From positions 496,001 to 560,000 of the forward strand of contig NIVC01000176.1 of assembly GCA_002269645.1 (NCBI GenBank): 64,000 nt of DNA, read 5' to 3'. Under the pieces are notes generated by a model. It did no database searches. It saw only the letters and a program-made list of their open reading frames with translations, and was not told the origin of the DNA. Source of the DNA: Macrostomum lignano. Lineage: Eukaryota. The position numbers were made by a program, and so were the translations under genes. This document shows, piece after piece, positions 1 through 64,000 of this stretch. Numbering within the stretch: the first letter of the stretch is position 1; every line of letters starts with the position of its first letter.

Positions 1-702
1 CGTTTAACTGTCACCGCCAAAACTGAAACAAATTAGACAGAAAATTGAATAATTTAAGACAAATTAATGATTCTCTGAATTATAATCGTTTATATTAGAT
101 TAGAATTTTTCACAAACGAGAGTAGGGCGGTCACAGCTGATAATATATATCTATATATAGTTCGGTCACATCACGCTACTCATAGGAACAGATGTTAAGG
201 AGCACAGAATTCGCGAAAAGAAATTTTCTTATTTTGCTTTGGAGCTGTAAAATTTACAATTTACATGCAAATCCTTCTGTCTTAAAAGTAGCCACATGTA
301 TCTACAGTGGTGCAGCTTGAGAAATTGAACATCTACTACTTACATATTATCCATTTAGTAGCCTATAGTGTTAATAAATACGAATGAAATACTATTAGAA
401 AAAACAGCACAGAATAAAATTCGCATTGCCAAGAGGAAAAAAATCATACTTGAATTTCAAGCGGTGCGCGAAACCTCGGCGGCTGCGAATAACCGGATGA
501 CGAAAACAAAACATTTTGCAGAGAGAACAGCCTGCATCAGATTGCGGAATTAACAAATGAAGGAGCGAAAATGAAAATTTGCAGCGCTGATTCTGCTTAA
601 AATTTCTCGATGAAAAATAATATTGATGAAACAGGTTGTGAATTTCACTCTGGGTTTCTATTGGATAATATTGTAATCAGATTAATTAGCACACGCAAAC
701 GC

Positions 703-1876
703 TGACGATCTGGGATGCTGGCCCAGCAACTGAGGATCTGGGAGGCTGGCCCAGGAACTGAGGATCTGGGAGTGGCCCAGTCACTGAAGATTCTGGAGGC
801 TGGCCCAGCAACTGAGGATCTGAAAGGCTGGCCCAGGAACTGAGGATCTGGGAGGCTGGCCCAGCAACTGAGGATCTGGGAGGCTGGCCCAGCAACTGAG
901 GATCTGGGCGGCTGGCCCAGCAACTGAGGATCTGGGATGCTGGCCCAGCAACTGAGGATCTGGGATGCTGGCCCAGCAACTGAGGATCTGGGATGCTGGC
1001 TCAGAGACTCAGGATCTGGGATGCTGGCCCAGCAACTGAGGATCTGGGAGGCTGACCCAGCAACTGAGGATCTGGGATGCTGGCTCAGAGACTCAGGATC
1101 TGGGATGCTGGACCAGCAACTGAGGATCTGGGAGGCTGGCCCAGCAACTGAGGATCTGGGAGGCTGGCCCAGGAACTGAGGATCTGGGAGTGGCCCAGTC
1201 ACTGAAGATTCTGGAGGCTGGCCCAGCAACTGAGGATCTGAAAGGCTGGCCCAGGAACTGAGGATCTGGGAGGCTGGCCCAGCAACTGAGGATCTGGGAG
1301 GCTGGCCCAGCAACTGAGGATCTGGGCGGCTGGCCCAGCAACTGAGGATCTGGGATGCTGGCCCAGCAACTGAGGATCTGGGATGCTGGCCCAGCAACTG
1401 AGGATCTGGGATGCTGGCTCAGAGACTCAGGATCTGGGATGCTGGCCCAGCAACTGAGGATCTGGGATGCTGGACCAGCAACTGAGGATCTGGGATGCTG
1501 GCCCAGCAACTGAGGATCTGGGAGGCTGGCCCAGCAACTGAGGATCTGAAAGGCTGGCCCAGGAACTGAGGATCTGGGATGCTGGCCCAGCAACTGAGGA
1601 TCTGGGATGCTGGACCAGCAACTGAGGATCTGGGATGCTGGCCCAGCAACTGAGGATCTGGGAGGCTGGCCCAGCAACTGAGGATCTGGGATGCTGGACC
1701 AGCAACTGAGGATCTGGGATGCTGGCCCAGCAACTGAGGATCTGGGATGCTGGCCCAGCAACTGAGGATCTGGGAGGCTGGCTCAGCAACTGAGGATCTG
1801 GGAGGCTGGCTCAGCAACTGAGGATCTGGGAGGCTGGCCCAGCAACTGAGGATCTAGGAGGCTGGCCCAGCAACTG
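703..1876. repeat. 28-bp minisatellite (GCTGGCCCAGCAACTGAGGATCTGGGAG) with ~420-bp higher-order block
   Basis: Tandem copies are directly visible. The variant block GTGGCCCAGTCACTGAAGATTCTGGAG recurs at ~770 and ~1190. Confidence 0.97.
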
Positions 1877-3159
1877 CCAGGTATGTCCAAACTCAACAAC
1901 CGCAGCATATGATTAAAGTAGTGACGCAGCATAATCACAGAATGGAATCAACAAATCCCCATAAACTGGTACAAAGAAGACAAAAAACAGTGACCAACGA
2001 AACTGAAGGAAAACAACAGAGCAGCGCCCAGACCAAAAAAACAAAAAAGCATCCAGCTGAAGCAGGTAGAAAAGGCCGCAAAAATTAAAAAGTTTCAAGC
2101 CACGGCACAGGTCTACAAATTTCAGGCTGTTATTTAAAAACAACAGAACGAGCAAACGCTTTGACAAAAAATAAAACACACTTCGTAAAACATAAGGCTT
2201 TAATACTTGGATAAGAAGGGAAGTATCTTGTTGAACTACTCAAGGACAACTCAACTAGAAGGACAGGAAGGTAAGTTTCTTCTGCCTTATAGCTCTATTG
2301 ATATTAATAAAGCTTTTTGTTCAGAAAATTAGGATTCTATATATGTTAGTTTTTTATTCTACGTACAATTGCATGTCCTGTGCCTAAAAACCATTGGTTT
2401 TATGAATCTATTTTTTCATTCTTAGCTGACTGTAACAATATGTGCAACAGAGATGATCAAATTGATGCATAAAACCAAAAGCAGGCATGTGCGTAGAATA
2501 ATAAATAAACAAAGAGTCCTTATTTTCTGAACAAACAGCTTTGAAAGGCCAAACATACCAAAAGATGCTCACTGGGTCTGCCTCCTATCAAAAGCAATAA
2601 CGATTTTAATCTGAAAAAATGACAGTTCTTATCTCTGTAGTATATTTTTCGGCAAAAACCAGCCTCCTTAACACTTTCGTGGTTTACCCGTCCTTCTATT
2701 TTAATAGTTGCAGTCCTTGAGTTTTATAGATTTGAAAAAAATAGCTTAACAAGCTTACAAAAATAGCATCAGAGCAAAACAAAGCATTAAATTATTGTAT
2801 GAATGCTAAAACAAATAAATACGCTGGGATACTCCTGACAGACAGGTTACAGACGGTGGTTTTCCAAGATATTCAAACAAAAGAGTTATCAAACATGTCG
2901 AAAAACAATCCAAGCAAATGGAATTTCTTACAAGCTTAACAGCAGACAGCATTAGGAATAAGAACACTGCGAAGGCATGTTGAGTTTAAAGACAACTGCC
3001 TGTGTCTACTGCTGAAACATCGAACCACTCATTTTCTACGGCCTTAATCTAAAAAAATTATTGAATAATCAAAATGATAAATTCAGTACCTGTTTAAGCG
3101 CAGCACATATTGACTATGGAAGCCCGGTAGCACTGCTCACATTTGTCTATATGACAGGA

Positions 3160-3808
3160 GGGGCCCAGCAACTGAGGATCTGGGAGGCTGGCCCAGCACC
3201 TGAGGATCTGGGAGGCTGGCTCAGCAACTGAGGATCTGGGAGGCTGGCCCAGCAACTGGGGATCTGGGAGGCTGGCTCAGCAACTGAGGATCTGGGAGGC
3301 TGGCTCAGCAACTGGGGATCTGGGAGGCTGGCCCAGCACCTGAGGATCTGGGAGGCTGGCTCAGCAACTGAGGATCTGGGAGGCTGGCCCAGCACCTGAG
3401 GATCTGGGAGGCTGGCTCAGCAACTGAGGATCTGGGAGGCTGGCCCAGCAACTGGGGATCTGGGAGGCTGGCTCAGCAACTGAGGATCTGGGAGGCTGGC
3501 TCAGCAACTGGGGATCTGGGAGGCTGGCCCAGCACCTGAGGATCTGGGAGGCTGGCTCAGCAACTGAGGATCTGGGAGGCTGGCCCAGCAACTGGGGATC
3601 TGGGAGGCTGGCTCAGCAACTGAGGATCTGGGAGGCTGGCTCAGCAACTGGGGATCTGGGAGGCTGGCCCAGCAACTGGGGATCTGGGAGGCTGGCTCAG
3701 CAACTGAGGATCTGGGACGCTGGCCCAACAACTGAGGATCTGGGAGGGTGGCCCAGCAACTGAGGATCTGGGAGGCTGGCCCAGCAACTGAGGATCTGGG
3801 AGGCTGCC
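3160..3808. repeat. Second array of the same 28-bp minisatellite family
   Basis: Same monomer as 703-1876, with CTCAGCAACTGAG, CCCAGCACCTGAG and CTGGGGATC variants. Confidence 0.97.
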
Positions 3809-3975
3809 TAGCACCGTCTGGGAAGGGCGGCAGTGGCCCAGTCTGATCTCGAGTATCTAACCATAATAATGAGAAATGAAAAGTGCTACAAAGCCTGGCT
3901 AATTGAAGCATGGATCTGACGATGTGATAGCAATAAAAACCAGCAATCCCTGTCCTCATCATGACTACCCGACAT

Positions 3976-6900
3976 TCACGGCCCCTTCTTCGGCCCACTA
4001 GCACTGAACTTAACCAGCAGCCGTCGGGAGCCAACCGCCTGGCCGTTCAGCGCCATCATGGCCCGCCTGGCGTCCTCCTGGCTGCGCATGTTGACAAAAG
4101 CGCAGCAGGACTGCCTGAGCAGCCTGGCCGATACGACGCTGCCGTGACGGGCGAAAGCGGCGCACAGCTGCTCTTCGCTGACGTCAGGCATGACGTTGCC
4201 AACCCACAGAGCGGTGATTTTCATTTCTGTTTGTTGCTGCTCCTGCTGCGGTTGCTGCTCGGTCGGAGAATGAGAGTTATAGTTATTTTTCTGCTGAGCT
4301 AGCGGCTGCTGATGATGCTGCAGCTGCGGCTTGCTCTGCCCGATGGCTTGAGCATAGGAAGATTTAGCTGCAGCTGTGTACGATTGAGCCGCTGATGATG
4401 GACGGGCCTGCAGAGGGCGAGGCGATGAAAGAATGGAGCATTTTGAACCAATCGGACATATTGAGTGACCGCAAGTGAAGGTGATCTTCACAAACTATAG
4501 AATCTTCACAAACTATAGAATCTTCACAAACTATACAATCTTCACAAACTATACAATCTTAACAAACTATAGAATCTTCACAAACTATACAATCTCCACA
4601 AGCTATATAAAATTTCTACAAACTATAGAATATACACAAACTATACAATCTTCACAAACTACAGAATCTTCACAAACTATACAATCTTCACAAACTATAG
4701 AATCTTAACAAACTATAGAATCTTCACAAACTATAGAATCTTCACAAACTATACAATCTTCACAAACTATACAATCTTCACAAACTATAGAATCTTTACA
4801 AACTATAGAATCTTCACAAACTATAGGATCTTCACAAACTATAGAATCTTCAAAAACTATAGAATCTTCACAAACTATAGGATCTTCACAAACTATAGAA
4901 TCTTCACAAACTATAGAATCTTCACAAACTATAGAATCTTCACAAACTATTGAATCTTCACAAACTATTGAATCTTCACAAACTGTACAATCTTCACAAA
5001 CTATTGAATCTTCACAAACTATACAATCTTCACAAACTATACAATCTTCACAAACTATACAATCTTCACAAACTATAGAATCTTCACAAACATCATAATC
5101 TTCACAAACTATACAGTCTTAACAAACTATACAATTTTCACAAACTATGGAATCTTCACAAACTATAGAATCTTCACAAAGTATAGAATCTTCACAAAGT
5201 ATAGGATCTTCACAAACTATAGGATCTTCACAAAGTATAGAATCTTCACAAACTATGGAATCTTAACAAACTATATAGAATCTTTACAAACTATAGGATC
5301 TTCACAAACTATACAATCTTCACAAACTATAGAATCTTTACAAACTATACAATCTTCACAAACTATAGGATCTTCACAAACTATAGAATCTTCAAAAACT
5401 ATACAATCTTCACAAACTATTGAATCTTCACAAACTATTGAATCTTCACAAACTGTACAATCTTCACAAACTATACAATCTTCACAAACTATACAATCTT
5501 CACAGACTATGGAATCTTCACAGACGATACAATCTTCACAAACTATAAAATCTTCACAAACTATAGGATCTTCACAAACTATACAATCTTCACAAACTAT
5601 ACAATCTTCACAAACTATAGAATCTTTACAAACTATACAATCTTCACAAACTATAGGATCTTCACAAACTATAGAATCTTCAAAAACTATACAATCTTCA
5701 CAAACTATTGAATCTTCACAAACTATTGAATCTTCACAAACTGTACAATCTTCACAAACTATACAATCTTCACAAACTATACAATCTTCACAGACTATGG
5801 AATCTTCACAGACGATACAATCTTCACAAACTATAAAATCTTCACAAACTATAGGATCTTCACAAACTATAGAATCTTCACAAACTATAGAATCTTCACA
5901 AACTATACAATCTTCACAAACTATTGAATCTTCACAAACTATTGAATCTTCACAAACTGTACAATCTTCACAAACTATACAATCTTCACAAACTATACAA
6001 TCTTCACAGACTATGGAATCTTCACAGACGATACAATCTTCACAAACTATAAAATCTTCACAAACTATAGGATCTTCACAAACTATAGAATCTTCACAAA
6101 CTATAGAATCTTCACAAACTATACAATCTTCACAAACTATACAATCTTCACAGACTATGGAATCTTCACAGACGATACAATCTTCACAAACTATAAAATC
6201 TTCACAAACTATAGGATCTTCACAAACTATAGAATCTTCACAAACTATAGAATCTTCACAAACTATACAATCTTCACAAACTATTGAATCTTCACAAACT
6301 GTACAATCTTCACAAACTATACAATCTTCACAAACTATACAATCTTCACAGACTATGGAATCTTCACAGACGATACAATTTTCACAAACTATAAAATCTT
6401 CACAAACTATAGGATCTTCACAAACTATAGAATCTTCACAAACTATAGAATCTTCACAAACTATACAATCTTCACAAACTATACAATCTTCACAGACTAT
6501 GGAATCTTCACAGACGATACAATCTTCACAAACTATAAAATCTTCACAAACTATAGGATCTTCACAAACTATAGAATCTTCACAAACTATAGAATCTTCA
6601 CAAACTATACAATCTTCACAAACTATAGGATCTTCACAAACTATAGGATCTTCACAAACTATACAATTTTCACAGACGATACAAGCTCCAGCAACTTTAG
6701 AAGCCTCACCTGCTGGGAAACAGCTGGCACGGCGGTCCGAGGCTGTACATTCCCGTGAGGCGAGGCGGCGGTGGCCACCGTCATCAGCCAGTCAGCGGCC
6801 AGCTGCATGTTGCCATTATTTCTATTCAAAGCTTCCTCGCACCGAGCGGCTGTAAAACCCATGGACTCTAACTGAAGTTTTTTGGCTTCGTTCAGCTTAG

Positions 6901-9900
6901 CGGCCGCGTCTGAACTGTTCGGGTCGATCGCCAGCACGTGAGCAAAGCTGGCGCAGGCCTCGGCCGGCTGCTCCAAGCGCAGCTGGGCCAGGCCGCGCAT
7001 GTAGAATCCGCGGGCGTAGACAGGGCTGAGGCGGACGGCCTCGTTGGCGTCTGTTAGGCATTCCTGGAATTTGTCAGTTTAGCGGATTGCCTCTAACCTT
7101 CAGGTGCTTCAGTGGGTTGTCTGCCTCTAACCTTCAGATGCTTCAGTGGGTTGTCTGCCTCTAACCCTCAGGTGCTTCAGTGGGTTGCCTCTAACCTTCA
7201 GGTGCTTCAGTGGGTTGTCTGCCTCTAACCCTCAGGTGCTTCAGTGGGTTGTTTGCCTCTAACCTTCAGATGCTTCAGTGGGTTGTCTGCCTCTAACCTT
7301 CAGGTGCTTCAGTGGGTTGTCTGCCTCTAACCCTCAGGTGCTTCAGTGGGTTGCCTCTAACCTTTAGGTGCTTCAGTGGGTTGTCTGCCTCTAACCCTCA
7401 GGTGCTTCAGTGGGTTGTTTGCCTCTAACCTTCAGATGCTTCAGTGGGTTGTCTGCCTCTAACCTTCAGGTGCTTCAGTGGGTTGTCTGCCTCTAACCCT
7501 CAGGTGCTTCAGTGGGTTGTCTGCCTCTAACCTTCAGATGCTTCAGTGGGTTGTCTGCCTCTAACCCTCAGGTGCTTCAGTGGGTTGTCTGCCTCTAACC
7601 CTCAGGTGCTTCAGTGGGTTGCCTCTAACCTTCAGGTGCTTCAGTGGGTTGCCTCTAACCCTCAGGTGCTTCAGCGGGTTGCCTCTAACCCTCAGGTGCT
7701 TCAGTGGGTTGCCTCTAACTCTCAGGTGCTTCAGCGGGTTGCCTCTAACCCTCAGGTGCTTCAGTGGGTTGCCTCTAACCCTCAGGTGCTTAAGCGGGTC
7801 CCTCTAGCTTTCAGGGCCTTGAATAGGTTGCCTCTAACTCACAGGTACTTGAGTGAATTGTTTTTAACCCTCAGGTGCTTCAGTGGTTTACAATTCCAAT
7901 TTTTCAGATATTGAATTCAATCCAGTTCTAAGAAATGCCACTGCATTGTTGATTAGCAGTGTACCAACTAACCCGAAATCTGTCCAACTGATACAAACAG
8001 GCGGCCCTGCTGCCATAGTAGCGACAGTCGGTGGGATTCAAACTAATAGCATTGCAATATAACTGCAGGGCCCTGTTTAGCTCGCAAGCAGCCATGCACG
8101 CATTAGCAGCTTTAGCTAGTTCACGGGATGTGGCTATGGGCTCTACTGTAGGGTTAGCAATTGGCTGCTGTTGCTGCTGCTGCTGTTGCTGCTGCTGCTG
8201 TTGTTGCTGCTGCTGCTGCTGAAGCAGATGAATTTGCCGCGGTCGGGGCTTCGGTTTCGGCGGCTCAGACGACTCAGATGCGAAAGCTAACGACTGGGGA
8301 ACAATCGGCTGCAACTGCTGCTGCTGCTGATGATGATGTTGATAAAGATGCTGACGATGAAGCTGGTTAGACAATTGATTGACAGCTTGTACACTATCAA
8401 CAGGATATATTGGCTGTTGCTGCTGCTGTAGCGGCTGCTTGTCATAAATAGTGGATAGCGACCCACCGGATTTTATACCAGACACGACAAATGCGCTGTT
8501 TGAGTCGAAATTTTCCTAAAGAATTTAAAAAGTAGATCGAGAACGAAATTGATTTGTTATTCAACCTTTTTTTCGACTACTATTAGTAGGGTATTACAAA
8601 AGTTCAAAATTTATTATTTTCATTAATATACGACAAAAAGCTCGTCTCTTATATAGCTACTTAGAGTAGATAAAGTAGCATGTGTAAATAGGTTGAAAAA
8701 AGTTTCAAGTTCCAAATTTGAACAATTGCGCACTAACCTCTTCTATATTTCCATCTGTATTGTTTTCACCGTGGTCTGCAGATCCGTTTGAACTGCCAGC
8801 TTCGTGAGATAAGCCACCGTTTCCATGGTGACCACCGCTGCCATTCGCATTAGCAAAAGACGATTGCAGCTCAAGATTTTGCTTTTTGCGCAGCTTTTTT
8901 TCTCTCTTTTTTCGCTTTTTTTCATCTCGTTTAAGCTGCTGCTCCTTTCTCTGCTCCTCGGCCTCAATCAGCTCGTTGGCATTCTTTTCTGCTTCCTGCG
9001 GACCGGCGCATTGGGGTGCGAGAGTGAGCGGAGAGGCAGATTCTCAAGCACTGAGGGAATGGGGAGGCAGATTCTCAAGCACTGAGGGAATGGAGAGGCA
9101 GATTCTCAAGCACTGAGGGAGAGCGGAGAGGCAGATTCTCAAGCACTGAGGGAGAGCGGAGAGGCAGATTCTCAAGCACTGAGGGAGAGCGGAGAGGCAG
9201 ATTCTCAAGCACTGAGGGAATGGGGAGGCAGATTCTCAAGCACTGAGGGAATGGAGAGGCAGATTCTCAAGCACTGAGGGAATGGGAGAGGCAGATTCTC
9301 AAGCACTGAGGGAATGGGGAGGCAGATTCTCAAGCACTGAGGGAATGGAGAGGCAGATTCTCAAGCACTGAGGGAATGGGAGAGGCAGATTCTCAAGCAC
9401 TGAGGGAGAGCGGAGAGGCAGATTCTCAAGCACTGAGGGAGAGCGGAGAGGCAGATTCTCAAGCACTGAGGGAGAGCGGAGAGGCAGATTCTCAAGCACT
9501 GAGTGAGCGGAGAGGCAGATTCTCAAGCACTGAGGGAATGGGGAGGCAGATTCTCAAGCACTGAGGGAATGGAGAGGCAGATTCTCAAGCACTGAGGGAA
9601 TGGGAGAGGCAGATTCTCAAGCACTGAGGGAATGGAGAGGCAGATTCTCAAGCACTGAGGGAATGGAGAGGCAGATTCTCAAGCACTGAGGGAATGGGAG
9701 AGGCAGATTCTCAAGCACTGAGGGAATGGGAGCGGCAGATTCTCAAGCACTGAGTGAGCGGAGAGGCAGATTCTCAAGCACTGAGGGAGAGCGGAGAGGC
9801 AGATTCTCAAGCACTGAGGGAGAGCGAAGAGGCAGATTCTCAAGCACTGAGTGAGAGCGGAAAGGCAGATTCTCAAGCACTGAGGGAATGGGAGAGGCAG

Positions 9901-12900
9901 ATTCTCAAGCACTGAGGGTGTAGGAACGCATTCTAAAGCAGAAACTCAGCCAAATCAAGGGCAAAGGTGGTAAAACCAGTTTACCTCAGCAGTTCTTATC
10001 ACTTTTTCTCTATTATGATATGTCGGACTGCGATGGTCATTGGACTCCGATGACTGGGACGCAGCGCCATGACCATTTAGCTGCCATGGACGATGGTAGT
10101 CTGATGGGGAATGAGAAAGTTGAGCAAATAGTTTGTAGAAAGCCCAATTTCTAAATTGGAAATAAAGGAAATCATATATTAATTAAAAACTTCTTTTCAA
10201 TCACTTACCATAATCATCATCGTCACTTGTATCGGAGTCAGATGGAACTGCAACAATGCCAGTTAGATAAATGTCAACAAGTATGTATTTAATTCAATAC
10301 TAATGCATTAAATTTTAACAAGCATATGCTCGTAAACTTACCATCTTCATCAAATAGAGCACTGAACAGGTACCACATAAACATGGGATCCTTAAACTTT
10401 TCATCCAAATCTTTCACCTCCTGTTCTGTACCTGTTAGCTTTTTGAAAGCCAATGTCAGTAGCCGAAATTTCTACAAAGAAATAAGAGAAAAAATAGCAA
10501 AAAGTCAATGTTTACATTATCAATACAATTATACAAGTCTGTGAATTTCAACTTACAGAGGCAACAATCTCCAATTCAGACTGATTGAGTCTTTCAGGAT
10601 GCAACTGGATAGCCTGGTTTTTATAAGCAGCCTTAATATCTGCTGGAGTTAGCAATGCATCTAAAAGTTGTTTAGAGATATTATTATTAACATGACCAAG
10701 CCAAACATACAAATAAGCCTACAAAGTTAGCAACAATTACATACATGCGCAACCTTGGGAATCACCCGGCCGTTTCTATTGGCAACACACACATGTAAGT
10801 CGCTATTGGCTGAGAGCAGTCACGCGACTATTATTCTGTCCAATAGCGACTAACATGTGTGTGTTGCCAATAGAAACGGCCGAGTGAATCCCAAGGTTGC
10901 GCCCAAGCATGGCAACAAATACCAACTGATTAAGACTCCAGAATTTGTTATTGTATTAAACAACAAAATTTATATGCTCAATACACAAGAATAATGGCAA
11001 AAATGGCCAATTTTAGGTCTTAGGCCATTGACTTTTTACCTTGTTATTTCAGATAAGCCATGAAAAAACTAAATACAATTGGACCCAATAGGACAATTTT
11101 GCAACAATTTAAATGAACCTTGGAGTGGCAATGTAAATGCTACCATAGATAAATGACAAACTTAAATGATTTATCTAGGCCCATTGCCATATTGCATGGT
11201 TTTCTAGTTTTATTTTAACAAAATTGAATTCTAGTTCTATTTTAACAAAAGTGAATTCTGGTTCTATTTTAACAATGGCACATTTTTTTCAATAGGATAA
11301 AAATTTTTGTATGTATACAACTAGTGCATTCAATTTTATTATTGTCATGGGAGAGGGTAGGATAGTGGGTGCAATGGTAATAAATTCTTTTTTATCTAGT
11401 TGACACAAAATACTATATTAGACAAATTCATTTTATTGAAACTAATATTCTATTTTGTTAGCACTAATGATTGGATAACTATTAAAGCCAGAGACAGCTA
11501 ATTGTCATTGATAAGTTTTTAGGTTATCTACTAGCAATCTTCGCCGATGGGGGACATCTGGATAGAATCCTTGTTCTTTACAAATAAAGACTCCAAGACA
11601 AATAACAAATAGACAGCAAAATAAAGCTTTTATAAAAAAGCAACAGACATTCCCTCTAAAAACAAAACATCCCAAGACAGCAAGCATCCCCAGACAGCAT
11701 TCAAGCATCGATCCCCAAATAGCAAGCATCCCCCAGATAGCAAGCATACCCCCAATAGCAAGCATTCCCCAGACCCCCAATAGCAAGCATTCCCCAGACC
11801 CCAGATAGCAAGCATCCTCAGATAGCAAGCATCCCCCAAATAGCAAGCATTCCCCAGACCGCAAGCAACCCCAGATAGCAAGCATAACCTGGACACAAAG
11901 AGACCTTATAGATATCTAGCAACCCACTCTCAGATAGCAAGTACCCTCCACCCCCCAAGAGCAAGCATCTCCCAATAGCAAGTTACCCCAGTAGCAAGCA
12001 TTCTTCCAATAGCAAGCATCCCCCCAATAGCAAGCATCTCTTAGATAGCAAGCATCCCCCTGATAGCAAGTATCCATCCTTAAATAGCAAACATCCACCA
12101 GAGAACAAGTAGCTAGTGCAATAAGTTCCTTAGCTTAATAGTGGCTCCATTTTGTTTGGCATGACACTTCCTTTTATGTTTTAAACGGTTGTTCTTCTAT
12201 GTTTGAAATGGTGTCTCTTCTATGTTTGACATGGTGGCTCTTTTGTGTTTGACATGATAGCTCTTTAATGTTTGACATGGTGGCTCTTCTATGTTTGACA
12301 TGGGTTCTTTAATATTGACATGGTGGCTCTTCTATGTTTGCCATGGCGGCCCTTTTACATTTAAAATGGTATCTCTGTTATTTTTGACCTGGTGGCTCAG
12401 TTGTCTGACATGGTGGCTCTTTAATGTTTGACATGGAGTCACATATATGTTTGACTTGGTGGCTCTTATATGTTTTACATGGTGGCCCTTTACTGTTTGA
12501 CATCGTGGCTCTTTAACATTTGACATGGAGGCACGTAAATGTTTGTCATGGTGGCTTTTTTATGTTTGACATGGTGGCTCTTTTATGTTTGGCATGGTGG
12601 CTTTTTAATGTTTGGCATGGTGGCTCTTTTATGTTTGACATGGTGGCTCTTTTATGTTCGACATGGTGGCTCTTTCATGTTTTGCATGGTGGCCTTTATT
12701 GTTTGACATGGTGGCTTTTTAATGTTTGACATGGAGGCCCTTTGATGTTTGGCATGGTGGCTCTATAATGTTCGACATTATGGCTCTTTTATGTTTTGCA
12801 TGGTGGCTCTTTTATGTTTGGCATGGTGGCTCTTTAATGTTTGGCATGGTGGCTCTTTAATGTTTGACATGGTGGCTTTTTTGTTTGACATGGTGGCTCT

Positions 12901-15433
12901 TTTATGTTTGACATGGTGGCTCTTTCATATTTTGCATAGTGGCTCTTTAATGTTTGGCACTTTGGCATGGTGGCTCTTTTATGTTTAGCATGGTGGCTCT
13001 TTTATGTCTGACATGGTGGCTCTTTTATGTTTGATATGGTGGCTCTTTTATTTTTGACATGATGGCTCTTTTATATTTGACATGGTGACTCTATGTCTGA
13101 CATGGTGCCACTTTTATGTTTGACATGGTGCCATTTTTGATGTTTGACATTTTGCTTGTTTTATGTTTAGCATTTTGTGTTTTAAGGTGTTTTTAAAAAA
13201 ATGATTTTGCACTACTAAGATTTGAACCCAGGTCACTACATTAGTAGCCTAGTCTATTCACATCTAGGCTATCTCATTTCAATAAGAGTTTGGCTTTGGC
13301 TTTTGCCAAAAAAATTTGGCTTGACCTTTGCAAAAAAGCATGTTTTTTTTAATATTTAATCCCTTTAACATTGAGCAATTTCTTAGCCAGGATGCATGTA
13401 CCATCCAAGGAAAATTTCTGATCGAATGGTGCAAGTTTGAAGAAAATTGGTTGAGCTAATTTTTCTAAAATCTATCGCATACCCACAGACAACTCATTCT
13501 TAGTATATAGGATAGGACTATTTTATCATATCAATAAATTGACATAAGACTTAAACAAAATTTGAGTTGAATTTTAGCTGATCATATTCTTAAAAATTTT
13601 AAGATCCCAAAATTCCCAACCTTTAAAATAGGAGTAGAGAATAGGTTGTTTGATTCAAAATTTGTAGAATGAATCATTACTTGACTATATTTTGTTTTAA
13701 CTTATATTTGTTACATAATTACCCTATTTATTATTAGCTTATCACAATCAATCAATATTTATATATTTCAATTTTAATAGCTGATATTTTTGTCTATATC
13801 ATTGTATATCTCTTCTCTACAACTCTATATAGACCTACAAACTGTAGCACATTGAAAGATCTGATCCCAATTTTAAACCTACAAAAAAAGTATTCCCAAA
13901 CCTGCCCAATCACTTTAATCTTATCTACCTCTAGCACTTACTAATAGTATTGGGCAGGTTTGTTCCTAGTTATCAATGTGTCATTGTAGAAATTAAAAAA
14001 CAATTTTGGTTCCAAGAAAAATAACTTCTGGCATCTGTTTCAAAAGTAACTATTGGTACTTCGGTACTTCTATTAGTATTACTAATCCTTTCTAGTTTTA
14101 AAGAACTGCCAATTAAAAGTATTTAAATAAATATTTCATTGTTTAAGCTTGTTGTTAAGCCAGGATATATTTGTTTGAATGTCTTTTTGCATTAGTTGGG
14201 TTATGCAAAATAATTTATAAGCAGAAGAAACAATAATGCATAAAAAATACTTTGTGGATCCTCATAGAAAATTTAATTGCACACTCTTAATTTTGGCATC
14301 ACAAGGTTAAGTTCATAGCTTATCAAAGCCTAAGTTAGTTAATCTTTTTTATATTTCACCAGAGCTATCATTCTATAACCTTATTCAAGTAAATACCAAT
14401 AATTCTTTTATTCATGATTTTATAATTTTTTAATTATGCAAATAACTTAAAAAGCAAAAACCATATAATTTATAATTTATTTTTTAATAATTCTTTTTTA
14501 AAGTTTTGTTTTTTATGGATATATTCAGTGCTAAATTGGCAGTTAAGCACCTAACCTAAGTTTTCTTTCTCAATTACTGGATATTACTATCTGGTTCCTA
14601 GTCATTTTGTCATCTGGGTGTCTGGGGTGCTCACCTCGACTATGGTCACTTCGTCATCTTAATTACCATGCACTAACTGAAGAGAGTCATTTTGTCATCC
14701 ACCAATAATATTAGTGAATTATTGTGGCAATTAAATATATTTACTTGGAATCCTAATGATCCCAATCATTTTGTCATCTTGATTGATAAAACCTGTCAAT
14801 AGATTGGTTCTGCTTGCCGTAGCTTTTAGTTATTAAACAAAAAATAGTGTTAGTTTACACTAACTCAAATCATGCATAGATTAATTGGTTGATGACAAAG
14901 TATCCAGTATAACTAAATATTTGGTCACTTTGTCATATTATTTTTCAAGCTTCTTTGCTTCTGGTCACTTTGTCATCCGATATGATGAAATGGAATATGA
15001 CGATCTGACCAGTGACCTACTGTGTGTATTAGACTTATCAAAAATTAATTTTCATTACCTAAGTGACTGCTAATGCTAAGTCTGGCATTCTAAAAAATGA
15101 ACCAAAAAGTGCCACTTAAAGAAATAGTAACTTCTGGTACTAAAAGTGCCAGAAGTGCTAAAACTTTGCCCAACACTTCCCACTGGCCACCACTCCATGC
15201 AGTGGCAGATCCAGGATTTTTAAGTTGGGGCGGTGGGGGGGGGGGCAGATTGGCCCAACTTTTTAGGCTGGCCAAAAATAAGCTCCAAATAAGATTAAAA
15301 TTACAATACTCCCCCCTCATATGGCATATGCAAGTTTAGCCACGGCACAAGAGGGGATGGTTTAAGAAAACTTACTTGGATCAAGCTTTAATATTTCTAA
15401 AGCTTTAGCTTTCGAATGAACCATTTGTGTCAT
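3976..15433 (-). CDS. TTC31-like multidomain protein (~677 aa): N-terminal J-like domain (HPE), acidic tract, coiled coil, polyQ, 3 TPRs, UBA, C-terminal RRM
   Basis: Hand-spliced exons, all GT-AG and phase-compatible: 15433-15376, 10660-10557, 10471-10342, 10247-10209, 10100-9985, 8995-8738, 8515-7973, 7063-6710, 4407-3976 (2034 nt, stop TGA at 3978-3976). Recognisable motifs: ALEILKLDPNALLTPADIKAAYKNQAIQLHPER...SKFRLLTLAFKKL (DnaJ-like); EAEKNANELIEAEEQRK...KKRKKREKK and ENFDSNSAFV (TTC31-like); NAISLNPTDCRYYGSRAAC...ARGFYMRGLA (TPR); LESMGFTAARCEEALNRNNGNMQLAADWL (UBA); LWVGNV...CAFVNM...LNGQAVGSRRLLVKF (RRM). Confidence 0.85.
4485..6680. repeat. 18-bp minisatellite (TCTTCACAAACTATAGAA) filling intron 8 of the TTC31-like gene
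   Basis: About 120 tandem copies. Variant blocks (CAGACTATGG...CAGACGATAC) recur at multiples of 18 bp. Confidence 0.98.
7085..7885. repeat. 30/34-bp minisatellite (CTCTAACCTTCAGGTGCTTCAGTGGGTTG[TCTG]C) in intron 7
   Basis: Direct tandem copies. 34-bp units dominate on the left and 30-bp units on the right. Confidence 0.97.
9022..9917. repeat. 31-33-bp minisatellite (GGAGAGGCAGATTCTCAAGCACTGAGGGAAT) in intron 5
   Basis: Direct tandem copies with an invariant core GCAGATTCTCAAGCACTGAG. Confidence 0.97.
10747..10892. mobile_element. 146-bp near-perfect palindrome (MITE-like/foldback)
   Basis: Arms of ~63 bp (GCGCAACCTTGGGAATCACCCGGCCGTTTCTATTGGCAACACACACATGTAAGTCGCTATTGG versus the reverse complement of 10830-10892) with 3 mismatches. 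No clear TSD. Confidence 0.75.
11665..12100. repeat. Degenerate ~18-20-bp minisatellite (AGATAGCAAGCATCCCC)
   Basis: Recurrent TAGCAAGCAT core in intron 1 of the TTC31-like gene. Confidence 0.9.
12200..13150. repeat. Degenerate ~23-bp minisatellite (TGTTTGACATGGTGGCTCTTTTA)
   Basis: Recurrent GACATGGTGGCTCTT core. Confidence 0.92.
13210..13515. mobile_element. Possible tRNA-like SINE head (minus strand, ~13215-13275) next to a non-autonomous Helitron/Helentron-like tail
   Basis: The minus strand reads TAGCCTAGATGTG...GGGTTCAAATC (A/B-box-like). The plus strand ends ...CGCATACCCACAGACAACTCATTCTTAGTATATAG, which resembles HINE/Lep1-type ends. Pattern resemblance only. Confidence 0.3.
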
Positions 15434-16575
15434 TGTAGAAATTAAAAAACAAGAAACAGTTGAAGCGAAGGTAAAATTTGATACGCTTTAACTGCAACAC
15501 AACATACCGATTAAAAATTCTTAGTTTTGCAAATACCTCGCTACTTTATATTGTCTAAATTAGGAAATAACAATATTGACCTTCAAACTTCCTTCAAAAA
15601 AGTTCACTAATTCGTAAGTTTAAAAAACGTAATACTTTTGTGCAGTGGATATCAACAAATGCAGTCTTTAAAAATAGTGGGATTTTTTTACGGTTGTGCA
15701 AACAGTTATATAAAGCATAATAAATCATTTACCAAAAATATTTTTAATAAAAATGCTAATGACTTAGCTTTATTAGATTCGAGGGCTTATTTAAAATTTT
15801 TACAATACTCGAATTTTCTAACCCTTAAGCCAAGCCTGTAAGCCAGGAACCTGGAGTGCATTCTTTTTTAATAGTTTAAATCTGATTATTGCTTATCTCT
15901 TTCTAGGTGAGCGGGGTAGCTTTCACATCAAAGAACTGAGCTTTGCTGCTCCCTGCAGCATACGTTATTCCTGATTCAGGATCAATCAATGCTCAGCTCA
16001 ATTAGTGATTAGTGCTGTAAGGACTAGTGGTGGCTAAAGTTACAGGACAGGGTATTTTGCGAAAAAAGGGTAAGATGTTTTTGAATTTGTGCTTTTATTT
16101 GGATGATTGTCCTGCAAAAGCAATGCCCTATTGTCTGAAAAAAATTACTACACACTCGTTTCTCTTCTTACCGTTAAGATAAATCAACAACAGTCCAACG
16201 CATTTCGGTTTTCAAGCCGTAGCTAGCTACAAATATTATACAATTCTTATTAAGGACTTAGTCAAACAGACTAAGAACGAGACTCTAATAATATATTCAC
16301 TGTGATCGCTTGATACAGGTAATGGGAACTTCTGCAAGCCTTGAAAAAGGCGAACCTTTGCCGCCGTCTGTTGATAGATCAAGAATAAGGTAGGCTAATT
16401 TTTCTATAGCTATTTGTACTGCATACATTGGGTTTCCGTTTGTAAAAAAATAAATCGATTTACGAAAATTTATGCTACTAATTTGCGCCGCCTGTCTTGC
16501 CAATTTGCAATTAGGTGCTAAGCTTTCACTTATTTTGTTGTAGAAATGATTCAAAACTTAGGACAACCAGCAGCG

Positions 16576-19500
16576 ATGGTCGTACGAATGAATCTGTAAG
16601 CCTTCTTATCCTTTAATTAAAAAACATTTATTCATTAAGTTGAAAATACATATTTCGAAAAAAAACTTGTTGATTAATTTGATGCTTTTTTAAGGATGAG
16701 TCTCGAAATTATTCAACAGCAACAGCAGCCTCACATCCAGCAGGCCTCCGAGCAGCTCCAGACACTGGCTAGACCCCATCGGGGCTGGCCGCCAGTGCTG
16801 GACTGTCAGGCGTGGGGTGGAAGGTCCGTTGGCCACGGACACGAAAGCTGGAATTCCGGCCCCTCTGCTGGGGTTGACCCTGGTGGACCTGGTGGCAGGC
16901 TCACCGACATGCCCTCTGCACACTCACGCGGCGACGCGGTGGTGCAAGGCCCCTGTCCTATGGTGAGCGGGGCATTGACGGCTGGCTGTGCCATGTTGCA
17001 GTCAGACCGTTCCCGTAGGCCCATTGACCAGGTGACCCAGCGGGGCCGGCATCAACAACAACAACAACAGCAACAGCAGCGGGCGCGTGGACAGCAGATG
17101 ACCCACAGCAGCAGGAACATCTGCGAGCATTGAATACGGTATGGGTTAATTATAACAGTTTATTATATTGTTTAAATCTTCGGTTATAAGTTATTGCATA
17201 CATAATCACTGCGAATACCACTGTTAAAACACATTCAAAACGGTAGCTACTTTTTGAGTAGAGAACGAGGAATGCAGGATAGCTACTCACTGGTTAGAAG
17301 AGAACAGGGAATGCAGGATAGCTACTCACTGGTTAGAAGAGAACAGGGAATGCAGGATAGCTACTCACTGGTTAGAAGAGAACAGGGAATGCAGGATAGC
17401 TACTCACTGGTTAGAAGAGAACAGGGAATGCAGGATAGCTACTCACTGGTTAGAAGAGAACAGGGAATGCAGGATAGCTACTCACTGGTTAGAAGAGAAC
17501 AGGGAATGCAGGATAGCTACTCACTGGTTAGAAGAGAACAGGGAATGCAGGATAGCTACTCACTGGTTAGAAGAGAACAGGGAATGCAGGATAGCTACTC
17601 ACTGGTTAGAAGAGAACAGGGAATGCAGGATAGCTACTCACTGGTTAGAAGAGAACAGGGAATGCAGGATAGCTACTCACTGGTTAGAAGAGAACAGGGA
17701 ATGCAGGATAGCTACTCACTGGTTAGAAGAGAACAGGGAATGCAGGATAGCTACTCACTGGTGGTAGAAAACAGGGAATGCAGGATAGCTACTCACTGGT
17801 TAGAAGAGAACAGGGAATGCAGGATAGCTACTCACTGGTTAGAAGAGAACAGGGAATGCAGGATAGCTACTCACTGGTGGTAGAGAACAGGGAATGCAGG
17901 ATAGCTACTCACTGGTGGTACAGAACATGGAATGCAGGATAGCTACTCACTAGTGCAGTAGAGAACCGGGAATGCGGGATAGCTACTCACTGGTTAGAAG
18001 AGAACAGGGAATGCAGGATAGCTACTCACTAGTGCAGTAGAGAACCGGGAATGCAGGATAGCTACTCATTGGTGGTAGAGAACAGGGAATGCAGGATAGC
18101 TACTCACTGGTGGTAGATAACAGGGAATGCAGGATAGCTACTCACTGGTGGTAGAGAACATGGAATGCAGGATAGCTACTCACTGGTGGTAGAGAACATG
18201 GAATGCAGGATAGCTACTCACTGGTGGTAGAGAACATGGAATGCAGGATAGCTACTCACTGGTGGTAGAGAACAGGGAATGCAGGATAGCTACTCACTGG
18301 TGGTAGAGAACAGAGAATGCAGGATAGCTACTCACTGGTTAGAAGAGAACAGGGAATGCAGGATAGCTACTCACTGGCGTATCACTACTAGTGGGGGGTA
18401 TTTTGGGAAGATTCCCCTTGTCAGCACTAATCCTATTCATCTCGGTCAGATCCAGCGCCAGCAGGAAGAGCTGTCAGACTTGGCCAGCCAGTTGCGGAGA
18501 CGCGATGAAGAGCTCCGGCTGATTCGAGACTTGCGCACCCGAGAGGAGCCGGCCACGCCGGACGAGAGCCTCCGACTGCGCGACCTGCGCATCCGTCAGC
18601 TTGAGGAGGCCGCAGCCAAGGAGCGAGCGGAAGCGGCGAAACAGGTGAGCTCTCTTTGGCCACTCCAATCGGCCCTAATCCATTGGGTTCCTCGGACACC
18701 CAAATTTTTCCCCCTCGGACACCCGAATTCCTACCTCTCGGACACCTAAAATCCTCCTCTTTGACACCCAAATTCCTCCACTTCGGACACCCAAATTCCT
18801 CCCTCTCGGACACCCAAATTCCTCCTTTTTCGGACACCCAAATTCCTCCCCTTCGACACCCAAATTCCTCCCTCTCGGACACCCGAATTCCTCCCCTTCG
18901 ACACCCAAATTCCTCCTTTTTCGGACACCCAAATTCCTCCCCTTCGACACCCAAATTCCTCCCTCTCGGACACCCAAATTCCTCCTTTTTCGGACACCCA
19001 AATTCCTCCCCTTCGACACCCAAATTCCTCCCTCTCGGACACCCAAATTCCTCCCCTTCGACACCCAAATTCCTCCTTTTTCGGACACTCAAATTCCTCC
19101 CCTTCGACACCCAAATTCCTCCTTTTTCGGACACCCAAATTCCTCCCCTTCGACACCCAAATTCCTCCCTCTCGGACACCCAAATTCCTCCTTTTTCGGA
19201 CACCCAAATTCCTCCCCTTCGACACCCAAATTCCTCCCCTTCGGACACCCGAATTCCTCCCCTTCGACACCCAAATTCCTCCCCTTCGGACACCCGAATT
19301 CCTCCCCTTCGACACCCGAATTCCTCCCCTTCGACACCCAAATTCCTCCTTTTTCGGACACCCAAATTCCTCCCCTTCGACACCCAAATTCCTCCCTCTC
19401 GGACACCCAAATTCCTCCTTTTTCGGACACCCAAATTCCTCCCCTTCGACACCCAAATTCCTCCCCTTCGACACCCAAATTTCTCCCCTTCGACACCCAA

Positions 19501-22500
19501 ATTCCTCCCTTTCGGACACCCGAATTCCTCCCCTTCGACACCCAAATTCCTCCCCTTCGGACACCCGAATTCCTCCCCTTCGACACCCAGATTCCTCCCC
19601 TTCGGACACCCGAATTCCTCCCCTTCGACACCCAAATTCCTCCCCTTCGGACACCCGAATTCCTCCCCTTCGACACCCAAATTCCTCCCCTTCGGACACT
19701 CGAATTCCTCCCCTTCGACACCCAAATTTTTCCCCTTCGGACACCCAAATTCCTCCTTTTTCGGACACCCAAATTCCTCCCCTTCGGACACCCAAGTTCC
19801 TCCCTCTCGGACACCCGAATTCCTCCCCTTCGACACCCAAATTCCTCCCCTTCGGACACCCGAATTCCTCCCCTTCGGACACCCGAATTCCTCCCCTTCG
19901 GACACCCAAATTCCTCCTTTTTCGGACACCCAAATTCCTCCCCTTCGGACACCCAAGTTCCTCCCTCTCGGACACCCGAATTCCTCCCCTTCGACACCCA
20001 AATTCCTCCCCTTCGGACACCCGAATTCCTCCCCTTCGGACACCCGAATTCCTCCCCTTCGACACCCAAATTCCTCCTTTTTCGGACACCCAAATTCCTC
20101 CCCTTCGGACACCCAAGTTCCTCCCTCTCGGACACCCGAATTCCTCCCCTTCGACACCCAAATTCCTCCCCTTCGGACACCCGAATTCCTCCCCTTCGAC
20201 ACCCAAATTCCTCCCCTTCGGACACCCGAATTCCTCCCCTTCGACACCCAAATTCCTCCCCTTCGGACACCCGAATTCCTCCCCTTCGACACCCAAATTC
20301 CTCCCCTTCGGACACCCGAATTCCTCCCCTTCGACACCCAAATTCCTCCCCTTCGACACCCAAATTTTTCCCCTTCGGACACCCAAATTCCTCCTTTTTC
20401 GGACACCCAAATTCCTCCCCTTCGGACACCCAAATTCCTCCCCTTCGACACCCAAATTTTTCCCCTTCGGACACCCAAATTCCTCCTTTTTCGGACACCC
20501 AAATTCCTCCCCTTCGGACACCCAAGTTCCTCCCCTTCGACACCCGAATTCCTCCCTCTCGGACACCCAAATTTTTCCCCTTCGGACACCCGAATTCCTC
20601 CTTTTTCGGACACCCAAATTCCTCCCCTTCGGACACCCAAATTCCTCCCCTTCGACACCCAAATTCCTCCCCTTCGGACACCCGAATTCCTCCCCTTCGA
20701 CACCCAAATTTTTCCCCTTCGGACACCCAAATTCCTCCTTTTTCGGACACCCAAATTCCTCCCCTTCGGACACCCAAGTTCCTCCCTCTCGGACACCCGA
20801 ATTCCTCCCCTTCGACACCCAAATTCCTCCCCTTCGGACACCCGAATTCCTCCCCTTCGGACACCCGAATTCCTCCCCTTCGGACACCCAAATTCCTCCT
20901 TTTTCGGACACCCAAATTCCTCCCCTTCGGACACCCAAGTTCCTCCCTCTCGGACACCCAAATTCCTCCCTCTCGGAAACCCAAATTCCTCCCCTTCGGA
21001 CGCCGAAATTCCTCCGTTTCGGACACCCGAGTTTCTTCCCTTGTAGACACGAATTCCTTCCCTCGGACACCCGAATTCCTTCCCTCGGACACCCAAATCG
21101 CATCCCTTTCTGACATCCCAATTGACTCTCCTCGGACACCAAAATCGGTCACAATAATCCTGTCCTAATCTGTTCAGAATCACCTGAAGGGCGCAATTTC
21201 ACTTTGCAATTCCGCAGAAATCTCGTCACAAAAAGAAAATTCGAGAATTAGTTGGCCAAGTGGCTGAACTGCGACAATCGACCACTATCCGCATCATGGA
21301 GCTGCGACAGGAGGTGCACCAGCTTAACCTGGAGAACAGACAGCTCAAAGGTGACGCCTTTTTGCATCGTTGACATCATGCAGCTAACGCATGTAAACTT
21401 GTAAAGTCTTCGATCGAGCTAGTAGGTGTTGGGTTGGATTTTTTAAAGCACGGGTCGGCAACCTTTTTAACTTAAGAGCCATGCAGATATACTGTAGAAG
21501 AGGGGAGGGGAGAGAAGAGAGGGTGGAGATGAGAGAGGAGGGGAGATAGGAGAGAAAGTGGAGATGAGAGGAGGAGAGGGGAGAGAAGAGAGAGGAGGGC
21601 AGAGTTGAGAGACGAGGGAGAGAGAAGAGAAAGGAGATGAGAGAGGAGGGGAGAGAGGAGGTGAGAGAGGAGAGAGGAGATGAGAGAGGAGAGAAGAGAA
21701 GAGAGAGGAGAGGAGGGGACAGTAGAAAAAAAGAAAAGAGAGCTGAGAAGAGACAAATCTGAGCAGGCCGGTTTGCTATTGTCAATTTTTAAGGACCCTG
21801 AGGGCCAGATAGCCGACCCCTGTTTTAAAGCATCTAAGTCACAGTGAATCCAGAATGCCAAGTCAAAAACCAGGCTGCCAGCTGGCATCAAGTGAAAGTT
21901 CAAAATCAAATAAAATAGCAGCATCTCTCTCTACCCCTACCCTTTCCCCTCCTATGCCTCTCTGACCCACGGAATTTACAAAAGTCTGCAAACAGGGGGG
22001 GGGGCGCAGATTGCTAGTCTTTTACCACTAACTCGTATCTAACCTACAGAGCGACTAGGCCTGTCAGAGACGGCCCTCGTGTCCGTGACGAGCCCGCGGC
22101 CGCCAGCTGGAGCCGCCGCCAACCCTGACAATGCCGGCAATGGTAAAAACAACAACAGCGGCAGCAAGTCGTTAATCGTTGAGTTATCAACGCAGCTAAG
22201 CGACCAAGCCGAAGAGATACGCCGGCTGCGCACGCAACTGCGAGACAGCGAGGCTCGTCTGGCGCAGCTGGCACCAGCAGCCGCAGCAACGGCTCCCGAA
22301 GCTGCTGGCGCCAATAGCAACCAGCGGCAACCGCAACAGAAGCAGCGAAAGTCCAACGCCGCAGCGGTACCGCTTGTAGCCGAGGAGCCAAAATCGCCAG
22401 CCAACAAGCCGCCGCTGCTCACCTCGGAGCTCAGCTTCGTCTCTCAAGCATCGACAGATGTGGATGGGCAATCTTCCCAGCTACGTCAGCCTGGCGACAC

Positions 22501-22672
22501 AGACTCGGTGTACTCGGACGACACTTTGCTCTACGTTGAGATGCAGCACCAGCAGCAGCATCAGTACCAGCTCAGTTCAGCGAGTGCGACCGCGCCAGCC
22601 AGCGGCGGCAAAAGCGGCATTATCTTTGATTCGTATAAGCAGAGAACGATCGACAAACTGCTGCAAGACTGA
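16576..22672 (+). CDS. Coiled-coil protein (weak resemblance to the CCDC62 N-terminal coil); 5' exons uncertain
   Basis: Well-supported phase-compatible exons: 17032-17138, 18450-18644 (IQRQQEELSDLASQLRRRDEELRLIR), 21218-21350 (KSRHKKKIRELVGQVAELRQ...LENRQLK) and 22050-22672 (stop TGA). Candidate upstream exons: 16576-16595, 16695-~16809 and 16899-16962. Joining these needs an unverified GC donor at 16810. Confidence 0.7.
17255..18378. repeat. 38/39-bp intronic minisatellite (AGAGAACAGGGAATGCAGGATAGCTACTCACTGGTTAGA)
   Basis: Near-identical 39-bp copies on the left and 38-bp variants on the right. Confidence 0.98.
18690..21140. repeat. C-rich 21-23-bp intronic minisatellite (TCGGACACCCAAATTCCTCCCCT)
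   Basis: More than 100 tandem copies with T(C)GG/TCG and CCCCT/CTTTTT variants. Confidence 0.98.
21449..21822. mobile_element. hAT-type MITE with 8-bp TSD
   Basis: Ends are CACGGGTCGGCAACC...TAGCCGACCCCTG. An identical TTTTAAAG flanks both sides (21441-21448 and 21823-21830). The interior is a GA-rich tract. Confidence 0.85.
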
Positions 22673-23204
22673 CAAGCTGTCTTTAAAGCGTCCTTCTCCA
22701 CGCCCCGTCTTCTAAAAGTAATTTGCTCGATCATCTTAACCTCCGGTGAACGCTAGAACACAGGGGAACAGGCGATGGATGGGTTTAAACCAAGACCGCT
22801 CGGAGCAAGTACTCGCACAGGTTCGTGATTCACACCATCATCATTAGATGAGGCAACTTCTTTTTAGCGTGATATACCACGATTTCTATACATAATTGTT
22901 CGTCGTCATTAAAACTGGTTTTTGTGCTTTGCACCCAGAAATTGTCATTCAAAGATTCGATGAAATTAGATATGGACGTGAAGTTCTTAAACAGGTTAAT
23001 TAGAAATCCCAATAATTAAGGCGAAGTCATACGCCAGCCATAATTAATCGTGAACGATAATGACTCAATATGTGCAAATTCGGAGCTCTCTCAAGTTTAA
23101 CAAAGCAGATTGTTTCATAATTGAATTCCTCTTTAAAAACGTGTTGTAATTTTAGACAGCATCGTTTTTTTTTAAATCGTGTCTACAAGCGTATAGAATT
23201 TTAT

Positions 23205-23274
23205 ATTGGCGGACACGGGATTTTTCCCCAGGGGTCAGACGACCCCTTGACCTTCCTGCCTGGTTCCGCCAGTG
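23205..23274. mobile_element. ~70-bp degenerate mini-MITE (CAGTGGCGGA-type ends)
   Basis: ATTGGCGGACACGGG...CCTGGTTCCGCCAGTG are imperfect inverted ends. A related left end, CAGTGGCAGATCCAGGATTTTT, lies at ~15200. Confidence 0.35.
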
Positions 23275-24345
23275 GATGTATATATTCTAAATCGGCCCAG
23301 ATGTGTTAGTTTTCCTTACAGCCTGCACTTTTTGTACAAAATATGCACTTAAACCATTTGTTTACCTGTTACGTGGGGTTCTAGCTGATTGGCAATAGCA
23401 GTAAAAGTTTACCTGCTCAACATCTGATTTCATTCATTTATTTATAAGCCCATAAATCCGCACATTTGTACGAGCCGTACATAGTTTGCTTTTGCTAATA
23501 AATAATAGAATCGAAATTACTGAAATATGCGTTTGTGTGTGCGTGTTTGCAGGCGACGGGTACGTAATAAGCGTTAATACCGTTTTGACGTTTTTTGATT
23601 TATATTTTTTTCGATAATGATCATTACTTGGATGGATTAGAAAATGCAAAAAGCAACAACGAACCATGGCTGATAATAGGCAAAAGCATACTCTTAACTA
23701 TGTGGCGTTTCATTGCGAAAAATTGTTACTGTACAAAAATGAAGACAAAAATAAATTGGGTTTTTATGATAGTTGAAACAAAATTGCACAAAGTATGGGA
23801 CACGACAATTGACGAATTAGGTTAGGGCTTTAGGAATTAGGGTTACTAGGGTTGTCATTATTTTATAAGCTCTCTGTGCGAATCTCTAAATTTGGACTGT
23901 ATGTGGTAGCCTTGAAGTTAACGGTAAAGGCAGAGGAGTGCATTAATTAGGGCAAACATGTTGGATAAAGAAATATAGCCAAAAATATATAGTTCTCTAA
24001 TTTATACAAAAAATATAGTCAATATGTTTGACAAGCAAATGAACTCAATGAGCACGAGCAGGCAGATGAATGCGATTGGAAAACTGGACAAGTGCCGAAG
24101 ACTAATTCGAATAATTGCTTGTGCAGTATTACCAAGCAGCATGCTAAACGACTGTACAAATTACAGTGAAGGCATGGCTATAAAGTACAATTACGAGTAA
24201 TTATCCGACAATATGTGTTTGAAGCCCGAATCCGAAAGTTGAAGACAAACTAAACAACAATTATATAACCATATAGAGTGATTCCGATTATACTTTCCAA
24301 CAAAAGTTCAACAGGAAAATGGATAAGCAAAATAAGAAGTTGGCT

Positions 24346-25935
24346 TCAGTTGAAAAACTTATATAAGAATGCTGATTCATCTTGATCTGTTGCCGGTTGC
24401 CAGCCAGCGGCAGAGAGCACCTGATCGGTGTTCATAGGCAGCAAGTTCACACGCCAACAGCCCCTAGCGGACGCTAGCTGCTCAAGCCTAAGCCGTTGAG
24501 CTTTAAAAGCGGCTCGAGTTGGACTTGGCGGTGACGGAAACTGCAGCTGTTGCACCGACGGACTTTGGCGTCTGTTACGCCGTTTTCTATTAACTTGACG
24601 CGGTCGCTTGTTGCCAACGTGAGTAGACATTTTATCGAGTTTGTCTCTCGATAAACTAACATCCGAGTCAGTTCTGCTCCTGCTACGCAATCGCCTACTC
24701 TTCGCCTCTTCTTCAATCGCCAAGCCACCGATCGAGCCAGCACTAGGCTGTTGTTTGTCAATTGACGTTGGCTTGTTGCCAACGTCAGTACCAGACAAAC
24801 TCAACCGGTCTCTCGATAAACTAACATCGGAGTCGGTTCTGCTCCTGCTGTTGCTACGCAATCGCCTACTGTTAGTCTGTAGATCCGGCTGTTCAGCTTC
24901 AATCACCCTGCTACTGTTCGAGCGAGCACTAGGCTGTTGTTCGTCAATCCTAGTCAGTGCAACGCTACAGCTCGGTAGTTGAAGTCGATTCAAAACAACG
25001 CTACACGACGGGAACGCTTCAACTGGCAGGCGTTCCAGCACAACGCTGCAATCTTTAATCTGCGGCGCTGCTTTAATCGGCTGCTTGGATTGTTTAAGAA
25101 GCTGTCGCCGTTTCAAAGCTTGACAATCTTTAATAATTTTGGTGAGTTTCTTTTCACGCCTAGCTCGAAGCACTCGCGACTTGCAGCCCTGATAGGACCA
25201 GAAATGACAATAGCGACTGCTCAGCCGCAGCCGGTCTATTCGGCTTGATCCGCTATACCCAGTGGCCGGAATTCGACCAGTAGGAAATCGACTGCCAGGA
25301 GCGGCGGCGCAGAACTTTTCATAGCCGTGCGGATCGACAATCTGCCTGGGGAACAGGCCGGGCACGCGGCAGCCAAATTCGCTGGTGACGCCAACCCGAC
25401 TAACGGCCAGCATTGGCTGCCAAAACAGCTCGCTGTCCGGACTAATGCAAGCCGATTCGATACTGTCCCGGTCGCCACACCGCCTGTTCAACAGATCCCC
25501 ACTGTCAATGTCTACTGTGCTAAGCCTGTCAGGCTGCTGCACGCTGCGAAGGTTTAATCCGGCATTGAATAGACTGCGCTCCTGACTGATCGGCGGCAAC
25601 AAAGGCCTTGGTGGAGAACAGACGCTGCGGCAGCAAACAAGAAAATGCTGCACAAGCTCCTGTTTGCTCAGAAAATTTTCTGCGCACAAACCGCAAGGAT
25701 AAATATCTGGGATAGCATGTAGCTGTTTCTGCTTCTGAAGCAGCATAATCTGTTCGCACTCTTCTTTTACTTCTCTGGGCAAAGGCAGAGGTGACATTGG
25801 CGCAACTGTCTGTTTCTGTTGCTGCTGCTTCTGGGGAGATTCAGTATATGGCTGCATTGGCCGCGCAGTCTGCTTGTGGTTGTTAATCAGGCGCAGCGCT
25901 TCTTGTTGCTGCACTGATGAATTTCTTGGCTTCAT
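24346..25935 (-). CDS. Intronless 529-aa putative nuclear protein: C2HC zinc finger, three CSVxL motifs, duplicated RS-rich basic segment
   Basis: Open 1.6-kb non-repetitive ORF. CGLC-x12-HFLVC fits a CX2CX12HX3C finger. It also contains DCSVVLERL/SCSVVLNRL/SCSVALTRI, RRLRS...RTDSDVSLSRD twice, and the NLS-like KRPRQVNRKRRNRR. Confidence 0.75.
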   Translation of the reverse strand: MKPRNSSVQQQEALRLINNHKQTARPMQPYTESPQKQQQQKQTVAPMSPLPLPREVKEECEQIMLLQKQKQLHAIPDIYPCGLCAENFLSKQELVQHFLVCCRSVCSPPRPLLPPISQERSLFNAGLNLRSVQQPDRLSTVDIDSGDLLNRRCGDRDSIESACISPDSELFWQPMLAVSRVGVTSEFGCRVPGLFPRQIVDPHGYEKFCAAAPGSRFPTGRIPATGYSGSSRIDRLRLSSRYCHFWSYQGCKSRVLRARREKKLTKIIKDCQALKRRQLLKQSKQPIKAAPQIKDCSVVLERLPVEAFPSCSVVLNRLQLPSCSVALTRIDEQQPSARSNSSRVIEAEQPDLQTNSRRLRSNSRSRTDSDVSLSRDRLSLSGTDVGNKPTSIDKQQPSAGSIGGLAIEEEAKSRRLRSRSRTDSDVSLSRDKLDKMSTHVGNKRPRQVNRKRRNRRQSPSVQQLQFPSPPSPTRAAFKAQRLRLEQLASARGCWRVNLLPMNTDQVLSAAGWQPATDQDESAFLYKFFN

Positions 25936-26117
25936 TTTTATGATGTTTTTTACAAGAAACCAGAGTCATAAAATGATAAATTATGCCAGGTGTTAAAAAT
26001 ACATTTCTTTCATATTAAGTAATTAATAATAATTTAAATAAGGTATTTTTGATTGGATTTTATTTTACTTTACAATAATGTCTGTCTGACTCGTTATTAA
26101 ATCTTAAGAGTTTATAA

Positions 26118-27033
26118 CAGGGGTCGGCAAACTTTTTTACCTCAAGGTCCAGATAGAGAACCTAGAGCAAGGGTCAGCAAACTTTTTTTCCTCAAGGTCC
26201 AGATAGAGAACCTAGAGCATGGGGTCAGCAAACCTTTTTACCTCAAGGACCAGATAGAGGACCTAGAGCATGGGGTCAGCAAACTTTTTTACCTCAAGGA
26301 CCAGATAGAGAACCTAGAGCATGGGGTCAGCAAACTTTTTTACCTCAAGGACCAGATAGAGGACCTAGAGCATGGGGTCAGCAAACTTTTTTACCTCAAG
26401 GACCAGATAGAGAACCTAGAGCATGGGGTCAGCAAACTTTTTTTACCTCCAAGACCAGATAGAAAACCTAGAGCATGGGGTCAGCAAACTTTTTTTACCT
26501 CCAAGACCAGATAGAAAACCTAGAGCATGGGGTCAGCAAACTTTTTTTACCTCCAAGACCAGATAGAGAACCTAGAGCATGGGGTCAGCAAACTTTTTTA
26601 CCTCAAGGACCAGATAGAGAACCTAGAGCATGGGGTCAGCAAACTTTTTTTACCTCCAAGACCAGATAGAAAACCTAGAGCATGGGGTCTGCAAACTTTT
26701 TTACCTCAAGGACCAGATAGAAAACCTAGAGCATGGGGTCTGCAAACTTTTTTTACCTTAAGGACCAGTTAGAGAACCTAGAGCAGAGGAAAGAGAATAA
26801 AGGAAAAAGAAAAGAGAAATATAATATGTGAGAGAGAATAAAAGAAAAAAATTAAAAGGAAAAAAAAACAGAAAATAAAAAATATGAGAGAAAAAAGAAA
26901 ATAAAAAAGAAAAGAGAAAAAGAAGAGAGATAAAAAGGTAAAAAAGAATAAAGTAAAATAAAAAAGAGGCTAGTGCCAAAAGCCAAAAGCTAGAACAAGG
27001 CCAGAGACTAGGGACAAGAGTTTGCCAACAATG
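26118..27033. mobile_element. hAT-like MITE whose left terminus is tandemly amplified (~13 x ~51 bp, 26118-26785), followed by a purine-rich tract
   Basis: Starts CAGGGGTCGGCAAACTTTTT. Unit is GGGGTCAGCAAACTTTTTTACCTCAAGGACCAGATAGAGAACCTAGAGCAT. A degenerate right end AGTTTGCCAACAATG ends at 27033. Confidence 0.7.
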
Positions 27034-27549
27034 CTTTAGATAAAGTATAGACTAGACATTGTCTATCATTAGACTTACATAGGGACCTATCAAAAATATA
27101 GGCAATAGGGCCAGGGGAAATAAAGAGATAGGCTATATCTCTCTTATAAAGGGCTAGGCCTATGGGGTCTAGTATAAGGGTATGAAAAAATTAATATAGG
27201 CCCTATAAAAAAATCAAAGTTAATAAATAGTCTTGAATCTAAAAGATAGGCCTACTATTCTAAAAGATGTACATTTTGCCCCTAGACCATTTTGCCCATA
27301 GTCCATTTCACCTATAAACTAGTTTGGCAATGGGTGTTTGGTAAGACAATAGGCCTAAAGTGTCTAGGAGCCCTTAAATATCATCATGTTTCAAACTCAA
27401 ATCCTAAAAGGAATCTTGAGTCTTGGCCTTTCATTCAGCTCAAGTTAAGATTTGAATTTTAGGCCCAATCGACCTCTTGTTTGTTATCCTAATTTGACAT
27501 TGCACATTGTCTTAGACTTAGGCTTAGGCATATGCCTAGCTCTAACAGC

Positions 27550-27855
27550 TTCTAGTTAATTTGGCAACAAGTCAGTTTAGCGACAGCCAATATGGCGAAT
27601 GCTACGAAATCTACAAAACTAGAAAACGAAATTTAACATATTGCCATTTGTCCTTGCCACGTTTTCAAAAAGGTTACATGTACACTTGGCCTACAAGTCA
27701 CATTTTGACGCATTAATTATTTATTAGAGAAGTATGCATGGCATATCATATTTAATTCACAATTATTTTTAATTGCCAAACTTACTGTCCCCAAATTGAC
27801 TTGTTGCCAAATCGGCTGTCGCCAAGTCAACCTATCGCCCAATTAACTGGTTCCC
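27550..27855. mobile_element. Degenerate inverted-repeat element
   Basis: TTGGCAACAAGTCA and GCGACAGCC at ~27560-27590 are mirrored by TGACTTGTTGCCAA and GGCTGTCGC at ~27797-27822. Confidence 0.4.
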
Positions 27856-28105
27856 GCTCTAACTCTAACTAACCCCAATTGATTCTTACTACTAATATTC
27901 TATAGTACTAGGATTAAGAAGGCCCTAGGCTAACTCAAGTTACAATACAATATACCTATAGCTTATTTAATATATAAATATACAATATAACTTAAGCTAT
28001 ATAGGCCTAGCTTATACTAGCTTTTTTGCTGAATTGATTTAAATTGCATTATAATATTATATTAGTCCCTAAGTAACGTCTTAAATCTCTTGATATTGAT
28101 ACTAA

Positions 28106-28364
28106 GGGCCTTTTCATATTACAAATTCCAGAACCAGAATCGGTTCGGAATTCCAAGAAAAACAGCAGTATAACTATTAAACTCTGTTAATATTTGACTG
28201 CCTTAACAACCTAACTTAGCACAATTTTCACTTTTTTCTTGGCGATTGTCATTCAATAATAAAAACTTTATAGCACGTATCTCCCTCTAGTTATGGAGAC
28301 AAAAAGTTATACTTCACAAATTGGTTCTGGTTCTGGAACCAGAGCAAGCAATATGAAAAGGCCC
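28106..28364. mobile_element. PIF/Harbinger-type MITE (259 bp)
   Basis: Perfect 15-bp TIR GGGCCTTTTCATATT/AATATGAAAAGGCCC, TAA on both sides, and subterminal inverted TTCCAGAACCAGAA. Confidence 0.85.
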
Positions 28365-31300
28365 TAAGTTATGCCAAAGACTAAAACAAAGACTAAGATG
28401 AGTAGGCCCTAGTACTTATATTTGTAAGACAGTAGCCTAGGTCGAAAGATATAGAATTTTAGGCCTACTAATGGCTAAATTTACTTTAGCTTTGATTACT
28501 TTTTAGGGCCGTGAGATTAAAAGTCCAGCAGAAATTTAATATCATTAAAATTTTAAAACTATAAAACATCTAAATTCAATAATTTGCTTGGCCATAAGTA
28601 CTTCAAGGATGCAATTTTTTTCTGACGTAAAACTCAAGAATAAATGTTGGATAAATGGTGCAAGTCCGGATCATGTTACGTGTTTTACAACTTTAAAATA
28701 ACAAAACAGTACTTTAGAAAAAAGCGGATTTTATCAATAAAAACTAAAAAACTTACTATATGAAATATTTTTTATCAAAAAGCTGCACTATTTTTCAGGT
28801 GAGTTGTCACAAATTTATTTTCAAACAGGTTGAATTTTCTTTTTTGTAGATCCATGGTACGTGGAGTATATGATGGAGTTTACGACTACTAACTTAGGCC
28901 CTAGTTATTGATAAGCGTGTGGATTTTCGACACTCAAAACATTTTGCTGAAAAAGCGTCTTTTGAGTGAAAGAAGCTTGTGTTTCCTAATAATTTTTTGC
29001 TAACTGAGCTATAAAAATTTAAGCAAGTAACACCAGTCAGAAAAAGTCTCTGCCTGCCTCTCTAGCTTGCCTGACTTGATCTTTGGCTTTAAAGTCAGTT
29101 AGCCCAAGAAAAAGCACATTTACATTAGGCCTAGTAAAGTAAGTTAGCACTTTCATTATCTAGCATTTTCTTATAAGCATAACTTTAAAATTAAAGATCA
29201 AGAATGCAGTCACTAAGTCATACTATCTATTCCATTTGACTGTGAATAGCTCAAGCCAACATTGGCAAATGAATTTTCTGTGGTTAGGCCTAGCCTAGTG
29301 ACAGAAATCATTCCCACAGCATATGTCGATCAATGGGATGGCTATCTTGCCTAATGCCTATATGCCATACAGATAAATAGAAAATTATTCCCATAGTATC
29401 TTAGCCCTAGGAATAAAATTGAAAGATAAAGGTGCCAATCATTTCTGTGACAAGTCATTTCAAAAACAGACATTTCAGTGACAAATTGTTGTTTTGGTGA
29501 CAAGTTACTTCTATGATAGACATACTTGACCTTTCTTTGATGAAAAATAAAATATTCAAGAAGTTTGTCAATTTAGTGATTAAAGGTGCTTCATAACATC
29601 ATAATGTTAGTTAGTAATTATTTTTGTTAAGATTTTTGTTTTGTATATATCTTCAAAATTCTGTCAAAATATGAAAATTTTAAAGAAAAATTAAAACTAA
29701 TAATATATCGTTTCATTTTTATGCAGATTGATTTATATTTTTCATAGAATATTCTTTAAGGTAAACCTAGATTAGAGGCTCTATGTTTATGAGGATCCTC
29801 ATAACAAAATGCCTACCACAAAAGAAAAGCAAGGTTTCGAAAAGGTTCAATAAATGTAAAAGATTGCAACCTTTAAATTAAAAGTATATAAACAAAATTA
29901 AGCAAATCTATTTTATCATGTTAGCAATCTAAAATTTTAGGCTTCATTTAATTAAGATTGATAATCTAATTTTATGCTTAAAAATACAATAGCTATCATT
30001 TAAAGGCCACACTCTAGATCATATGGTATATACCCAAAAATTTAGGCATGCATTGGCCTTGCATACTAAAAATTGTGCATAGTTGGCGTGCGTCACTCCT
30101 AAGAAAATAGTATGCATGCACACCTGGCATGTACTTTATAGAAGCATGCATAGGAGTTATTTTGAAGTAGAAAAAATGAATAAAGTTAATTTATAAGTAT
30201 ACATTTTAAGCTTTCTAGTTTCTTTAAGTACAAATTGTTGTGTGTATCAATTTTTAGCCATAAATAGTGTCACCAAAAAGCATAAAAATGAACCAAATTA
30301 TTTGCTAATAGGGGTCTATTATACAATTCACAAAAGGTCAATTATTGTTATAATACTAGCATATTTTGAAAATAGGCATGCATTAAATTTTTTGGTATGT
30401 AATTATTCACTTTTTGTTTGGCATGTACCCAGCATGATCCAGACTATGGCCTAAAGGGTTTTTTATTACCAAAGTGATTTACTTGTCATTGAAATGATTA
30501 TTGCCAAAACAAAGTTTAATATTTTGGTCAAAGTATCGATAAATTCAAATTTAACCTTTAAAATGCAAATTAAAACTCAATCAAATGCTCAATGCTCTAT
30601 TTGGCATCAAGTCCAAAGTAAATTGTTGGGCTCTAATAAAATTGATGACCCCAAAATGACTATTACCAAACTGCCACCATTTAGACTACAGTAAGTATAT
30701 TATTTTATAGTATATCTAATAGTTGTGATAATAATCATAGTCTGTCACTGAAGCAACCAGTTTCCCTTTGGTATAGTCTATAAAAATATGACTTAAGACC
30801 TTTGGCTAAGATGCTAATCTTTTCAATGACAATAATAAGCTTTTCTTTTTTGCAAAATAAATCTATTATACTTGCATTGTAGTTATAGACTAGTAGCATG
30901 ATATCAAAACTTTTAGGCTTTGGGCAATTGTATTTTGCATTTATTTGATTTCTATATCTTGTTTTCCTTTAGGTGCAGGTTGTTTTAATGATAAGTCTTT
31001 ATTTTGTAGAAGGTTTTTTATAGTCTAGGATACAAAATCTAATTTAGTTCTAGGGTAAATAGACTTTATTAAGGACCTTGTGTTGCCAATATGTATGCAA
31101 AAGGCAAACAAAAAATAAAGCAATTGCAATGCTATTATGTTCAAAAAGTAAATATAAAGTAAAAACAGTTTATCTTTGAATTTTATTCAATTTATTTAAT
31201 AGCAATATTGCTAATAAATTTTATCAATCCACTTGATGAAATTCAAGTTGATCAAAATCAACTTTAATCATTATATCTATAAATTAGGATGTACAACCTT

Positions 31301-31823
31301 TGAAATTAAAAGAGCAGGTAAATGTAATACCTAGAGATTAAAGTTAAATTTTTTAATTTAATTTCTTTTTATCTATAATTAATATTTAGATATATATTTA
31401 CTATACTTAAAACATATTTATTTTACCTATCTATTTTGCTTAAAATATAAAACTAGTATATTTGACCCTTTAAAAAATTTATTTTAAAATTTACTATACC
31501 TATATATGTTTTAATTTACTAAAACATTGACATACTTAAACTAATGAGTTCTATTGATATGATAATTATGTAGTATAATTTATTAATGCTTGAATAAATA
31601 AAGCAACAATTTAATTGAGAAATTAATATCAATGTGTATATACTTTTCTTGCAATATTGTAAAGATTTTTAATTTTAAATTTAAAGTATTTTAGAGTTTT
31701 TTAGATTGACAATAGCTAATAGTTGAATTTTTTAGTCAAAGATTTAAAGACTAATATTAATATTTTATTTTATTCATTTTAGGCAAACCAAGATGGCTGA
31801 TATTTTTCTGAAATTTAGAATTT

Positions 31824-32895
31824 GGTAAGTCATAGAAGGGTAAGTAAGTATTGGTCAATGTGGTAAGTAGACAACATAGTAGTAAATATAAATTATTATA
31901 ACTACAAGTTAGTTTTAGTAAATAGAAATCTGTCTATTAGGTTTTGATTTATGAAAGTTTTTAAGCAAGTTTTTTTAAGAACTAAAGATGATTTAAATAC
32001 AACTATCCAGAACTTATTGAACATCAGATTCTTTAGTTAATAGGTCCTTTTAGATTTTAAACATGAAGCTCAATAAAGGATAACTTTTAGTGCATGAATA
32101 ATAAGTCATCAATTTATGTACCCTTAAGCACAAAAAATAGTAAATGATAATAGTCAAAATTTGATAATAAATATATGTGAAATTTATCAGTCATCAGAAA
32201 ATAATGTATCATATATTAGTAAACAATTTCTGTTTAATATATTATGTTGTTATTCAAATTGATCATTGTTAAACTTGGGTGGTAAGTATTAACTAATGAA
32301 TATATATGGTAAGTAGGTAAGTAGATCTGGGCTTGCTATGCAATTGTTAATAACAATCAATTTTTAAGTATGTGATCAGTTAAAATGGTAGGACATTATG
32401 GAATATTGCCTTTTCCAAGTATGGAATCTAAATGTAAGTTACTATGAGGGGCATTCCAAAAGTCTTTTATTTTGATTTTTTACCTCTTAACTAGGTAAAT
32501 ACTGTCACGAACTAAAGTTCAGAGAATATTTTAGATAACATTTTACTGTCTTTACCTTGTCAAGAGTTAGAAATCCATACCAAGGACTTTATTATGGGCT
32601 TCATGTTTAGCTTGTATTCCTATATGTGCATAGCAGATGCCATTTTTGTCCAACTAAGATAATATTCGGTTGAAGGAGCAGCACTAAAGCCAGCTTAATC
32701 CTGCCCTATGGTCCCTCTGTCACCCCCAACAATTCAACTTACAGGTAAGTACAGGTGCAGCAGAACAAAGGTAAAAAAGCGCATACAATTAGCTTTTTAC
32801 AAAATCTGCCCGACCGTAGGCCAAGTTAAGATAAGTAAGACAGTCGGAAGGGACTCTCGGTGAGACACCCGGCACTGTTGCCTTGCCTGGTAAGT
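31824..32895 (+). promoter_or_regulatory. Cluster of eight perfect 5' splice-site/U1-binding motifs (GGTAAGT) upstream of U1-70K
   Basis: GGTAAGT starts at 31824, 31839, 31862, 32281, 32308, 32316, 32744 and 32889. The motifs are directly seen; their function is inferred. Confidence 0.55.
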
Positions 32896-32950
32896 GGCAG
32901 TCGGTCTTCTAAATCGGAATCATTCTGAGACTCAACACGGCACTGTTAGT

Positions 32951-35753
32951 ATGACGCAATACCTGCCGCCTAACCTGCTGGCCCTGTTTGCTCCGCGCGA
33001 TCCGCTGAACTACCTGCCACCATTGGACCGGCCGCAGCATTACCGAACCCTGCCCTACACTGGCGTTGCCCAGTTCCTTGGCGAATTCGAAGATCCCAAG
33101 GATACGCCGGTGGTTGCTAAAGTTGAGAGTCGCGATGAAAGACGCGAACGCCGCAATAAAGAGCGCCAGGAGCAGGCGGCTTATAAACTTGAGCAGGTGA
33201 GCAATTATTAATAAGTTTTTTCTGGCGTTTTCTATTGAATTTTAAATTTACCTTTAACTAATGCGGACTCCCCCCAGAATGTCGATTCTAACGCTTAATA
33301 TTATAACTCTGGTTGAAGTGCACTCTGCAAAAATACTGCAATTACTTCAGTCTGACCTTTCTCAGACTGAAAGGTCGGGGGTTCGATTCTCGACTCACTC
33401 GGAAAAATTTGTGTCCTTGAGCAAGACAGGCAATTCTGCATTGCTTCAGTTCACCCAAGCTGTAAAATGGGTGCCAGCATTAGCTGGGGTAATTGAAGGT
33501 GTGTGTGTGTGTGTGTGGCGACCCCCCAGTCCTTCGACTGAACAGCCGTACGCAGCCTTCAGATGCGCCTCACAATAGCTGCGGCTAAGCTGTCGGTTGC
33601 ACATCTGGCCCAATTGGGGCAGGTGAAATCAATTATTATCATTATTGTCTGTCAAACTTTTTTTCTACTATTAGTAGTAAAACTGCTACAAAAATCCGCA
33701 TACAAATCAATTTCAGGACCTGGCCATGTGGGATCCGCACGATAATCCCAACGCTACTAGCGATCCGTTTAATACGCTATTCGTTGCTAGAATTGATTAC
33801 GACACCACTGAGGCTAAGCTGCGTCGCGAGTTCGAGACCTATGGTCCAATTAGAACTGTCCGAATCGTGCATGATAAGCGAAATGGTGAGTTTTTGGGGT
33901 TGTTGTTTTGCTCTTAAGGCTAAAATATGAGATTTAAGATCCAAGAGTCAGTGATTGGAATTCATTGAGATTGAGATAACAGTGAGACCATGGCTCAGTG
34001 ATTGAGATGGGATATCACAGAGACCATGGCTCAGTGATTGAGATGGGATATCACAGAGACCATGGCTCAGTGATTGAGATAGGATATCACAGAGACCATG
34101 GCTCAGTGATTGAGATAGGATATCACAGAGACCATGGCTCAGGGATTGAGATGGGATATCACAGAGACCATGGCTCAGTGATTGAGATGGGATATCACAG
34201 AGACCATGGCTCAGTGATTGAGATGGGATATCACAGAGACCATGGCTCAGGGATTGAGATGGGATATCACAGAGACCATGGCTCAGGGATTGAGATGGGA
34301 TATCACAGAGACCATGGCTCAGTGATTGAGATGGGATATCACAGAGACCATGGCTCAGTGATTGAGATGGGATATCACAGAGACCATGGCTCAGTGATTG
34401 AGATAGGATATCACAGAGACCATGGCTCAGGGATTGAGATGGGATATCACAGAGACCATGGCTCAGGGATTGAGATGGGATATCACAGAGACCATGGCTC
34501 AGTGATTGAGATGGGATATCACAGAGACCATGGCTCAGTGATTGAGATGGGATATCACAGAGACCATGGCTCAGTGATTGAGATGGGATATCACAGAGAC
34601 CATGGCTCAGTGATTGAGATGGGATATCACAGAGACCATGGCTCAGTGATTGAGATGGGATATCACAGAGACCATGGCTCAGTGATTGAGATGGGATATC
34701 ACAGAGACCAACGCTCAGTGATTGAGATGGGATATCACAGAGACCAACGCTCAGTGATTGAGATAACAGTGAGACCATGGCTCAGGGATTGAGATGGGAT
34801 ATCACAGAGACCAACGCTCAGTGATTGAGATAACAGTGAGACCATGGCTCAGGTATTGAGATGGGATATCACAAAGACATGGCTCAGTTATTGAGATGGG
34901 ATATCACAGAGACCAACGCTCAGGGATTGAGATAACAGTGAGACCATGGCTCAGTGATTGAGATAACAGTGAGACCATGGCTCAGGGATTGAGATGGGAT
35001 ATCACAGAGACCAACGCTCAGGGATTGAGATAACAGTGAGACCATGGCTCAGGGATTGAGATGGGATATCACAAAGACATGGCTCAGTTATTGAGATGGG
35101 ATATCACAGAGACCAACGCTCAGGGATTGAGATAACAGTGAGACCATGGCTCAGGGATTGAGATAACAGTGAGACCATGGCTCAGGGATTGAGATGGGAT
35201 ATCACAAAGACATGGCTCAGTGATTGAGATGGGATATCATTGAAACCCCCAGCTGATCCCCACCATCCCTACGCTCTCAGGGCGGCCCCGCGGCTACGCC
35301 TTCATCGAGTACGAGCACGACCGCGACATGCACACGGCTTACAAGCACGCCGAAGGCAAGAAAATCGACGGTCGCCGCGTCCTAGTCGACGCTGAGCGCG
35401 CCAGAACAATAAAAAATTGGCGCCCTCGCCGTCTCGGTGGCGGCCTGGGCTCGACTCGGCGCGGACCGCCCGAGCAGAATGCCCGCTCCGGCCGGGATCG
35501 ATCCCGGGACCGCGATCGGGACCGGGACCGGGATCGCAGCGCCAGACGGTCCAGATCCCGCGGTGGCGGTCGAGACCGGGACCGGGACAGGGACCGAGAT
35601 CGGGACCGCAACCGGGATCGTGACAGGAACCGGGACAGGGACCGAGACAGGGACAGGCGCGACCACCACCGGGGTCGGAACGCCGACCGGCACGGCCGGA
35701 GTCGATCTCGCGATCGTCGGAACGGCGACCCGACGCCCAGCCTTGACTATTGA
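32951..35753 (+). CDS. SNRNP70: U1 small nuclear ribonucleoprotein 70 kDa (295 aa)
   Basis: Exons 32951-33196, 33717-33885 and 35281-35753 (GT-AG, phases 0 and 1). Sequence includes [102 protein letters not shown] and an RD/RS tail. Confidence 0.97.
33365..33515 (+). mobile_element. tRNA-derived CORE-type SINE fragment in U1-70K intron 1
   Basis: B-box GGTTCGATTC, followed by TGTGTCCTTGAGCAAGAC...CTTCAGTTCACCCAAGCTGTAAAATGGG (CORE/MIR-like) and a (TG)n tail. Confidence 0.7.
33975..35240. repeat. 36-bp minisatellite (GAGATGGGATATCACAGAGACCATGGCTCAGTGATT) in U1-70K intron 2
   Basis: About 35 tandem copies, with shorter GAGATAACAGTGAGACC variants toward the 3' end. Confidence 0.98.
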
Positions 35754-36374
35754 TTGGCGCATTCATTAATTTATTGATTATTACATAATTTACTAATTGT
35801 AAGCAATTCATAATTATTCACTTTGTCTGCGTTTTCTATCAGTCTGTTTCTGTTTGGTTAGTGTTTTTGGCCGTAGTAAATAATTGAAAAAAAACGTTGG
35901 ATTCCAGCATAAGAAAAAATGCTTTTCAACTACTTACTCGTACAGTTCAGTAGAATCCCCCCCTAGTTTAACCGACTGTTAGAGAGCTTGTAAAAAATTA
36001 GGTAAAAACGTCATTTTTAATAAGCAGTTATCCGACTGCCACTCTTCAACCAGCCCGCAATTCAAGAAAGAATACCCATTCTGCTGTTAGCTAATATGAC
36101 CTGATTGCGCTTTTAATAATTAAAACAATAATCATAATACCTATTAATATGATGCTGGTTTAAATATTATTATTTTCTCCAGTGTCCAGTTTAAACCGGT
36201 TTCACCCGCCCTGTCGTTGCGCTCTGGTAAATAATTTCTCTCATTGTGCGTGTGTGTGTGCGCGCCTTTGACTTTGTTCTTTTAATTCATTGTAATTGGT
36301 CTGTTGTGTGGTCTTGTTCCAACCCCCCCCCCAGCCACCAACTGCCGCCTCCACTGATGGTTAAGAGGGCTCGA

Positions 36375-37095
36375 AGTCCCCGTCAGCTCCACTGTCAGTC
36401 CCTGTCAGCTCCAGCGTCAGCTCCACTGTCAGTCCCTGTCAACTCCACTGTCAGTCCCCGTCAGCTCCCCTGTCAGCTCCACTGTCAGTCCCTGTCAGCT
36501 TCAGCGTCAGCTCTACTGTCAGTCCCTGTCAGCTCTACTGTCAGTCCCTGTCAGCTCCAGTGTCAGCTCCACTGTCAGTCCCCGTCAGCTCCCCTGTCAG
36601 CTCCAGTGTCAGCTCCACTGTCAGTCCCCGTCAGCTCCAGTGTCAGCTCCACTGTCAGTCCCTGTCAGCTCCAGTGTCAGCTCCACTGTCAGTCCCTGTC
36701 AGCTCCAGCGTCAGCTCCACTGTCAGTCCCTGTCAACTCCACTGTCAGTCCCCGTCAGCTCCCCTGTCAGCTCCACTGTCAGTCCCTGTCAGCTTCAGCG
36801 TCAGCTCTACTGTCAGTCCCTGTCAGCTCTACTGTCAGTCCCTGTCAGCTCCAGTGTCAGCTCCACTGTCAGTCCCCGTCAGCTCCCCTGTCAGCTCCAG
36901 TGTCAGCTCCACTGTCAGTCCCCGTCAGCTCCAGTGTCAGCTCCACTGTCAGTCCCTGTCAGCTCCAGTGTCAGCTCCACTGTCAGTCCCCGTCAGCTCC
37001 CCTGTCAGCTCCACTGTCAGTCCCCGTCAGCTCCAGTGTCAGTCCTCGTCAGCTCCACTGCCAGTCCCCATCAGCTCACTCTCAGTCCCACTGTC
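36375..37095. repeat. GTCAG-based minisatellite (CAGCTCCACTGTCAGTCCCTGT) with ~300-bp higher-order duplication
   Basis: Built from 10-12-nt submonomers. It probably lies in a CHMP1 5'UTR intron (candidate donor 36227, acceptor 37196). Confidence 0.95.
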
Positions 37096-37232
37096 AGTTA
37101 ATTGAAAACACCAATTAGATGAATGAGGTACAGTCTATTTACATAACCGTAGGTATTACTATCAGTAGCTGATAAAATGAGTAATGATTTTTACAGCGAG
37201 CTGACCTGCCACCTCCCCGAAGCGAATTATTC

Positions 37233-38591
37233 ATGGACAAGCATCTGTTCAATTTGAAATTAGCCGCCAAAGATTTGGAACGCAACGCTAAGCAGTGCGA
37301 TCGAAGCGAGGCAGCCGAGCGAGTCAAACTGCGCAACGCTATGCTAAAGGGCAGCATGGACGCTGCCCAGATACACGCCGAGAATGCTATTAGGCAGCGT
37401 AATCAGGCGCTTAGTTATCGGCGAATGGGCGCCAGGATTGACGCAGTGACTAGCAGAGTGCAGACTGCTATCACCACGAAACAGGCAAGCTAGATATTAA
37501 AGATCTAGATATCATTAAAGAATGCTGTTGGATACAATCCAATTAGATGTTAGATATGGACACTTTATGATAGATTACACGATATTGAATCGAGGTGTTA
37601 AATATGTTAGACACCGTAGAATCACGGTGTGTTGGACATGTTAGACATCGTATAATCAGAGTATGTTAGACATGTTAGACACCGTATAATCAGGGTGTGT
37701 TAGAAATGTTAGAAATCGTATAATCAGGGTGTGTTAGACATGTTAGACACCATGGAATCAGGTGTGTTAGACACCAGGGAATCAGGGTGTGTTAGACATG
37801 TTAGACACCAGGGAATCAGGGTGTGTTAGACATGTTAGACACCAGGGAATCAGAGTGTGTTAGACACCAGGGAATCAGGGTGTGTTAGACACCAGGGAAT
37901 CGGGGTGTGTTAGACATGTTAGACACCATGGAATCAGGGTGTATTAGACATGTTAGACACCAGGGAATCGGGGTGTGTTAGACATGTTAGACACCATGGA
38001 ATCAGGGTGTGTTAGACATGTTAGACACCAGGGAATCAGAGTGTGTTAGACATGTTAGACACCATGGAATAGAGGTGTCAGAAATGTCGGGCACTCTGAA
38101 ACAATGTCAGCTCCATCATCCAATCGCTGTCACGTGACACCCCGCAGGTCACGGGCAGCATGTCAGGCGTAGTGAAAGGCATGGAGGCGGCCATGCGCAG
38201 CATGAACCTTGAACAGATGTCCAAGCTGATGGAAAAATTCGAACGCGAATTCGAACACCTGGACGTCCAGTCGCGAGTTATGGACGACACGATGGCTAAT
38301 GCGTCTACTCTGTCGACACCGCAGGCGGAGGTCGATTCGCTGATACAGCAGTCGGCTGATGAAGCCGGCATCGAGCTCAGGCAGCAGCTTCCGGATAGCG
38401 GCAAAGCCGCTCCCGTTGGAACCTCCACCGTCAGCAGCGAACAGGTTTTTTAGAGCTTTTCTTTGCTTTTTTCAAATAAAGTTCTTTCTCCTACTGTAAG
38501 TAGTGCAGCTGAAGCATGTATTGCATGTACGAAATATGCTTTTTTCCAGGACGAACTGACTCAACGCTTGGCCGCTCTCAGGCACAAATGA
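37233..38591 (+). CDS. CHMP1B: ESCRT-III subunit CHMP1 (CHMP1B/Did2-like, 196 aa)
   Basis: Exons 37233-37484, 38148-38444 and 38550-38591. Sequence reads MDKHLFNLKLAAKDLERNAKQC...IHAENAIRQRNQA...QTAITTKQ|VTGSMSGVVKGM...EQ|DELTQRLAALRHK, colinear with CHMP1 family proteins. The A/B paralogue assignment is tentative. Confidence 0.95.
37595..38070. repeat. ~34-bp minisatellite (GTGTGTTAGACATGTTAGACACCAGGGAATCAGG) in CHMP1 intron 1
   Basis: Tandem copies become more degenerate toward the 5' side. Confidence 0.93.
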
Positions 38592-38869
38592 CCGAAGCTT
38601 CTGCGGCGCCATTCATCTTCAAGTCACAAACAGCAACTATAATTTCAATTCTACATTTTTGTTTGTTTTATTGGTATTATTTTCAATTAATTTGAGCTTT
38701 CATTTTCGAGTGATAAAACCAAATTGATTTTATAATATAAAGATTTTTGGTTTATACAATCAACTGTCAGTTTTTGACAGTTTCAGTTTTAATATAAAAT
38801 GAGTCCATTGTTGCTGTTATCTGCCTTCGTTATTGCGGTCTTTATTATTGCTTCATTATTGCTTTATTT

Positions 38870-41800
38870 GACTGACAAGATGTCATCTCTGAATCTGACA
38901 AGATGTCATTTCTAAATCTGACAAGATGTCATCTCTGAATCTGACAAGATGTCATCTCTGAATCTGACAAGATGTCATCTCTGAACCTGGTCAGCACTAA
39001 CTAACAAGATGTCATCTCTGAATCTGACAAGATGTCATCTCTGAGTCTGGTCAGCACTAACTGACAAGATGTCATCTCTAAATCTGACAAGATGTCATCT
39101 CTGAATCTGACAAGATGTCATCTCTGAATCTGACAAGATGTCATCTCTGAATCTGACAAGATGTCATCTCTGAATCTGGTCAGCACTAACTGACAAGATG
39201 TCATCTCTGAATCTGACAAGATGTCATCTCTGAGTCTGGTCAGCACTAACTGACAAGATGTCATCTCTAAATCTGACAAGATGTCATCTCTGAATCTGAC
39301 AAGATGTCATCTCTGAATCTGGTCAGCACTAACTGACAAGATGTCATCTCTGAATCTGACAAGATGTCATCTCTGAGTCTGGTCAGCACTAACTGACAAG
39401 ATGTCATCTCTGAATCTGACAAGATGTCATCTCTGAATCTGGTCAGCACTAACTGACAAGATGTCATCTTTGAATCTGACAAGATGTCATCTCTGAATCT
39501 GGTCAGCACTAACTGAAAAGATGTCATCTCTAAATCTGACAAGATGTCATCTCTGAATCTGTTCAGCACTAACTGACAAGATGTCATCTCTAAATCTGAC
39601 AAGATGTCATCTCTGAATCTGTTCAGCACTAACTGACAAGATGTCATCTCTGAATCTGACAAGATGTCATCTCTGAATCTGGTCAGCACTAACTGACAAG
39701 ATGTCATCTCTAAATCTGACAAGATGTCATCTCTAAATCTGACAAGATGTCATCTCTGAATCTGTTCAGCACTAACTGACAAGATGTCATCTCTGAATCT
39801 GGTCATCTCTGAATCTGACAAGATGTCATCCCTGAATCTGGCATGATGTCATCTCTGAATCTGACAAGATGTCATCTCTGAATCTGGTCAGCACTAACTG
39901 ATAAGATGTCATCTCTAAATCTGACAAGATTTCATCTCTGAATCTGGTCAGCACTAACTGAAAAGATGTCATCTTTAAATCTGACAAGATGTCATCTCTG
40001 AATCTGTTCAGCACTAACTGACAAGATGTCATCTCTAAATCTGACAAGATGTCATCTCTGAATCTGTTCAGCACTAACTGACAAGATGTCATCTCTGAAT
40101 CTGACAAGATGTCATCTCTGAATCTGTTCAGCACTAACTGACAAGATGTCATCTCTGAATCTGGTCATCTCTGAATCTGACAAGATGTCATCCCTGAATC
40201 TGGTCAGAACTAACTGACAAGATGTCATCTCTGAATCTGACAAGATGTCATCTCTGAATCTGGTCAGCACTAACTGATAAGATGTCATCTCTAAATCTGA
40301 CAAGATTTCATCTCTGAATCTGGTCAGCACTAACTGAAAAGATGTCATCTCTAAATCTGACAAGATGTCATCTCTGAATCTGACAAGATGTCATCTCTGA
40401 ATCTGACAAGATGTCATCTCTGAATCTGGTCAGCACTAACTGACAAGATGTCATCTCTGAATCTGACAAGATGTCATCTCTGAGTCTGGTCAGCACTAAC
40501 TGACAAGATGTCATCTCTAAATCTGACAAGATGTCATCTCTGAATCTGACAAGATGTCATCTCTGAATCTGGTCAGCACTAACTGACAAGATGTCATCTC
40601 TGAATCTGACAAGATGTCATCTCTGAGTCTGGTCAGCACTAACTGACAAGATGTCATCTCTGAATCTGACAAGATGTCATCTCTGAATCTGGTCAGCACT
40701 AACTGACAAGATGTCATCTTTGAATCTGACAAGATGTCATCTCTGAATCTGGTCAGCACTAACTGACAAGATTTCATCTCTAAATCTGACAAGATGTCAT
40801 CTCTGAATCTGTTCAGCACTAACTGACAAGATGTCATCTCTGAATCTGACAAGATGTCATCTCTGAATCTGACAAGATGTCATCTCTGAATCTGGTCAGC
40901 ACTAACTGACAAGATGTCATCTCTAAATCTGACAAGATGTCATCTCTAAATCTGACAAGATGTCATCTCTGAATCTGTTCAGCACTAACTGACAAGATGT
41001 CATCTCTAAATCTGACAAGATGTCATCTCTGAATCTGTTCAGCACTAACTGACAAGATGTCATCTCTGAATCTGACAAGATGTCATCTCTAAATCTGACA
41101 AGATGTCATCTCTGAATATGACAAGATGCCATCTCTGAATCTGGTCAGCACTAACTGACAAGATTTCATCTCTAAATCTGACAAGATGTCATCTCTAAAT
41201 CTGACAAGATGTCATCTCTGAATCTGTTCAGCACTAACTGACAAGATGTCATCTCTAAATCTGACAAGATGTCATCTCTGAATCTGTTCAGCACTAACTG
41301 ACAAGATGTCATCTCTGAATCTGACAAGATGTCATCTCTGAATCTGACAAGATGTCATCTCTGAATCTGGTCAGCACTAACTGACAAGATGTCATCTCTA
41401 AATCTGACAAGATATCATCTCTGAATCTGTTCAGCACTAACTGACAAGATGTCATCTCTGAATCTGACAAGATGTCATCTCTGAATCTGACAAGATGTCA
41501 TCTCTGAATCTGGTCAGCACTAACTGACAAGATGTCATCTCTAAATCTGACAAGATGTCATCTCTAAATCTGACAAGATGTCATCTCTGAATCTGTTCAG
41601 CACTAACTGACAAGATGTCATCTCTGAATCTGACAAGATGTCATCTCTGAATCTGACAAGATGTCATCTCTGAATCTGGTCAGCACTAACTGACAAGATG
41701 TCATCTCTAAATCTGACAAGATATCATCTCTGAATCTGTTCAGCACTAACTGACAAGATGTCATCTCTGAATCTGACAAGATGTCATCTCTGAATCTGAC

Positions 41801-44285
41801 AAGATGTCATCTCTGAATCTGGTCAGCACTAACTGACAAGATGTCATCTCTAAATCTGACAGGATGTCATCTCTAAATCTGACAAGATGTCATCTCTGAA
41901 TATGTTCAGCACTAACTGACAAGATGTCATCTCTGAATCTGGTCATCTCTGAATCTGACAAGATGTCATCCCTGAATCTGGCATGATGTCATCTCTGAAT
42001 CTGACAAGATGTCATCTCTGAATCTGGTCAGCACTAACTGAAAAGATGTCATCTCTAAATCTGACAAGATGTCATCTCTGAATCTGTTCAGCACTAACTG
42101 ACAAGATGTCATCTCTGAATCTGGTCAGAACTAACTGACAAGATGTCATCTCTAAATCTGACAAGATGTCATCTCTGAATCTGTTCAGCACTAACTGACA
42201 AGATGTCATCTCTGAATCTGACAAGATGTCATCTCTGAATCTGACAAGATGTCATCTCTGAATCTGACAAGATGTCATCTCTGAATCTGGTCAGCACTAA
42301 CTGACAAGATGTCATCTCTAAATCTGACAAGATATCATCTCTGAATCTGTTCAGCACTAACTGACAAGATGTCATCTCTGAATCTGACAAGATGTCATCT
42401 CTGAATCTGACAAGATGTCATCTCTGAATCTGGTCAGCACTAACTGACAAGATGTCATCTCTAAATCTGACAAGATGTCATCTCTAAATCTGACAAGATG
42501 TCATCTCTGAATCTGTTCAGCACTAACTGACAAGATGTCATCTCTGAATCTGGTCATCTCTGAATCTGACAAGATGTCATCCCTGAATCTGGCATGATGT
42601 CATCTCTGAATCTGACAAGATGTCATCTCTGAATCTGGTCAGCACTAACTGAAAAGATGTCATCTCTAAATCTGACAAGATATCATCTCTGAATCTGTTC
42701 AGCACTAACTGACAAGATGTCATCTCTGAATCTGGTCAGAACTAACTGACAAGATGTCATCTCTAAATCTGACAGGATGTCATCTCTGAATCTGTTCAGC
42801 ACTAACTGACAAGATGTCATCTCTGAATCTGACAAGATGTCATCTCTGAATCTGGTCAGCACTAACTGACAAGATGTCATCTCTAAATCTGACAAGATGT
42901 CATCTCTGAATCTGTTCAGCACTAACTGAAAAGATGTCATCTCTAAATCTGACAAGATGTCATCTCTGAATCTGTTCAGCACTAACTGACAAGATGTCAT
43001 CTCTGAATCTGGTCAGAACTAACTGACAAGATGTCATCTCTAAATCTGACAGGATGTCATCTCTGAATCTGTTCAGCACTAACTGACAAGATGTCATCTC
43101 TGAATCTGACAAGATGTCATCTCTGAATCTGACAAGATGTCATCTCTGAATCTGGTCAGCACTAACTGACAAGATGTCATCTCTAAATCTGACAAGATAT
43201 CATCTCTGAATCTGTTCAGCACTAACTGACAAGATGTCATCTCTGAATCTGGTCATCTCTGAATCTGACAAGATGTCATCCCTGAATCTGGTCAGAACTA
43301 ACTGACAAGATGTCATCTCTGAATCTGACAAGATGTCATCTCTGAATCTGGTCAGCACTAACTGACAAGATGTCATCTCTAAATCTGACAAGATGTCATC
43401 TCTGAATCTGGTCAGCACTAACTGACAAGATGTCATCTCTAAATCTGACAAGATGTCATCTCTGAATCTGTTCAGCACTAACTGACAAGATGTCATCTCT
43501 AAATCTGACAAGATGTCATCTCTGAATCTGTTCAGCACTAACTGACAAGATGTCATCTCTGAATCTGACAAGATGTCATCTCTGAATCTGACAAGATGTC
43601 ATCTCTGAATCTGGTCAGCACTAACTGACAAGATGTCATCTCTAAATCTGACAAGATGTCATCTCTAAATCTGACAAGATGTCATCTCTGAATCTGTTCA
43701 GCACTAACTGACAAGATGTCATCTCTGAATCTGGTCATCTCTGAATCTGACAAGATGTCATCCCTGAATCTGGCATGATGTCATCTCTGAATCTGACAAG
43801 ATGTCATCTCTGAATCTGGTCAGCACTAACTGATAAGATGTCATCTCTAAATCTGACAAGATTTCATCTCTGAATCTGGTCAGCACTAACTGAAAAGATG
43901 TCATCTTTAAATCTGACAAGATGTCATCTCTGAATCTGTTCAGCACTAACTGACAAGATGTCATCTCTAAATCTGACAAGATGTCATCTCTGAATCTGTT
44001 CAGCACTAACTGACAAGATGTCATCTCTGAATCTGACAAGATGTCATCTCTGAATCTGGTCAGCACTAACTGATAAGATGTCATCTCTAAATCTGACAAG
44101 ATTTCATCTCTGAATCTGGTCAGCACTAACTGAAAAGATGTCATCTCTAAATCTGACAAGATGTCATCTCTGAATCTGACAAGATGTCATCTCTGAATCT
44201 GACAAGATGTCATCTCTGAATCTGGTCAGCACTAACTGACAAGATGTCATCTCTGAATCTGGTGAGCACTGACTGACAAGATTTG
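38870..44285. repeat. 5.4-kb satellite of interspersed 23-bp (TCTGACAAGATGTCATCTCTGAA) and 37-bp (+GGTCAGCACTAAC-type insert) monomers
   Basis: Directly visible. The common 23+37=60-bp dimer explains the 20-aa periodic ORFs. Confidence 0.98.
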
Positions 44286-44944
44286 AATTGCTGACATTTT
44301 GAGAAGGCGAACATGAAGTGCTGCTCTCTGCATCCCCAGCTGCACTTGTGTATCAGTTTTGCTTCGCACTTCAAGCTGGCCACTCAGACTGTGCTAAAGT
44401 TATGAAGATATTATTTAATAAAGCTAAAAAATTCTTCAACACGGAGAAAGATCGGGGGGCTGCCTTTTCACTCTGTTTGATCGTTAGCATAGATTTGCTA
44501 CACTTCTGCGAAAAAATATAAATATAACATTTTTTTAAAACTGCTCAGCTAATATTAATGGTTTTAAAAGCTCTGATACCTGCGGCGCGGTGCGAAGGCC
44601 TATCACGCATTTTCTGAGCCGAGCCGGAGAGGTTGGTTCAATTATTGTTTGAGAAAAAAATCCGGCTCCAAGGAGGCAACGCTAATTGGCTTCTGCTTTG
44701 CTCGGGTCTGGCAGTGCTGCAGTTGATTATATTTTTGCCTGCATACCTGTGCTCCGTGCACTTGCCCGCATTTCAAATATAGGCATGAAAATTGGGCCGG
44801 CCTGGCACAGTTTTGCGTATCAAAATTATAAGTTGCTGCTGAGACAGCAGACTGTGGGAGAACTTTGTGGATTCAATTAATCTCGGTCTTATAACAGCAT
44901 CTTCTGTTGTTCTGCTTTTTCAAGTAAGTCACGTGATGCAGACA

Positions 44945-47900
44945 GTAGATTAGCAATCTACTATATCATTATCCATGTTGTCTCTAGATTAGCAATCCAT
45001 TATATCACTATCTATGTAGTCTCTAGATTAGCAATACATTATATCACTATCTATGTAGTCTCTAGATTAGCAATCCATTATATCACTATCTATGTAGTCT
45101 CTAGATTAGCAATCCATGTGGTCTCTAGATTAGCGATCCATGTTGTCTCTAGATTAGCAATCTAATGTCTAGATTAGCAATCCATGTGGTCTCTAGATTA
45201 GCGATCCATGTTGTCTCTAGATTAGCAATCTAGTGTCTAGATTAGCAATCTAGTGTCTAGATTAGCAATCCATGTGGTCTCTAGATAAGCAATCCATGTA
45301 GTCTCTAGATTAGCAATCCATGTGGTCTCTAGATTAGCAACCCATGTAGTCTCTAGATTAGCAATCCATGTTGTCTCTAGATTAGCAATCCATTATATCA
45401 CTATCCATGTAGTCTCTAGATTAGCAATCCATGTTGTCTGTAGATTAGCAATCCATTTTATCACTATCTATGTAGTCTCTAGATTAGCAATCCATGTGGT
45501 CTCTAGATTAGCGATCCATGTTGTCTCTAGATTATCAATCTAGTGTCTAGATTGGCAATCCATGTGGTCTCTAGATTAGCAATCCATTATATCACTGTAT
45601 TTATGTAGTCTCTAGATTAGCAATCCATGTAGTCTCTAGACTAGCAATCCATTTAGTGTCTAGATTAGCAATCCATTTAGTCTCTAGATTAGCAATCCAT
45701 TTAGTGTCTAGATTAGCAATCCATTTAGTCTCTTGATTAGCAATCCATTTAGTCTCTAGATTAGCAATCCATGTAGCATCTAGATTAGCAACCCATTATA
45801 TCACTGTTTCTATGTAGTCTCTAGATTAGCAATCCATTTAGTCTCTAGATTAGCAATCCATGTAGCATCTAGATTAGCAATCCATTATATCACTGTATCT
45901 ATGTAGTCTCTAGATTAGCAATCCATGTAGTCTCTAGATTAGCAATCCATTAATCTCTAGATTAGCAATCCATTTAGCCTCTTAGATTAGCGACCCATGT
46001 AGTCTTCCATTTAGTCTCTAGATTAGCAATCCATTTAGTCTTTAGATTAGCAATCCATGTGGTCTCTAGATTAGCAATCCATGTGGTCTCTAGATTAGCA
46101 ATCCATGTGGTCTCTAGATTCTCTAGATTAGCAATCCATTTAGTCTCTAGATTAGCAATCCATTTAGTCTCTAGATTAGCAATCCATTTAGTCTCTAGAT
46201 TAGCAATCCATTTAGTCTCTAGATTAGCAATCCATTTAGTCTCTAGATTAGCAATCCATTTAGTCTCTAGATTAGCAATCCATTTAGTCTCTAGATTAGC
46301 AATCCATTTAGTCTCTAGATTAGCAATCCATTTAGTCTCTAGATTAGCAATCCATTTAGTGTCTAGATTAGCAATCCATTTAGTCTCTTGATTAGCAATC
46401 CATGTAGCATCTAGATTAGCAACCCATTATATCACTGTATCTATGTAGTCTCTAGATTAGCAATCCATTATATCACTGTATCTATGTAGTCTCTAGATTA
46501 GCAATCCATTTAGTCTCTAGATTAGCAATCCATGTAGCATCTAGATTAGCAATCCATTATATCACTGTATCTATGTAGTCTCTAGATTAGCAATCCATGT
46601 AGTCTCTAGATTAGCAATCCATTAATCTCTAGATTAGCAATCCATTTAGCCTCTTAGATTAGCGACCCATGTAGTCTTCCATTTAGTCTCTAGATTAGCG
46701 ACCCATGTAGTTTCTAGATTAGCAATCCATTTAGTCTCTAGATTAGCAATCCATTTAGTCTTTAGATTAGCAATCCATGTGGTCTCTAGATTAGCAATCC
46801 ATGTGGTCTCTAGATTAGCAATCCATGTGGTCTCTAGATTAGCAATCCATGTGGTCTCTAGATTAGCAATCCATGTGGTCTCTAGATTCTCTAGATTAGC
46901 AATCCATTTAGTCTCTAGATTAGCAATCCATTTAGTCTCTAGATTAGCAATCCATTTAGTCTCTAGATTAGCAATCCATTTAGTCTCTAGATTAGCAATC
47001 CATTTAGTCTCTAGATTAGCAATCCATTTAGTTTCTAGATTAGCAATCCATTTAGTCTCTAGATTAGCAATCCATTTAGTCTCTAGATTAGCAATCCATT
47101 TAGTCTCTAGATTAGCAATCCATTTAGTCTCTAGATTAGCAATCCATTTAGTCTCTAGATTAGCAATCCATTTAGTCTCTAGATTAGCAATCCATTTAGT
47201 CTCTAGATTAGCAATCCATTATATCACTATCTATGTAGTCTCTAGATTAGCAATCCATGTGGTCTCTAGATTAGCGATCCATGTTGTCTCTAGATTAGCA
47301 ATCTAGTGTCTAGATTAGCAATCCATGTGGTCTCTAGATTAGCGATCCATGTTGTCTCTAGATTAGCAATCTAGTGTCTAGATTAGCAATCCATGTAGTC
47401 TCTAGATTAGCAATCCATGTAGTCTCTAGATTAGCAATCCATGTGGTCTCTAGATTAGCAACCCATGTAGTCTCTAGATTAGCAATCCATGTTGTCTCTA
47501 GATTAGCAATCCATTATATCACTATCCATGTAGTCTCTAGATTAGCAATCCATGTTGTCTGTAGATTAGCAATCCATTTTATTACTATCTATGTAGTCTC
47601 TAGATTAGCAATCCATGTGGTCTCTAGATTAGCGATCCATGTTGTCTCTAGATTATCAATCTAGTGTCTAGATTGGCAATCCATGTGGTCTCTAGATTAG
47701 CAATCCATTTAGTCTCTAGATTAGCAATCCATTTAGTCTCTTGATTAGCAATCCATTTAGTCTCTAGATTAGCAATCCATGTAGCATCTAGATTAGCAAT
47801 CCATTATATCACTGTATCTATGTAGTCTCTAGATTAGCAATCTATGTAGTCTCCAGATTAGCAATCCATTTAGTGTCTAGATTAGCAATCCATTTAGTCT

Positions 47901-48282
47901 CTAGATTAGCAATCCATTTAGTGTCTAGATTAGCAATCCATTTAGTCTCTTGATTAGCAATCCATGTAGCATCTAGATTAGCAATCCATTATATCACTGT
48001 ATCTATGTAGTCTCTAGATTAGCAATCCATTTAGTCTCTAGATTAGCAATCCATGTAGCATCTAGATTAGCAATCCATGTAGCATCTAGATTAGCAATCC
48101 ATTATATCATTGTATCTATGTAGTCTCTAGATTAGCAATCCATGTAGCATCTAGATTAGCAATCCATTATATCACTGTATCTATGTAGTCTCTAGATTAG
48201 CAATCCATGTAGTCTCTAGATTAGCAATCCATGTAGTCTCTAGATTAGCAATCCATTAATCTCTAGATTAGCAATCCATTTA
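44945..48282. repeat. 3.3-kb array with constant core TCTAGATTAGCAATCCAT and variable linkers (mostly a 24-bp unit)
   Basis: The core repeats more than 100 times. Blocks around 45322 and 47443 are duplicated ~2.1 kb apart. Confidence 0.97.
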
Positions 48283-49061
48283 AGGTCATGCTGGCTGCAG
48301 ATTAACAATGTATTCCAAAATAAAATCCCTTTAATTGAACAAATATTTCCCATACGAGCGTATGTGTTTTTCCGCTTTTGAGCCAGCGAAATCGTATCTC
48401 GCCCATCACCCCCCCCCACTGTTTCTCTTTTGATCGCGAGATCCGCATGCTATCAACAACTGTCATTTTCGCATGCTTCAGGCGAATCTTCTAGCGGCCA
48501 GTCTCTTTTATTATTTTTTGCCCGCAATCGTCTTCTGCTTGGCTGCTGCTGGCTGTATCCGGGGGACCGCGGGAGGGCTGCCTGTTCCGCTCGAACTCTC
48601 CTTTTTTGCGCGCCGAGTTCGACTGAGAAGCGAGTTGGGGGGGGGGGGGGGGCTAAACTCGGGGGCCGCCGGTTTGTGAAAACGTTGTCAGTTAAAGAAA
48701 ATCTTCGCTTTTTAGTCTGGCATGGAAACTGGCTTTGTGCCCGGATCCGTCATCCAGCACAAAGCGGAGCAGATTTATAGCAGCGCAGAGTTCGTGTCAA
48801 ATGTTGGCCTGCACCTGTCAATCACACACTGTGGATGGCCGGCTTGGGGTTGGTACAATTGATAATCCTTCATGTCTGTATTTTGCTCTGGCTAGCGGAT
48901 GGGCATCCCATGAGTGACTGATGGGCCACAGGCAGGCGAGATCAAATAACGTGAGATTCTATAATAAAATATGCGTAGAATAACCAAATTCCTATGCGTT
49001 AGGGAATCATTATAAGCCTGACTTTTAGTAACTAAACACTACTCTTCTACATGTAGGATTA

Positions 49062-51132
49062 CATTGGATGATGCTGGATGATGCTGGATGACACTGGATG
49101 ATGCTGGATGATTCTGGATGATTCTGGATGATTCTGGATGATTCTGGATGATTCTGGATGACACTGGATGATTCTGGATGATTCTGGATGATTCTGGATG
49201 ATTCTGGATGATTCTGGATGACACTGGATGATTCTGGATGATTCTGGATGATTCTGGATGATTCTGGATGATTCTGGATGATTCTGGATGATTCTGGATG
49301 ACACTGGATGATTCTGGATGATTCTGGATGATTCTGGATGATTCTGGATGATTCTGGATGATTCTGGATGATTCTGGATGATTCTGGATGATTCTGGATG
49401 ATTCTGGATGATTCTGGATGATTCTGGATGATTCTGGATGATTCTGGATGATTCTGGATGATTCTGGATGATTCTGGATGATTCTGGATGATTCTGGATG
49501 ACACTGGATGATTCTGGATGATTCTGGATGATTCTGGATGATTCTGGATGATTCTGGATGACACTGGATGATTCTGGATGATTCTGGATGATTCTGGATG
49601 ATTCTGGATGATTCTGGATGATTCTGGATGATTCTGGATGATTCTGGATGACACTGGATGATTCTGGATGATTCTGGATGATTCTGGATGATTCTGGATG
49701 ATTCTGGATGATTCTGGATGATTCTGGATGATTCTGGATGATTCTGGATGATTCTGGATGATTCTGGATGATTCTGGATGATTCTGGATGATTCTGGATG
49801 ACACTGGATGATTCTGGATGATTCTGGATGATTCTGGATGATTCTGGATGATTCTGGATGATTCTGGATGATTCTGGATGATTCTGGATGATTCTGGATG
49901 ATTCTGGATGATTCTGGATGATTCTGGATGATTCTGGATGATTCTGGATGATTCTGGATGATTCTGGATGATTCTGGATGATTCTGGATGATTCTGGATG
50001 ACACTGGATGATTCTGGATGATTCTGGATGACATTGGATGATTCTGGATGATTCTGGATGATTCTGGATGATTCTGGATGACACTGGATGATTCTGGATG
50101 ACACTGGATGACATTGGATGATTCTGGATGACACTGGATGATTCTGGATGACACTGGATGATTCTGGATGACACTGGATGACATTGGATGATTCTGGATG
50201 ATTCTGGATGATTCTGGATGATTCTGGATGATTCTGGATGATTCTGGATGACACTGGATGACACTGGATGATTCTGGATGACACTGGATGACATTGGATG
50301 ATTCTGGATGACACTGGATGATTCTGGATGACACTGGATGATTCTGGATGACACTGGATGACATTGGATGATTCTGGATGATTCTGGATGATTCTGGATG
50401 ATTCTGGATGATTCTGGGTGATACTGGATGATGCTGGATGGCACTGGATGATTCTGGATGATTCTGGATGATTCTGGATGATTCTGGATGATTCTGGATG
50501 ATTCTGGATGATTCTGGATGATTCTGGATGATTCTGGATGATTCTGGATGATTCTGGATGATTCTGGATGATTCTGGATGATTCTGGGTGATACTGGATG
50601 ATGCTGGATGGCACTGGATGATTCTGGATGATTCTGGGTGATTCTGGATGATTCTGGATGATTCTGGATGATTCTGGATGATTCTGGATGATTCTGGGTG
50701 ATACTGGATGATTCTGGATGATTCTGGATGATTCTGGATGATTCTGGATGATTCTGGATGATTCTGGGTGATACTGGATGATGCTGGATGGCACTGGATG
50801 ATTCTGGATGATTCTGGATGATTCTGGATGATTCTGGATGATTCTGGATGATTCTGGATGATTCTGGGTGATACTGGATGATTCTGGATGATTCTGGATG
50901 ATTCTGGATGATTCTGGATGATTCTGGGTGATACTGGATGATGCTGGATGGCACTGGATGATTCTGGATGATTCTGGATGATTCTGGGTGATACTGGATG
51001 ATGCTGGATGGCACTGGATGATTCTGGATGACACTGAATGATTCTGGATGACACAATATGATGCTGGATGACACTGGATGATGCTGGATGACACTGGATG
51101 ATGCTGGATGACACAAGATGATGCTGGATGCT
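49062..51132. repeat. 10-bp satellite (ATTCTGGATG)n
   Basis: About 200 copies with ACACTGGATG, ACATTGGATG and ATACTGGATG variants. Confidence 0.99.
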
Positions 51133-51730
51133 GCATAACCGTAAGGAAATCTGTAGGCGCAAGCAATTGATGCGTAGCCCAAGTCTCCATCAACTTGATG
51201 ACTCCAGCGGGCTTATGCACGGCTGTCTGAATTGAGCGCCTGTATGCATTGAGAAACCGGTTGCCGGCTCAGATCTCCAATTAGTGGGCAAGACCATTGT
51301 TGTCTCAGCTGCCTCTCTCGCGGCTAAGCGCTTCATCGAGCTTTTTTGCTTCATCCACTAATGATCCCCCTGCCGCATGGGATCGAGAAGAGAAGTAAGA
51401 GTGGGAGTTTTATTAATCAGCCACAGTCGCTGCATCAAGTCTTGCCCATTTTCCAAACAACAGTGAAACAAAAGAAATTCTTGAACAAATCGTCTTACTG
51501 AAGTGTTGGCCTCCCTAACTTCTTCTCTTTCTTCTTTTGCTTTTGTTTCAACAATCTGAGCTCCAATTAATTTCTGTTATGAAGCTGTTGCAGAAGCCGG
51601 GCGTGCGCCGTTTGCAGCAATAAGTGGGGGGGGGGGGGCTTGCTTGCTCAGCTTTTAACAGCTTTCTTTTCCGGAGTAAAGAGACTGCATGATTGATGTT
51701 TTTAATTTTGGACTACATTCTAAGCAGTGA

Positions 51731-52510
51731 TTTAGATTAGCAATCCATTCTAATCAAAGGTATAGATTAGCAATCCATTCTAATCAAAGGCATAGATTAG
51801 CAATCCATTCTAATCCAATGTATAGATTAGCAATCCATTCTAATCAAAGGCATAGATTAGCAATCCATTCTATTCCAAGGCATAGATTAGCAATCCATTC
51901 TAATCCAATGTATAGATTAGCAATCCATTCTAATCAAAGGCATAGATTAGCAATCCATTCTAATCAAAGGCATAGATTAGCAATCCATTCTAATCCAAGG
52001 CATAGGTTAGCAATCCATTCTAATCCAAGGCATAGATTAGCAATCCATTCTAATCCAAGGCATAGATTAGCAATCCATTCTAATCCAAGGCATAGGTTAG
52101 CAATCCATTCTAATCCAAGGCATAGATTAGCAATCCATTCTAATCCAAGGCATAGGTTAGCAATCCATTCTAATCAAAGGCATAGATTAGCAATCCATTC
52201 TAATCCAATGTATAGATTAGCAATCCATTCTAATCAAAGGCATAGATTAGCAATCCATTCTAATCAAAGGCATAGATTAGCAATCCATTCTAATCCAAGG
52301 CATAGATTAGCAATCCATTCTAATCCAAGGCATAGGTTAGCAATCCATTCTAATCCAAGGCATAGATTAGCAATCCATTCTAATCCAAGGCATAGATTAG
52401 CAATCCATTCTAATCCAAGGCATAGATTAGCAATCCATTCTAATCCAAGGCATAGATTAGCAATCCATTCTAATCTAAGGCATAGATTAGCAATCCATTC
52501 TAATCCAAGG
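51731..52510. repeat. 30-bp minisatellite (TAGATTAGCAATCCATTCTAATCCAAGGCA)
   Basis: About 26 copies. Shares the 16-bp TAGATTAGCAATCCAT with the 44945-48282 array. Confidence 0.98.
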
Positions 52511-53231
52511 TGTTCTAGTCCAGCCAGAGGTATTTTTTCAAGATAGGCTAATTCTTAGAAAATATGCCACTCCATCAAAGTGCGCCGTTAGCCACTCAGC
52601 AATTACCCCAGCATCCGAGTCACGTGCCAGCCATGTCTAAGCAGATCAAGAAAGAAATTTCCGATAAATGAAGTTGACTATATATTAGCATCAGCCCCGC
52701 TCCCATCAGCCCCGCCTTGTTTAGCGCCCAAAGGAATGAAACGGATAAGTAGGGTTTTTTGAGTACCTCTCGCTAAAATCCACTTGGGTCAAAGGGCGAC
52801 TCTGTTCGTGACCATGCGACTTTGTCTTTAATAATGGCTGCTCAGAAATCTCCGCATCTGAGCTGTCTGCTTCCATTCTCTTTGCCGTCTTCTAATAGCA
52901 GATGCTGCAGACCGCGCCGTACACGCGGATGACTGAGATGGGAGGGATTTTTAAAAAATAGAGAACTGTTTGATTTGACAAAGGGGATTTCTTTGCGTGC
53001 ACGCGATCGGCCGGCGAATTAATGGGTTGTGCCATTTTTTGCTGGCGATACCCGACTGATGGATTTGGACACGAGGGCATCAGGTGCTGCGAAAGCACTG
53101 TAGATCATTTGATACGAGCATGCTGCAGGTAAAAAAATATTGTGGAGTTTTATTAGCAAATTTGACTGGGCGTGGCTCTGGAATAGGCGGGCCTGCACTC
53201 GAAATAAGCTTAATGCGTGTGTTGTCTTGTC

Positions 53232-53263
<32 letters not shown>

Positions 53264-53329
53264 AATTGATTGATTGATTGATTTATTGATTGATTGGTTG
53301 GTTGATTGATTGATTGATTGATTGGTTGG

Positions 53330-53367
<38 letters not shown>

Positions 53368-53629
53368 AATTGATTGATTGGTTGGTTGGTTGGTTGGTTA
53401 ATTGGTTGATTGATTGATACATTCATTGATTGATTGATTGATTGGTTGGTTTGGTTGGTTGGTTAATTGGTTGATTGATTGATTGATTGATTGATTGATT
53501 AATTGATTGATTGTTTAATTGGTTGACTGATTGATACATTAATTTATTGATTGACTGATTGATTGATTGATTGATTGATTAATTGATTGATTGATTGATT
53601 AATTGATTGATTGATTGATTGATTGATTA

Positions 53630-53660
<31 letters not shown>

Positions 53661-53749
53661 AATTGATTGATTGTTTAATTGGTTGACTGATTGATACATT
53701 AATTTATTGATTGACTGATTGATTGATTGATTGATTGATTGATACATTA

Positions 53750-53784
<35 letters not shown>

Positions 53785-53785
53785 C
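53232..53785. repeat. (GATT)n/(GGTT)n microsatellite
   Basis: Direct tetranucleotide repeats. Confidence 0.98.
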
Positions 53786-54979
53786 AAGGGAGACAGGGGA
53801 GACAGGCAAAAAAGAAGATAGCAGAAAACCGCTAGCACATGTATATGGAGCCCTAATTAAACAAACAAAAAGATCACCTGCTTGATTCATTAAAAAAATT
53901 AATGAGGCCCTTGGCAACCAGGATTTTAGGATATGACGATGCCGGCTAAGCTTCTGTTGCTTAATCCTCCACACTCCATCGGGATGGATAGTCACCCAAA
54001 GGATAGTCACCCCCGTCACCTTTCTCCATTGAAGTACCGAAGTCTTTGCTACGTTTATAGCAACCACGGCGCTCGGGGGATCTTGATATAATCTACCCTG
54101 AGGGGGGGGGGGCGATGTTCCCACTTGCCCAACTAATTCATGCACAGTTTGGCAGTAGCTGCCCAGCAAACTCTCGGTGTGTTGGATTTCATGCGCTTGG
54201 TGAGCGCCTCACATTTCATGTCGGATCCCGGATGCCTGCCCAAAGGGGATTTTTTCCTCTCCGATAAGGGCAGATCTCCTGGCAGGATCAGGTTTGAGCA
54301 CGGGGGGGAGGGAGATGCTTGAGACCAAAAAATATGAACAATTATCTTCTCTCATTAGCGGGAAAAGAGAGGAGATTTTGCGTGTCGGGGGTATCAATGA
54401 CCAAGGAAGTTGGGAGATGTTGAGAAATGGGTTATTTTATCCCATACAATGCTTTGCAATGCCAAAGCTTCATCAAAAGATGTCGGGAGTTGATTTCGCA
54501 TGTTTTCTGTGTCTCTCACTCTGCTGATCCTTTCTGCTGATTCCTCTGTTTGTTTGTCTGTTTTTTGTAAAAAAATATAAGAGCAAGCCGCCTGCTAATG
54601 AGAGGTGAGGGAGGTCGTTGGAATGCCCGCGGTCAGATCCCTGATGGAGCTCTTCAAGGGATGCTGCTGTGTGTTTTGAGCTTGTGCGGGGAACAAGATA
54701 GTCTTGTGGGCCGCGATGCTTTGTCTTTGACTGATCTCAGCTTGTCTGTCTGTCTGCCTGCTTGTCCGGCCATGTGTCATAATTCCCTTTGCTGCAGGAG
54801 ACACTTCTTTTTGTTATATGAGACCCCGCGTCTGCGGCTTGCTGCTGGTGTGCGGCGCAGGACATTGGTTCGAAGCTGGGACCTTAGGTAAAATCATGTA
54901 TGGTTGGGCTGGCAAGATGTTTTAGTTGTATTACAGGTGTGAATGGCTGAGATGCAGAGAGTGTATAGAGGAAGGAAGG

Positions 54980-55440
54980 AAGGGTATCTAGGGGTAGAAG
55001 GGTTATCTAGGGTCCTAGGGGTAGAAGGGTTATCTAGGGTCCTAGGGGTAGAAGGGTATCTAGAGGTAGAAGGGTATCTAGGGGTAGAAGGGTATCTAGA
55101 GGTAGAAGGGTATCTAGAGGTAGAAGGGTATCTAGGGGTAGAAGGGTATCTAGGGGTAGAATGGTTATCTAGGGTCCTAGGGGTAGAAGGGTTATCTGGG
55201 GTCCTAGGGGTAGAAGGGTTATCTAGAGGTAGAAGGGTATCTAGGGATGGAAGGGTATCTGATGGAGCTCTTGAGATTAAGGTAAGGGTAGAAGGGTATC
55301 TAGGGTCCTTAGGGGTCGAAGGGTATCTAGGGTCCTAGGGTTAGGACGGTTATCTAGGGTCCTAGGGGTAGAAGGGTATCTAGTGTAGTAGGGAATCTAA
55401 GGGTAGAAGGTATCTAGGGGTTGAAGGGTAGAAGGCTAGA
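54980..55440. repeat. 18-bp minisatellite (GGGTAGAAGGGTATCTAG)
   Basis: Degenerate tandem copies. Confidence 0.92.
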
Positions 55441-55964
55441 AGGTAGGAAGAGTTAAAAGCCTATTCAGGATAGAGTCAGAGAGGTTGAGGGGTAGCAAGG
55501 TCAGTGCGGTGTGCGCAGTGCAGAGAGCAGGTAAGTTGCCATGCACGTGATTCCATCAGACCAGGCTGCCTGCAGGCATCTCAAAGACTCGATCAGTCAG
55601 CAGGCTCAGAAGTCAGTCGGCAGCGCCTGTCTCTCCTGTTTTCAGCTTTCAGCGCTGAACTGCTCAACGCTTAAGTCGCCTTTCTTAAGCCTCTATACGC
55701 AGGCGCAGATCTATCTTTAAGAGGATTTCAGGCGCTAATGCTCGGACACGGGGATTTTGTGGACAAAAATCTGATAATTCCAGCAGCCTCCTCTCGCCCC
55801 CATCCCCCCCCCCCCAGTTCATTTTTCCTTCTACAGCTTCTCTGAAGCCGTCAGTCAGGTTTAGAGAGGCACAAGCAGAATAAAATTAGCGCAAATTTCG
55901 GGTGTCTCTTGAAAAAAGAAAGTGCAGAAAAATAGCTGGGTCACGTGACTTGCGACTCTGTGTG

Positions 55965-56275
55965 AGGTTTAGCTTAGGGTTTAGGTTTTAGGTCAGGGTT
56001 AGGTATTAGGTTAGGTCCAGCTTTTAAGTTAGGGTTAGGTTCTAGTCTATCGTTAGGTTTTAGGTTAGATATAGGTTTTAGGTTAGTTATAGGTTTTAGG
56101 TTTGATTTAGATTTTAAGTAGATATAGGTTTTAGGTTAGATATAGGTTTAGGTTAGATATAGGTTTTAGGTTAGATATAGGTTTAGGTTAGATATAGGTT
56201 TTAGGTAATGGATTAGGTTATAGGTTAAAGCTAGGTTTCTTAGGTTAGAGTCAGGTTTTAGGTTATGTTTTAGGT
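55965..56275. repeat. Degenerate TTAGG/TTAGGG-like tract
   Basis: GGTTAGG, TTAGGG and GGTTTTAGGTTAGATATA units. Confidence 0.8.
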
Positions 56276-57084
56276 CAGCAGTCCTGTTACGAAGACCATA
56301 TCAGTTTCTGCAGACCCCATTTAATTTCTTTGGAAGCCTTTTAAAAAACTTCTAAGCAGAAAATTTGATTTGTTTTAAAAATAAAGACTCAATTCTTTGC
56401 TGACTGAATCCTCAAATTCACCCGAGAGGGAAATCAGCTGTCTGTTGATATGTAGACTCAAAATTTTACTGAATTAAAACTTAAGAATCCTTATCCGTAT
56501 TGAAGACAACTTTAACAAATAAGGGAGGCTTGTAGGAGTCCCTGATCCTGGGTTGGGAGCGCCAAGGCGAGTGGAGCTGGGAGTTTAGGGAAGAAAAATA
56601 GCAGCCCCTTCCCTATTGGCTGAGAGCAGCTCCGATGACGAGAGGTTGGTCTCAACAGGCCACCCGAGTTCTCAAAGTCTTTCTGCTGCTGGTTGAGACG
56701 GCGGGGGGTGGCGGCGGCGGCGGCGCGGCGGCGGCAGGAAGGGGAAGCGAGAGACTCGCTGAGGGGATACAGAAAAATGGGAAGACAGAAAAATTGCAGG
56801 GATTTGCAGCGGAGGCGAGAGCAGGGGGAGGGGAGTCGATCAGATCAGCCACCTCAACCTCCCCCCCCCTGTCAGGCAGCCTGTAAGACTCGCAACTCTG
56901 ATTCTCCGCGAATTCATAATATTTGCTTCCTGTTACAGCAGCAACAGAAGCAGCAGCAACTGTCTTCTTTCTGCCGGATAAATTTGTAAGTGAAAAATAT
57001 TTGCTGTTTTTATAGTTGTATTTGTGTGCATGCAGCTATGCAGATTTGATCATTGGTCCATAGTTTTTAGCAGCACAACTGCCA

Positions 57085-57440
57085 ACGCTTCCGCCCCTTA
57101 ATCTTCCGCTCCTTAATCTTCCGCCCCTTAATCTTCCGCCCCTTAATCTTCCGCCCCTTAATCTTCCGCTCCTTAATCTTCCGCCCCTTAATCTTCCGCC
57201 CCTTAATCTTCCGCCCCTTAATCTTCCGCCCCTTAATCTTCCGCTCCTTAATCTTCCGCTCCTTAACCTTCCGCCCCAGATCCTTCCGCCCCGATACTTC
57301 CGCCCCGATCCTTCCGCCCCGATACTTCCGCCCCGATCCTTCCGCCCACTGGTCCTTCCGCCCCCGATCCTTCCGCCCCCGATCCTTCCGCCCCGATCCA
57401 TCCGCCCGATCCTTCCGCCCCGACCCATCCGCCCCCGAGC
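57085..57440. repeat. 14-15-bp GC-box minisatellite (CCGCCCCTTAATCTT / CCGCCCCGATCCTT)
   Basis: Tandem copies, most containing CCGCCC. Confidence 0.93.
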
Positions 57441-58721
57441 CTTCCAAACGATTTAGAATCCTTCCAAATCTCAAATTAGTCTGGCCTCCTAATTTATAGA
57501 ACGCCTGTCCTCTCATCCATCTCAGACTTTGCCAATTCACTCAGGCCTGCACGATACAGCCCGGTGGCCCTCCCGGGCGAACCCTCACCAACCTGCAGCG
57601 AAGTGTGACCTCTCCTCGCTCCGCTTGTCTTCGGTCGGGGGGGGGGCGCTGGGGCCGTGGGGGAATTTCTTCCCATAAGCTAAGAAGCTTTTTTCTTTTG
57701 CTACTCGATCGAGTCAGAGAGACCCCAGCAATTTTCTACCTAAGCTGGGAGCTCGGAGGGGGGGCTCGGTGCGGTTACTTTAAACCCCGGCACTCTTCTT
57801 GGCTGCCTCCCAGCCGCTCTATTTTAGCCTGCGAGGCCGCCTCTTGCTGCTTTTGCAGGCGGTCAGGGGGCTTTCGTGATCCGCAAAGTGAGACTTCCTT
57901 CTCAATTCTACAGCTCGCCTTCCTTTAACCCGACCTCCCAAACCCTCACTTTCCTTCTTCTTCTTCTGTGATAATCGATTCGCTGCTTCTGGTCGCGGGC
58001 GGCGATCTCTTCTTCTTCTTTTTAAGAGAGTCGCCGGTCTTCTTGAGTGGATGAAGCTGGGCCCGCCGCCAGCCTCCGCTCCTCCCACCTGCCGGACGGC
58101 GAGTCCTCAGTATAAAAACTAAAGTGGGGAATTCGTTCGAAAAGGGAAAAGGGAGAAATTTTGAGGTGGTGGGCGGGGCCGGTCCTGCCTACTTCTCTCA
58201 GGCTCTCCCCCATGGGTGAGAGACCGTCTGAGAGCGGCGGCAGGTGGGGCGGCCCTTCTTCTTCTTCTTGTGCCGAGGTTTTTGCCTGCTTTCACCTTTC
58301 AGAAACATCACGTCCCGCTTTGCTCACTCGATGCCGCCGAGGTAGCTGACAGCTTACTCGGTTTCGAGTTAGTCCGCGGTCTTTCGCTATCCCCTTCTCT
58401 AGTCGCTAATCCCCCCCAATGCACCAATAGACCATGTCTTCAATTTGAGCATGAGAAACAGACAAGTGCCGAGGGGAAGTGTCATTCACTCCTGTCGTGC
58501 GTGTTCTACGAATAGCACAAAAAATAATGTTAAAAGAAGAAGAATCGCTTCAAATCATGCTGCACTCAATCATCAGAGATTCGCTGCCGGGGTCGTGTGC
58601 CCAATATTTGCCGAGCCCCTGTGTTGTGTACATAATAGCGCTGCGCTGGCCCCGACCTTGCCGCAAATGCGTGTTTTTCTGCCGCCATGTTAAACGGATG
58701 ATATGCTGCAAATGCATGTCC

Positions 58722-59205
58722 TTTTACACATTCTACACATTCTACACATTCTATTGCACATTCTACACATTCTACTGCACATTCTACACATTCTACACAT
58801 TCTATTGCACATTCTACACATTCTACTGCACATTCTACAAATTCTACTGCACATTCTACACATTCTACTGCACATTCTACACATTCTACACATTCTACTG
58901 CACATTCTACACATTCTACTGCACATTCTACAGATTCTACACATTCTACAGCACATTCTGCTACACATTCTACACATTCTGCTACACATTCTACACATTA
59001 TGCTACACATTCTGCTACACATTCTGCTACACATTCTGCTACACATTCTGCTACACATTCTACACATTCTGCTACACATTCTACACATTCTGCTACACAT
59101 TCTGCTACACATTATGCTACACATTCTGCTACACATTCTGCTACACATTCTGCTACACATTCTGCTACACATTCTACACATTCTGCTACACATTCTACAT
59201 GCACA
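58722..59205. repeat. 9/12-bp repeat (TTCTACACA, TTCTACTGCACA, TTCTGCTACACA)
   Basis: Direct tandem copies. Confidence 0.96.
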
Positions 59206-59964
59206 ACACTACAGAAACTAATTTCACTGCACAGCGCATTCGCTGCAGATTTCTGAGCTGAAAGCAGCAACAAATAGCAGCCATTAACGGCAGAAGCAGC
59301 AGAATCCTTCCTACCCAGAGAAAAAAAACTGACAAATATTTTGAGCTAAAACGGTTAGGATTTGCAAGCAAGCGAAGGTGTCTAATAGAGAGAAGTGTTT
59401 CTAAAATCAGAATCGAGCAAGAGAGGGTTGGGGAGAGAGAGAGAGAGGCGCGAAGTGAGGACAGCAGCTGATTTTTCTGCAATAATTCTCCCATGTTCTG
59501 CTCCTAGAAGAAGAAGCATAGCAGCAGGTGAATTTCTTCTATTAGGGGGTTCAGGGTTGAAAATCGAGAGTTACGACTTTGAGTCTATTGAAGAGTTCGG
59601 TACTTTCGACTTCGAGAGCAGCTCGAGCAGAATGGGACAGACACATGGAGCCAAATCTGGTGCTAGTAGGTTTCATTCGCAATATTTTAAAGACACGCAA
59701 CAGAAACATCTGCAAAGCGTTGTGCGGGAATTCCTCTGTCAACAATTTTTTTATATATAGTGTCCGAAAATGGGGATTTGCTAGCTAAGATTAAGAGTTG
59801 GATTGCTCAGAATTATTTCAACCTGGTATTCGGCCCCCTGAAATTTGAGATTATGGCTTAATTACAGTTCGAGAGCCATTCAGGGGAGGTCAGTGGGGTC
59901 GGCTGTCCCCTAGTGCAAATTGGGGAGGTCAGTTGACAGTTTTTATTCTAACATTATACATTCA

Positions 59965-60950
59965 CAGAATTTTACACACATTCTAAGACTTCTAAACGCA
60001 TTCCAAGAAATCTCCACAGATTCTAAGAATTTAACACACATTCAAAGAAATCTACACGCATTCTAAGAAATCTACACGCATTCTAAGAAATCTACACGCA
60101 TTCTAAGAAATCTACACGCATTCTAAGAAATCTACACGCATTCTAAGAAATCTACACGCATTCTAAGAAATCTACACGCATTCTAAGAAATCTACACGCA
60201 TTCTAAGAAATCTACACACATTCTAAGAAATCTACACGCATTTTAAGAAATCTGCAAACATTCTAAGAAATCCAAACACATTCTTAGAAATCTACACGCA
60301 TTCTAAGAAATCTACACGCATTCTAAGAAATCTACACGCATTCTAAGAAATCTAAACACAGTCTAAGAAATCTACACGAATTCTAAGAAATCTACACGCA
60401 TTCTAAGAAATCTAAACACATTCCAAGAAATCTACACGCATTCTAAGAAATCTACACGCATTCTAAGAAATCTAAACACATTCTAAGAAATCTACACGCA
60501 TTCTAAGAAATCTACACACATTCTAAGAAATCTACACGCATTCTAAGAAATCTAAACACATTCCAAGAAATCTACACACATTCTAAGAAATCTACACACA
60601 TTCTAAGAAATCTACACGCATTCTAAGAAATCTAAACACATTCCAAGAAATCTACACGCATTCTAAGAAATCTACACACATTCTAAGAAATCTACACACA
60701 TTCTAAGAAATCTACACGCATTCTAAGAAATCTAAACACATTCTAAGAAATCTACACACATTCTAAGAAATCTACACACATTCTAAGAAATCTACACACA
60801 TTCTAAGAAATCTACACACATTCTAAGAAATCTACACGCATTCTAAGAAATCTAAACACATTCTAAGAAATCTAAACGCATTCTAAGAAATCTAAACACA
60901 TTCTAAGAGTTCGACACGCATTTCAAGAATTCTTCACGCATTCTAAGAAC
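59965..60950. repeat. 20-bp minisatellite (CATTCTAAGAAATCTACACG)
   Basis: About 45 copies with degenerate edges. Confidence 0.97.
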
Positions 60951-61639
60951 TCTACAAGTTAAAAATTTCTACACACAGATCTGACTAAACATTCGAAACA
61001 TTTTAGAAAAATTTAAGAATGTATACAAATTCTCCAAACTCAGTGATTTGTTAAAAGACTCAGAGCAGTATTCTCACATACGGATATATCCCACTTAATT
61101 GGTCTTTGCTGCCATCGAATCTCTATGCCTGCGTTGGAAAATCTTTCCAAGAATCGTGCCAAATCGCTACTTCAAGCAAAAAACGGTTCCTCCATCTACT
61201 GAGCAGTAACAGAGTAGGGCACGTGTTGATCTGGCCTCTCCGACTGTTTCCTTCTCCCGACTCTCCCGACTCTCAAATCCCTGATGTCGCATTCCCAAAG
61301 CCCAAGGATTTTATAGAGGCCGTGTGTCCCCAGTCAGGCAGGTATTTTACTGCAAACTCTTACCAACACACAATGCCTCTGATTCCTAGGGAAAATATCC
61401 TATTACAGAAAGCTGCGCGCTGCAGGCGATCCTGTGAGCTCCCTGAACTGAGCTGGGAAACTCAGTAATGATTGAGCTGGAGCCATGCATTGGGATCCAA
61501 AAAGCTCTACTTTTATGCTGGCGTATTTCTCCCATCCTCAGCTAAGAGACTCTTTGAGTATGCGGCTGTCTTATTCAGGGATCTTGGTATACACCTGGAC
61601 TGGAAATCGTGACTCAACTGAAGGTTATTGTAAATTTTA

Positions 61640-62190
61640 GGGTCTGTGGAGTTTAGGGTCTGTGGAGTTTAGGATCTAAAGAGTTTAGGGTCTGTGAAGT
61701 TTAGTGTCTGTGGAGTTTAGGGTCTGTGAAGTTTAGGGTCTGTGGAGTTTAGGGCCTGTGGAGTTTAGGGCCTGTGGAGTTTAGGGTTTGTGGAGTTTAC
61801 GGTCTGTGGAGTTTAGGGTCTGTGAAGTTTAGGGTCTGTGGAGTTTAGGGTCTGTGAAGTTTAGGGTTTGTGGAGTTTAGGGTCTGTGGAGTTTAGGGTC
61901 TGTGGAGTTTAGGATCTGTGGAGTTTAGGGTCTGTGGAGTTTAGGGTCTGTGAAGTTTAGGGTCTGTGGAGTTTAGGGCCTGTGGAGTTTAGGGTTTGTG
62001 GAGTTTAGGGTCTGTGGAGTTTAGGGTCTGTGAAGTTTAGGGTCTGTGGAGTTTAGGGTCTGTGAAGTTTAGGGTCTGTGGAGTTTAGGGTTTGTGAAGT
62101 TTAGGGTCTGTGGAGTTTAAGGGTTTGGGAAGTTTAGGGTCTGTGAAGTTTAAGGGTTTGGGAAGTTTAGGGTCTCTGGAGTTTAAGGGT
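61640..62190. repeat. 16-bp minisatellite containing TTTAGGG (GTTTAGGGTCTGTGGA)
   Basis: About 33 tandem copies. Confidence 0.96.
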
Positions 62191-63477
62191 TTGGATACTT
62201 AATGAAGGTTTACTGTAAATTGTCAGTTTTCGGCACCCAATTGTATAGAACCACCAGTCCAAGTCTCTATAAAAGAGACAGAGATAGAAGTCCCTGACTG
62301 TTCGCATTGGGTCTTCTTTTTGTGCAGCGGGCAGAAGGAGCAGCAGGAATCGGATTTCGTTGCATTGTCCTTGTCTTCTGCACAGCTTCATTTGAAGAGA
62401 TGGAGAAGAAACTCAAGCAAGTTCAGAAATCATATTTTGGAGGAGAGCAAAGTATCAAATGCCTCCGCTCTTGTTCCAGGCAGTCTGCATTGTCTTCTTT
62501 TGCTTCTTGCTTGAACAGTTTTTTCTTCTCCTGGGGGTGGGGGTGGATGCTGCTTTTCAATTTCTTGGGGCCTTGCTCGCGCGAGGAGCCGCAATTCATA
62601 GAGATGCTTTTCATCGCGGAAGCAGTTAGGCCTCATTAAGTGGAGATGCTGAGGGGACATTGCTCCCCGCGCGTGCAGATTTGGGATCGGGTTTGTTGTT
62701 TTGAGGAAGCTGGGCTTGAGTGGAGAAGGATTCAGCCTCATCATTAGCCAGACAGTTTGAGCTTTGCAACAGATTTTTTTCCTGTCTATAGAAGAAGAAG
62801 AACTCAATGGTCGGGCTGCGCGGCAGGCCAAGTGGAAGAAGATTGAAGACTTTCACGGCTACTCACGCACCAGCGCTGCCGCCGCCCGAACTCGAGGAAT
62901 CCCAGGCAGCTCAGGGGGGGGGCGGCAATTAATCGCCTTTTAGCTCCCGTCTCTCTCTCTCGATCTCATTTCCAAGAAACAAAGGAAATCCTTCTCTTCC
63001 TTCGTCTCTTCGTTTCTGTTTTTTAAATATAATGGGGGCGGCTTTCTGTTGCCCCTCCCGGGTGTCCTGCTGTGAGGCAAAGGGGAGCTCAATCTGGGGA
63101 AAAAATTAGCTAATCCTCGTTTCCCTGTCCAGGCTCCAGACTGCTTCATCAGGATAGTATGGGGGTATGGAACTCGGAATATTCTTCTTTCAATCGTTTC
63201 TTTCACCGATACACCTGCGGAAGACTTGGATAACGAAGTTAGCCATCAAAGTTCCCAATCCTTCTGAGCAGCCCTTATGCTTCGATTGAGTTTTGAGAAA
63301 TTAATCGCAGAAACAGACGCTTTCCTTCCCCTGCCTGTGCGCTCTGCCGAGCTCTCTCCTGGGAAATTGGTAATTCACATCATGGTGGGGAGAACTCCTA
63401 TTATTCTCCCAGCTGACATTTTATGCCGAATCATGTCCCCCATCCAAAATTCCTAATTGACGATCTCAGCTCCCCGA

Positions 63478-64000
63478 TCCCAGATCCCAAATCCCAGATC
63501 CCGAATCCCAGATCCCGAATCCCAGATCCCGAATCCCAGATCCCGAATCCCAGATCCCGAATCCCAGATCCCGAATCCCAGATCCCGAATCCCAGATCCC
63601 GAATCCCAGATCCCGAATCCCAGATCCCGAATCCCAGATCCCGAATCCCAGATCCCGAATCCCAGATCCCGAATCCCAGATCCCGAATCCCAGATCCCGA
63701 ATCCCAGATCCCGAATCCCAGATCCCGAATCCCAGATCCCGAATCCCAGATCCCGAATCCCAGATCCCGAATCCCAGATCCCGAATCCCAGATCCCGAAT
63801 CCCAGATCCCGAATCCCAGATCCCGAATCCCAGATCCCGAATCCCAGATCCCGAATCCCAGATCCCGAATCCCAGATCCCGAATCCCAGATCCCGAATCC
63901 CAGATCCCGAATCCCAGATCCCGAATCCCAGATCCCGAATCCCAGATCCCGAATCCCAGATCCCGAATCCCAGATCCCGAATCCCAGATCCCGAATCCCA
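63478..64000. repeat. Homogeneous 14-bp satellite (CCCAGATCCCGAAT)n running off the window end
   Basis: About 37 essentially identical copies. Confidence 0.98.

What the first reader, a model, noticed from the sequence alone, without database searches (positions are those of the whole stretch)
3976..15433. J-like domain + TPR clamp + UBA + RRM in one polypeptide (TTC31-like)
Seen: nine phase-compatible exons give MTQMVHSKAKALEILKLDPNALLTPADIKAAYKNQAIQLHPERLNQSELEIVASKFRLLTLAFKKL, then acidic and coiled-coil segments, polyQ, three TPRs, a UBA directly after the last TPR helix, and an RRM. The four J-domain and acidic exons are too small to be assembled by the ORF track, and exon 1 sits 4.7 kb away, so automated annotation could miss the J domain. 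Established: J domains and Hop/STI1-type TPRs recruit Hsp70/Hsp90, UBA binds ubiquitin, and RRMs bind RNA. The vertebrate TTC31 proteins I know carry the coiled-coil/TPR core and I do not recall a J or UBA domain. Inference: a single adaptor coupling chaperones, ubiquitinated clients and RNA, for example in ribosome or RNP quality control or in granules.
Basis: partly seen in the sequence, partly recalled or inferred. Interest (0 to 1): 0.75.

Follow-up and report, generated by a model that had tools for sequence, protein, structure and literature searches.

The report
Flatworm TTC31-like J–TPR–UBA–RRM gene
The region holds a real nine-exon flatworm (Macrostomum lignano) gene for a chaperone-adaptor-like protein with J, TPR, UBA and RRM domains; it belongs to a widespread animal family that is in the databases but has never been studied, and this copy is an eroded version of it.

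Summary
Pfam finds DnaJ, TPR, UBA and RRM_1. AlphaFold2 gives a four-helix J fold, and the TPR cap helix runs straight into the UBA. Two public M. lignano models cover the gene between them: PAA65154.1 spans exons 1-6 and A0A1I8ITA… spans exons 3-9. Only the second lacks the J domain.

The architecture is not new. At least 111 retrieved proteins, from sponge and cnidarians to echinoderms and a tunicate, share a collinear J, acidic, basic coiled-coil, TPR, UBA, RRM layout. Most add a C-terminal CCCH zinc finger. Most are called "uncharacterized"; some are named "TTC31".

This copy is a divergent member:
- It has HPE instead of HPD. HPE is common in the family and is reported as the only tolerated replacement.
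- Its TPR carboxylate clamp is degenerate (A369, N373, S404, R434, M438), although the family keeps N, N, K and R almost invariantly.
- No CCCH exon is present in the window.

It is most likely an adaptor linking Hsp70 to RNA-bound or ubiquitinated clients, with EEVD binding weakened here. The gene is ordinary, but the family is conserved and unstudied.

The parts
15376..15433 (-). Exon 1: start codon (15433-15431) and J-domain helix I (MTQMVHSKAKALEILKLDP, plus the first base of N20).
   Evidence: Identical to the N-terminus of GenBank PAA65154.1. Orthologues start at the same position.
10557..10660 (-). Exon 2: J-domain helix II, the HPE tripeptide (codons 10601-10593) and the start of helix III.
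   Evidence: The Pfam DnaJ match aa 13-70 spans the exon 1/2 and 2/3 junctions.
10342..10471 (-). Exon 3: J-domain helices III and IV, followed by a conserved hydrophobic helix (PMFMWYLFSALF, aa 83-95).
   Evidence: AF2 helices 46-67, 70-79 and 83-95 with pLDDT 85-90. Both P0016 and P0001 join this exon to exon 4.
10209..10247 (-). Exon 4: acidic Ser/Asp stretch (VPSDSDTSDDDDY).
   Evidence: Present in P0016 and P0001. An acidic stretch lies at the same place in orthologues.
9985..10100 (-). Exon 5: poorly conserved linker (DYHRPWQ…VIRTAE). It restores phase 0.
   Evidence: Present verbatim in P0016 and P0001.
8738..8995 (-). Exon 6: basic coiled coil, possibly an NLS (EAEEQRKEQQLKRDEKKRKKREKKLRKKQ), then a Gly/Ser/Asn-rich linker.
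   Evidence: E163, K171, E181, K183 and K187 are invariant across orthologues. The AF2 model has a helix from residue 148 to 175, where the modelled fragment ends.
7973..8515 (-). Exon 7: conserved FDSNSAF motif (8509-8489), Q-rich region with a Q19 run (8221-8165), TPR1 and TPR2 helix A. Clamp positions here are A369, N373 and S404.
6710..7063 (-). Exon 8: TPR2 helix B, TPR3 (clamp positions R434 and M438), a cap helix continuous with UBA helix 1, the MGF loop, and UBA helices 2 and 3.
   Evidence: AF2 pLDDT above 90 with helices 2-12, 17-29, 33-46, 51-67, 72-81 and 86-99. Pfam UBA and UBA_7 score above their cutoffs. phmmer hits the USP13, USP5 and Mud1 UBA domains. Foldseek neighbours are PP5, Sgt2, RPAP3, SPAG1 and CHIP.
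3976..4407 (-). Exon 9: Q-rich linker, RRM (aa 599-668; RNP2 LWVGNV, RNP1 CCAFVNM) and the stop codon at 3978-3976.
   Evidence: Pfam RRM_1 E=2.4e-12, and alignment with orthologue RRMs.

Best explanation
The locus is the Macrostomum lignano orthologue of a conserved, uncharacterized animal protein family that databases sometimes label 'TTC31' or 'TTC31-like'.

Shown here: a 677-aa protein with the following parts in order.
- An N-terminal J-domain fold carrying HPE in place of HPD.
- An acidic stretch.
- A basic coiled coil.
- A Q-rich linker.
- A three-repeat TPR domain of the Hsp70/Hsp90 co-chaperone type.
- A UBA domain fused to the TPR cap helix.
- A second Q-rich linker.
- One RRM.

Inferred mechanism for the family: a modular adaptor. 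The RRM (plus, in most species, a C-terminal CCCH finger) anchors it on RNA or RNPs. The J domain locally activates Hsp70. The TPR holds a chaperone C-terminal tail or a similar acidic peptide. The UBA reads ubiquitin on clients. This would amount to RNP-directed protein quality control or remodelling.

Inferred for this flatworm copy: the J domain probably still works, because HPE is the one replacement reported as tolerated and it is stably kept in many family members. EEVD-type peptide binding by the TPR is probably weakened or retargeted, because three of the five clamp positions are changed (one of them, A369, family-wide) and a fourth is a conservative K-to-R change. The zinc-finger RNA contact has probably been lost, so this copy relies on the RRM and UBA.
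For: - Gene model. Public partial models together link exons 1-9.
- Domains: Pfam. J fold by AF2, with Foldseek top hits all J domains at probability 0.95-1.0. phmmer hits DNAJB8, DNAJB2 and DnaJ J domains. TPR-UBA model. UBA matches to USP13, USP5 and Mud1. The closest TPR structures are SPAG1, STIP1, RPAP3, PP5 and SGT.
- Family: collinear alignment at 26-30% identity. Of 272 retrieved proteins, 111 carry J + TPR + RRM and 68 have every module including the zinc finger. Taxa run from the sponge Halichondria and Nematostella to echinoderms, hemichordates and the tunicate Phallusia. Orthologue J domains score 51-68 bits against Pfam DnaJ.
- HPE: the family has 35 HPD and 29 HPE members, and molluscs toggle only between D and E (with names). 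A review states that HPE is the only tolerated replacement (PMC13254874).
- Clamp: the alignment to human STIP1 TPR1 gives K8→A369, N12→N373, N43→S404, K73→R434 and R77→M438.
Against: - No experiment on any member of the family was found, and no retrieved paper links TTC31 to a J domain. The mechanism is therefore inferred from domain identities only.
- The DnaJ Pfam score is marginal for this protein (30.0 bits alone, 26.9 bits in context, cutoff 27.8). Helix II has fewer basic residues (YKNQAIQLHPE) than the family consensus (YKxLALKWHPxKH).
- Many family members, including all crustaceans and chelicerates sampled, have lost HPD or HPE completely, so Hsp70 activation cannot be the family's universal core function.
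- Even in orthologues the first clamp lysine is an invariant alanine, so EEVD binding is unproven for the family as well.
- Foldseek E-values are weak (0.02-0.4) because the domains are small.
- A CCCH exon beyond the window's start cannot be excluded.
Confidence: 0.55

Rival explanations
1. Chaperone-independent scaffold. In this flatworm copy, and perhaps in much of the family, the J-like and TPR modules are structural relics or have been re-used as protein-protein interaction surfaces. The protein would then act as an RNA- and ubiquitin-binding adaptor, for example in granules with its Q-rich linkers, without engaging Hsp70 or Hsp90.
For: - HPD is lost outright in roughly 40% of family members with a J-like domain.
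- In this protein the clamp is degenerate and helix II is less basic.
- The UBA and RRM score above their Pfam cutoffs.
- The protein is 11.7% Q and has a Q19 run.
Against: - The J fold is predicted with pLDDT around 90 and is retained from sponge to tunicate.
- In molluscs the tripeptide toggles only between HPD and HPE rather than drifting.
- HPE is reported as functional in E. coli DjlB and DjlC (PMC13254874).
- Clamp residues N43, K73 and R77 are 94-98% conserved elsewhere in the family, which argues for a real peptide-binding function of the TPR.
Confidence: 0.3
2. Nuclear RNA-processing J protein. The protein would work like DNAJC17/Cwc23, a J + RRM spliceosome-associated factor. The basic KKRKKREKK segment would serve as a nuclear localisation signal, and the J domain would be auxiliary.
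For: - A J domain plus a single RRM is the DNAJC17 layout (established knowledge).
- The basic coiled coil is conserved.
- DNAJC8 from a spliceosome structure is among the phmmer hits for the J region (7vpx_J).
Against: - No specific sequence similarity to DNAJC17 beyond the generic domains was seen.
- DNAJC17 has no TPR, UBA or CCCH finger.
- Localisation is untested.
Confidence: 0.12
3. Gene-model artefact. The J-domain exons (15433-10342) would belong to a separate upstream gene and would only appear to be phase-compatible with the TPR/UBA/RRM gene.
For: - Intron 1 is long (4.7 kb).
- Exons 1-5 lie in AT-rich sequence (GC 0.32-0.37) while exons 6-9 lie in sequence with GC 0.46-0.49.
- No RNA data were available here.
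Against: - PAA65154.1 runs from exon 1 into exon 6 and P0001 runs from exon 3 to exon 9, with a 97-aa overlap at 96% identity.
- Every full-length orthologue has the J domain at the N-terminus of the same polypeptide, in the same order.
Confidence: 0.03

Closest known systems
Invertebrate 'TTC31 / TTC31-like' proteins
   Same: Examples are XP_071947047 (Antedon), XP_064381949 (Halichondria), LOC116604176 (Nematostella), XP_011423573 (Magallana gigas) and entries named 'tetratricopeptide repeat protein 31' in Octopus, Nymphon and spiders. They are collinear with this protein over the whole length: J domain, acidic stretch, KKKRREKKK coiled coil, D-x-N-S-A-F motif, 3 TPRs, MGF-type UBA-like helices and an RRM with LWVGNV…CAFVNF.
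   Different: - This copy is only 26-30% identical to them, whereas they are about 50% identical to each other in the C-terminal half.
- It has long Q-rich inserts.
- It alone, together with its M. lignano duplicate model, has S at clamp position N43 and M at R77.
- It lacks the C-terminal CCCH finger within the window.
- Its UBA is more canonical than theirs; Pfam rarely flags theirs.
Vertebrate TTC31 (human Q49AM3, function unknown)
   Same: The published layout is 519 aa with an ordered N-terminus (residues 1-81), a coiled coil at 147-197 and three TPRs at 305-406 (PMC7279152). This matches the order and spacing of the first two thirds of the invertebrate proteins. NCBI transfers the name to invertebrate orthologues.
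   Different: Human TTC31 is described with a disordered C-terminus and no annotated UBA, RRM or zinc finger. No paper in the library links it to a J domain. No vertebrate sequence could be retrieved here, so no direct alignment was made.
DNAJC7 (TPR2/TTC2) and DNAJC3 (p58IPK)
   Same: They combine co-chaperone-type TPR repeats with a J domain in one polypeptide.
   Different: The order is reversed (TPRs N-terminal, J C-terminal), they have more TPRs, and they have no UBA or RRM. No specific similarity was found beyond the generic domains.
DNAJC17 / yeast Cwc23
   Same: An N-terminal J domain plus one RRM, which is the only classical J-protein layout that includes an RRM (established knowledge).
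   Different: It has no TPR, UBA or CCCH finger. It was not among the significant sequence hits.
Hop/STIP1, SGTA, RPAP3, SPAG1, PP5 and CHIP TPR domains
   Same: These are the best sequence and structure matches for the TPR: SPAG1 at 1.8e-20, STIP1 at 2.7e-18 and PP5 at 3e-14, with Foldseek probability 1.0. All have three repeats plus a cap helix.
   Different: The two-carboxylate clamp K8/N12/N43/K73/R77 reads A/N/S/R/M here. None of these proteins has the cap helix running into a UBA.

Membership tests
J domain (Pfam PF00226, DnaJ) | Profile score at or above the Pfam gathering threshold | tested here: met
   The score is 30.0 bits against a cutoff of 27.8 for aa 1-110 scanned alone, but only 26.9 bits when the whole protein is scanned, so this is borderline. 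Orthologues score 51-68 bits.
J domain (Pfam PF00226, DnaJ) | Four-helix J fold with a helix II - loop - helix III hairpin | tested here: met
   The AF2 model has helices 8-14, 25-38, 46-67 and 70-79, with pLDDT about 90. The top Foldseek PDB hits are all J domains at probability 0.95-1.0, although E-values are only 0.03-0.4.
J domain (Pfam PF00226, DnaJ) | His-Pro-Asp tripeptide in the helix II/III loop | tested here: not met
   The tripeptide is HPE at aa 40-42 (window 10601-10593). The family census gives HPD 35, HPE 29 and about 45 others. HPE is reported as the only tolerated replacement (PMC13254874).
J domain (Pfam PF00226, DnaJ) | Stimulates Hsp70 ATPase | not testable with these tools
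   This requires a biochemical assay.
Carboxylate-clamp TPR domain (Hop/CHIP/PP5 type) | Three TPRs plus a cap helix, with closest relatives among Hsp70/Hsp90 co-chaperones | tested here: met
   phmmer against the PDB gives SPAG1, STIP1, RPAP3, PP5 and SGT. Foldseek gives PP5, Sgt2, RPAP3, SPAG1 and CHIP.
Carboxylate-clamp TPR domain (Hop/CHIP/PP5 type) | Five clamp residues (K8, N12, N43, K73 and R77 of Hop TPR1) | tested here: not met
   The alignment to human STIP1 TPR1 gives A369, N373, S404, R434 and M438. Orthologues keep N12 (166/196), N43 (190/196), K73 (185/196) and R77 (192/196), but have Ala at the K8 position (186/196).
Carboxylate-clamp TPR domain (Hop/CHIP/PP5 type) | Binds the EEVD tail of Hsp70/Hsp90 | not testable with these tools
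   This requires peptide-binding assays.
UBA domain (PF00627 / PF22562) | Profile score above threshold, an MGF/MGY loop and a three-helix bundle | tested here: met
   UBA_7 scores 29.5 bits (cutoff 27) and UBA scores 26 bits (cutoff 22.4). The MGF loop is at aa 484-486. The AF2 model has three helices with pLDDT above 90. phmmer hits the USP13, USP14, USP5 and Mud1 UBA domains.
UBA domain (PF00627 / PF22562) | Binds ubiquitin | not testable with these tools
   This requires pull-down or NMR experiments.
RRM (PF00076) | Profile score above threshold | tested here: met
   RRM_1 scores 47 bits against a cutoff of 20.7, E=2.4e-12, aa 601-664.
RRM (PF00076) | Aromatic residues in RNP2 and RNP1 that stack on RNA | tested here: inconclusive
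   RNP2 is LWVGNV, with an aromatic W. RNP1 is CCAFVNM: the central F is kept, position 3 is Cys (as in the family's CAFVNF), and the last F is replaced by M in this copy.
Invertebrate TTC31-like J-TPR-UBA-RRM-CCCH family | Collinear full-length similarity with family-specific motifs (basic coiled coil, D-x-N-S-A-F, LWVGNV, CAFVN) | tested here: met
   Alignment A1 has 39 invariant columns spread over all modules. HMMs built from the family modules recover them in the model.
Invertebrate TTC31-like J-TPR-UBA-RRM-CCCH family | C-terminal C-x7-C-x5-C-x3-H zinc finger (GPVNGxECYFWRTTGC…) | tested here: not met
   The stop codon follows the RRM (…KFSASGPKKGP*). tblastn and a six-frame CCCH motif scan find no such exon on the minus strand in window 1-3975. 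An exon beyond the window edge is not excluded.
Vertebrate TTC31 | Direct sequence similarity to a vertebrate TTC31 protein | not tested
The link rests on the names NCBI gives to orthologues and on the published human layout (PMC7279152).

The most novel reading that the evidence does not exclude
The TTC31 family is an ancient, overlooked class of J-domain protein present across animals. It would deliver Hsp70 activity to RNA-bound, ubiquitin-marked clients through its RRM, CCCH finger, TPR and UBA. Vertebrate TTC31 would be its truncated descendant, with an N-terminus that is a cryptic or degenerate J domain and so missing from canonical lists of human J proteins. The repeated loss of HPD (arthropods), of the clamp and zinc finger (Macrostomum), and of the RNA modules (vertebrates) would then trace a stepwise dismantling of an ancestral quality-control machine for RNPs.
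Probability: 0.25. Interest if true: 0.6.

Novelty: new member of a known kind. Interest (0 to 1): 0.4.

Why it matters
For genome annotation, the full-length M. lignano protein is not represented by any single public model found here. One model is a 176-aa N-terminal fragment. The other is a frame-garbled 504-aa model without the J domain. The nine-exon model given here corrects both.

For biology, the gene points to a conserved animal family that combines four or five well-understood modules: Hsp70 activation, a co-chaperone TPR, ubiquitin binding and RNA binding. No functional study was found for it, and its vertebrate namesake TTC31 is also uncharacterized.

The natural variation found here gives ready-made separation-of-function alleles for testing what each module does:
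- HPD versus HPE versus a lost tripeptide.
- An intact versus a degenerate clamp.
- With versus without the zinc finger.

The flatworm gene itself is an ordinary, divergent orthologue.

Tried and rejected
I used P0001 instead.
- The first word-indexed homologue search with the full model was swamped by poly-Q and TPR words and gave only bacterial TPR proteins besides P0001.
- The profile search with alignment A1 had the same problem and was effectively wasted.
- A profile of the orthologues' C-terminal halves without the flatworm sequence worked.
- The look-up of encoding contigs for P0001 found nothing on record.
- I looked for a downstream CCCH zinc-finger exon with tblastn of orthologue C-termini, a six-frame motif scan and a listing of all open segments in window 1-4000 on the minus strand. 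There was nothing convincing; the only hit, 'WKTTVCNLSVR' at 2866-2834, has no Cys/His pattern.
- Alternative splice choices (a donor at 10432 for exon 3; an acceptor at 10150 for exon 5, which runs into a stop) were rejected. The chosen sites are the only phase-compatible set and match P0016 and P0001.
- Literature searches for TTC31 with J-domain, and for J-domain proteins with RRM, TPR and UBA, found no description of the family.
- No vertebrate TTC31 sequence could be retrieved, so that comparison stays indirect.
Full report
**1. What is in the sequence**

The window is eukaryotic, with short exons and introns packed with minisatellites. The gene lies on the minus strand. Reading that strand, I rebuilt nine exons, each with an AG acceptor and a GT donor and all phase-compatible: 15433-15376, 10660-10557, 10471-10342, 10247-10209, 10100-9985, 8995-8738, 8515-7973, 7063-6710 and 4407-3976.

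- The coding sequence is 2034 nt and encodes 677 aa with no internal stop.
- An in-frame stop lies 18 codons upstream of the ATG.
- Intron 1 is 4715 bp.
- The fifth exon (10100-9985) is needed to restore the reading frame between the acidic exon and the coiled-coil exon. The alternative acceptor at 10150 runs into a stop.

**2. Is the model real?**

The closest database protein identifies the organism as Macrostomum lignano. Two independent public models overlap and together link all nine exons.

- GenBank PAA65154.1 (P0016, 'BOX15_Mlig018795g4, partial', 176 aa) equals my model residues 1-176 apart from one residue. It therefore joins exons 1 to 6 with the same junctions.
- UniRef A0A1I8ITA… (P0001, 504 aa) starts inside exon 3 in another frame (MKSLRIP…). 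It then follows exons 3 to 9, with some frame-garbled stretches in exons 7 and 8.

No single public entry found here gives the full-length protein. tblastn of the model against the window finds only this one copy.

**3. Domains**

Pfam gives:

| Domain | Score (bits) | Cutoff (bits) | Residues |
|---|---|---|---|
| RRM_1 | 47 | 20.7 | 601-664 |
| TPR_2 | 36.9 | 27 | best stretch 433-465 |
| UBA_7 | 29.5 | 27 | 480-511 |
| UBA | 26 | 22.4 | 480-509 |
| DnaJ, N-terminal 110 aa alone | 30.0 | 27.8 | 13-70 |
| DnaJ, within the whole protein | 26.9 | 27.8 | 13-69 |

Further support:

- **J region.** phmmer against the PDB gives the J domains of DNAJB8, DNAJB2, DnaJ and Ydj1. An AlphaFold2 model of the 176-aa N-terminal fragment, built with 110 orthologues as the alignment, has helices at 8-14, 25-38, 46-67 and 70-79, plus an extra conserved hydrophobic helix at 83-95. 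pLDDT is about 90 over residues 11-90. Its best Foldseek matches in the PDB are all J domains at probability 0.95-1.0, although E-values are only 0.03-0.4 for so small a domain.
- **TPR-UBA region.** A model of exon 8 (pLDDT above 90) shows TPR2 helix B, TPR3 and a cap helix. The cap helix continues without a break into UBA helix 1, followed by the MGF loop and two more helices. This confirms 'a UBA directly after the last TPR helix'.
- **UBA segment alone.** It matches the UBA domains of USP13, USP14, USP5 and Mud1.
- **TPR neighbours.** The closest sequence and structure relatives are the Hsp70/Hsp90 co-chaperones SPAG1, STIP1, RPAP3, PP5, SGT and CHIP.

**4.

First, the J loop reads HPE (codons 10601-10593), not HPD.

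Second, the TPR 'clamp' is not intact. In HMMER's alignment to human STIP1 TPR1, which carries natural numbering, the five two-carboxylate-clamp residues map as follows:

| STIP1 TPR1 residue | This protein |
|---|---|
| K8 | A369 |
| N12 | N373 |
| N43 | S404 |
| K73 | R434 |
| R77 | M438 |

Only one residue is identical and one more is a conservative change. The other M. lignano model (P0001) carries the same S and M, so this is not an assembly error.

**5. The family**

An exhaustive HMMER search with P0001 found 402 proteins at E≤1e-10. The best non-flatworm hits are 500-700-aa proteins matched in one stretch from the coiled coil to the RRM. Their sequences and the alignment show the same order of modules:

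1. An N-terminal J domain.
2. An acidic stretch.
3. A KKKRREKKK coiled coil.
4. A D-x-N-S-A-F motif.
5. Three TPRs.
6. An MGF-type UBA-like segment.
7. An RRM (LWVGNV…CAFVNF).
8. In addition, a C-terminal C-x7-C-x5-C-x3-H zinc finger (GPVNGxECYFWRTTGC…).

A profile of the orthologues' C-terminal halves found 761 proteins at E≤1e-10. The 120 best are all invertebrate animals: molluscs, annelids, nemerteans, a brachiopod, a bryozoan, crustaceans, chelicerates, polyneopteran insects, echinoderms, hemichordates, cnidarians and a sponge. A tunicate member also exists (Phallusia).

Most are named 'uncharacterized protein'. Several are named 'tetratricopeptide repeat protein 31(-like)'. Others carry misleading names such as 'nucleolin-like', 'STIP1-like' or 'hsc70-interacting protein-like'. 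Many already carry precomputed Pfam DnaJ + TPR + RRM_1 hits.

Using HMMs built from each module of the alignment, 111 of the 272 retrieved proteins carry J + TPR + RRM, and 68 have every module including the zinc finger. Orthologue J domains score 51-68 bits against Pfam DnaJ.

**6. How this copy compares with its family (with names)**

The tripeptide across family members:

| Tripeptide | Count | Taxa |
|---|---|---|
| HPD | 35 | sponge, cnidarians, echinoderms, hemichordate, brachiopod, nemerteans, several bivalves |
| HPE | 29 | all sampled gastropods, a chiton, Mytilus, Ostrea, Saccostrea, Solemya, and this flatworm |
| Fully degenerate | remainder | crustaceans (SAS/SSS), chelicerates (YPE/FPE) and some others |

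Within molluscs the position toggles only between D and E, which suggests both are acceptable. A recent review states that HPE is the only replacement that seems to be tolerated, as in E. coli DjlB and DjlC (PMC13254874).

The TPR clamp positions N43, K73 and R77 are kept in 190, 185 and 192 of 196 family TPRs. Only the two M. lignano models have S and M. The K8 position is alanine in 186 of 196, so even the family clamp is a four-residue version.

No zinc-finger exon exists on the minus strand in the 3975 bp downstream of the stop. One beyond the window edge cannot be excluded.

The flatworm protein is only 26-30% identical to its orthologues, while those are about 50% identical to each other over the C-terminal half. 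It also carries long Q-rich inserts, including a Q19 run. By contrast its UBA is more canonical than that of most orthologues, where Pfam rarely detects one.

**7. Mechanism**

Shown: the domain identities, their order and their conservation.

Inferred for the family: the RRM and zinc finger place the protein on RNA or RNPs. The J domain activates Hsp70 there. The TPR binds an acidic C-terminal peptide such as the Hsp70/Hsp90 tail. The UBA reads ubiquitin. Together these would make an adaptor for RNP-linked protein quality control or remodelling. The conserved basic coiled coil may be a nuclear localisation signal or an RNA-binding surface.

Inferred for the M. lignano copy: the J function is probably retained (HPE), EEVD-type binding is weakened or retargeted, and the zinc-finger contact is lost.

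The main rival is that the chaperone modules are relics and the protein is a plain RNA/ubiquitin scaffold. The outright loss of HPD in arthropods shows that Hsp70 activation cannot be essential everywhere in the family. A nuclear, DNAJC17-like RNA-processing role is a further possibility. A gene-model artefact is very unlikely.

**8. Comparison with known proteins**

Human TTC31 is described as 519 aa with an ordered N-terminus (1-81), a coiled coil at 147-197, TPRs at 305-406 and a disordered C-terminus (PMC7279152). This matches the first two thirds of the invertebrate layout and suggests that vertebrates lost the UBA, RRM and zinc-finger part. I could not retrieve a vertebrate sequence to test this, or to test whether its N-terminus is J-like.

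No paper in the library links TTC31 to a J domain or describes a J + TPR + UBA + RRM protein. A large survey of J-protein architectures does not mention RRM at all (PMC10410713, occurrence counts). DNAJC7 and DNAJC3 combine TPRs and a J domain in the reverse order. DNAJC17 combines a J domain and an RRM without TPR or UBA.

**9. Verdict**

It is a divergent orthologue of a conserved animal family that is present in the databases but functionally unstudied, so the architecture itself is not new. In this copy the 'clamp' is degenerate and the J motif is HPE.

Interest is moderate. It comes from the unstudied family and its natural module-loss variants, not from the flatworm locus itself.

Noticed in passing
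window 35328-35753 (+): This open segment encodes the end of the RRM and the RD/RS-rich tail of U1 snRNP 70K (…[31 protein letters not shown]…RDRDRDR…). phmmer matches human U1-70K residues 157-280 at E=2e-22. A U1-70K gene therefore lies about 20 kb from the TTC31-like gene.
   Followed up: partly
window 4484-6674, 7087-7799, 9030-9918, 12171-13168 (introns of the gene); 3162-3813 and about 690-1950 (downstream of the stop codon): Most introns of the gene hold a long minisatellite: an 18-bp unit x121, 34-bp x22, 31-bp x28 and 23-bp x43. A 28-bp array lies downstream of the stop. These arrays create long spurious ORFs in several frames on both strands.
   Followed up: partly
window 18433-21183, 33948-34792, 49025-51220, 58479-59261: Further large tandem-repeat arrays give 'ORFs' of 260-916 aa in multiple overlapping frames on both strands. 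These are repeat artefacts, not genes.
   Followed up: no
window 24346-25935 (-): A 529-aa ATG-initiated ORF that is not repetitive. It contains a C2H2-like stretch (YPCGLCAENFLSKQELVQHF) but has no Pfam hit. It may be a single-exon gene of unknown function.
   Followed up: partly
model aa 238-244 (window 8509-8489) and aa 83-95 (window 10387-10349): There are two conserved family elements that I could not assign to any known domain. One is a D-x-N-S-A-F motif, with A243 and F244 invariant in 11 aligned sequences. The other is a hydrophobic helix just after J-domain helix IV (M..LF…F), predicted with pLDDT of about 85. By position the second resembles the inhibitory helix V of class B J proteins, but that was not tested.
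   Followed up: no
P0001 (UniRef A0A1I8ITA…) versus window exons 3, 7 and 8: The public 504-aa model contains out-of-frame segments (MKSLRIP at the start; KFRLKQRICRVWYKIRSSSSNNSSSS in exon 7; TPTRPSASALSTPAD in exon 8) that correspond to other reading frames of the same exons seen. I infer that it was predicted from an assembly with indel errors. It loses the J domain and part of TPR2.
   Followed up: partly
family alignment: Loss of the HPD/HPE tripeptide follows lineage: crustaceans have SAS/SSS and chelicerates have YPE/FPE. Even so, the TPR clamp residues, the RRM and the zinc finger stay conserved in those same proteins. The TPR and RNA-binding part therefore looks more constrained than Hsp70 activation.
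   Followed up: partly

What the first reader, a model, noticed from the sequence alone, without database searches (positions are those of the whole stretch)
31781..32951. Array of eight perfect U1-binding donor motifs in front of the U1-70K gene: candidate autoregulatory U1 sensor leader
Seen: GGTAAGT occurs 8 times on the sense strand within 1.07 kb, in three groups (31824/31839/31862; 32281/32308/32316; 32744/32889). Weaker donor-like sites lie at ~32771 (AG|GTAAAA) and ~32860 (CG|GTGAGA). By eye I found only two other plus-strand copies in the rest of the window (2270, 55530). A rough expectation at ~28% GC is ~0.05 per kb. The first group follows a good acceptor (TATTCATTTTAG, 31782), defining a 42-nt mini-exon with an upstream ATG (31793) and three alternative donors. 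An acceptor-like TGTTAG ends 1 nt before the real ATG. Established: GGTAAGT pairs with the U1 snRNA 5' end, and vertebrate SNRNP70 is homeostatically controlled by an alternative NMD exon flanked by cryptic 5' splice sites. Inference: this lineage may have built an analogous U1-level sensor in the 5' leader or outron, switching leader splicing, uORF inclusion, trans-splicing or U1-dependent premature cleavage according to U1 snRNP abundance.
Basis: partly seen in the sequence, partly recalled or inferred. Interest (0 to 1): 0.8.

Follow-up and report, generated by a model that had tools for sequence, protein, structure and literature searches.

The report
U1-binding site array before flatworm U1-70K
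Just upstream of the flatworm Macrostomum lignano's gene for U1-70K, a core protein of the splicing particle U1 snRNP, lie eight perfect docking sites for that particle; they probably let the gene sense U1 levels, but no RNA data were available to prove it.

Summary
GGTAAGT occurs 8 times on the + strand in 31824-32895, never on the - strand there, and only 4 more times in the whole 64 kb. Dinucleotide shuffles expect 0.17 copies, and no repeat family accounts for them.

The window is Macrostomum lignano. The gene is a true U1-70K: 3 CDS exons, 295 aa.

New comparative evidence:
- In frog, wasp, Daphnia, a gastropod and a nemertean, the U1-70K intron matching human intron 7 carries an invariant double donor core, GGTTTGTAT-N4-8-GGTAAG. 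Human intron 7 is the proven U1-dependent autoregulatory site. A crinoid lacks this core but has donor clusters there.
- That intron often holds further perfect GGTAAGT copies: five in 873 nt in the gastropod.
- M. lignano has lost this intron and the core. Its only donor array lies in front of the start codon.

A relocated or re-invented U1 sensor in the 5' leader is therefore the best reading (about 0.45). It remains untested, because no transcript, transcription start site (TSS), spliced-leader (SL) or sister-species data could be reached. Six of the eight sites could lie upstream of the promoter.

Verdict: a real feature and a new variant of a known kind.

The parts
31770..31782 (+). Strongest polypyrimidine/AG acceptor-like site of the region (attttattttattcattttAG|G). 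It coincides with a GC step from 10-18% to 23-33%.
   Evidence: only two acceptors with at least 68% pyrimidines occur in 31.3-32.96 kb
31783..31824 (+). Candidate 42-nt mini-exon, decoy exon or first exon. It carries a uATG at 31793 in a strong context (AAGATGGC). The uATG is in frame with the main ATG if donor 31824 joins acceptor 32949. It is stopped by the TAA of the first GGTAAGT if donors 2 or 3 are used.
   Evidence: sequence reading; usage not shown
31824..31868 (+). Group 1: GGTAAGT at 31824, 31839 and 31862, plus an overlapping GTAAGT (31844) and a weak GTCAAT donor (31854). Donors are spaced 15, 4, 10 and 9 nt.
32281..32322 (+). Group 2: GGTAAGT at 32281, 32308 and 32316. The last two are a tandem GGTAAGTA-GGTAAGTA.
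32484..32500 (+). Second strong acceptor, placed directly against a donor-like site (ttacctcttaacTAG|GTAAAT). This resembles a recursive splice site.
32738..32776 (+). Group 3a: TTACAG|GTAAGTACAG|GTGCAG ... AG|GTAAAA. It contains the best U1 match of the whole window (CAGGTAAGTAC, 10 contiguous nt) directly after a YTNCAG-type acceptor.
   Evidence: acceptor consensus from PMC8629364
32860..32895 (+). Group 3b: CG|GTGAGA (32860) and GGTAAGT (32889). A GGCACTGTT direct repeat (32871, 32939) brackets the latter.
32944..32950 (+). Acceptor-like TGTTAG|T, one nt before the start codon.
32951..33196 (+). U1-70K CDS exon 1 ([10 protein letters not shown]...), donor CAG|GTGAGC.
33717..33885 (+). U1-70K CDS exon 2, donor ATG|GTGAGT.
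35281..35753 (+). U1-70K CDS exon 3. It runs without interruption through ...[19 protein letters not shown]..., so the ancestral 'intron 7' is absent.
35437..35945 (+). Alternative intron implied by UniProt model A0A1I8IJB1. The donor CTCG|GTGGCG sits at an ancestral intron position and the acceptor is GTACAG|TTCAGTAG. The product is a 192-aa protein lacking the RD tail.

Best explanation
The eight GGTAAGT heptamers are a selected, strand-specific array of high-affinity U1 snRNA-complementary sites. They lie in the 1.1 kb directly upstream of the start codon of the Macrostomum lignano U1-70K gene.

Most likely they lie in the gene's 5' leader (non-coding exons and introns, or the outron) and act on the RNA as U1 snRNP docking sites in a negative feedback loop.

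Proposed working:
1. When U1 snRNP is plentiful, it fills the closely spaced sites.
2. This defines a decoy mini-exon behind the strong acceptor at 31782, makes neighbouring donors obstruct one another, or both.
3. Transcripts are then diverted into leader isoforms that carry a uATG/uORF, or that keep a U1-bound unspliced leader. Such isoforms are poorly exported or translated.
4. When U1 is scarce, the ATG-proximal acceptor (32949) is joined simply to the proximal donor 32744 or to the spliced leader, giving productive mRNA.

The array would do the job of the ancient bilaterian double-donor module in 'intron 7', which this flatworm has lost.

Shown: the array, its statistics and strand bias, the gene's identity, the loss of the intron and core, and equivalent donor clusters in orthologues.

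Inferred: transcription through the array, U1 binding, the direction of regulation and the exact isoforms.
For: 1. The array is non-random and unique. There are 8 copies against 0.17 expected, and it is the densest donor-like cluster on either strand of the 64 kb.
2. All eight sites are on the sense strand of U1-70K. Their flanks share no similarity, there is no residual periodicity, and no other copy of the region exists in the window. Perfect motifs in unrelated flanks argue for selection on the motif and for an RNA-level role.
3. The sites pair 7-10 contiguous nt with the canonical U1 5' end. The gene's own CDS donors pair 3-5 nt.
4. In human SNRNP70, a cluster of 5' splice sites binds U1 additively, activates an upstream 3' splice site and lowers U1-70K through NMD and intron retention (PMC3798272; PMC7373989).
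5. The core of that cluster, GGTTTGTAT-N4-8-GGTAAG, is invariant in the orthologous intron of frog, nemertean, wasp, gastropod and Daphnia. That intron also holds the densest donor clusters of the nemertean and crinoid loci, and five perfect GGTAAGT within 873 nt in the gastropod.
6. M. lignano has no intron at that position and no such core anywhere in the window.
7. Group 1 has the vertebrate layout: a strong acceptor, a short exon with stop codons, then tandem donors 9-15 nt apart.
Against: - There is no evidence of transcription, TSS position, splice junctions or SL addition for this locus.
- Six of the eight sites lie 630-1130 nt upstream of the ATG, in DNA of 15-33% GC. They may lie upstream of a promoter near about 32.65 kb.
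- Only two of the eight sites have the consensus A at -2.
- The ATG-proximal acceptor is TGTTAG with a poor pyrimidine tract. The species consensus is CAG / YTNCAG.
- Feedback through a 5' leader has no reading frame to poison, so the repressive step is conjectural.
- Wasp and beetle U1-70K loci have no array of perfect sites.
- Conservation in other Macrostomum genomes or in the paralogous M. lignano copies could not be tested.
- The UniProt model suggests another possible regulated event at the 3' end.
Confidence: 0.45

Rival explanations
1. Ordinary leader architecture with no feedback role. The heptamers are the donors of one or several alternative non-coding first exons or 5'UTR introns. 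As promoter-proximal U1 sites, they serve generically to boost transcription and to protect an AT-rich leader from premature cleavage and polyadenylation (the U1-PAS axis, telescripting).
For: The sites are sense-strand only and lie upstream of the ATG. Site 32744 (CAG|GTAAGTAC), with acceptor 32949, would make a plausible 206-nt 5'UTR intron in the GC-normal promoter-proximal segment. Frog and probably Daphnia also have an acceptor just before the ATG. PAS hexamers are fewer in the array region (about 2/kb) than in the 5 kb upstream (about 6/kb).
Against: No other gene in the window has anything similar, and its real donors are mostly imperfect. Eight perfect sites, several only 8-27 nt apart, are far more than one or a few leader introns need. 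PAS depletion is seen on both strands and is not specific. Occurrence at the very gene whose orthologues carry U1-site clusters for autoregulation would then be a coincidence.
Confidence: 0.25
2. The array belongs to a separate sense-strand non-coding transcript, such as a promoter-upstream RNA or lncRNA. Its U1 sites tether it to chromatin or control its stability, without direct coupling to U1-70K mRNA processing.
For: Groups 1-2 sit in AT-rich DNA far from the ATG. A compositional step at 31780 and an AAGATGGC (YY1-like) motif at 31790 could mark an independent start. From my own knowledge, U1 sites are known to retain ncRNAs on chromatin.
Against: Groups 3a and 3b continue the array right up to 56 nt before the acceptor next to the ATG. 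No known RNA family matches the region. There is no independent terminator or PAS cluster between the groups and the gene.
Confidence: 0.12
3. Neutral by-product. The copies arose by local micro-duplication, from a decayed minisatellite or from a transposable element that happens to contain GGTAAGT. They have no function.
For: The genome is extraordinarily rich in minisatellites (153 TRF rows in 64 kb). Two copies are an obvious 8-nt tandem (32308/32316), and GGTAAGTAAGT at 31839 is slippage-like. MITE-like inverted repeats lie in the same AT-rich block.
Against: Flanks of the eight copies are unrelated, and masking the motif leaves no periodicity or inter-group similarity. A decaying repeat would lose core and flanks alike. 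There is no second copy of the region in the window and no repeat family. Strand bias is 8:0. After collapsing the tandem pair and the slippage, at least 6 independent perfect copies remain against 0.17 expected.
Confidence: 0.08
4. DNA-level element: an enhancer or promoter cluster of binding sites for a transcription factor that recognises (T)GGTAAGTA.
For: The extended motif TGGTAAGTA recurs: T at -2 in 5 of 8 sites and A at +7 in 6 of 8. The position upstream of a gene fits.
Against: A strict single orientation (8:0) is unusual for factor sites. The motif is exactly the U1 complement and the gene is U1-70K. Orthologues carry the same heptamer inside an intron where U1 binding has been shown experimentally (PMC3798272). 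T at -2 is not significantly enriched in this AT-rich DNA.
Confidence: 0.06

Closest known systems
Vertebrate SNRNP70 (U1-70K) intron-7 'exon 7a' / decoy exon with cryptic 5' splice sites A, B, C and D (Rösel-Hillgärtner et al. 2013, PMC3798272; Parra et al. 2020, PMC7373989)
   Same: Same gene family. Both have a cluster of closely spaced sense-strand 5' splice-site motifs downstream of an alternative acceptor and a short exon with stop codons. The vertebrate cluster is proposed to read out U1 snRNP abundance. My alignment shows the double donor core of that module is shared from human to protostomes.
   Different: The M. lignano array lies upstream of the start codon, not in the intron between the ...EYEHERDMH and AYKHADGKK exons. 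That intron is absent here. The invariant core GGTTTGTAT...GGTAAG is absent. There are eight perfect consensus sites spread over 1.07 kb in three groups, rather than three weak-to-medium sites within about 40 nt. There is no reading frame to interrupt, so NMD by a premature stop cannot be the read-out in the same way. The host also has SL trans-splicing.
U11 snRNP-binding splicing enhancer (USSE) in the U11-48K and U11/U12-65K genes (tandem U12-type 5' splice sites; PMC5473595 and work cited there)
   Same: A gene for an snRNP-specific protein carries tandem copies of that snRNP's own recognition motif. Binding of the snRNP diverts the transcript to unproductive isoforms, giving homeostatic feedback.
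   Different: It involves the minor spliceosome (U11) and a U12-type motif, with two copies at a fixed spacing, located in an intron or 3'UTR. It is conserved in sequence from plants to animals. It is a functional analogue only, not a member of the same family.
Intronic pseudo-5' splice sites acting as U1 sensors or silencers (for example the ENOX1/Enox ultraconserved pseudo-5'SS, PMC13100119)
   Same: These are unspliced consensus AG|GUAAGU motifs that bind U1 snRNP and make an alternative splicing choice depend on U1-70K/U1 levels.
   Different: They consist of a single 9-nt element in an unrelated target gene, so there is no array and no autoregulation of a U1 component.
Recursive (ratchet) splice sites, (Y)nNCAG|GTAAGT (from my own knowledge; Drosophila and vertebrate long introns)
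   Same: Acceptor and donor lie directly against each other at 32738-32750 (TTACAG|GTAAGT) and 32484-32500 (TAG|GTAAAT).
   Different: Those serve stepwise removal of very long introns. Here the interval is about 1 kb, the pyrimidine tract at 32743 is poor, and most of the eight sites have no adjoining acceptor.

Membership tests
SNRNP70 intron-7 autoregulatory 5'ss cluster (exon 7a / decoy exon) | Lies in a U1-70K gene | tested here: met
   The downstream gene has Pfam U1snRNP70_N (3e-28) plus RRM_1, and is 100% identical to an M. lignano U1-70K UniRef entry. The array ends 56 nt before the acceptor next to its ATG.
SNRNP70 intron-7 autoregulatory 5'ss cluster (exon 7a / decoy exon) | Located in the intron between the ...EYEHERDMH exon and the AYKHADGKK exon | tested here: not met
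   M. lignano exon 3 (35281-35753) is continuous across this point. The array is upstream of the start codon.
SNRNP70 intron-7 autoregulatory 5'ss cluster (exon 7a / decoy exon) | Conserved core GGTTTGTAT-N4-8-GGTAAG (human sites B and C) | tested here: not met
   The core is invariant in human, frog, nemertean, wasp, gastropod and Daphnia. There is no exact GGTTTGTAT in the window, and 1-mismatch hits are at chance level and not in the gene. Only a look-alike is present, GTAAGTAT-N10-GGTAAG at 31844.
SNRNP70 intron-7 autoregulatory 5'ss cluster (exon 7a / decoy exon) | Three or more closely spaced sense-strand 5' splice-site motifs | tested here: met
   Eight perfect GGTAAGT plus weaker sites, all on the + strand, with spacings of 8-27 nt within groups.
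SNRNP70 intron-7 autoregulatory 5'ss cluster (exon 7a / decoy exon) | Alternative 3' splice site shortly upstream of the cluster, defining a short stop-containing exon | tested here: inconclusive
   The best acceptor-like site of the region ends at 31782, 42 nt before group 1, and the interval contains stops and a uATG. Usage is unknown.
SNRNP70 intron-7 autoregulatory 5'ss cluster (exon 7a / decoy exon) | Bound by U1 snRNP; isoform choice responds to U1C/U1-70K/U1 level; unproductive isoform degraded or retained | not testable with these tools
   This needs RNA data and knock-downs. No M. lignano transcript or contig could be retrieved.
USSE-type snRNP feedback element (U11-48K/65K) | Tandem U12-type 5' splice-site motifs (ATATCCTT-like) recognised by U11 | tested here: not met
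   The motif here is the U2-type/U1 consensus GGTAAGT. The resemblance is functional only.
SL RNA gene | 35-nt M. lignano SL sequence followed by a GTAAG donor and an Sm site | tested here: not met
   The SL (PMC8629364) is absent from the window at up to 3 mismatches. The best local match in 31-33 kb is 10 nt. There is no Rfam hit.
U1 snRNA gene or pseudogene on the opposite strand (CAGGTAAGTAT is the complement of the U1 5' end) | U1 snRNA sequence and structure | tested here: not met
   There is no Rfam U1 match at the gathering threshold in the window, or at E<=10 in 30.5-33.7 kb. The sequence next to the heptamers is unlike U1.
Dispersed repeat / minisatellite | Copies share flanking sequence or regular period | tested here: not met
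   There is no repeat family, no TRF array in 27.3-33.9 kb, no other copy in the window, and no residual similarity after masking the motif. A genome-wide test was not possible.

The most novel reading that the evidence does not exclude
In this trans-splicing flatworm, the array may turn the acceptor beside the start codon into a U1 meter. SL trans-splicing does not need U1 snRNP. The balance between cis-splicing from the upstream GGTAAGT donors (U1-dependent, giving uORF-bearing or retained leaders) and SL addition at the same acceptor (U1-independent, productive) would therefore read out free U1 directly.

In addition, group 1 may be a displaced descendant of the ancient bilaterian intron-7 module rather than a convergent invention. 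Its GTAAGTAT-TGGTCAAT-G-TGGTAAGT resembles Daphnia GTTTGTAT-GGTCAAT-TGGTAAGG and nemertean GTCAGTAT-GGTTTGT-TGGTAAGT.
Probability: 0.12. Interest if true: 0.85.

Novelty: new variant of a known kind. Interest (0 to 1): 0.62.

Why it matters
Homeostasis of the U1 snRNP is known mechanistically only in vertebrates, through a 5' splice-site cluster in SNRNP70 intron 7.

If the M. lignano array works as proposed, it would show two things:
- The principle 'a U1 protein gene senses U1 through copies of U1's own binding site' is maintained even when the ancestral intron is lost.
- The sensor can be rebuilt in a 5' leader, where the read-out must differ from premature-stop NMD.

In a species with SL trans-splicing, it would also offer a natural system for studying competition between U1-dependent cis-splicing and U1-independent trans-splicing. 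M. lignano has RNAi and transgenesis, so the idea is directly testable.

There is also a by-product. The double donor core of the vertebrate module appears to be shared with protostomes. The papers I could read describe it only as conserved among vertebrates, 'from fish to mammals'.

Tried and rejected
- **Transcript or paralogue retrieval failed.** The UniRef fragment P0001 and the neighbouring 529-aa ORF are not on record. The exact-sequence look-up found only the UniRef entry, without contigs. Transcription, paralogue conservation and sister-species conservation therefore could not be tested.
- **Known RNA families.** None at the gathering threshold in the window. Only chance-level miRNA/lncRNA hits appear at E<=10 in 30.5-33.7 kb. 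SL RNA and U1 (pseudo)gene readings were rejected.
- **Repeat explanations.** I ran direct and inverted repeat search, TRF, self-BLAST of 26.8-32.95 kb against the window, and offset-identity and unit alignments after masking the motif. Nothing was found. The even spacing of group starts (457 and 463 nt) stays unexplained.
- **A decayed upstream U1-70K copy.** tblastn with five U1-70K proteins finds no pseudo-exons upstream.
- **Sense-strand depletion of poly(A) signals as a sign of transcription.** Density is lower than in the upstream block, but on both strands, so it is not informative.
- **A 5'UTR intron conserved 1 nt before the ATG.** It is seen in M. lignano and Daphnia, lies 9 nt upstream in frog, and is not evident in nemertean, crinoid or gastropod. 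It is not usable as evidence.
- **Bacterial-type promoter and terminator scan**. It is irrelevant to a eukaryote and at shuffle level.
- **A 12-nt terminal inverted match ending at 31780** (I4). By my own estimate about 11 such matches are expected by chance in this AT-rich 6.5 kb. I rejected it as a transposon end.
- **Sequence homology of group 1 to the ancestral module.** Local alignments are suggestive only (z up to 4.4, post hoc, 21 pairs tested). The composite pattern hit is partly circular.

Full report
**1. The observation.**
- GGTAAGT lies on the + strand at 31824, 31839, 31862, 32281, 32308, 32316, 32744 and 32889.
- The rest of the 64-kb window has two more + copies (2270, 55530) and two - copies (10203, 10336).
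- It is the most frequent 7-mer of the region.
- The weaker sites at 32771 and 32860 are present. So are the acceptor ending at 31782, the ATG at 31793, and TGTTAG one nt before the ATG at 32951.

**2. More than chance.**
- Dinucleotide-preserving shuffles of 31781-32951 give a mean of 0.17 copies and never more than 3 in 20,000 trials. No 7-mer of at least three letters reached 8 in 3,000 shuffles.
- I also used the real sequence as its own background. Of 137 non-repetitive 1171-nt windows, a top 7-mer count of 6 or more occurs only over this region, beside one degenerate repeat, and in the RD-repeat coding part of the gene.
- A scan-statistic bound for 8 of 10 + strand copies falling within 1072 nt is about 1e-10.
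- The flanks of the eight copies are unrelated. Masking the motif leaves no periodicity and no similarity between the three groups. Nothing else in the window resembles 26.8-32.95 kb.
- Only 32308/32316 (an 8-nt tandem) and the GTAAGTAAGT at 31839 look like slippage. That leaves at least six independent perfect copies.
- Perfect cores in unrelated flanks, all in one orientation, point to selection on the motif and to a role on the transcribed strand.
- The sites pair 7-10 contiguous bases with the canonical U1 5' end. CAGGTAAGTAC at 32744 is the best match in the whole window. The two CDS donors of the gene itself pair only 3-5.

**3. Where we are.**
- The gene downstream has three coding exons: 32951-33196, 33717-33885 and 35281-35753. 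It encodes 295 aa.
- It carries Pfam U1snRNP70_N and RRM_1. Its first 187 residues are identical to the Macrostomum lignano entry A0A1I8IJB1.
- The window is therefore M. lignano, a flatworm in which about 30% of genes receive a 35-nt spliced leader. Its donors are GT[G/A]AG, its acceptors CAG and its SL acceptors YTNCAG (PMC8629364).
- The nearest upstream ORF is a 529-aa ORF on the opposite strand (24346-25935). So 25.9-32.95 kb is a divergent intergenic region, and U1-70K must have its own promoter somewhere within it.
- That interval contains a 51-bp minisatellite (26120-26785). It also contains an AT-rich block with MITE-like inverted repeats.
- GC steps from 10-18% to 23-33% exactly at 31780, then rises to 40-55% from about 32620.

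**4. What it is not.**
- No Rfam family matches.
- The SL sequence is absent.
- No U1 gene lies on the other strand.
- No tRNA was found.
- There are no U1-70K pseudo-exons upstream.
- No repeat family was detected.

**5. The precedent, checked.**
- They bind U1 snRNP additively. Binding activates the 3' splice site, and the resulting isoform carries a premature stop and is degraded. The switch is conserved in mouse and zebrafish (PMC3798272).
- The same element acts as a 60/72-nt decoy exon that promotes intron retention. It is described there as conserved from fish to mammals (PMC7373989).
- The published morpholinos give the human sequence GTGTATGGTTGGTATAAGGGTTTGTATCATGGGTAAGATC.

**6. Orthologous loci.**
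I fetched U1-70K loci with 10-kb flanks from seven species: a nemertean (L001), a frog (L002), Daphnia (L003), a crinoid (L004), a gastropod (L005), a wasp (L006) and a beetle (L007).
- The frog intron after ...EYEHERDMH contains the human element almost unchanged. This fixes that intron as 'intron 7'.
- The same intron in nemertean, wasp, gastropod and Daphnia contains the same core. In a six-way alignment, GGTTTGTAT and GGTAAG are invariant and lie 4-8 nt apart. The nemertean and wasp share GTTTGTATGTGTGGTAAG exactly.
- Further donor-like clusters sit in the same intron:
  - Nemertean: GGTCAGT, GGTAAGT twice 34 nt apart, GGTGAGC twice, and GGTAAAAGGTAAAG. This is the densest cluster of its 43-kb locus.
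  - Crinoid: two GGTAAGT 34 nt apart, plus CAG|GTAAACAG|GTTGGTATA.
  - Daphnia: GTAAGTATCCTGGTAAGT and others.
  - Gastropod: five perfect GGTAAGT within 873 nt, all on the sense strand. The bound for this by chance is about 2e-5.
- The wasp keeps only the core, and the beetle locus has no GGTRAGT in the gene. Arrays of perfect sites are therefore common but not universal.
- None of the nemertean, frog and crinoid loci scanned for donor clusters shows one in the 10 kb upstream of the ATG. Heptamer searches find none there in Daphnia, gastropod, wasp or beetle either.

**7. M. lignano against this background.**
- Its exon 3 runs straight through ...[19 protein letters not shown]..., so intron 7 is gone.
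- The core GGTTTGTAT is absent from the window, and the 1-mismatch hits are at chance level and irrelevant.
- The two densest donor-like clusters on either strand of the 64 kb are groups 1 and 2 of the array.
- Group 1 repeats the vertebrate layout. The best acceptor-like site of the region (attttattttattcattttAG, 31782) is followed by a 42-nt interval with stop codons, then by tandem donors spaced 15, 4, 10 and 9 nt.
- Its sequence GTAAGTAT-TGGTCAAT-G-TGGTAAGT resembles Daphnia GTTTGTAT-GGTCAAT-TGGTAAGG and nemertean GTCAGTAT-GGTTTGT-TGGTAAGT.
- I regard that resemblance as suggestive only. It was found post hoc, and two adjacent donors already produce much of the match.

**8. Most likely working (inference).**
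- The array lies in the 5' leader of the U1-70K pre-mRNA and binds U1 snRNP.
- At high U1, occupancy of the tandem sites defines the mini-exon behind 31782. Further leader segments might be defined at 32494 and 32743, where an acceptor directly abuts a donor.
- Alternatively, closely spaced occupied donors obstruct one another. PMC3798272 cites that effect for adjacent competing 5' splice sites.
- Either way, the transcript acquires a leader with a strong-context uATG (31793, AAGATGGC) or retains a U1-bound leader intron. Less productive mRNA results.
- The uATG is in frame with the main ATG if donor 31824 joins 32949. It is closed by the TAA of the first GGTAAGT if donor 2 or 3 is used (sequence reading).
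- At low U1, the ATG-proximal acceptor is used simply, from 32744 (a 206-nt intron) or by SL addition.
- I put this at about 0.45.

**9. Weak points.**
- There are no transcript data.
- Six sites may be upstream of a promoter near 32.65 kb.
- TGTTAG is a non-consensus acceptor.
- The repressive step in a leader is conjectural.

**10. Rivals.**
- Ordinary leader donors with a generic transcription or telescripting role and no feedback: 0.25.
- A separate sense ncRNA: 0.12.
- A neutral by-product: 0.08.
- A transcription-factor site array: 0.06.

The evidence for and against each is in the corresponding fields. The strand bias, the perfection of the cores, and the coincidence with the one gene family known to use such clusters weigh against the last two.

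**11. Comparison and novelty.**
- It works like the SNRNP70 intron-7 cluster and, by analogy, like the U11 USSE of the U11-48K/65K genes (PMC5473595).
- It is not a member of the intron-7 family, because location and conserved core were both tested and not met.
- I file it as a new variant of a known kind.
- It would interest splicing specialists because it suggests the U1 sensor is under enough selection to be rebuilt elsewhere after intron loss. It is also testable in a tractable flatworm.
- The apparent bilaterian-wide conservation of the double donor core is a separate lead worth checking against the literature beyond the library I could search.

Noticed in passing
L002:18593-18611; L001:28328-28346; L006:11529-11547; L005:~96976-96998; L003:~12078-12103: The double donor core of the human SNRNP70 exon-7a cluster, GGTTTGTAT-N4-8-GGTAAG(AT), is invariant in the orthologous intron of frog, nemertean, wasp, gastropod and Daphnia. 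Nemertean and wasp are identical over 18 nt. The papers I read call it conserved only among vertebrates.
   Followed up: partly
L005:96732-97610: The gastropod Gigantopelta aegis has five perfect sense-strand GGTAAGT within 873 nt of U1-70K 'intron 7', about 0.5-1.3 kb upstream of the AYKHADGKK exon. This is the closest parallel to the M. lignano array.
   Followed up: partly
window 35437-35945: UniProt model A0A1I8IJB1 (192 aa, ending ...RPRRLVQ) is reproduced exactly by splicing CTCG|GTGGCG (35436|35437) to GTACAG|TTCAGTAG (35945|35946). The donor sits at an ancestral intron position. The splice removes the RD-rich tail and the normal stop, and may be a second regulated event.
   Followed up: partly
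window 31793-31826 and 32949-32953: The upstream ATG (AAGATGGC; strong Kozak, YY1-like) is in frame with the main ATG if donor 31824 is joined to acceptor 32949, adding an 11-aa extension MADIFLKFRIC. With donors 31839 or 31862, the TAA inside the first GGTAAGT ends an 11-codon uORF.
   Followed up: no
window 31824 / 32281 / 32744: The three groups start 457 and 463 nt apart, yet no residual sequence periodicity or inter-group similarity remains after masking the motif. The even spacing is unexplained.
   Followed up: yes
window 32738-32762 and 32484-32500: Acceptor and donor lie directly against each other: TTACAG|GTAAGTACAG|GTGCAG|CAG and ttacctcttaacTAG|GTAAAT. The first acceptor fits the SL-type YTNCAG consensus. 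The layout resembles a recursive splice site.
   Followed up: no
window 37189-37235: The next gene downstream (Snf7/CHMP1-like, exons at 37233-37493 and 38160-38453) has a typical SL-type acceptor, TTTTACAG, 37 nt before its ATG. It lies 1.5 kb after the U1-70K stop, and half of that gap is a minisatellite. The two genes may form an operon.
   Followed up: partly
window 33964-35239 and 33290-33500: U1-70K intron 2 is almost entirely a 36-bp minisatellite (36.5 copies). It sits at a position with no intron in the orthologues examined at that point (frog, Daphnia). Intron 1 holds a tRNA-like SINE fragment (GGTTCGATTC at 33380) and a (GT)n run.
   Followed up: no
window 32871-32879 and 32939-32947: A 9-nt direct repeat, GGCACTGTT, brackets the last GGTAAGT and the sequence up to the ATG-proximal acceptor. 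This could be a small duplication that created this site or intron.
   Followed up: no
L001, L003, L005 and the Pecten record: U1-70K lies next to a BTB_2/Ion_trans potassium-channel gene in nemertean, scallop, gastropod and Daphnia, which suggests conserved microsynteny. In the M. lignano window, the upstream neighbour is instead a 529-aa ORF with no Pfam match.
   Followed up: no
window 27554-27848 and 28101-28369: Two MITE-like elements with 38-43-nt terminal inverted repeats lie in the AT-rich intergenic block. The whole window is exceptionally rich in minisatellites (153 TRF rows).
   Followed up: no
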